From IMG/VR virus record IMGVR_UViG_3300021431_000008: 27,456 bases of DNA; one strand, written 5' to 3'. Within the stretch, counting starts at the first letter, position 1; the number at the start of each line of letters is the position of its first letter. This DNA comes from a virus. Taxonomy: Duplodnaviria; Heunggongvirae; Uroviricota; Caudoviricetes. Positions 1-27,456 of this stretch are shown piece after piece. The notes under the pieces were generated by a model. That model made no database searches. It saw only the letters and a list, made by a program, of their open reading frames with translations, and had not been told where the DNA came from. The translations under genes and the position numbers were made by a program.

Positions 1-1
1 G

Positions 2-364
2 CTGACCATTGTGACTTACCTTAGCATTAGCGGCATAAGCGTCTTGAGCACCGGTAGGCTGTCTCCATTCAGGCCACTCTTCACCAGGCTCATCGACTCG
101 AGTCCAGATCGCCGGAACAAGATGAGGGGGCCATGTCGATAGAGAATCGTGGCTTTTAGGAATTAAGCGATAAAGATATCCATCTTCAGGATCGCGAACA
201 CGAAGAAGTTCTTCGTCGGTACTCTTCTCATAATGCATATTTGATCGCCAGTATGGAAACAATTCGGAGACTTCGATCGCAATTTCATCGGGGAGACGAG
301 GCAGTGCAGCATTAATCTCTGCGGTTCTGCTGTTGATGGCATTGAGCGTTTCCATTAATGTCAT
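2..364 (-). CDS. Carbohydrate-binding module (CBM5/12, ChiC-like) containing phage protein, truncated by the window edge
   Basis: Not in the ORF track; translated by hand: MTLMETLNAINSRTAEINAALPRLPDEIAIEVSELFPYWRSNMHY...YLYRLIPKSHDSLSTWPPHLVPAIWTRVDEPGEEWPEWRQPTGAQDAYAANAKVSHNGQ. ATG at 364 overlaps the TGA of the 291 aa gene (ATGA). The Trp-rich pattern LFPxW..H.S..W.P...PA.W / W.EW.QPTGA.DAY...KVSHNG matches tandem CBM5/12-like modules of gut phage tail-region proteins. Confidence 0.75.
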   Translation of the reverse strand, partial: MTLMETLNAINSRTAEINAALPRLPDEIAIEVSELFPYWRSNMHYEKSTDEELLRVRDPEDGYLYRLIPKSHDSLSTWPPHLVPAIWTRVDEPGEEWPEWRQPTGAQDAYAANAKVSHNGQ

Positions 365-1236
365 CCTGTCAACACCTCCCCGGTCAAATAATCGTACTGA
401 ATCACTGTCGTATTCGGCGCGAGAGCTTCCATAAAGCCCGCTGCGGGAGACCGATAACTCGCGACATAGACTTTAAGAGTCATACCATCTTCACTGCCGA
501 CGTTGTTTTTGCTGATTCCTGGAGGTACGGGAAAATCTTTGCGGAAATACCCGCCGCCCCGCCAATACGGTCCTCCGAGTTTTCCAAGCGTCAATTCCGT
601 CAAATTCGTTGCATTAAAAGCATAATGCCCGGCAGAGATATTGTTGTACTGCGTCGCACTCGAATCGTATTCCGCCCCATTTAAATTTAACACTGTTGTC
701 GGCTCAATATGCAGTTTTTTTAAAGCCGGATAGTTTTCAGACGAAAACTGGTTCTCTACAGCAATCGTTTGATTCGCAGCATTATTACGAACAGTTCCGG
801 TTAGAGTGAGTTCTCTCAAATATGGCATAGAGCCATAGCGTCCGAAGACGTCAGCTATTTGATATCCGTTCGTCCTTTCCATAGACAAATCTATAGTCAT
901 TTTTGCTGTGTAAAGCAGTCCTGTTGACGAAGTATACACTTCAATAGTATCGCTTTGAACTTCAGAAGTAATTGTACGAATTACACCGCCATTTTCATCA
1001 AGGGTATCAACAATCTTGATGACAGTAGCATCGTCTTCTGACAAATGGATATTTCCCTCAAGATCTTGATAAATTGTCCCGCCAGAACTCGAAATATTTT
1101 TGCCTGTTCCGGTCAATTTCACACCGGCGGAACTATAAAAGTATTTTCCTTCAGCAACATCGTCAGCTGTCGCTGTCGTATCGGTAAGGTCAATCAGCAC
1201 GGTTCCGTCCGCTAATTGAACTTTATTATTGGCCAT
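361..1236 (-). CDS. Putative tail fibre/adhesin-like accessory protein, 291 aa, with LRR-like C-terminal part
   Basis: SD GGAG upstream. N-terminal VLIDLTDTTATADDV..G..F...G.KLTGT module shared with the adjacent 198 aa gene. Three LxxLxL strands (LRELTL, LKKLHI, LTELTL). Located at the distal end of the tail module. Confidence 0.55.
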   Translation of the reverse strand: MANNKVQLADGTVLIDLTDTTATADDVAEGKYFYSSAGVKLTGTGKNISSSGGTIYQDLEGNIHLSEDDATVIKIVDTLDENGGVIRTITSEVQSDTIEVYTSSTGLLYTAKMTIDLSMERTNGYQIADVFGRYGSMPYLRELTLTGTVRNNAANQTIAVENQFSSENYPALKKLHIEPTTVLNLNGAEYDSSATQYNNISAGHYAFNATNLTELTLGKLGGPYWRGGGYFRKDFPVPPGISKNNVGSEDGMTLKVYVASYRSPAAGFMEALAPNTTVIQYDYLTGEVLTG

Positions 1237-1249
1237 GCCGATTTTCTCC

Positions 1250-1264
1250 TTCCATTTTGAATTT
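1250..1264 (-). promoter_or_regulatory. 15-mer AAATTCAAAATGGAA, copy upstream of the 291 aa gene
   Basis: Exact match; overlaps the stop codon of the 198 aa gene and precedes the SD of the next gene. Confidence 0.55.
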
Positions 1265-1859
1265 ACGCGGCAGATCCAATAGTGACGGTCTTTCCGCCAG
1301 CAGAGTTGTCAGCATAGGTAACCGTAATCGCATTCACAGTTACCTGGCTCAAGCAGTTATAGCCAGTATCGGGCGCAATAACCTGAGCCGTAAACGTCGG
1401 GGTTACGGTCTTCGCCTGAGCAGACATGTCTTCGCTGCCGCTCATGGTACCCTCAACGCCAAGAATCGTGATGCCTTCACGAATATTCTCGGCAATGATC
1501 TTCGCCTGCTCCGTTGCAGCAATGCTGACCTTACCGGAGCCGTCATGATAGCCCTGAGGAATGGTGTATTCCTGAGCCTTTGTCGTAATCGTGCCGGTGA
1601 CAGCGCCGTTATTGGTCATCGTACCGGTCAGCTTCGCGCCTCGGGCATAGGCGGTCTTAGTTGCAAGAATTTCACCAACGGCAGCGGTCGCATCGCTGGT
1701 GTCGCTATCAAATGTGCAGCTGCCTGTGATAGGAGCGCCATCCTTACCGTGAGCCGTATAATCCTTAAGCAGATGCGCGGCGTCAACAGTATCGCTGGTA
1801 AGGTCCATCAGTACCTCGCCGGAGGCAAGGACGACTTTAGAATTGTAAGTATTAGGCAT
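1263..1859 (-). CDS. Tail-associated accessory/fibre-like protein (about 198 aa, start MPNTYN)
   Basis: GGAGG SD 8 nt before the ATG at 1859, so the track start at 1874 is probably too long. Contains YTIPQGYHDGSG and AQAKTVTPT..QVI.PD.GY..LSQVTV.AI modules typical of phage tail accessory proteins. Confidence 0.6.
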   Translation of the reverse strand: MPNTYNSKVVLASGEVLMDLTSDTVDAAHLLKDYTAHGKDGAPITGSCTFDSDTSDATAAVGEILATKTAYARGAKLTGTMTNNGAVTGTITTKAQEYTIPQGYHDGSGKVSIAATEQAKIIAENIREGITILGVEGTMSGSEDMSAQAKTVTPTFTAQVIAPDTGYNCLSQVTVNAITVTYADNSAGGKTVTIGSAA

Positions 1860-1863
1860 AATT

Positions 1864-2157
1864 TTATCCTCCAATATAAACTGTTGTGCCGCCAGCCGGA
1901 TTCGCTGTACGGCTTACCGGAATTGAATAAACAGTCACGTCGTCGCGCAAAAGTTTATTTGTAGTTTCCAGATACTGATTTTCAAAAGTCGGAGTCACTG
2001 TGTAAGAACCATCATACTCGTCAGCTTCGATCTGCTTGACCTGAATGACGGTATCGATTTCCACATCAAGCTCCTCAAGGGCATCGAGTTCGAGATCGTA
2101 TTCTTCGGTCGATACATCGAGATCGAGTAAAATCGGCTCAAGATACGTAGCATTCAC
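1864..2157 (-). CDS. Small acidic tail-region protein, 97 aa
   Basis: GTG start overlapping the upstream TGA (GTGA), with SD GAGGGTG. C-terminal YDGSYTVTPT...NPAGGTTVYIG resembles the C-terminus of the 198 aa protein. Confidence 0.65.
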   Translation of the reverse strand: MNATYLEPILLDLDVSTEEYDLELDALEELDVEIDTVIQVKQIEADEYDGSYTVTPTFENQYLETTNKLLRDDVTVYSIPVSRTANPAGGTTVYIGG

Positions 2158-2486
2158 TCGATCACCCTCTTAAGAAGCTGCTTGGTAATGGGGAACGATT
2201 TGACTTTGGTAGCTGCACGACGTACAGTCACGCCGTCACCATCCAGATACGTCCAGTTAATCTGCACTTCGCAGTTAGTGCCTTCCGTAAGCTTCAGGCT
2301 CTCTTCTTGCTCCAGAAAAACGGAAACTTCTTTCGGCTGAACTTCAAGATCGTCCCCGGTTTTTTCAAAAATTTTACCGCCCTGAACAAGCGTCACATAG
2401 ACGTTGTTAGCGGCGGTAAGATCGATATTGGTATCCTTATAATCTCGGATTTTAAAAGTAAATGTGGGAGTAGTTCCTCGAATCAT
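2154..2486 (-). CDS. Tail/baseplate-region protein, 110 aa (MIRGTTPT family, BppU N-terminal-like)
   Basis: SD GGGAGG. The N-terminus MIRGTTPTFTF and the T..L...........EVQINW pattern are recognised from siphovirus distal tail regions; the exact function is not established from sequence. Confidence 0.55.
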   Translation of the reverse strand: MIRGTTPTFTFKIRDYKDTNIDLTAANNVYVTLVQGGKIFEKTGDDLEVQPKEVSVFLEQEESLKLTEGTNCEVQINWTYLDGDGVTVRRAATKVKSFPITKQLLKRVIE

Positions 2487-2498
2487 GGTGCATCGCCT

Positions 2499-2512
2499 CC
2501 CATTTTGATTTT
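2499..2512 (-). promoter_or_regulatory. Variant motif AAAATCAAAATGGG upstream of the 110 aa gene
   Basis: Intergenic, same orientation, shares the TCAAAATGG core and runs directly into the SD GGGAGG. Confidence 0.45.
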
Positions 2513-2525
2513 ACTCCAGATTAGA

Positions 2526-3353
2526 TTATCGCTCTAAATAGAATTCGGTAATAATTGCGGTTTTCGCAACATATCCGGCCATAGCCAGAGCCACGTAGTA
2601 TTCGCCACTGAGAGAAGAAATATCAATTTCAACTGTTCCAGCTGCACTAAATGTCTGAGACAAGGTAGTTCCGGCAGGAAGTTTAGTCATTTGTCCAGTT
2701 GATGAATTAGTTGGATTCCATGAAGCAGTTTTCTGCGTACGCACTGCCAACCATGATCCAGGACCATGGCTATCATCTTCAATACCGGTTTCGGATAAGA
2801 CCGTCATGGCAAGTTTTGAATACGAGGTAAGATCTATTTTATTAACGGTAGATAAAATAACACCCGATGTTTTAGCAACGGAAATGTAAATATGATCTGT
2901 ATTCAACGAAAAGCTACTTTTATTATTGAAGCCAACGCTTGTATCCATACTTCCGCCAGATGCCCAGCCACCGGTTAAATCAGTGCACTCGTCACCGGCA
3001 TTATACAGATAAATGCGCCATTCAATCCAATTCGTGCCGTCATAGCTCATGGCAACTTTCGGTTCCCAAACGCCATTAATATACTGGAATGTCGCGATTG
3101 GATAAACCATCAAAGCATTTTCTTTCAGAACATTTATTCCGGCCACAGAACTTAATCCGGTGCGAACCCAAAGCCACCCTTCAGAAGGGTTTGAGGGCTC
3201 GACAGGGCTAACGGACCAACCAGTAATAGCTTGATCAGTATTGATCCAAATAGTATTGGCGCCAGGCGAAATGGGCTGTTCGGTCGATGCAATCAACGTC
3301 AGATCGATTCCGCCGCCAGTTCCTCCGCCAACCATATTCATTACAAGACTCAT
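2526..3353 (-). CDS. Putative tail fibre/receptor-binding protein, 275 aa
   Basis: ATGA overlap with the upstream gene. Gly linker near the N-terminus, P...NTIWINT / P....EGWLWV repeats, YLYNAGDECTDLTGGW motif, beta-rich C-terminal domain. Confidence 0.55.
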   Translation of the reverse strand: MSLVMNMVGGGTGGGIDLTLIASTEQPISPGANTIWINTDQAITGWSVSPVEPSNPSEGWLWVRTGLSSVAGINVLKENALMVYPIATFQYINGVWEPKVAMSYDGTNWIEWRIYLYNAGDECTDLTGGWASGGSMDTSVGFNNKSSFSLNTDHIYISVAKTSGVILSTVNKIDLTSYSKLAMTVLSETGIEDDSHGPGSWLAVRTQKTASWNPTNSSTGQMTKLPAGTTLSQTFSAAGTVEIDISSLSGEYYVALAMAGYVAKTAIITEFYLER

Positions 3354-4786
3354 GCGCTCACCATCCTTACAACTTTCACTGTAAGACTATTTAACGGGAC
3401 ACTGTCGCAATGGAACGTAATGCTGCCGTTAGTCGTAATGTCATCAGCGTAAATCTGGCACTGAGCATACTCGGCAAATGATTCACTAGACGGAGACACC
3501 TGATACACATACCCGCTTGCTAAAAACTTAACATCAAGTACAGTCAGCATTTTGTTGGACCAGGACACCGGAAGCGTGATGGTGAATGTAGTCACTTTCA
3601 ATGCCGAAACATCGTTTTGCAGATTTGTAATAGTTTGGGTTTCAACGAGATCGGCGCCATTTCGCTTATCTACTTTATTCGTTACCGTATTCTTAAGCGT
3701 GTTATAATCCGACGTGGAGACAAGATCATATCCAGTTTTCTTATCAACTTTATTCGATGTAAGAGATGCCACATTGTTCGTCAGTGTGGTAAGAGCTGCC
3801 TTGATCTTATTAACAATTAAATATAACAGACCGGTATGATTAATATATTTACTAGTTGTGCTGGAAATCGCAGTTTCGTTCCAAAGTGTGTCAATTTCAT
3901 TATTGGTAAGATCTTCGAAACTTAGACCAATCTGTCCCTGCCACTCCCAAGCAGATCCAGTCCAACGATAAATATCATAAGGAGTCGGAGCACCGGGACC
4001 GACATTATACTGATCACCTTCCTGAGGATTCAGTGAACTGGTAGCAGCCTGAAGATCCTCGAGAGTTGCATAAGCAGAGCCCTTGATCGTAAAGTTGATA
4101 CCGGGTTTACCTTGCTTTAAAACAAAGTGAATATCAGCATGTCCATCAACAGTTCGCATAGAGGCAGCGGCAGTTGTTTCAGGGCCGGCATCTTCACTAC
4201 TGACAGTAAGACCGTTAATGTAAGTTGCAGCTGCTTCGGCGTCAGACGCCCCATTCGTTGCTGACTGGATGGCAGTTGTAATCTGACTGGACAAGCCGCC
4301 GGATCTGGTCCAGGAAGTTACAATATCCGTCGCTTTACCAGCTTCGGTCGTTGCGTTACTAATAGCAGTATTAATCTGAACCGAAAGCCCATTATCGCCA
4401 GTCCAGGAATCGACAATAGCTTTAGCTTTAGCGGCCTGCTCTTGGGCAGCCTGTGCACCCTTATTAGCATCCGACATTGCTTTTGCAACTTGAGCGTTTG
4501 TTTCTTCATTCCATTTTTTAACAATCGCTTCTGCTCTAGGAGCATAGTCCTCTGCTTGCTGAGCATACGTTTCAAGTTGACTCGCTATTTGAGCAGCGGC
4601 ATCCCCCTTACGCTGTGCTTCATTACCTTTACCAGTCGCGTCGGTAACTGCAGCTTCAATCTGCGTGACGCCGTTCGATACGTCAGCATAGCACTGTTCA
4701 ATACTGTCATGGATTGCGGAACGCACCTGTTCACCATAACGAGCATTGGCAATACGGTTAAGTAGATCCTGTATATTCGCCGCCAT
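3350..4786 (-). CDS. Baseplate upper/fibre-like structural protein (about 478 aa, start MAANIQ)
   Basis: SD GGTGAGG 3 nt before the ATG at 4786 (track start 4795). Ala-rich coiled-coil N-half, short LKQGKPG collagen-like junction, GDQYNVG..YDIYRWTGSAWEWQGQI module, two KVDK repeats. Confidence 0.6.
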   Translation of the reverse strand: MAANIQDLLNRIANARYGEQVRSAIHDSIEQCYADVSNGVTQIEAAVTDATGKGNEAQRKGDAAAQIASQLETYAQQAEDYAPRAEAIVKKWNEETNAQVAKAMSDANKGAQAAQEQAAKAKAIVDSWTGDNGLSVQINTAISNATTEAGKATDIVTSWTRSGGLSSQITTAIQSATNGASDAEAAATYINGLTVSSEDAGPETTAAASMRTVDGHADIHFVLKQGKPGINFTIKGSAYATLEDLQAATSSLNPQEGDQYNVGPGAPTPYDIYRWTGSAWEWQGQIGLSFEDLTNNEIDTLWNETAISSTTSKYINHTGLLYLIVNKIKAALTTLTNNVASLTSNKVDKKTGYDLVSTSDYNTLKNTVTNKVDKRNGADLVETQTITNLQNDVSALKVTTFTITLPVSWSNKMLTVLDVKFLASGYVYQVSPSSESFAEYAQCQIYADDITTNGSITFHCDSVPLNSLTVKVVRMVSA

Positions 4787-4952
4787 TTTCCTCACCTGCT
4801 TTGTTAGTCATAGATTGAATATCAGAAATAAGCCCGCTGCAGATCTCATAGATATATGCTACAGCAGTCGCGTTCTTTACGCCTTTGATTTCAATATTGT
4901 TTACGATTTCCTGAATGCTCATGATTTTCTTAGTGATTTCTGTGATGTCCAT
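4758..4952 (-). CDS. Small hypothetical protein, 64 aa, directly after the Tal-like gene
   Basis: SD AAAGGA upstream. Fills the gap between the Tal-like gene and the 478 aa gene in operon orientation. Confidence 0.6.
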   Translation of the reverse strand: MDITEITKKIMSIQEIVNNIEIKGVKNATAVAYIYEICSGLISDIQSMTNKAGEENGGEYTGST

Positions 4953-4981
4953 AAGAATTATGTTCCTTTCTGTTTTATTAA

Positions 4982-7231
4982 TTATGCGCGGAAAGAAATA
5001 TTAGCCGTCTGATAAGGTTCTCCGTTAGAAAGATATATTCGAACCGTTGCTGAACACCAATAGCCTCCTTCCCCATCTGGGGACGCAGTTCCAGCATTTC
5101 CGGGCACATAACAAGAGGTAACGGAAACTTCTTTAGCGCCATGATCATATGCTTTTTTAGCATCAACATAAATTTTATTAGTTGCCCCGATCGTACCATT
5201 ATTTAAGATTGCATGAATTGGTACCGAAAACTGCTTAGAGGGTTTTATGTATGCGACAAAATTTGTTTCATCTTCAAACATTTCAAGGGACTTAATTTTT
5301 ACCGCCGATATCGAATCCTTGAAAAACTTCGTATCGGCTATATTAAAAGTTGAGTCTTCCCATGTAAGTTCACCAAGTTTAACCTCGCCGTTTGTCTCAA
5401 CTGTCAATTTATGACGATGATCTTTAATATCTCTATTACCATTTCCTTTAAGAAAGAAATAACTTGCATAGACACCCGGCACATCGATATACCCAGAGTT
5501 TGTCATAAAAGTTAAATACTTAAAACTAATATTACCATCCTCACCCATAATTGATAATTTATTAGCTTTAATAGTACCAGACTCTGTTAATAAATCAAAA
5601 ACGGTAGTATGAAGCGACATTAAATCGCTATTCATAGCAATCGACGACTGCGGAGTATATTGAACATGCGTATTGCCATTTTGATCTTCGACAACGCTTG
5701 TATTATACTGAACACCAAGATTGATCTCAGCGAGTTCGTGTGTATTATCGTCCTGAACATAAATGTGAACTTCCGGACCATTCGGACCTGTCACCACATT
5801 CACGCCAGCTTGATTTGCAATGTTGTCGCACCTGGATTTAAAAGATGAAACCAGATCAATGGCAGAACCGTCAGCATCGCTTCCAAGTAAAATCTTTGTT
5901 CCGGTAACAATCTTCTGGTCAACCGGATTATCAGGATCGCCGCCTGGGTTCCAGACTCTCGTAAACAAAGTATTCAGATCAATAATACCGTGCTCACTGT
6001 CAGTATTAATCCAAGCTTTATAAAAATCGATCTGATTCTCGGTCGAGGCTTCTTCGGCTTGTTTAGCTGCACCGCCGCCACCGCCACCGCCTTTTTCGGG
6101 CTTACGGTCCTGACGATAGCGCTCGGTCAAAGACTGCTTCGGCTTACCAAATGTATAGCTAGTATTAGCAGGATTCGCTAAATCATATACAATTTTTGTG
6201 CAAATTAAATCCGGGTCATCAACGCCATGGCCCGGAGACAAAACATGTACTTTATCACCCAAGCGGATCGGTTGCACGCCCGGATTTAACAAATGCATAT
6301 CAACGGCGGTAACTGTAAAGGTAATCGGCGGAATCGCATGCTCGGCCAAATATCTTTGTCCGTTTTCCATAAGTGTCTTGGCGCTCGTAACACCTTCAAA
6401 CACATTGGTCTTAACAATGCGACCGTAACGTTCAAGTGCTTCCTCATTTACAAGTTCATTACTTCCATTGTTAACAGACTTGATCGTGAGATTTTCTTCG
6501 CCAAGCGGAATTAAAACACTAAATGCGTCTTCCGCATTATTCTCTTCTGTCAGATCAAGTAAATTCCTACCAAAAGAGATTGTCTGTGTGCTCTCAGCAT
6601 AATGGTCCTTCAGCCAGTCAATATATGTAATGCCGAGATCTTTGTCATACCGAGTTCTTAAATATCCGCCACAGTAATCGATCAAGCTGCATTCCAGATA
6701 ATCAAAGCTCGTCTGCCAGTTCCCTACTTCGCCATTGATAACAATTTGGTTATAGTCAAATTTATTAGTTTCTTTGTCAATTATATTTTCAGACTTACCG
6801 GCTACGTACACCTTTCGTTCATCAACGGTGACATCGCCAACAGTAAAGACTTTTTCACTGCCCTGAACCATCTGATTATGCTTTTCGATGATCTTCGTAA
6901 ATAACTCTGTCGACGATCCATCAAATTTCTCAGGATTTTGAACAGTATCAATTAAATATGAAAGATCACCTTCACCGTAGATGGTACGGATCAGATTGAA
7001 GTTTTTCGTATTGGATAAGACTCTTCCGCGAAAGATCTCATCTCCATCTTCCGTAACGGTAAGAATCGCTTTTAGCTGCTGAAGATTACCATAGTAAGAA
7101 TTGGTCGGGGGAATGCCGAATTCAAGCGACCCGGCTTTCCCCATTTCGACCGTCAGCCTCGGTGATGTTAACCGAAGCCGTTCGTTAGCAGGCTGATAAA
7201 TTAATTTACCATCTGCATAGATTTGATACAT
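4982..7231 (-). CDS. Tal-like tail tip/hub protein (prophage endopeptidase tail family-like), 749 aa
   Basis: Third gene of the TMP-Dit-Tal triad, with TAATG overlap to Dit. Motifs EIFRGRVL, GEGDLSYLIDT, QTISFGRNLLD, LIPLG, LERYGRIVK..F.GV, AVDMHLL....I.LGDKV.V, then a Gly7 linker and a variable C-terminus. Confidence 0.8.
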   Translation of the reverse strand: MYQIYADGKLIYQPANERLRLTSPRLTVEMGKAGSLEFGIPPTNSYYGNLQQLKAILTVTEDGDEIFRGRVLSNTKNFNLIRTIYGEGDLSYLIDTVQNPEKFDGSSTELFTKIIEKHNQMVQGSEKVFTVGDVTVDERKVYVAGKSENIIDKETNKFDYNQIVINGEVGNWQTSFDYLECSLIDYCGGYLRTRYDKDLGITYIDWLKDHYAESTQTISFGRNLLDLTEENNAEDAFSVLIPLGEENLTIKSVNNGSNELVNEEALERYGRIVKTNVFEGVTSAKTLMENGQRYLAEHAIPPITFTVTAVDMHLLNPGVQPIRLGDKVHVLSPGHGVDDPDLICTKIVYDLANPANTSYTFGKPKQSLTERYRQDRKPEKGGGGGGGAAKQAEEASTENQIDFYKAWINTDSEHGIIDLNTLFTRVWNPGGDPDNPVDQKIVTGTKILLGSDADGSAIDLVSSFKSRCDNIANQAGVNVVTGPNGPEVHIYVQDDNTHELAEINLGVQYNTSVVEDQNGNTHVQYTPQSSIAMNSDLMSLHTTVFDLLTESGTIKANKLSIMGEDGNISFKYLTFMTNSGYIDVPGVYASYFFLKGNGNRDIKDHRHKLTVETNGEVKLGELTWEDSTFNIADTKFFKDSISAVKIKSLEMFEDETNFVAYIKPSKQFSVPIHAILNNGTIGATNKIYVDAKKAYDHGAKEVSVTSCYVPGNAGTASPDGEGGYWCSATVRIYLSNGEPYQTANISFRA

Positions 7232-8319
7232 TACAGCCTGCCTCCTGTATTTTCTATTGATACAATACCCGTACCGGTAAACGTGAGCACGTTTTCTCCG
7301 GTCGAGAAAGTAATGCTCTCCAGAATATTGGTACCCTGAGAAAGCGGATAGGTTTTCTCGTTGATTGTAACGCTCATTGTAAAAGGTTCATTTTGATACG
7401 TTGAGCAAGTAATGATCGGCGAACTCTCATAAATCTCTCCGATATAGGTAACAACATCAGTTCCTCGAACGATAACATTCTTAGTGGATTCGATGCGGCT
7501 TTCTTCATGAGTGACGCCTTCTTCGTCTTCGTAAGTTTCGAATACGAAGGGATCCCAAAGCCACTTATCGCCGGAAGAGAGAATCGATCTCTTATACGGC
7601 CCTACATTATAGTTAATCGTAATTCTCGACCAGTCTTTGTCGCTCTTCCATTCATTAAGAGAAAAGCGCCCTTCGTAATAATACTCAGGGTCGTCGTCAA
7701 GGATTGCTTTAAATTCCTTACCATGTAAGTAGGTAGCAATATCACTGTAACGGTCATACCACTCACCATAATCATTCATAACCAGAAATTCGAAACTCCC
7801 TTGACGATTTCCATAAACCGGTCGCCCGGCAAGGACGGTTGTAAGATCGAGCATACCGTCCCCACCGGGTATATCCACGTAATTTGTTTTCACATTCGGC
7901 ATATTGAACTTCGGTCTGGAAGTAGGCACAAGATGCCAATCATCCCAGGTGTTCTTTTCGCCGATTGTAATTGAATGATATTGTCTCGCTAATTCAGAGC
8001 TTGTGCTCGAAGAATGATCATGCGAACCGAAGTTGACGGAAACGCCTTCATAATCGCGAACGTTCTGATAGCCGTTTTTATCAATAAAAAGTGTCCCGAC
8101 AGGATCGACATATCTAGACGGTATGGCTTCCACCGAAACGCTATTCAGGCCATCATATTCGGAATCTGCTTTAATAACCTGAGTTTCTTTCGTAGGTGTA
8201 GCAGATTTATCTTGGAGATTAGGATTACCACTGACCTCAACGGATCGTTCAACGCCGTCATCGTTAATCAGTATACTTACGATTGCACGACCATTCTGAT
8301 CAAGAAAGTCAGTTGCCAT
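7231..8319 (-). CDS. Distal tail protein (Dit-like), 362 aa, with about 113 aa N-terminal extension
   Basis: Immediately after the tape measure gene. Core YHSITIGEKNTWDDWHLVPTSRP..P.VKT.YVDIPGGDG.LDLT..L.GRPVY.NR.GSFEF...LHGK.....LDDDPEYYYEGRF is typical of siphovirus Dit proteins. Confidence 0.8.
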   Translation of the reverse strand: MATDFLDQNGRAIVSILINDDGVERSVEVSGNPNLQDKSATPTKETQVIKADSEYDGLNSVSVEAIPSRYVDPVGTLFIDKNGYQNVRDYEGVSVNFGSHDHSSSTSSELARQYHSITIGEKNTWDDWHLVPTSRPKFNMPNVKTNYVDIPGGDGMLDLTTVLAGRPVYGNRQGSFEFLVMNDYGEWYDRYSDIATYLHGKEFKAILDDDPEYYYEGRFSLNEWKSDKDWSRITINYNVGPYKRSILSSGDKWLWDPFVFETYEDEEGVTHEESRIESTKNVIVRGTDVVTYIGEIYESSPIITCSTYQNEPFTMSVTINEKTYPLSQGTNILESITFSTGENVLTFTGTGIVSIENTGGRL

Positions 8320-8322
8320 ATC

Positions 8323-11300
8323 TTAATTCCCCCTTCCCTTTCGCATTTGCAAAGTTCCGAAAGCGTCATCCATTTGTCTGGATGTAGCGCCAACAAGTTC
8401 ACCGGAATCGAGCACGATCTTCATGTTTGTAATTGCCTCGCCAAGATTATCGAGTCTGGAGCCCATGCGCTGAAGCTCAGAAACGATACTGTCAGCACCT
8501 CCGCCATAAGTAACGGCTGCGGCTGTATTTTGAGCAGTATCCATGCTGACTCGAGAAGAAGCCCGCAGAGCCATTCCAACAGTTCCGAACATTCCACCAG
8601 CGCTACCGGCAGCGTCTGTGACGTTACTCATGTCAACGACCGGCGTAATCATCGGATTATACTCAAAGCTATCATCAGCGATCGTAGCAACATTCATCAT
8701 CGCCTGTTGCATAGCGGCGAGAATGCCACTGGACATGATTGTAATAGAATCGACAGCGGTTCCAGTATTTTCTTCAATACCTTGAGCGACACCAGCCGGA
8801 ATGAAAGAGGCAAGTCTAGCAAACACACGAGACGGAGAACGAATCTCTAAAGAACTGGCGAAAGCCGAATTAATAGCGCTCGCTAATGCTACCGCGGCGC
8901 TAACGCATGTAGCCGTTGAGGCGGCAATACCGTTAGCAATGCCATTCCCAATATCTTCGCCGATTGTTACGCTTAATGTATTGGCAGTCATTATAACTTC
9001 GCCATCTGTGCAAGCAAGAACAACGGCTCCACGAACAGCCACCACAATAGCATCCTTTACCGTATCTCTACTACTAGTCACGCCGCTGGCGATTGAAGCC
9101 ATAATATCAGATCCAAGTCCACTCACTGACGATACAATTTCAGCCATAGAAGAGATTAGTTCGGCGGTAAGCCCCATGTCTACGCCAGTAGCGGATAGAT
9201 CAAAGAAGAGCATCTGAATCTGATCTATCAATCCGGCTATCAGATTAAAATCTTTAATATTTTTAAGAACAGCAAAAGAATCAACAAATTTCTGAACATT
9301 CTCAACACTGGCGCCGGAAAACTTATTAAGAAACGGAATAAACTGATCGCCAAAAGTACTAAGCGTTTCGCCAAGAGCAGTCATTTTTCCCATTTCGTCT
9401 TCACTCATGCCGGACCAAGTTGTACTCCAAATCTTTGCTGATACAATTTTACTAACACTCTCTTCAAACTTTTCGAACTGACTTAAATCATCGTCGGTTA
9501 ACGTGCTTATATTCTCTAAGAATCTCGGAAATCCATCTGTAAAATCTGCAAGAGCAGCAATAGCATGCTGGCCGTCACCATTAGTCGGTGAAATCCATGC
9601 GATAATATCCGCCAAGGTAGACCAACCAGTAATTGCCGTAATTTCCTGCATGACATTACCAAAAGACTTGATCTTGCCCGGTGCATCATCAGATATGGAA
9701 GCAGCTTCTAGAGACCCAACAAATCCTGCGACAGCGGTTGGCAACTGAATAAGTTGATTACTCCACGCAGTTTTTACAGCATTTCCTAATGCAGTGAACA
9801 TTTTTGCAAGCATGTCCCAACCGGTAATCATGCCAAGAGACTGCATAATATTTGAAAATGTCCTAATTTTCTCTTCTGTACCAGACTTAATATTTGCTTT
9901 CTCTATAGCTGTAACAAAATCGCCTATAGTCTGCGGTAATGCAACGAGCTGATTGCTATATGCAGTTCCAACAGCATTTCCTAATGCCGTAATCATTTTT
10001 CCGGCAGCGTCCCAAGCTGTGATCGTCGCAAGAAGCTGCATAATCGAAACGAAATCTTTAATTTTACTTTCAGCTTTTTTCGGAAAATCTTTAGAATCAA
10101 TTGCGTTCGCAAAATCAGCGACTCCGGTCGCAAGATTCGACATATTTTCAATAAACGTTGGTCCAAACTTATCCCCAAGTGCTCCGACAGCATTTCCAAG
10201 CGAATTCATCATCGTCGCTATAACATTCCAAAGCTCAACTTCAGTAAGAGCTTGCATGATTGAAGCGAATGTCTGAACTTTCTTTTCGATGCCTCCTGCA
10301 AAATCTACTTCTGCCAACTCCGTTGAAAACCTGGCAAAACCCTTAATCAACTCAGTCAGATTTTCAAACAGTCGTGATTTATCGCCACCGGATTCGTCCG
10401 AAGCGGTTTCATTAAAAACATCAGAAATAGCAGCCAAAATAGTTCCAATGGCTTCCCATCCAGTTATTCCAGCAATGGATTGCATAACACCGGAAAAAGT
10501 TTCAATTTTCGAAATATCATCGCCTGTAAATTCTGAAATATCTGTAACAAATTCTTTTACAGCCTTGCCAAGACTCTTTAGATCTTCAAATAGCGCTGCA
10601 CTAGGAACTAAAGCTAAAGCAGCCGCAAGTGCTGTAAATAATTCCGCAAGCGCAAGCTTTCCCATCATGTCCGCAAAACGACTTAGATTTTCGACCGTCG
10701 AATCATCATAGGATTTAATCGATTCTAAAAACGGATTAAGCGCAGCAGTGAAATCACTGAGCTTATTTGCCATGGATATTGCTACAGATATAACAGCAAG
10801 ACCAATGGCCATTAATGCAAGTAAAACAATTTCAATAGCAGCGAATATTGCGCCAATACCAACAATACCTTTTACAGCTCCGCCAGTTGGGATCTTGCCA
10901 AGAAGAACTGCCGCACCAGCAATGCCAACGATTGTCCCAATGCATATTAAAGCGGCTTTTCCGATTTTATCCCAGTCAAGGTTTGATTCGCCAAACGGAA
11001 CAAGAATTTCGCCAACAAGCCAAAGAGCACCAATACCAACCGCAAGTGAAGCGACGGCTGCAAGATTAAAACCACTACCAAATTTACTAATCAGCGCCAT
11101 AGTTCCGCCGAGAGCCAATAAAACAACAGACAATGCTCCAGCAGCCGAAGCCAACTGTTTTGAGGGCAACCGCGATAATTTGTGAAGAGCGGCCGATGCG
11201 GCTACAATAATCCCAATAATAGCCAACGATGCTACAATCTTCTTAATTGCACCCGTTTGAAAGCTGCCCTTCATGCTATCCAAGAATTTGCCTAAAGCAA

Positions 11301-14300
11301 ACATGATCGCGCCGAGGCCAAGAAGCCCTTTTACGATCTGCTCAACAGGCAAGGATCCGATTCGGGCCATAACCTCCGCCAATGCGGCAACGGTAATTGC
11401 AACAGCAATAAGCCCCCAAAGTTGTTTGCCGTTAATCGACTGTCGCTCAGAAAATAATGAGTTCCCTACACCCTTACTAAATGTTCCCTGCATCACGCGA
11501 ACTAAACTTCCAACAAGTATAAACATCGCGATCGCAGCCTTCATAATACTCGTGAAATTCATATCGCCAAGACGTTTGAAGGCCCCAACTAATACCGCAA
11601 GAGTGAGAGCAACACCAATCAAGCCAAATAATTCTTTTCCATTATTAACACGAGAAGACTTTTTTGTAAATCGAATCATCTGATTCATAATCAGACTAAG
11701 ACCGATCCAGCCTTTTAGAATCTCTGCAAAATCCATGTCGCCGAGACCTTTCATAGACTTTGCAAGAAGCCAAACGCCAGCTGCAACATATAATAATTTA
11801 TCGAAATTCGTATCCCAGCCTAAACCTTTTGACCGTTTAGTAAAACGAATCATTTGATCCATTACTAACTTTAAGCCAAGCCAGCCTTTAAGAAGTTGCT
11901 TCATATCCATATTGCCAAGTCTCTGAAGTGCGTTTGCAACAAGCCACACTCCAATGGCAATTTTCAAGATGTCTCCAAGACCTTTTTTCTTAACATTTCC
12001 ACTAAATAAAGTAAAAGTGATTATCTGTGTTAAAATAGTACTTAAAGCAAGCCATCCCTGTAATAAAGATGCTGGATCCATATGGCCAAGAACTGCTAAA
12101 GCAGCAACAATTATTCCTATTGCAAGTGCAACTGGAACGAGAGACCACATTGCTTTTGTGCTAATTCCGCCTGGCAATAAATTAATTAGAGACACAAGAC
12201 CTATGATTCCAACAAGCACCAATCCAGCACCAATTAGTCCATCGATGGCAATCTGCATTTTATTTTTCGGAATGGTTGATAATATCTTAATAACAACGCC
12301 AATGGACAAAATTAAAGAAGCCAACGATCCTATTAATCCGGCTACAGCACCAATCTTTAAGCCTTCGGCAAACTCACTGACGCTTTCGACAGCCCAGCGT
12401 AATGCTCTCGACCATTGCGCAATCGAAATAAGCGTATAGGAAATTGTAGCAACTTTAATGAGAGGCAATGCATCCTTAGCAATTGTTCCAAGCATTTTAA
12501 GAAAACTGCTAATAGTTTCTCCGATATTCTCAAAACTAATTTTACTGGAAATAAACTTACCAAAGTTATCAAATGCTCCGGAAATCGTTTCGCCAAGGCT
12601 ACGAATCGTTTCGCCCAAAGTCGAAAAATCAAAAGTTTTAGAGAAAAAACCGCCAATGTTTCCGAAAATCCCAGTAAAGAAATTTCGTATGGCATCAGCA
12701 ATCTGCGTTACCTTTGTTGCATCGAGCTTTCCGAACAAAAACGTGCCAACTTTAGAAACAGCATTCGAAATAAAGGTTCCAATTGATTCTGTAATTGCTG
12801 TAAAATCAACGCTTTTATTAAAAAACGCCACAATACGTTCGATAATAAATTTGAATACTTCTTTAATACCGCCAGCGTCAAAAGCGCTCTTTATTCCATC
12901 AAATATGCCAACAACCTTATCTCTAATAAGCCTTCCAAATAACTCCAGTACCCCAATTAATCCATTTATCGAAAACTCTCGCCTAAATAATTTAAAGTAT
13001 TTTGAAATATTCCCGAATACACTTTTTACAGCATTTCCGATTGTACTCAATATTCCAGCAATCTTAGTCAGCGCCGTAGTAATCCATGTGCTAACTGTTG
13101 TGCTGGACATGAATTCTTTAAAACGATCCGCTACGGCCGTAATCTTATCCGCGATAACGCCAAGCCACTCAGACAGTGTTTGAGCCCAAGCCTGTTTACC
13201 CAGTTCTTTACCTTTATCAATCAACGTCATAATTCCAACAACAATTAATTCTAACGGAATTAAAAGCGCTTGAAGTAAGGTAAGCACTGAAGAAATAATC
13301 GCTTTAAAAATGCCACTTTCCCGAAGTGTATTGAAAAGTCTTACAGCAATATTAAAGATACCGCCAAGGATACCTTTTATGAGATCTGTGACACTGCCAA
13401 TCGATGAAAACGCTTCGAATAAACTAACGAATTTATCGCGTAACGCTTTCGCTTTATCTTCAGTAATTTCCAAAGATTCTGTAAAATCGTGAAAACGTTT
13501 AACAAGCTGATAGATCCGTTCGGCCACATTTTCGTTTGCTATATCTTCATTGGTTTCTTCGTCAGTACCTCCGAAGATAATGTTAAACGCTTTTCTGGCA
13601 GCTTCACTCACAGCCGAAAAGACATCTAAAAGATTCTGCAGCGATTCAGTAAATAATTTAAAGCCAGACTCTCTCGTAACTTTTTCATCGGTCATAAGAC
13701 TGAGCACCTCTTCAGATGCTAGTCCTAACTCATGAAGTTTCTCAATTTCTTCATCAGTATATCCGGCCAACTTTAAAAGCTGATCAGAATATTGATCCAT
13801 AAATTGAACGAGATAGGGATCTCCAGATTCTTCAGTCATGGACAGATAAGCTTCCATAAACTGATCGACGGAAACGACACCTTGTTCCATCGCAGCCTGC
13901 AGCGAACCATACTTCGTAATAAGCTTCTCAAGTCCACTGTCTCCTAATTTCGATGCTGCGATATCAAAATCTTCAAACGTGTAACCGCCTTTTTCGAGAA
14001 GAGCCTGAGCTTTCTTCAAATCAACAACGGTCGCATCTTTGCTAGATTGAATCGATTCTGCTGCGGCTTTTGCCTCGGTGGTTTGTCTTTCAATAACATT
14101 GGCCCACCATTCAATCATACTGACATCGTAGCCGCGAGCTTCCAAAGTTTCCTTGCTGACAGCTCCGTCTAAAAACCACTCAGCATTTTGTTTAATATCG
14201 TCGATCTTTTTGTTAAAATCGTCATTCTTGCCATTTACAATTTTATCTAAACGATCAAGATTCATTTGATCAAGGATTGCCTGAAATTGTTCGGCTGTAA

Positions 14301-15720
14301 CGGCACCGGCTTTGATAGCTTCCTCTAATGAACCATATTGTTCAATAAGATTTCGAACCCCATATGATTGAAAAGAACCGCCAAATGCCGTCAGCGTATC
14401 ATCCGCTACTTTCTGAGCAGCCTCTTCCATTTCAGACATGCTTGAGCCAGCATCCGCCAGAAGCTCTCGAAGCGGATTTGGACCATTAAATGCAATATCA
14501 AAAATATCATTCAGTTTATTAATCGGTTCTGCAAAAATATCGTAAAGAGAGTTAGCAACGCCAGTCCAAAAGTCTTTAGCGGTCAGATAGTTACCAAACA
14601 TCGTCTCAAAGAGATTCATCCAACCGGTGCTGACAGCATCCTTTGTAGCGTCGATAGCTTCCTGAAACGTCTTAGCTTCCTGCGCAGCCTTAAATGCTCT
14701 GCGACCTAAATCATATTCTTCTTTTGAAAGTTCCTTAATATAAGGAAGTAAATCATCTGACGCTTTGCCGGTTTCTTTATAAACGTCAACCATGCGAAGT
14801 AATTCCGTAACGGTTTCACCGGTTTCTTCGCTAGTCGCTAATAGCACATCAGTAAATTTGCCATAGGTATTTAATACTTCAAGCAAAACGTCGGACGAAA
14901 ACCATCCATCTGATAGTTGCGTGTTAAATTGTTCAGCAGTGAAAGAATGACCAGCTTTTGTTACAAACGCATTGCCACGTTTAGTTAAAGTACCAAGAGC
15001 AACAGCTGTTTCAAGCGCGGTTTCTTTAAACTCCCGAGTTGCCATATTGGCATTCTCAATAGACTTCCAGTCCATGAGTTTAACAGAACCAACTGCCAAT
15101 GCCTGCGACAGGTTATACATCGCCCGTCCAGCTTCGTTAATCGTTCCACCGGAAATAGCAGCCCAGTTTGAGATACCTTCCATAGCCGTAACGGCCGTCT
15201 CAAGCTTAACACCGTTTGAAGTAAATTTACCGATATTGTTGACCATATCAAGGAAATTATACGAGGTCTCATCAGTAAATAAATTTAGCTTTTCAAGCTG
15301 GGAATTAACCCATTCGATCTGAGCTCCTTGATTTTCCCAATCTTTCGCGGTGGCAGCCATAATGGTCTGAACGCCTTGGGTTTTTTCAGCATATTTTCCC
15401 CAGCCGACACCAATCTGGTCAACAGAAAGTGCAGTCGCGACCTTACCAAGTTGGCCGACCAAATCCATAGCCTTGTTGGTCAGAGTTCGAATAACCTGAT
15501 CGCCGACGATTCCCATTGCTGAGAAACGGTCTGTTACTTTATCAAGAGAACGCCCTACCGAATCGAATCCGTCGGTATTTTCTTTACCCAATGACTTCAG
15601 ACCATTGTCAAGTTTTTCAAGTATGTCGATAGTCTTTTTTGCACCGGCTTCAAATTTATCATGATCTATTCGCATCTCTACGATGCGTTCTTCTACAGTA
15701 CTCGAATTTGCACCAGGCAT
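8323..15720 (-). CDS. Tail tape measure protein, 2465 aa
   Basis: Longest ORF, between the chaperone/neck genes and Dit. N-terminal tape-measure domain (LNLFTDETSYNF.DM...IGKF), long amphipathic/hydrophobic helical repeats, IRSPSRVF motif near the C-terminus. Confidence 0.95.
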   Translation of the reverse strand: MPGANSSTVEERIVEMRIDHDKFEAGAKKTIDILEKLDNGLKSLGKENTDGFDSVGRSLDKVTDRFSAMGIVGDQVIRTLTNKAMDLVGQLGKVATALSVDQIGVGWGKYAEKTQGVQTIMAATAKDWENQGAQIEWVNSQLEKLNLFTDETSYNFLDMVNNIGKFTSNGVKLETAVTAMEGISNWAAISGGTINEAGRAMYNLSQALAVGSVKLMDWKSIENANMATREFKETALETAVALGTLTKRGNAFVTKAGHSFTAEQFNTQLSDGWFSSDVLLEVLNTYGKFTDVLLATSEETGETVTELLRMVDVYKETGKASDDLLPYIKELSKEEYDLGRRAFKAAQEAKTFQEAIDATKDAVSTGWMNLFETMFGNYLTAKDFWTGVANSLYDIFAEPINKLNDIFDIAFNGPNPLRELLADAGSSMSEMEEAAQKVADDTLTAFGGSFQSYGVRNLIEQYGSLEEAIKAGAVTAEQFQAILDQMNLDRLDKIVNGKNDDFNKKIDDIKQNAEWFLDGAVSKETLEARGYDVSMIEWWANVIERQTTEAKAAAESIQSSKDATVVDLKKAQALLEKGGYTFEDFDIAASKLGDSGLEKLITKYGSLQAAMEQGVVSVDQFMEAYLSMTEESGDPYLVQFMDQYSDQLLKLAGYTDEEIEKLHELGLASEEVLSLMTDEKVTRESGFKLFTESLQNLLDVFSAVSEAARKAFNIIFGGTDEETNEDIANENVAERIYQLVKRFHDFTESLEITEDKAKALRDKFVSLFEAFSSIGSVTDLIKGILGGIFNIAVRLFNTLRESGIFKAIISSVLTLLQALLIPLELIVVGIMTLIDKGKELGKQAWAQTLSEWLGVIADKITAVADRFKEFMSSTTVSTWITTALTKIAGILSTIGNAVKSVFGNISKYFKLFRREFSINGLIGVLELFGRLIRDKVVGIFDGIKSAFDAGGIKEVFKFIIERIVAFFNKSVDFTAITESIGTFISNAVSKVGTFLFGKLDATKVTQIADAIRNFFTGIFGNIGGFFSKTFDFSTLGETIRSLGETISGAFDNFGKFISSKISFENIGETISSFLKMLGTIAKDALPLIKVATISYTLISIAQWSRALRWAVESVSEFAEGLKIGAVAGLIGSLASLILSIGVVIKILSTIPKNKMQIAIDGLIGAGLVLVGIIGLVSLINLLPGGISTKAMWSLVPVALAIGIIVAALAVLGHMDPASLLQGWLALSTILTQIITFTLFSGNVKKKGLGDILKIAIGVWLVANALQRLGNMDMKQLLKGWLGLKLVMDQMIRFTKRSKGLGWDTNFDKLLYVAAGVWLLAKSMKGLGDMDFAEILKGWIGLSLIMNQMIRFTKKSSRVNNGKELFGLIGVALTLAVLVGAFKRLGDMNFTSIMKAAIAMFILVGSLVRVMQGTFSKGVGNSLFSERQSINGKQLWGLIAVAITVAALAEVMARIGSLPVEQIVKGLLGLGAIMFALGKFLDSMKGSFQTGAIKKIVASLAIIGIIVAASAALHKLSRLPSKQLASAAGALSVVLLALGGTMALISKFGSGFNLAAVASLAVGIGALWLVGEILVPFGESNLDWDKIGKAALICIGTIVGIAGAAVLLGKIPTGGAVKGIVGIGAIFAAIEIVLLALMAIGLAVISVAISMANKLSDFTAALNPFLESIKSYDDSTVENLSRFADMMGKLALAELFTALAAALALVPSAALFEDLKSLGKAVKEFVTDISEFTGDDISKIETFSGVMQSIAGITGWEAIGTILAAISDVFNETASDESGGDKSRLFENLTELIKGFARFSTELAEVDFAGGIEKKVQTFASIMQALTEVELWNVIATMMNSLGNAVGALGDKFGPTFIENMSNLATGVADFANAIDSKDFPKKAESKIKDFVSIMQLLATITAWDAAGKMITALGNAVGTAYSNQLVALPQTIGDFVTAIEKANIKSGTEEKIRTFSNIMQSLGMITGWDMLAKMFTALGNAVKTAWSNQLIQLPTAVAGFVGSLEAASISDDAPGKIKSFGNVMQEITAITGWSTLADIIAWISPTNGDGQHAIAALADFTDGFPRFLENISTLTDDDLSQFEKFEESVSKIVSAKIWSTTWSGMSEDEMGKMTALGETLSTFGDQFIPFLNKFSGASVENVQKFVDSFAVLKNIKDFNLIAGLIDQIQMLFFDLSATGVDMGLTAELISSMAEIVSSVSGLGSDIMASIASGVTSSRDTVKDAIVVAVRGAVVLACTDGEVIMTANTLSVTIGEDIGNGIANGIAASTATCVSAAVALASAINSAFASSLEIRSPSRVFARLASFIPAGVAQGIEENTGTAVDSITIMSSGILAAMQQAMMNVATIADDSFEYNPMITPVVDMSNVTDAAGSAGGMFGTVGMALRASSRVSMDTAQNTAAAVTYGGGADSIVSELQRMGSRLDNLGEAITNMKIVLDSGELVGATSRQMDDAFGTLQMRKGRGN

Positions 15721-16097
15721 CAGCTATCTACGACCTCCTTCCAAATGGCTTCCGCGATATGCTCAAACACCGGTAAAATTGCGGGAGATATATAGTGCCG
15801 TCCTTGAACATATCCGCCCCAGCCTGTGCCGTGACCATATTCAAGAATGACAGCAATCGGAACTCCTTCGTTTACATTGGAGTTTGACCAGTAAATACTG
15901 ATTTGTTTACGACTCTTTTCAATTTCATATTTCCATGAATTGGCAGTTTTTCCGGTAACAACCGGCGTGGCAGATTTAAGCGCTTCAACGCCCTCCTCTG
16001 CATATTGAGTCAGGAGACTGTCAAAATCCAGATGCTGAGTGCGTTTTAAAAACTGTTTTGTTTTCTTAAAATCGCCTTTTACCGTGCATTTAATCAT
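15720..16097 (-). CDS. HK97 gp10-like neck/tail-completion protein, 125 aa
   Basis: SD AAGGAG. Motifs ATPVVTGKTANSW and AVILEYGHGT..GGYVQGRHYI.PA..P.FE match the TP..TG.L..S / ..EYG / ..PA pattern. The TGATG overlap couples it to the tape measure gene. Confidence 0.7.
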   Translation of the reverse strand: MIKCTVKGDFKKTKQFLKRTQHLDFDSLLTQYAEEGVEALKSATPVVTGKTANSWKYEIEKSRKQISIYWSNSNVNEGVPIAVILEYGHGTGWGGYVQGRHYISPAILPVFEHIAEAIWKEVVDS

Positions 16098-16121
16098 GAC
16101 AGTCTCCTTGTTGTTTTTTGC

Positions 16122-16667
16122 TCAGCCTCTGGTGCCATATTTAGCACGCCTAGCAGCATTTAAAGCCGCGTTCTGGCTGAAAATATCTTTTTTGCTCATT
16201 TTCTGTGGCTGCTGATTTTTAACAGATGCTACTTCGATCAGGGTCATCAAACGATTCAAATGCCATTTCTGACACGGATCAAAGGGTATGTTAAAATACG
16301 ACATCCAAAAATAAATGAGCTCGTTGGTAATAATATCTCGAGACGGCTTTTTTTGACGATCTTTAAATGTCGTAGCAGTCATCGGATCAGCAATATAATC
16401 AGCGATGTCTTTCACGTTCTTTGGGGTCAGCGCCAAGAAAACATTTGGATCACTTGGCTCCGTCAGACACATGCACCGAATATAATCAAAGTTTTGTTCT
16501 TCTGTTTTTGGTTCCATAGAAAGATACGCCTTATGCCATTTCATTTCCCATTTTGAAATACTCAAAAGCGAATGTTCTAGAACCAAACGCTGTTCCTTGA
16601 CTGTTATAAACCGATTGTTTTTCGGATCATAAAAATCTTTTTGCGGAACATGAATTGTCAGTGGCAC
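16122..16667 (-). CDS. Tail assembly chaperone-type protein (second), 181 aa
   Basis: GTG start. LEHSLLSISKWE, IADPMTATT, ITNELIYFWM..FNIPF.CQKWHLNRLMTLI motifs. Position between the major tail and tape measure genes. Confidence 0.6.
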   Translation of the reverse strand: MPLTIHVPQKDFYDPKNNRFITVKEQRLVLEHSLLSISKWEMKWHKAYLSMEPKTEEQNFDYIRCMCLTEPSDPNVFLALTPKNVKDIADYIADPMTATTFKDRQKKPSRDIITNELIYFWMSYFNIPFDPCQKWHLNRLMTLIEVASVKNQQPQKMSKKDIFSQNAALNAARRAKYGTRG

Positions 16668-16673
16668 GCCTCA

Positions 16674-17141
16674 TCACACCTTATTGAGAACCGCGCCAAA
16701 GCCCTCCTGCTCTAAAAGCTTAGTCGCTTCAGCCTTCTGCTCGTCCGAAATCTGCGGAAGAACATTTTCGGCAAACTCGTCAAGAGACTCCTCACCGGAC
16801 AGCAGCGCAAATACGTACGCATCATAAGCCGCAGACTGCTTAAACTTCTTATACAGCGGACGACCGTCATCATCTTCCTTCAGAAACAGCGAAGGATTAT
16901 CTTTCGGTCTAACGCCATAGGAACGATCGATCAGCAGCTTCACGAAATCAACAGCAGGCTTTTTAGGTGTTTCACCATCTTCACGCTCGACCATGAGCTT
17001 CTTAATACGGCCAATCAGACCGCCTTCCTCTTCAAACTCGAGATTCAGATCAACGCACTCAGTCTTCGTAAGATTAAAATACGCGTCCATCTTGGTTTCA
17101 TTACCATCAAAATCAGTAAAAGTAATAGTCTTTTTAAGCAT
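16674..17141 (-). CDS. Tail assembly chaperone (first), 155 aa
   Basis: SD AAAGGAG. MLKKTITFTDFDG.....YFNLTK.E N-terminus and F.QS.AYDA motif. Directly downstream of the major tail gene. Confidence 0.7.
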   Translation of the reverse strand: MLKKTITFTDFDGNETKMDAYFNLTKTECVDLNLEFEEEGGLIGRIKKLMVEREDGETPKKPAVDFVKLLIDRSYGVRPKDNPSLFLKEDDDGRPLYKKFKQSAAYDAYVFALLSGEESLDEFAENVLPQISDEQKAEATKLLEQEGFGAVLNKV

Positions 17142-17173
17142 GGCTCAGAATTCTCCTTTCAGTGTATGCCACA

Positions 17174-17212
17174 ATATAAAAATAGAGGCTCCCAGATAGT
17201 CTGAGAGCCTCT
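17174..17212 (-). terminator. Intrinsic (Rho-independent) terminator after the major tail gene
   Basis: Minus strand reads AGAGGCTCTCAGA-CTA-TCTGGGAGCCTCT (13 bp stem, one G.U pair) followed by ATTTTTATAT, starting about 11 nt after the major tail stop codon. Confidence 0.85.
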
Positions 17213-17223
17213 GATAAACTAAA

Positions 17224-17928
17224 TTAGCCGGCCGGGGGAGTATAGGAACCGTCACGCAGCCAGGCAATAACCTCATCCGGCATGGGAAGACGCGGCTGAG
17301 CGTTCTCGGTACCATACAGGATCTCCTCGAGCTTCTCAAGATTAGTCTTGGGCGGATTTTCGCCGGTCTGCTTCGGGAACTTGGTGGAATCGATGACAAT
17401 GTGAGCGGTAGGCTTATAACCGGTGACGTTCACAGGGATCGTGTCGATTTCCCAGCTGAACTCAATGGCCTCGGGGCTATCATTAATGGTCTGATAGTCC
17501 TTCGAAGACGGAGAAGCAGAAGCACCGTACACCAGATGCAGCTTATAGCCATGCTCCTCGAACTCGGTGTCATTGCCAACCTTAGTCACGCAAGAAAAGC
17601 CAAAGCCCTTTCGCGGCTGCTGACCAATAAGAATACCACCATTCAGAACAGTGGCAGAACCATCGCACTCAGCGAATTCATCGGGATACGTGTACGCAGT
17701 AATAGTAGCCTTAAAGTTTTCACGCGCACGGATGGACAGATACTTGATATCGTCAGCCCAAATATCAGTAGCATCGCCGCCATCGGGAGATTCGCTGAAG
17801 CCCGTCAGACCATTCCAAGCGACGCCCTTAGGATAGGTGCCATCTGCGGAAACCGGATACAGAACACCCTTCTCGGTGCCGGTCTCATAAAGCCGTTCAC
17901 CGATCTTATCCCATTCAAGTTTAGCCAT
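17224..17928 (-). CDS. Major tail (tube) protein, 234 aa
   Basis: SD GAGGAGG. MAKLEWDKIGERLYETG..KGVLY, GVAWNGLT..SESP.G.....WADDIKYL, GYKLHLVYGA.ASPS.K.Y.TINDSPEAI.FSWE. Strongly biased C-ending codons as in the capsid gene. Confidence 0.9.
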   Translation of the reverse strand: MAKLEWDKIGERLYETGTEKGVLYPVSADGTYPKGVAWNGLTGFSESPDGGDATDIWADDIKYLSIRARENFKATITAYTYPDEFAECDGSATVLNGGILIGQQPRKGFGFSCVTKVGNDTEFEEHGYKLHLVYGASASPSSKDYQTINDSPEAIEFSWEIDTIPVNVTGYKPTAHIVIDSTKFPKQTGENPPKTNLEKLEEILYGTENAQPRLPMPDEVIAWLRDGSYTPPAG

Positions 17929-17948
17929 GAGAATTTCCTCCTCAAATG

Positions 17949-18269
17949 TTAGTAATAAATTGTAAACGGGAAGTGATGTAAATTATCTTTCATGAAAAAA
18001 CGTCCAGGAGCGCAACGCTCGAAGTGACTCTGAATCGCTACAGGAACAGGATCCTCGGGATCTCTACTAATCACCGTCACCTGATACCCGTTTCGAATCG
18101 AATAACTTCGATTGTTAGCTCGCCGAACGTTCAGATCGTTGCGCTTGTAGACTATCGCATTATACTTCATACGCACTTCTTCAGTCGGCTCAAAGTACGT
18201 ATGCTGATAGCCCCAATGCGCTTCTTGGATTTCTCGAAGTTCTTTGTCAAACTTCGGCCGTCGGTCCAT
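17949..18269 (-). CDS. Tail terminator-like protein (about 106 aa, start MDRRPK)
   Basis: GGAGGTG SD before the ATG at 18269 (track start 18320 is probably too long). YFEP.E.V.MKY.AIVY motif and YQVTVISRDP. Position just before the major tail gene. Confidence 0.65.
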   Translation of the reverse strand: MDRRPKFDKELREIQEAHWGYQHTYFEPTEEVRMKYNAIVYKRNDLNVRRANNRSYSIRNGYQVTVISRDPEDPVPVAIQSHFERCAPGRFFMKDNLHHFPFTIYY

Positions 18270-18585
18270 GGTAAACACCTCCGAAAGAAATCCTGAGACG
18301 CGGATGTTCAACCATAACACTCTGCACTTCCCACAGAGTATTCATGAACTCCACGTATTTCATGGAAGAGAAGTGATTCAGCGCATACGCATCGGCGACA
18401 ATTGAAATCTCATTACTGATTCCAAAGTCGTCGACTGGCTTCTCGGAACTCTGCTGACGGGCATGATTCTTAAAGAGATCGCCCATGTAATACCGCTCTT
18501 CCATTACGGGAACATAACGGCTCGGACGATCTTCTGACTCTACCTCGTCAACAAGGAATCCGATCCGGCCATAGTATCGTGCCAT
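18247..18585 (-). CDS. Head-closure/head-tail joining protein, 112 aa
   Basis: Directly after the capsid gene. MARYYGRIG..., ISNEISIVAD.YA..HF..M.YVEF....W.V.SV.VE.PRL....GGVY beta-rich pattern. Confidence 0.7.
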   Translation of the reverse strand: MARYYGRIGFLVDEVESEDRPSRYVPVMEERYYMGDLFKNHARQQSSEKPVDDFGISNEISIVADAYALNHFSSMKYVEFMNTLWEVQSVMVEHPRLRISFGGVYHGPTAEV

Positions 18586-18599
18586 TATTTACACTTCTC

Positions 18600-18614
18600 T
18601 TCCATTTTGAATTT
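18600..18614 (-). promoter_or_regulatory. Intergenic 15-mer AAATTCAAAATGGAA, copy between the capsid and head-closure genes
   Basis: Exact match to the other two copies. Confidence 0.55.
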
Positions 18615-18624
18615 TAATTACGAA

Positions 18625-20640
18625 TTAACCAGGGTTAGACGGATTGGTGGTGGTAACCTCTTCCTCGATAACGATGAAGGAATACAGGCGAGTGGTAGCG
18701 CCGGAGACGCGGGTCTCAAGCAGGCTCTTCTCCTGGTTAAAGTCGATATCGAACTGGGTGCGATGAATGATCTCGCCGCCCTTGGTCTGACCAAGAGCGT
18801 AGTCAGCCAGGTTACCAATGATAGCCAGCAGACGATAGGTCTTATTATTAGCAGTACGGGTCTTGTTCACAAACTCGGGAACACTGTAAACATTGCCGAC
18901 ATCCAGAGCACTGGTAAGCTCGCCCTTGTTGGCATACAGACGACGACCGTTCAGATCCTTGGCCAGCATCATCTTGTTAAAGAAGGCCTGCGTGCAGAAC
19001 ATATCGGGAGTGCCGGTGCCCTTGAAGTCGATCTTGGCGTCGAGAATAGCCTCCTCGGTAGCCTGAGCATACTTGTAGCTATCGCCGAAGTTACCGGAGT
19101 AATCACCATTCACGCCGGACAGATCGAGAGCCTTGTGAATGGTATAGATGTCGTTATCAGTCCAGATAGGACGGATGTGCTCGGGATTGATCTTATCGGC
19201 ATCGGCATCGTCACGACCGTCGCCAATCAGCATGGCCTGAGCAAGCTCGAGCTCCAGCTGGGCGCGATCAATCTTATACTGATAATCGACGTAATCGAAA
19301 TCGGTGATGTCAACAACGTCGTCGTGATTCAGAGCGGACTTGACATACACGGTCTGAGGATCGGTAACACGCTTGGCAACGGTGTAGTTACCGGCGAGAG
19401 TCTTCTCCTTACCCTTCAGATAACCGCGGGCACGCAGGGCCTCGATACCACGAATATCGACATAGCTGGTGCGGATACGGCTGAACGGGCTCTTGTGGAC
19501 CTTGTTCAGAACAGCCTTAACCCAAGCCTGGTCGTTGGTAACAAGCTGAGGGGCGCCGGGATAAACGTCATGGTACTCGGGGAAGAAACCCTCAACCGCA
19601 GCGGGATTCTGTCCAACGGGATAGGAAGCAGCACCGGAAACAGGAGCCAGAGTGGAAGTGGGAGCAGGAGTCGGATCATCGTCGGCATGAGCCAGCTCAT
19701 TCTCCTCAGCATAAGCGGCAAGAGCGTCGCTCAGCTTACCATACTTCTTGGCAACAGCAATGATGTTCATCTCATCATCGTGGGAAAGATAAGCGCCGGA
19801 CTGGGCAGCACCGGCATCAAAAGCGTTAAAGTTCATAACTTCTCCTCCATTGTCGGAATGTTTAATTTCAGCCTTGGCATCTTCAACAGCCTTGCTGATC
19901 AGGAATTTCATTACTTTCAGCTGATTGTCATCCATTGTATCGATAACATCCTGGACCGTAGCATCTTTACCAAGGTCAGCATGCTCGATTTCATCATCAT
20001 CTTCATCAGCACCGCCAGCTTCGCTAGCAGCCTGAGCGATAAGATAGGACATGACCTTCAGCTGGTCTTCGTTCATCGTGTCAATGACATCCTGAACGGT
20101 CTTCTCATTGTCCATTTCTTTGCCTCCGTCTTCATCTTTATCGGCATGTCCAAGCTCGAGACCATAATCTTCGCCGATATAGATGTAAGCTTCGTCCATC
20201 AAAGTTTCGGGATCATCGCCGTGCATAATAATCGGATAGGTAATCTGAGCACCCATATTGGCACCAGCCAGCACAAGGCTCACTTCCTTAATGGAACCAT
20301 GAAGAACATCTCCACCACTCTGCTTGAGCTGATTTGCCCAAATAGAAAGAGACGTCACGTCGCGGTGCATTACATCCTGCTTTGCACGCTTAGCATCCTC
20401 GCTATCATTAAAATAACCATAAAAGAAAACGCCCTCAGGACGGTTCTCAAGAAAACCATGTCCGAGGACGGCATTAGGACTATCGTGATTGTGCCCCCAA
20501 ACAAGAGGAACCTTAGCTCCATCCTGGTGGGCGAACGCATCACGGCGAATTGTACGGCCATCACTGCAACGGAGATCATTACGCGTTGCCCAACCGGCAA
20601 AATCGCAGTCCTGATATTTCGCAGGAATTGCGTCAGGCAT
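18625..20640 (-). CDS. Prohead protease (HK97/S78-like) - scaffold-like linker - major capsid protein fusion, 671 aa
   Basis: SD AGGAGG. N-terminal protease motifs FAGWA, VPLVWGH50, SLS99I, KEVSLVLAGAN. Acidic helical linker at aa about 140-318. C-terminal about 350 aa capsid region ending FDIDFNQEKSLLETRVSGATTRLYSFIVIE. Confidence 0.9.
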   Translation of the reverse strand: MPDAIPAKYQDCDFAGWATRNDLRCSDGRTIRRDAFAHQDGAKVPLVWGHNHDSPNAVLGHGFLENRPEGVFFYGYFNDSEDAKRAKQDVMHRDVTSLSIWANQLKQSGGDVLHGSIKEVSLVLAGANMGAQITYPIIMHGDDPETLMDEAYIYIGEDYGLELGHADKDEDGGKEMDNEKTVQDVIDTMNEDQLKVMSYLIAQAASEAGGADEDDDEIEHADLGKDATVQDVIDTMDDNQLKVMKFLISKAVEDAKAEIKHSDNGGEVMNFNAFDAGAAQSGAYLSHDDEMNIIAVAKKYGKLSDALAAYAEENELAHADDDPTPAPTSTLAPVSGAASYPVGQNPAAVEGFFPEYHDVYPGAPQLVTNDQAWVKAVLNKVHKSPFSRIRTSYVDIRGIEALRARGYLKGKEKTLAGNYTVAKRVTDPQTVYVKSALNHDDVVDITDFDYVDYQYKIDRAQLELELAQAMLIGDGRDDADADKINPEHIRPIWTDNDIYTIHKALDLSGVNGDYSGNFGDSYKYAQATEEAILDAKIDFKGTGTPDMFCTQAFFNKMMLAKDLNGRRLYANKGELTSALDVGNVYSVPEFVNKTRTANNKTYRLLAIIGNLADYALGQTKGGEIIHRTQFDIDFNQEKSLLETRVSGATTRLYSFIVIEEEVTTTNPSNPG

Positions 20641-20675
20641 TTCTATTCAGCCTCCTGTCTTATTGTAAGAGTAAC

Positions 20676-20690
20676 TTCCATTTTGAATTT
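20676..20690 (-). promoter_or_regulatory. Intergenic 15-mer AAATTCAAAATGGAA, copy upstream of the capsid precursor
   Basis: Exact copies at 1250..1264, 18600..18614 and 20676..20690, all intergenic or at gene junctions and in operon orientation. Function unknown. Confidence 0.55.
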
Positions 20691-20735
20691 TTATGGCGTC
20701 GTATTCATCTTTCACATACTCTTCAAATCGGGAAT

Positions 20736-22190
20736 CTACTCTTCACTGTTAACATTGTTTTGTCCTTCGGCTGCGCGATCAAGCAAGTAATTTAAAACTG
20801 TTACTTGTCGATCATCCATTGTTTCGATGACGTTCTGTACAGTCTCAGCATCAAGATTTTCCTCATCAAGAGGCTCTTCTTCAGATGCAGCTTCTGTCGT
20901 TTCGGACTCAGCCGTTTCTTCCTCGGGAGCGACTCCATCATTTAAATCAGTCGTGTCTCCCGTTATGGCGGCATCGTCTTCTTCAGCCATTGGATCCATT
21001 TCTGTTGGCATGTTGGGGTTTCTCAGGGAATCGGCACCTTCCTGATCCGAGGGTTTAAAGCCAAGAATTCCTCGCATCTCGTTCGGCGTCAGAATCTCAT
21101 TGCGAATCAGCTTATCGCCAAGTTCAGCAACATCTCCGACGGGAACCAAGCGGAACGGATTATGGAAGGACAAAATCGAATGCCCCTGAGTACGGGCCGC
21201 CTTTGTAAGCCATTTGCGAACCATGCCGTCTACAAAGGTCGTAACAAGCGGTTCGATAATATTATTGTTATAGTTCAGCTTCGTCATTTCATTGGCATTA
21301 CCGTTTAAAATCTCAGGACAAACACCAAGCTGATCGTGCAGTTGCTTTGTCAGCGAGTCGATCTGTGCCTGAAGATTATTATCAAGCGGTCTACCGAGCT
21401 GAATGACTTTTTCGGAAGCATCGATATAACCGATACCGTAGCGGGAACCGGCCAGCTGCACTTCCAGATCGTGTCTACGCTGTTCGGCTCTCTCCTTCTG
21501 CGTCTCATGGCGAGTGGCGTAAGGAAGCTGAATAATCATATCGAGCTTGCCGGATGCCGTCTTGTCGTCAATCTGATCGAGAAGAGCAAGTTTCTTCCGA
21601 AGACGCATCATCAACGAGTTTGGCGCATTCATGATGTCATAGAAGGGATTCTGCAAAATAACGCAGAGCTTCTTTGGCATACGAATCGTTTCTCGTTGCC
21701 CTGTTTCTTCATTGTAGAGCTCTACATCGATCTCTTTCGGATACCAAGCCATGATCTTGCCAACACGAGCAGACTGAATCTTATTGATGGACATCGTCTG
21801 ATAATTCACATCGGCAATAATCGGACAAACTGCAATATACCCTTCGTCAAGGAGAGATGCATAGACATCCTGCTTGAAGTCTCGAGCAGACTGATCGAGA
21901 TTGGCCTCTAAAGTCAGAATATCGTTGAGCTCATCCTCAACATCTTCCTGGTATCGTTTGTACTTATCAAGCTTGACATGCCGAATATCAACAGCTGCAG
22001 CATCGACTGCAATGCGATTCAAAAGAGGCGCAATAATAGACCGTTCGTTTCCGACTTTCGGTCTTCGACGATCCGGCCTTAAACTACCCGCTGAACTATA
22101 TGAGAAAATATCCTGTTGACGTACAGGAGTGGGATCTCTGTTTCGGAAGGCGTTCCAAGCCTTCTGAACGCGCTCAGTTAAACTGGGCAA
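20736..22190 (-). CDS. Portal protein, 484 aa
   Basis: TTG start with SD GGAGGTGA. NRIAVD, LEANLDQ.AR.F, DEGYIAV, GKLDMIIQLPY, EKVIQL, LIRNEILTPNEMRGILG (late TPNE.R motif of HK97-type portals). Lies between the terminase region and the capsid gene. Confidence 0.92.
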   Translation of the reverse strand: MPSLTERVQKAWNAFRNRDPTPVRQQDIFSYSSAGSLRPDRRRPKVGNERSIIAPLLNRIAVDAAAVDIRHVKLDKYKRYQEDVEDELNDILTLEANLDQSARDFKQDVYASLLDEGYIAVCPIIADVNYQTMSINKIQSARVGKIMAWYPKEIDVELYNEETGQRETIRMPKKLCVILQNPFYDIMNAPNSLMMRLRKKLALLDQIDDKTASGKLDMIIQLPYATRHETQKERAEQRRHDLEVQLAGSRYGIGYIDASEKVIQLGRPLDNNLQAQIDSLTKQLHDQLGVCPEILNGNANEMTKLNYNNNIIEPLVTTFVDGMVRKWLTKAARTQGHSILSFHNPFRLVPVGDVAELGDKLIRNEILTPNEMRGILGFKPSDQEGADSLRNPNMPTEMDPMAEEDDAAITGDTTDLNDGVAPEEETAESETTEAASEEEPLDEENLDAETVQNVIETMDDRQVTVLNYLLDRAAEGQNNVNSEE

Positions 22191-22209
22191 ATGGAATCAC
22201 CTCCGAAAG

Positions 22210-23202
22210 TTATTTTCTACGTTTTCTAAATTCCTCAAGTTTTCCAAGTGGCGTAGCTCGAAATTCAGCTTCGGCCTCTTTTAACTTATCAGTTAATGTA
22301 GGATCAGATCCATAAGCCGCAGGATACATCTGGCGAATTGTAGCATCCCACCATTGCTCCGAAATTTCTGTAAGATCAGATTCCAACTTTTCGTATTTTG
22401 ATTTTTCCGAATTAGTCATTTTCTGATCATAATTAGCGCCGTATTTTTCAAACATCTCGTTGTCAAAATCGATATAGGCTTGGCGAAGCGGCTCTCGTTC
22501 AGCTGCTAATTCGAGACCGCGATCATACATTTCATCGCGTGCCTTTCGAGCTTCATCTAACCGTTCGCGTTCATCAACACCGGCGATATCTTTTGCTTTG
22601 TCAACGGCTTTCCGTCCAAGATCCTGAGCAATCTCTTTGGCCGTACCATCCTGCCCGGTAGCAATCTCCCAGGCACGTTCTTTGGCATAATCCAAACGCC
22701 CTAAAGGAGTCTTACGATATTCGGCCTGCGCTTTTTCAGCTGCTTCCCAATCTTTCTTTGAGGAATTCGGACCTACTTTATTCCAGGCGGCTTCGGCACG
22801 TTCTCGCTCATCGACTCCAGCACGGTCCTTAATAGTATCGGCAGCTTTGTTCAGGCCACTGCGAATATCGTCATGCATCCGTTCAGCACGAGCTTTACCA
22901 TTAGAAACGGCGCTCTGAGCCTTTTGTTTAGCTTGCTGAGCTGCGTTATTGGCTTTACTACGCGCATTATCGTAATAAGCCTTCAACTCATCCTGAGTAT
23001 AAAAATACCGAGCCTTAGCACCGTCACCGATCTTTTCGATATACTTTACGGCACGATTACCAGCGGAACGAGCCGAACCGTATGCGTTACCGGCCGCAGA
23101 ACGGGCTGAACTATATGCGCTCTTCGCTCGATCCCAAATCGAATGCGAGAGATAAGGTTGTCCATTTTCATCAATTAAAATGACGTAATTGGAGTTTTGC
23201 AT
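22210..23202 (-). CDS. Hypothetical charged alpha-helical protein A, 330 aa; candidate internal head/ejection protein
   Basis: SD AGGAGG. First 77 aa are 72/77 identical to the 391 aa protein. Ala/Lys/Arg/Glu/Asp-rich with no TM segment. The function is inferred. Confidence 0.6.
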   Translation of the reverse strand: MQNSNYVILIDENGQPYLSHSIWDRAKSAYSSARSAAGNAYGSARSAGNRAVKYIEKIGDGAKARYFYTQDELKAYYDNARSKANNAAQQAKQKAQSAVSNGKARAERMHDDIRSGLNKAADTIKDRAGVDERERAEAAWNKVGPNSSKKDWEAAEKAQAEYRKTPLGRLDYAKERAWEIATGQDGTAKEIAQDLGRKAVDKAKDIAGVDERERLDEARKARDEMYDRGLELAAEREPLRQAYIDFDNEMFEKYGANYDQKMTNSEKSKYEKLESDLTEISEQWWDATIRQMYPAAYGSDPTLTDKLKEAEAEFRATPLGKLEEFRKRRK

Positions 23203-23213
23203 TTTAGCCTCCT
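22973..23213. repeat. 241 bp direct repeat, copy 1 (RBS plus first 77 codons of protein A)
   Basis: Hand alignment to 25039..25279: 221/241 identical, no gaps. Confidence 0.95.
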
Positions 23214-23230
23214 CAAATTATAGAGGAAGA

Positions 23231-23578
23231 TTAATGCTTCCCCGTATAAACTTTCAGACCTTCGTCAGTGGTTTCGTTAACGACAAGCTTTACGAGGCCT
23301 TTCTTCAAAACGTCTTCACCACTAAGATCGATATCGACACCAGTAACTTCACCAGTCGGAAGGACATTAACTGCGCCATCATTCCCAGTCTCAGGCAAAT
23401 CGGTAATGATACTGGTCAGGAGCGAATAGACCGCGGCAACAAGAGAAACGGAAAGAACATTAAGCCAATCTACCTCGCTCACGGTCATACCAACGGTAAT
23501 CATACCAAGGGCAACCTGTGCGGCAGTACGAAGCATACGAATCGCAGCCGCCTTAAACCAATCAAGCGTGAACTTCAT
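23231..23578 (-). CDS. Holin, r1t-like family, 115 aa
   Basis: SD AAGGAG. W.KAA.IR..RT.AQ.A...I.VG.....VDW..VLS.S..AA..SLLTSI...LPE is the r1t holin-type pattern, with two hydrophobic helices. Confidence 0.75.
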   Translation of the reverse strand: MKFTLDWFKAAAIRMLRTAAQVALGMITVGMTVSEVDWLNVLSVSLVAAVYSLLTSIITDLPETGNDGAVNVLPTGEVTGVDIDLSGEDVLKKGLVKLVVNETTDEGLKVYTGKH

Positions 23579-24062
23579 AGTTTTCTCCTTCTTTCAAATA
23601 AGAATTTTCCTGAATACACTTCAGGTTTAAACGACGTATTTCTGTGATGGCAGCATCTACAACACCGTTTTTAATCTTGTGTGTACGAATATAAGTTTCA
23701 TAATCGTCGCACTGCTTAATCACAAATTCAAACTGTTCTTTTGTGTGCTTTCGACCATTCATGCAGGAATTACAGAATTCCAAAATATCTCGGCGAGTGT
23801 CCTTAATTTCTTTGGCAGATGATTCTTCAATGTGCTTATCCAATTCGGCACTGAGTTTCGTAACTTTACCGTCAATATCTTTCAGCTTGTCGTTAATACG
23901 GGAGTTAAACTTGGAGCCAATCCAACCTAGGATAACGGTCCAAGGATTAAACTTGATCGGAGTAAACTCCACAAACAAGCTGACAATAAAAAGGAGAACC
24001 GCCCAAAATGACAGCTCTCCGCTCCTGTCTCCGATCAGTTCGACCAGTTTTGCAACCGTCAT
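23562..24062 (-). CDS. Membrane-anchored protein (holin-associated/holin-like), 166 aa
   Basis: SD GGAGG. One N-terminal TM segment (FWAVLLFIVSLFVEF) followed by PIK.NPW, a coiled coil, and R..IL.F...C......T.E.F......D.YE.Y......NG. Overlaps the holin start. Confidence 0.6.
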   Translation of the reverse strand: MTVAKLVELIGDRSGELSFWAVLLFIVSLFVEFTPIKFNPWTVILGWIGSKFNSRINDKLKDIDGKVTKLSAELDKHIEESSAKEIKDTRRDILEFCNSCMNGRKHTKEQFEFVIKQCDDYETYIRTHKIKNGVVDAAITEIRRLNLKCIQENSYLKEGENYEVHA

Positions 24063-24092
24063 GGAAGTGTCCTCCGATTGCTATTTATAGTT

Positions 24093-25268
24093 TTATTTAT
24101 TCTTCAGTGCATCCTCATAAATATCATTAAGTTCAGTAGCCATACGTTCCATTTCCCGCTGATAGGCAACTCTCTTTATTGGATTACGTTCCGATGTATA
24201 TTTATCTGCTAACGAATCTAAAGAATTATACAGATCTTCAGTTCTTTTTTTTGCAGTTACTAATTCATTGCTGTTGGGGTCGTATGCCCACTGATTCGAC
24301 AACTGAACCTCAGACACTTTTTCACTCAGATTTGCTGCTTTTTGTGCTAGCGGGCCAAGCTTACTATCGGCCCATCGATCTTCCTGATGGGCATTAACAA
24401 AATCAAGTGCTTTACTCGCCGCTGTCTTCGTTCGATCAACGGCATCAGAAGCAGCTTCCTTAGCGCGATCAGCAGCATCGGAAGCAGCTTCCTTAGCACG
24501 ATCAACAGTATCAGGAATAACATCCGTAATAAAACCAAGAGGCGTTTGCTCATAATGGTTCTGAGCATTATGTGCTTTTAGCGAAGCGTCTTCATACTCT
24601 CTTTGTTTCATCCGAGCGTCAACTTCTGCAAGTTTTACATCGTCATTTGCTCTAAGAAAAGCATCCGTATCTTTCTGCAGCCGAGCGTCATATTCTTCGC
24701 GCATTTTAGTGTCACGATCGCGTGCATCCGCACTTAAAGCACGTTTAGCTTTTTCGATAAACCCTTTGCGCTCATCTAAGTATTCCTCAGCGCTTCCTTT
24801 ATGATTATCTAACCTATCTTTTACGAAATCACGTGCTAATTTAGCATTATTAAGACGTTGCTGGGCATTAAAATGCTTGACAAATGCAGCATCAGATTTA
24901 CGTATTGCAGCATCTCGTTTCTCGCGATCGGTAATTCCGATTGCGTCACGAGCTGAAGCCACTGCTTTATTAGCTGCATTTTTAGCAGACTGAGATGCTT
25001 TATTAGCTGCATTCTTAGCAGCATTTTTGCCCTTATTATAATAAGCCTTCAACTCGTCCTGAGTATAGAAATACCGAGCCTTAGCGCCGTCACCGATCTT
25101 TTCGATATACTTCACGGCGCGATTGCCTGCGGAACGAGCTGAACCGTATGCTTTACCGGCGGCAGAACGGGCCGAACCATAGGCATTCTTCGCTCGATCC
25201 CAAATCGAATGCGCGAGATAAGGTTGTCCGTTTTCGTCAATTAAAACAACGTAATTGGAGTTTTGCAT
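24093..25268 (-). CDS. Hypothetical charged alpha-helical protein B, 391 aa; paralog of protein A; candidate internal head/ejection protein
   Basis: SD AGGAGG. Shares the N-terminal 77 aa and the G..eRe+...TPLG module with protein A. Contains 11-aa tandem repeats. Confidence 0.6.
   Translation of the reverse strand: MQNSNYVVLIDENGQPYLAHSIWDRAKNAYGSARSAAGKAYGSARSAGNRAVKYIEKIGDGAKARYFYTQDELKAYYNKGKNAAKNAANKASQSAKNAANKAVASARDAIGITDREKRDAAIRKSDAAFVKHFNAQQRLNNAKLARDFVKDRLDNHKGSAEEYLDERKGFIEKAKRALSADARDRDTKMREEYDARLQKDTDAFLRANDDVKLAEVDARMKQREYEDASLKAHNAQNHYEQTPLGFITDVIPDTVDRAKEAASDAADRAKEAASDAVDRTKTAASKALDFVNAHQEDRWADSKLGPLAQKAANLSEKVSEVQLSNQWAYDPNSNELVTAKKRTEDLYNSLDSLADKYTSERNPIKRVAYQREMERMATELNDIYEDALKNK
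24433..24506. repeat. 33 bp tandem repeat (about 2.2 units) encoding DRAKEAASDA[AV]
   Basis: cgatcaacggcatcagaagcagcttccttagcg / cgatcagcagcatcggaagcagcttccttagca / cgatcaac. Confidence 0.85.
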
Positions 25269-25279
25269 TTTAGCCTCCT
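25039..25279. repeat. 241 bp direct repeat, copy 2 (RBS plus first 77 codons of protein B)
   Basis: Hand alignment to 22973..23213: 221/241 identical, offset 2066 bp. Confidence 0.95.
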
Positions 25280-25685
25280 ATAGATCTTTAAGATTTATAT
25301 AGCGATAACGTTCAATCATGTTATCGCCACGAGAAATAAGGCCTTGACTCAAAGAAACTACAGTCTGATCAGCAAACGCTTTTTGCATAGACTCATACCA
25401 ATTAGAAGCCCGTTTTGCATATCGTTTGCTCTTTTGATAGTTTCTTCTAGCCAACTCAGCTTCCCGTTTATTGCTTCCAATTCGTCTGTTATTCGCTCGT
25501 TTACTATATTTCGTAGATTTATCAAAAGCCTTATCCGACTTTGTAGCTAACTTTTTAAACTTTGTACTAGCCCGTGTATAAGCCTTCTGAGGATCGTGTC
25601 GAACACCCCAACGCATACCTAGGACGCCGTAATGAGCAAGCGAAGGAGAGCCGTTCTCATCAAGGGTAATCATATAATCAGACAA
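25278..25685 (-). CDS. Basic protein with LAHYGVLGMRWGVR motif (about 135 aa); candidate minor head/internal protein
   Basis: The track ATG at 25694 abuts the SD (AAGGAG-ATG), so TTG at 25685 fits the spacing better. The LxHxGxxGM[KR]WGVR motif is one I recognise from head-region genes of related siphoviruses. The body is Lys/Arg-rich. Confidence 0.65.
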   Translation of the reverse strand: MSDYMITLDENGSPSLAHYGVLGMRWGVRHDPQKAYTRASTKFKKLATKSDKAFDKSTKYSKRANNRRIGSNKREAELARRNYQKSKRYAKRASNWYESMQKAFADQTVVSLSQGLISRGDNMIERYRYINLKDL

Positions 25686-25705
25686 TACGATCATCTCCTT
25701 TTATC

Positions 25706-27451
25706 TTATTCAAACATATCCTTATTAACTTTATAGGCAACATAGGCATCCATTAGAGCCGAAACATTATCGATCTTTTCCTGACGGCGCTTCTTTAAGA
25801 GCTTCCTGTTGCCATTCGTATCTTCCTGCGTAATGCAGTTACCCATACAAAACGACATGATCTGCTCGTCGAAATAGAGTTCCCGACGCTCAGCCAAAAT
25901 CTTAAGTTCACCAAGCGGAACCGATTCAGTCTTTACGCCCTGAGGAACTTTCTCGATACCATAAGGTCCGTTATCGATCTCCCAGCGATTAATAAATACC
26001 GGTGCATTATACGGATCGTAACCCAGGCACTGAACATTATAATGTTTCGTATCAATAAACCGATAGAGATCTTCGTAAACTTCTCCAAGATCCAGAACCG
26101 TCGATTCCAGAACAACAAGACTTTCTTCCCGAATGAACTTTTCATACTCGGAGCGAAGAGCTCTTGGTAATTTCTGGAAGGTGTATGATGTAATATAGCT
26201 TCTTGCCTTTACACCGAACCCACCACCGGCAAGAGGAAATAGAAATGTGAACGCGCAAAAGTCGTCGCCTTGAGAAAGGTCAACACCAAGCGAACACATC
26301 ATTCCATCGAAATACTGTCTCCGATGAGGTTTTGTCTCTTCGTACGTAAAGAAGTATGTGTAACCTTCCATCGGAATCCCGAATCGTTTTGCTAAAATAT
26401 CGTTTCGGACCGCTGGGTTCTTTTCAGCTCTGTCAAGCTCGATCTTATAGGTTTCGTAACTTACGGTTGCTCCAAGGTTCGGATTTGCTTTAATCCACAT
26501 GGTAGGATTATTAAGCTCTTTAATGTCGTCAAGCTTATACCACCAGATTGAAACATGCGGATTATAGTAATCCCCTTTCAGGATCTCCATAAGCTCCATT
26601 TTGATTGTGTCGCCGGGACCGTTACGTACAGTACCTTCAGAACTTGTCGCAACAATCAGCCAGTTGTCGACTTTGGCAGCACCCTGTTCCAGAGCACCTA
26701 CGACGTCTTCCTTAACATCACCGGAAAGCCATTCGTCAACGGTAGCATACTTACAGCGAGCACCCTGAAGTTTGTCGATACGCATCGGTCGACTTTCAAG
26801 AATGGAATTTGTTACAAAATTTTCGATGCCTTTCTTGGTCGGAGCAATCTTGACGCGATCAGCTTTACTGCCGGTCGTGTTCTGCAAGGAACCTTCCGTC
26901 ATGAATTTCAGAACTGGTCCCTTAGCACGAGCGATTGCAATCTTAAGCGGAAGTAATGTTTCTTCAGACTGACGAATGGTAGGCGCCGTCACGATCTGAT
27001 CGGTCGCCTCCTCGTCCATGATGAGTCCATAGCCCTGAACGCAAGTGCAATAAACAGACTTTGCAGCACCTCGTCCAACGATAAGATACTGCTTGTTGCG
27101 AAGACGTTTCTTGATCTTACGGATCTCGAAATGACCACCGCTGCCTCTAAGATTCGGAACCCATACACTGCGTTCAACAAAGTAAAACCAGCAGTAAATA
27201 TCTTCCGCCCAAAGCTTAAATGAATCTAGAAGCGTCAGATCTCCACCGTCTGTCAGTGTCAGTTCACCTTCACAAAAGCGAATCCAGCCATCAAGAACAG
27301 TGTCATCATAGTAAAAGCGCGGATCTTCAATCAAGTTGTCTATCAGCGTCATCTGCATCGACACTTCACGATTAACGACGATTTCTCCGCGTAAAACGGC
27401 GTCTCGAAAAGCGCCGTAGTATTTGGGTACAGCGGTATTCGATAAAGCCAT
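25706..27451 (-). CDS. terL: Terminase large subunit, 581 aa
   Basis: Walker A-like GRGAAKS, Walker B ATVDEW, motif III ATSSEG, C-terminal RNase H-like nuclease (LGVDLSQGDDF, GYDPYNA, KIDNVSALMDA). Confidence 0.95.
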   Translation of the reverse strand: MALSNTAVPKYYGAFRDAVLRGEIVVNREVSMQMTLIDNLIEDPRFYYDDTVLDGWIRFCEGELTLTDGGDLTLLDSFKLWAEDIYCWFYFVERSVWVPNLRGSGGHFEIRKIKKRLRNKQYLIVGRGAAKSVYCTCVQGYGLIMDEEATDQIVTAPTIRQSEETLLPLKIAIARAKGPVLKFMTEGSLQNTTGSKADRVKIAPTKKGIENFVTNSILESRPMRIDKLQGARCKYATVDEWLSGDVKEDVVGALEQGAAKVDNWLIVATSSEGTVRNGPGDTIKMELMEILKGDYYNPHVSIWWYKLDDIKELNNPTMWIKANPNLGATVSYETYKIELDRAEKNPAVRNDILAKRFGIPMEGYTYFFTYEETKPHRRQYFDGMMCSLGVDLSQGDDFCAFTFLFPLAGGGFGVKARSYITSYTFQKLPRALRSEYEKFIREESLVVLESTVLDLGEVYEDLYRFIDTKHYNVQCLGYDPYNAPVFINRWEIDNGPYGIEKVPQGVKTESVPLGELKILAERRELYFDEQIMSFCMGNCITQEDTNGNRKLLKKRRQEKIDNVSALMDAYVAYKVNKDMFE

Positions 27452-27456
27452 TTTGA

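Follow-up and report, generated by a model that had tools for sequence, protein, structure and literature searches.

The linker between the protease and the capsid domains of this gut-phage precursor contains six histidines, and all of them lie in one short motif, hydrophobic-x-His; these are probably redundant maturation sites, cut after the histidine (P1) by the assemblin-fold protease that is fused to the same polypeptide. Its conservation throughout a very large family of phages is why cleavage after His is the probable reading. Regarding its extent, we lean towards a His-cutting head protease of assemblin fold across at least 1440 clusters built at 50% identity, in which the same code would mark both the removal of the scaffold and the trimming, perhaps the loading, of variable head-internal proteins. 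The precursor is encoded in the window, the whole 27,456-nucleotide stretch of DNA that was analysed, and the positions of its parts are collected in Table 1.

The fused protease-capsid gene is already known, and what is new here is a prediction made from sequence, namely that the protease is specific for His and that this holds across a very large family. In the literature, the fusion itself has been noted, and no report of cleavage sites or of His specificity was found for this family, nor any experimental N-terminus, mass or cleavage assay for one of its members; likewise, no description of a phage head (prohead) protease with His at P1 was found.

Table 1. Positions in the window of the precursor gene, of the modules and predicted sites of its product, and of the leaders of three further head proteins
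Feature	Position	Strand	Basis
Protease-linker-major capsid protein precursor gene	18625..20640	-	ORF, 671 aa + stop
Protease domain, residues 1-135, with invariant H50/S99 and near-invariant H114 and E119	20236..20640	-	AF2 pLDDT >95, fold matches, invariant columns
Site 1, I-M-H140-G-D, just past the last protease strand (R-site-like)	20215..20229	-	His in 119/120 homologues; at least 90% family-wide; disordered 137-178
Site 2, L-G-H165-A-D	20140..20154	-	His in 120/120; at least 90% family-wide; disordered segment
Helical scaffold-like repeat 1, residues 182-208	20017..20097	-	AF2 helices; repeat pattern in 55/65 related fusion genes
Site 3, I-E-H220-A-D, between both repeats	19975..19989	-	His in 89/120; low-confidence loop
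Helical scaffold-like repeat 2, residues 229-258	19867..19956	-	AF2 helices
Site 4, I-K-H261-S-D	19852..19866	-	His in 120/120; start of disordered 259-281
Site 5, L-S-H287-D-D, start of the conserved third helical module	19774..19788	-	His in 120/120; family consensus LSHxD
Third helical module, residues 287-313, delimited by sites 5 and 6, conserved family-wide	19702..19782	-	AF2, consensus
Site 6, L-A-H318-A-D, predicted final maturation site	19681..19695	-	L316 and H318 in 120/120; start of disordered 316-335
Predicted mature capsid protein, residues 319-671, N-arm 319-335	18628..19686	-	HK97-fold matches; N-terminus inferred
20-residue N-terminal leader ending L-S-H20, 330-aa head-module protein	23143..23202	-	Sequence
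20-residue N-terminal leader ending L-A-H20, 391-aa head-module protein	25209..25268	-	Sequence
21-residue leader ending L-A-H21, then YGVLGMRWG (DUF7211), 138-aa protein beside the terminase gene	25632..25694	-	Pfam PF23847, E 1.4e-9

The precursor gene and its family

The precursor ORF matches PHROG 3270, 'head maturation protease', with an E value of 6.7e-187, and it lies immediately downstream of the portal gene (PF04860). AF2 models and fold searches place an N-terminal protease and a C-terminal HK97-fold capsid domain in this one ORF, and full-length profile similarity assigns the product to the precursor family. A Pfam scan of the precursor at E ≤ 0.1 matched no family, and phmmer found no sequence relative in the PDB; a profile search of the PDB gave only a weak match, to 9sz9/9sza, where a 516-aa 'major capsid protein' likewise begins with a protease part.

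As for its relatives, the homologue search gave at least 80% query coverage in 226 phage records, and the homologues in phage records are all below 50% identity; the closer ones, at 54-94% identity, come from metagenomes only, on contigs of up to about 96 kb. At the level of 50%-identity clusters, the family comprises 1440 representatives at E ≤ 0.001, and it spans gut Firmicutes phages, Lactococcus 1706-like phages and several actinobacteriophage clusters.

The protease domain

When folded alone, the protease domain reached an AF2 pLDDT of 91.7. A wide VIA-align search with this domain retrieved the proteases of VZV (Z 9.8), T4 (gp21, 9.4), HCMV (7.6) and KSHV (6.1), the next match being at 4.0, and the best matches listed by Foldseek were all herpesvirus proteases; above background, the fold matches only herpesvirus assemblins and T4 gp21, and by fold similarity the domain belongs to the assemblin/gp21 protease fold (herpesvirus S21, T4 S77).

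A preliminary description of this DNA had called the enzyme S78-like, with H50 and S99 as the putative catalytic pair. As for this putative pair, H50 and S99 are invariant in 106 aligned members of the family, in which E119 is invariant or nearly so and H114 is conserved in at least 90%; H50 and S99 align, through a weak profile match, with the His and the Ser of 9sz9, the distant solved fusion protein. Regarding the S78 assignment, the part that stands is a distant HK97-type/assemblin-fold enzyme, but the curated sequence thresholds of the HK97-type prohead proteases (MEROPS S78; TIGR01543; Pfam Peptidase_S78) are missed: the domain scored 28.2 bits against TIGR01543, whose cut-off is 59, over 133 of the 142 profile positions.

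The six linker histidines

The precursor has 18 histidines in 671 residues, and exactly six of them fall between residues 128 and 345, the protease-capsid linker. They occur as IMH140GD, LGH165AD, IEH220AD, IKH261SD, LSH287DD and LAH318AD, and 6/6 fit the strict motif [IL]-x-H-[AGSD]-D; a recount of the ORF translation agreed with the preliminary description on this number and this pattern, and also on the location, the five-residue motifs covering exactly 19681..20229. The chance of the strict motif is about 0.0066 per His, and in 200,000 shuffles of the 218-residue linker, with its composition kept, the number of strict sites never rose above two, compared with the six observed, which rules out an artefact of composition. 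A DNA-level repeat as the source of the motif is ruled out as well, since synonymous codons differ among the six sites, and this difference points to selection at the protein level.

His stands apart from the other linker residues by its surroundings, with 4.3 bits of flanking information, while every other residue has at most 1.9 bits and Glu has 0.28 bits. A single-residue information scan of the linker found no motif centred on Glu, Asp or Lys; these residues are abundant and have no flanking signature, so that the linker holds no rival cut-site motif. A recurring herpesvirus-type motif, (V/L/I)-x-A↓S, was also sought in the linker, and none was found.

Outside the linker, a seventh strict match that the preliminary description had overlooked, LNH439DD, lies within the folded capsid domain, and position 439 is Arg in 76 of 120 homologues; being unconserved and in a folded region, H439 was rejected as an internal capsid cut site, and its match to the motif is probably due to chance. 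The looser motif also occurs at H61 and H114, two folded residues of the protease, and these occurrences, together with H439, indicate that the motif alone is insufficient and that accessibility matters. Finally, cis-autoproteolysis of the GPS/Nup98 type (H-x-S/T) was discarded as a mechanism, because the +1 and +2 residues are often Ala, Gly or Asp and thus offer no nucleophile.

Conservation of the sites

Among 120 homologues (54-94% identity), five of the six histidines are kept in 119-120 sequences and H220 in 89, counts that do not represent independent events because homologous sites are inherited; the -1 and +1 residues beside the linker histidines vary in the same set. The preliminary description had proposed as its own test that the motif should be conserved in homologous precursors whose linker is otherwise divergent, and this was borne out.

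The wider family was sampled with 150 representatives of the 50%-identity clusters, drawn from the 1440 matches and 37-62% identical to the query. In these, 875 of 1036 linker histidines (84%) occur as hydrophobic-x-H-[SAGDNET], and the logo around the linker His has 1.8 bits at -2 (L/I/M/V/F in 89%), 0.9 bits at +1 (S/A/G/D/N in 83%) and 0.5 bits at +2 (D/E in 55%), giving the family consensus hydrophobic-x-H-[SAG]-[DE]; histidines outside the linker of the same representatives do not have this logo. Each representative has at least one hydrophobic-x-His site, usually 4-8, and the length of the linker and the number and spacing of the sites differ among them. One site found family-wide, MKHNVF, has lost its His in the lineage of this phage (M-N-F-N-A-F), so that single sites are dispensable.

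Structural models of the precursor

The AF2 model of the whole precursor, built from 106 sequences (pLDDT 81.8), places along the chain the protease (1-135), H140, H165, the helices 182-208, H220, the helices 229-258, H261, H287 at the start of the helices 287-313, H318, a disordered N-arm and the capsid fold, which begins at about residue 336. Segments 137-178, 259-281 and 316-335 are disordered in the model, and all six histidines are located within flexible segments or at their edges, with site 6 just ahead of the capsid N-arm; hence, the earlier proposal that the sites bracket the modules, namely the protease end, the repeats and the start of the capsid domain, holds in the model.

A copy of the linker repeat is also present at the C-terminus of the portal protein of this phage; a simple pattern search found no such copy in 53 other portal-like ORFs, so the portal copy looks lineage-specific.

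The capsid part has the standard HK97 fold; the matches, among them the GTA capsid (Z 17.7) and HK97 (Z 17.0), cover model residues ~334-663. In the structural alignment, residue 107 of HK97 corresponds to residue 346 of the model; S104 is the N-terminus of the mature HK97 coat protein, and on this correspondence the last site of most relatives, 9 or 13 residues before a conserved LFP motif, falls within a few residues of it. The lineage of this phage has a Pro/Ala/Thr-rich insert of ~25 residues after the last site, and its predicted N-arm is therefore longer than that of most relatives.

Leaders of other head proteins

The same ending recurs at the N-termini of other proteins. Three of those encoded between the terminase and the portal genes begin with leaders of 20-21 residues that end in L-[SA]-H; past the leader, the 138-aa protein diverges from the 330-aa and 391-aa ones. 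Leaders ending in L-x-H are also found in gp17-20 and gp22 of Gordonia phage Eddiemania, in orf7 of Lactococcus phage 1706 (annotated as a structural protein), in gp7, gp9 and gp11 of Arthrobacter phage BenitoAntonio, and in gp9-11 and gp13 of Streptomyces phage OlympicHelado, to which gp7 is added once its start is moved upstream. Across 85 loci, L-x-H precedes the GxxGM[KR]WG motif in 78 of 78 cases, and of the ORFs upstream of the fusion gene, 48% have hydrophobic-x-H among their first 45 residues, versus 27% of those downstream (p = 6e-11).

Leader length varies between 7 and more than 30 residues, and in the shortest leaders, of 7 residues (e.g., M-x-x-E-L-x-H), nothing else is conserved. 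The residue after His changes with the context: it is small or acidic in the linker, Tyr or His in the DUF7211 leaders, and E/Y (YASPYYDP and EYDP class), R or S/A in the others. What the linker and the leaders all share is limited to the hydrophobic -2 residue and the His, and this constancy is the main argument for His being P1, rather than P2 or P1'. In the DUF7211 unit, L-x-H-[YH]-G-x-x-G-M-[KR]-W-G, L and H are 100% invariant, and this leaves room for a binding role.

Proposed processing and alternative readings

In the processing scheme proposed here, a single polypeptide would comprise the assemblin-fold serine protease (1-135), then an acidic, scaffold-like spacer (136-318) with its three short helical modules, and finally the coat protein with its HK97 fold. 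After assembly of the shell, the protease domains tethered in large numbers on its inside would cut the spacer at the six exposed sites, the scissile bond being most likely directly after His, with a hydrophobic P3, His at P1 and a small or acidic P1'. The short motifs recognised by proteases of the same fold have a hydrophobic residue at P3 and a defined one at P1, the same format as hydrophobic-x-His, and this argues for His as P1. Cleavage at site 1 (H140) would release the protease, as the release site does in herpesviruses; cleavage at sites 2-5 would fragment the scaffold modules, giving peptides of a size that can exit the shell, and cleavage at site 6 (H318) would free the mature coat protein, for which we infer A319 as the first residue, this being the best reading. 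Since the three head-module leaders end in the same L-x-His, this enzyme probably trims them too, just as T4 gp21 trims leader peptides that end in L/I-x-E. The order given for these cleavage events is a proposed one.

The motif may instead be a recognition site in which the broken bond is another one, either one residue later (P4 hydrophobic, P2 His, P1 small) or before the His, a reading that we consider unlikely. The linker sites taken by themselves fit the later cut equally well, since their +1 residue is S/A/G/D/N in 83% of cases and a small P1 would resemble the A↓S of herpesviruses, whose assemblins are the closest folds; the predicted release and maturation sites of pseudorabies pUL26, a protease-scaffold fusion, have Ala at P1 (YLQA-T and VQA-S; PMC4498786). 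The leaders weigh against it, because with Y/H, E/Y, R or S/A after the His a later cut would leave P1 nearly unconstrained and P2 invariant, which is unusual; a cut before the His would put P1 at the variable -1 position. Equally improbable in our estimate is that hydrophobic-x-His is a docking or assembly motif, for the capsid interior, the portal or a protease exosite, or that it binds metal together with Asp/Glu, the cleavage being elsewhere or loosely specific. The invariant L and H of the longer DUF7211 unit do resemble a binding element, His beside Asp/Glu could bind divalent cations, and HK97 itself is not known to have a clear repeated motif. Yet the N-terminal 318 residues must leave an HK97-fold shell, and no other motif recurs in the linker that could serve as cut sites; moreover, the sites lie in the disordered segments between the modules, and not in the helices through which assembly would be expected to proceed, leaders of only 7 residues carry nothing else that is conserved, and a hydrophobic -2 residue is not typical of metal sites.

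It is very improbable, finally, that the pattern is a functionless by-product of the duplication of linker modules or of acidic composition. One copy of the helical repeat follows H165 and another follows H220, and Asp and Ala account for 14% of the linker each; however, H140, H261, H287 and H318 are outside the repeat copies, the shuffles that kept this composition never exceeded two matches, the codons of the sites differ, and across the family the His stays invariant while its neighbours and the number of sites change. The recurrence of the motif on unrelated proteins also speaks against a by-product.

If cleavage after His, the reading preferred here, is correct, the N-termini of the mature coat and of the cargo proteins would become predictable from sequence in thousands of uncultured gut phages and in many cultured actinobacteriophages; the motif would allow proteins processed, and perhaps packaged, within the head to be recognised by a simple tag in their sequence, and histidine would be an added P1 specificity in the fold common to the herpesvirus assemblins. 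A direct test is possible because relatives are in culture, namely Lactococcus phage 1706 and SEA-PHAGES isolates.

Comparison with known systems

The nearest counterparts are the fusion genes of known phages, true homologues that are 30-38% identical over 96-99% of the length and agree with the present gene in architecture, in linker motif and in synteny after the portal gene. With HK97 gp4/gp5, the precursor shares the weak TIGR01543 match and the HK97-fold coat (Z 17.0), and, as with the delta domain of gp5, an N-terminal assembly domain would be removed, in most relatives at a predicted point near S104 of HK97. HK97 cuts at K103↓S104, and it is not known to have a repeated cleavage motif; its protease, unlike the one described here, is encoded by a separate gene.

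The similarity to herpesvirus pUL26 (MEROPS S21) concerns the fold, with 4v07, 2wpo and 1vzv as the best matches (TMq about 0.6, Z up to 9.8), the order His...Ser...His among the conserved residues (H50, S99 and, as a possible third catalytic residue, H114 here) and the layout, a fusion in which the protease comes first and the scaffold after it, with one site directly past the protease and another at the capsid-proximal end. The differences are that Ala occupies P1 and Ser/Thr P1' in the herpesvirus sites, and that in herpesviruses the scaffold and the capsid protein are not joined in a fusion.

In T4 and the giant phages, short repeated sites combined with matching leaders are already known as a maturation code. 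The precursor protease has the fold of T4 gp21 (5jbl, Z 9.4), and no sequence similarity between the two was detected. T4 gp21 (MEROPS S77) cuts after L/I-x-E, at many redundant sites in scaffold proteins; such sites are found in the scaffold gp22, in the coat protein gp23 and in the leader peptides of internal proteins (PMC9026906). The features in common, considered at the sequence level, are a short motif in which the second residue ahead of the specific one (P3) is hydrophobic, its many redundant copies in the scaffold and coat precursor, and its recurrence at the ends of the leaders of head proteins. The specific, constant residue is Glu in T4 and His here, and the T4 protease is a separate core protein, whereas here it is fused to the scaffold and the coat. 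If the proposed specificity is right, this family would use a His-based counterpart of the L/I-x-E and capsid-targeting-sequence system of T4.

Histidine Sites in the Linker and the Portal

The linker of the 671-aa protease-linker-capsid precursor is a scaffold-like spacer, for which cleavage after His at hydrophobic-x-His sites has been proposed. One element found across the family of fusion genes, M-K-H-N-V-F, has its N and F conserved at 90% or more; at residues 269-274 of the window's precursor it is replaced by M-N-F-N-A-F. This lineage thus lacks one His site that is common elsewhere, but has kept N-x-F.

As for the portal, about 10 N-terminal residues ending in [IL]-[KQ]-H precede [AG]-WNAF in many relatives (loci L009, L011, L012, L018, L020 and L025-L027); because of this ending, the portal could be trimmed as well in those phages. 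The window's portal reads V-Q-K-A-WNAF there, Lys occupying the His position. At the C-terminal end of this portal, a copy of the linker helical repeat (TVQxVIxTMxDxQ..V...L) comes after a run of acidic residues. In related loci, a simple pattern picked out the repeat in 55 of 65 fusion genes and in 0 of 53 other portal-like ORFs; the copy may connect scaffold and portal, and this in the window's lineage only.

Features discussed in this section, with their coordinates
Feature	Location	Strand
Precursor residues 269-274	window 19819-19836	-
Linker-repeat copy, portal C-terminus	window 20764-20846	-
Portal N-terminus	window 22145-22190	-
330-aa and 391-aa head-module proteins	window 22973-25279	-
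OlympicHelado gp7, frame upstream of annotated start	L004:793-882	+
Four proteins with YNHNHDALGRF	L010:470-6700	+

Leaders of Head-Module Proteins

Regarding the leaders, the short N-terminal stretches ending in L-x-H, four head-module proteins of one lineage continue with YNHNHDALGRF, which takes the place of the GMKWG unit behind L-x-H and is a second conserved "post-His" module. In Streptomyces phage OlympicHelado, the annotated start of gp7 (MKWG...) falls inside a conserved L-S-H-YGVKGMKWG unit with an open frame ahead of it, so that translation probably begins further upstream.

The 330-aa and 391-aa head-module proteins are near-identical over about 77 N-terminal residues, which comprise the leader and an AYxSARSAAG repeat, and differ beyond; two small membrane-protein-like ORFs lie between their genes.

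A Distant Solved Structure

In PDB 9sz9/9sza, a solved 516-aa chain named "major capsid protein" aligns weakly with the family profile (E 0.008), over both the protease part, His and Ser columns included, and the capsid part. This chain is probably a distant protease-capsid fusion; if so, its first modelled residue would reveal a real mature N-terminus.

Follow-up and report, generated by a model that had tools for sequence, protein, structure and literature searches.

Three genes in the head module of an uncultured tailed phage of the gut or rumen encode proteins that begin with the same short peptide. The most likely role of this peptide is head loading: it would be a tag that brings proteins into the head, perhaps to be clipped off later. 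The window considered here is the whole 27,456-nucleotide stretch of viral DNA in IMG/VR record IMGVR_UViG_3300021431_000008 (Caudoviricetes). An original prediction, made from this DNA alone, had noticed the common leader on three proteins, and that observation is confirmed; its interpretation (targeting, protease release and internal cargo) is partly supported. In the form that we consider here, and to which we give slightly less than an even chance, the 17-residue peptide would be a flexible beta-hairpin added to a broader N-terminal tag, "h-x-His", which would dock proteins in the prohead and may be clipped after the His.

A leader common to three head-module proteins

The leader-bearing genes lie on the minus strand between the terminase and portal genes and encode proteins of 135 (or 138), 391 and 330 aa. 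Their features are as follows.

25278..25685, minus strand: p135, a small basic DUF7211 protein with a hairpin leader (profile match, public gene call)
25632..25682, minus strand: p135 leader, 17 aa, S-D-Y-M-I-T-L-D-E-N-G-S-P-S-L-A-H
25590..25640, minus strand: DUF7211 core of p135, L-A-H-Y-G-V-L-G-M-R-W-G-V-R-H-D-P, overlapping the final three leader residues
24093..25268, minus strand: protein B, 391 aa, with hairpin leader, Ala/Ser/Gly/Arg spacer, second hairpin motif and charged helical body
25209..25259, minus strand: protein B leader, 17 aa
25050..25112, minus strand: protein B M2 motif, K-Y-I-E-K-I-G-D-G-A-K-A-R-Y-F-Y-T-Q-D-E-L
22210..23202, minus strand: protein A, 330 aa, a paralog of B and the syntenic copy immediately upstream of the portal gene
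23143..23193, minus strand: protein A leader, 17 aa
22984..23046, minus strand: protein A M2 motif

The leader coordinates in the original prediction were right for all three proteins. The consensus, [DN]Y-h-I-x-h-DENGxPxL[AS]H, describes a beta-hairpin peptide that heads each of them, and a six-frame scan of the window for DE.G.P.[LIV].H gave three matches, all at the three leaders. A further tagged protein (213 aa, DUF7211 at 31.1 bits) is encoded just beyond the window, upstream of the terminase gene. At the DNA level, the leader of p135 agrees with those of A and B in only about one aligned position out of two; 34 columns are the same in all three sequences, and the conserved residues are written in different codons. 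The differing codons and the low DNA match together imply that conservation acts on the leader peptide and not on the DNA.

p135 and the DUF7211 family

Translation of p135 likely starts at a TTG at 25685, 9 nt after AGGAG; the ORF lister used an ATG at 25694, which gives 138 aa. The TTG start with its AGGAG, the public gene call and the homologs, all of 135 aa, agree with the length first proposed. The protein matches Pfam DUF7211 (PF23847) at 37.6 bits (E 1.4e-9; the gathering score is 27 bits). Residues 19-35 in the 138-aa reading correspond to profile positions 8-24 of 25, and the L-A-H of the leader occupies the first matched positions. Among p135 homologs the invariant residues of DUF7211 are L, H, G, V, G, M, W and G. 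The hairpin is optional in this family: its universal part is only "YLxH", and the 12-residue hairpin extension before Y-L-x-H, found in 6 of 19 p135 homologs, falls outside the 25-position profile. The conserved core, G-V-x-G-M-K-W-G, follows the His, and many members have just 5-12 residues before it. DUF7211 modules within multi-module proteins are likewise preceded by h-x-H. The idea that the leader is a targeting part that is cut off therefore misfits the DUF7211 family as a whole, since a cut at the His would leave the conserved signal in place.

p135 is basic (pI 10.2, net charge +16), and its body is predicted to form three helices (pLDDT 80-94), with the leader modelled as floppy (pLDDT 39-51). 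Fold searches of this model against the PDB and viral models returned generic helical bundles only (E > 0.09). A literature search found no paper on DUF7211 or the G-M-K-W-G motif, and nucleotide and protein searches of cultured phages found one weak relative of p135 and none of A.

Proteins A and B and the hairpin+M2 family

The original prediction gave the common part of the three proteins as 17 residues. For A and B this needs correcting: some 78 N-terminal residues are common to both (92% identical), the two are recent paralogs, and their bodies belong to one family. The corresponding DNA is a direct repeat.

22967..23213: direct repeat copy 1, ribosome-binding site and first ~78 codons of A (247 bp, 91% identical, gapless)
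25033..25279: direct repeat copy 2, ribosome-binding site and first ~78 codons of B (247 bp, 91% identical, gapless)

The description of the leader as sitting on unrelated bodies fails for A versus B but holds for p135 versus A/B, where similarity does end at the His, both pairwise and at family level. p135 and B align at residues 5-21 only (10/17 identical, pairwise E 2e-5), and in a profile-profile comparison the p135 and A/B families align over the 17 leader columns and nothing more (probability 81.6%, E 1.1e-5). A profile search for DUF7211 in A and B found no match even at E 0.1. That M2 might be a diverged DUF7211 core was considered and rejected: the profiles align only the leader, and one protein (from locus L014) holds both motifs.

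From the homologs of A and B we defined a hairpin+M2 family, which comprises 587 clusters at E<=1e-3. Its members have an N-terminal hairpin, a variable spacer, M2 (the second hairpin motif) and a long, helical, basic and charged body (63-819 aa, median pI 9.4). The leader consensus is N-terminal [DN]Y-h-h-x-h-D-E-N-G-Q-P-Y-[IL]-A-H, the residues up to the His being G-x-P-Y-[IL]-[AS]-H, and that of M2 is K-Y-I-x-K-I...R-Y-F-Y-T-x-x-E-L. As had been expected, the leader His is conserved (27/27 aligned and 166/166 collected members), and the leader behaves as a conserved, strictly N-terminal module, with its start within residues 1-10 in almost all of the best 150 matches. Invariant across the 27 aligned sequences are Y6, D11, G14, H20, K53, Y54, Y66 and Y68. 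The spacer between the leader His and M2 varies from 7 to 61 residues. M2 is predicted to form a hairpin at 56-58/65-67, in a low-confidence model of residues 1-85 (pLDDT 62.5). An atlas search with the N-terminus of A gave no usable match, and the A1 and A2 alignments found nothing relevant among PDB sequences. In about 18 of 20 related loci, the gene immediately upstream of the portal gene belongs to the hairpin+M2 family, and each genome has several tagged paralogs whose bodies vary (up to about 10 paralogs in locus L024).

A constant N-terminus, a variable C-terminus and a place in the head module recall the MuF polymorphic toxins of temperate phages, said to have been described by Jamet et al. 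in 2017, which reportedly combine a constant N-terminal virion-association part with variable C-terminal parts. The tagged genes could accordingly be read as MuF-like effector or toxin cassettes, in which a constant delivery tag carries swappable C-terminal weapons and the 247-bp repeats serve as recombination handles; these direct repeats span the 5′ parts of A and B that encode the tag, and they could drive an exchange of bodies. We consider this highly improbable. Searches with Pfam, PHROG and NCBIfam found no enzyme, toxin or immunity domain and no MuF domain in A, B, p135 or ten long relatives, and 137 of 159 A/B-family bodies fall in one similarity cluster.

h-x-H sites in the protease-capsid fusion

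The same phage encodes a capsid precursor whose spacer carries motifs similar to the end of the leader.

18625..20640, minus strand: prohead protease - acidic spacer - major capsid protein fusion, 671 aa (phrog_3270, E 6.7e-187)
19681..20238, minus strand: fusion spacer with six h-x-H (H140, H165, H220, H261, H287, H318), candidate maturation cleavage sites

Relatives of the fusion are found in 244 phage records, annotated "major capsid and protease fusion protein", of which 226 align over 80% or more of its length. A resemblance to the HK97-family prohead protease TIGR01543 extends over residues 15-134 but scores below the cut-off (E 1.1e-5), and the spacer is very acidic (pI 4.05, net charge -33). 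A repeat of this spacer is also copied on the tail of the portal protein. The LxH motifs reported in the spacer are present as YLSH (H287) and ELAH (H318). All six spacer His have a hydrophobic P3, as do 63 of 73 across relatives and phage 1706; in ten close relatives the count is 56/61, against 14 expected (p 4e-30). The six positions are conserved among relatives. H140 marks the end of the protease homology region and H318 precedes the capsid domain. Across two bacterial phyla (10 relatives and 6 isolates), the protease domain, the capsid domain and every spacer repeat are flanked by h-x-H sites. At site 287, 7/10 relatives have Y-[LI]-S-H, the same as the last four residues of the hairpin tags, and acidic spacer sites such as E-N-E-L-A-H resemble short DUF7211 tags (E-E-L-A-H, D-E-I-L-A-H).

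Cultured phages hold the same combination. h-x-H-studded fusion spacers and h-x-H-headed DUF7211 proteins occur together in Lactococcus phage 1706, Arthrobacter Correa, Rhodococcus ReqiPoco6, Gordonia Eddiemania, Streptomyces OlympicHelado and Caudovirus D_HF4_2. Phage 1706 belongs to the same lineage as this phage (TerL 59% identical), and its fusion has five h-x-H sites in the spacer where this one has six. Its ORF7 (EU081845) has two h-x-H + G-M-[KR]-W-G modules comparable to the p135 tag; unlike p135, it is without the hairpin extension and its modules are internal as well as N-terminal. Two homologies of A and B were rejected, one to ORF7 and one to the intervening gene of the actinophage portal-fusion region (h-x-H + E-Y-D-P...): the A1 profile had no match among 445 ORFs from seven isolate loci, and none in 1706. 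Given the conserved h-x-H at spacer domain borders and the h-x-H-headed DUF7211 tags in isolates, the His is plausibly the P1 residue of the prohead protease. Comparison of the fusion with PDB sequences found nothing relevant, and an Arthrobacter phage paper mentions the protease-capsid fusion without cleavage data.

The record for 1706 ORF7 annotates it as "structural protein", the sole indication that a tagged protein is present in virions; the same label on ReqiPoco6 gp020 was given by similarity to 1706 only. This annotation bears on a further explanation, in which the tagged proteins act outside the particle as packaging accessories with a small-terminase-like role, DNA-binding proteins or regulators, the motif binding terminase, portal or nucleic acid. 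The tagged genes do flank the large terminase gene, the terminase-flanking genes had no match to small-terminase families in the profile scans run, and p135 is a small, basic helical bundle. However, the 1706 annotation speaks against this explanation, many variable-body paralogs per genome would be unexpected for a terminase subunit, and the motif match with the capsid-precursor spacer is left unexplained; we regard it as distinctly unlikely.

A possible head-loading tag

We suggest that the h-x-His tag is the common label of a variable group of basic helical proteins, whose genes lie around those for terminase and portal in this lineage. During prohead assembly, the tag would dock these proteins to the interior of the shell, the likeliest partner being the protease-spacer part of the capsid precursor: this part is very acidic, and each capsid subunit carries it. 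The charge contrast between tagged proteins (p135 and the A/B bodies) and spacer counts in favor of loading. The end of the tag, Y-L-[AS]-H, mimics the h-x-H sites where the fused HK97-type protease presumably cuts to separate itself, the spacer repeats and the capsid domain; by this likeness, the tag may be clipped after its His at maturation, possibly leaving the basic bodies free in the head with the DNA. Docking and cleavage would both follow from this reading, as would the fate of the proteins, which might be internal, scaffold-like or ejected. Complex prediction for the protease domain (alignment A3) and A-family residues 1-45 gave a score of 0.01, which counts neither for nor against binding. 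Internal h-x-H is depleted in A/B bodies (ratio 0.50), but Leu, Ile, Val and Tyr are equally depleted; the effect is attributable to helix periodicity and unusable as evidence of selection.

The P3 and P1 residues of the tags fit all six spacer sites, which are themselves candidate sites. The spacer sites have Asp at P2′ in 43 of 56 contexts and Ser, Asp, Ala or Gly at P1′, while the tags have Gly, Leu or Phe at P2′; without the Asp, the protease might not accept them. This difference would be expected if the module were a permanent docking or oligomerization element of head-assembly proteins that is never removed, with the His structural and A-type proteins acting as scaffold- or core-like morphogenetic proteins whose leader and M2 hairpins bind the portal or the capsid interior. 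The gene position next to the portal, the long charged helical bodies that lack an enzyme domain and the conserved residues on both sides of the His fit such a role. Known scaffolding proteins are mostly acidic, though, and these bodies are basic; the fusion's acidic spacer, a repeat of which recurs on the portal tail, already looks scaffold-like; the variable distance between leader and M2 would be odd for one folded domain; and the model of residues 1-85 is of low confidence. Permanent docking seems rather unlikely. The place of the A-type gene as a syntenic core gene beside the portal counts against the cargo reading in so far as it suits an assembly protein just as well as injected cargo.

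A broader version of the head-loading proposal, which we consider unlikely, is that the fused prohead protease on every capsid subunit doubles as a cargo receptor: proteins headed by an h-x-His pseudo-substrate tag (hairpin, DUF7211 and related) would be held on the inner face of the shell until a His-specific cut frees them at maturation. Throughout a large lineage of phages of Firmicutes and Actinobacteria, this would be a general and programmable way to load the head. The phage's own two-barrel RNA polymerase might also be loaded by such a system. Its N-terminus has a tag-like F-I-A-H-Y-G stretch, and a search for DUF7211 there found no match even at E 10.

Comparison with known systems

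Assemblin-fold proteases of HK97, T4 and herpesviruses use a hydrophobic P3 and a fixed P1 (L/I-x-E for T4 gp21, V/L-x-A for assemblin). In T4, the internal proteins IPI-III and Alt begin with capsid-targeting peptides, which the gp21 prohead protease removes at L/I-x-E. The likeness is that a short N-terminal peptide is common to several small basic head-module proteins and ends in a hydrophobic-x-fixed-residue motif that the phage's scaffold or capsid precursors also contain. There are several differences. The peptides are unrelated in sequence, and the putative P1 is His instead of Glu. In this siphovirus of Gram-positive hosts, protease and capsid protein form a single polypeptide, conserved residues run past the putative cut, and the system is known from sequence alone. 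His at P1 of a prohead protease, if that holds here, is known to us from no other phage. In the giant phages phiKZ and SPN3US, one prohead protease is reported to process many head-internal proteins at a short motif (PMC5694885, PMC7411985, PMC10052503). Those phages are jumbo myoviruses, their motifs end in Glu, and the cleavages were shown by mass spectrometry, whereas the sites here are candidates.

Implications

If the tag loads the head, we would have a role for DUF7211, a Pfam family that is large and unstudied, as well as for a second family, which numbers at least 587 clusters. The proposal, if true, would also define a prohead protease with His at P1, and it would explain why the slot between terminase and portal is a hot spot of variable genes. 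It would further provide a simple peptide handle with which foreign proteins could be packaged in siphovirus capsids of Gram-positive hosts.

Tagged genes in the head module

The window holds the structural module of a siphovirus, with its genes on the minus strand, and belongs to a public contig of 95.9 kb of metagenome origin. The relatives of this phage are uncultured viral contigs; the cultured members of the lineage include Lactococcus phage 1706 and many Arthrobacter, Gordonia, Streptomyces and Rhodococcus phages, in whose records a "major capsid and protease fusion protein" is named. The features discussed here are:

25706-27451, minus strand, large terminase
25278-25685 (25694 from an upstream ATG), minus strand, p135, a small protein
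24093-25268, minus strand, protein B
23562-24062, minus strand, 166-aa membrane protein, phrog_37604
23231-23578, minus strand, r1t-type holin
22210-23202, minus strand, protein A
20736-22190, minus strand, portal
18625-20640, minus strand, 671-aa fusion of prohead protease, spacer and major capsid protein
22967-23213 and 25033-25279, direct repeat of 247 bp, 91% identical without gaps, covering the ribosome-binding site and first ~78 codons of A and B

After the fusion come connectors, the major tail protein, a 2465-aa tape measure protein, Dit and tail proteins. The membrane protein and holin (23231-24062) are located within the head module.

A leader peptide shared by two families

Three proteins begin with a 17-residue leader ending in L-[AS]-H (p135, 25632-25682; B, 25209-25259; A, 23143-23193; all minus strand). 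These are exactly the positions of the original prediction, and no further copy turned up in a six-frame pattern scan of the window. The length of 135 aa given for p135 is also sound: its TTG start lies 9 nt after AGGAG and agrees with homologs and the public gene call. The leader had been described as a portable module on otherwise unrelated bodies, with the likeness between p135 and A/B ending at the His. This is correct for p135, which can be aligned with B over the leader only (10/17 identical, E 2e-5); when a profile of 27 A/B N-termini is compared with a profile of 19 p135 homologs, the 17 leader columns align and nothing more (probability 81.6%, E 1.1e-5). It does not apply between A and B, which are paralogs with 92% identity over their first ~78 residues. 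The leader DNA of p135 agrees with that of A/B at no more than about half of the aligned positions, and conserved residues are written in different codons; it is the peptide that is under selection, and it does not stem from a recent transfer of DNA. Structure prediction models the leader, at low confidence, as a hairpin with strands at 7-10 and 16-19, and in the p135 model it is floppy (pLDDT 39-51) beside a confident three-helix bundle.

p135 belongs to Pfam DUF7211, scoring 37.6 bits where the cut-off is 27; a literature search found no paper that mentions this family. The family's invariant residues are L, H, G, V, G, M, W and G. The 12-residue hairpin extension occurs in only 6 of 19 homologs and the rest start with a few acidic residues followed by Y-L-A-H; hydrophobic-x-His (h-x-H) is therefore the universal element, to which the hairpin can be added as an N-terminal extension. 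Further DUF7211 genes stand upstream of the terminase. In this genome, the gene in that place lies just past the window end (locus L031, 9342-9983) and encodes a 213-aa protein, the fourth with a tag (31.1 bits against DUF7211), which has two tandem h-x-H tags (Y-L-A-H-H-G... and F-L-E-H-Y-Q-I-K-G...). DUF7211 and M2 modules (M2 is the second conserved motif of the A/B family) also occur inside longer proteins, with h-x-H before each. About 6.5 kb past the window end, a 1040-aa RNA-polymerase-like protein (L031, 308-3430) carries a tag-like E-F-I-A-H-Y-G-T-P near residue 71, preceded by a hairpin-like D-E-T-T-G-Q; the DUF7211 profile did not match this protein even at E 10.

The A/B family is separate from that of p135 and consists of the leader (invariant Y6, D11, G14, H20), a low-complexity spacer, M2 (invariant K53, Y54, Y66, Y68) and a charged helical body. 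Searching 1.84 billion representatives with a profile returned 587 clusters, 216 of them at E<=1e-10, in proteins of 63-819 aa, and among the best 150 matches nearly all have the module at the extreme N-terminus. The His is kept in all 166 collected members, with G-x-P-Y-[IL]-[AES] before it and a small residue after it, and 7-61 residues separate it from M2. Charged residues make up 37% of the bodies, whose median pI is 9.4. That they are effector cassettes seems improbable: similarity clustering puts 137 of 159 bodies in one cluster, and no enzyme domain was found in A, B, p135 or ten long family members.

Organization in related phages

Scanning viral contigs turned up 23 loci, which all belong to one lineage (TerL 65-100% identical) and have the terminase first, then the tagged genes, the portal and the fusion. 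The slot between terminase and portal spans 1-4.5 kb and one to five genes, nearly all tagged, the exception being a recurrent membrane-protein and holin pair. In ~18 of 20 loci the gene immediately upstream of the portal is of the hairpin-plus-M2 type, which makes the A type a syntenic core gene and B an extra copy. The two copies of the 247-bp repeat enclose the B body, the membrane protein and the holin, and recombination between them would delete this block and leave one chimeric gene. Three relatives (L004, L005, L020) have an untagged pair of matching sizes (~166-169 aa and 108-115 aa; only sizes were compared) in the same slot; if these are the same genes, the pair is a stable feature of a sublineage, not a recent insertion.

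The largest expansion of tagged genes seen is in IMGVR_UViG_3300031867_000026 (1000-13200), with about ten around the terminase and some proteins with two modules. Actinobacterial relatives encode, between portal and fusion, a basic helical protein that has h-x-H at its start, followed by E-Y-D-P-x-K-x-x-x-Y-Y:

L026, 7391-8002
L027, 8181-8831
L028, 8336-8944
L029, 8178-8672

The A/B profile did not detect these four proteins, which carry a further variant of the tag.

His sites in the protease-capsid spacer

The spacer of the fusion contains six His (H140, H165, H220, H261, H287, H318), and taking His as P1, P3 is Leu, Ile or Met in all six. Ten relatives (55-87% identical) keep these positions. 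Hydrophobic P3 accompanies 63 of 73 spacer His in the relatives and 1706, and 56 of 61 in the ten close relatives alone, against 14 expected (p 4e-30); by the same test, terminase and portal have no such bias at His. The match between the L-A-H/L-S-H of leader and spacer, noticed originally as a tripeptide, goes beyond chance at the level of the family. H140 comes just after the protease-like region (HK97-family resemblance, residues 15-134), H318 comes before the capsid domain, and the remaining His bracket two helical repeats. This repeat (T-V-Q-x-V-I-x-T-M...) has two copies in the spacer (19681-20238) and one on the C-terminal tail of the portal (20736-20990; E 9e-9 and 2e-7), which suggests that the portal is recruited via the same scaffold-like contacts.

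The spacer pattern is shared by 1706, Correa, ReqiPoco6, Eddiemania, OlympicHelado and Caudovirus D_HF4_2, and the DUF7211 proteins of these six isolates have an acidic start, then h-x-H. Site 287 reads Y-[LI]-S-H, as in hairpin tags, and the acidic spacer sites resemble short DUF7211 tags. Proteases of this superfamily are known to recognise a hydrophobic P3 together with a fixed P1 (L/I-x-E in T4; V/L-x-A in herpesviruses), so that His as P1 of the prohead protease is a reasonable inference.

Proposed packaging, cleavage and function

On the other side of the His the two kinds of site differ: Asp is at P2' in 43 of 56 spacer contexts, and the tags have Gly or a hydrophobic residue there. The DUF7211 core follows the His, so a cut at His would leave the core on the mature protein. 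That the tag is a docking module which stays on an assembly protein is a less likely reading than head loading. A test for h-x-H avoidance in A/B bodies was confounded by helix periodicity. Packaging has one source of support: ORF7 is annotated as a structural protein in the record of 1706, and the "structural protein" label in ReqiPoco6 derives from this. A role outside the particle is less likely still than a retained docking module. The favoured reading, though tentative, is a tag that loads proteins into the head and whose His is the protease site. Of the capsid-targeting and protease-release system originally proposed, what stands is the tag with its shared motif; targeting, clipping and injection are steps that we infer.

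That the N-terminal tag is conserved and flexible, and that its P-side motif recurs at the sites where the capsid-fused protease presumably cuts during maturation, is well founded. Particular to this window are the hairpin extension, the family that joins hairpin and M2, and the duplicated A/B pair.
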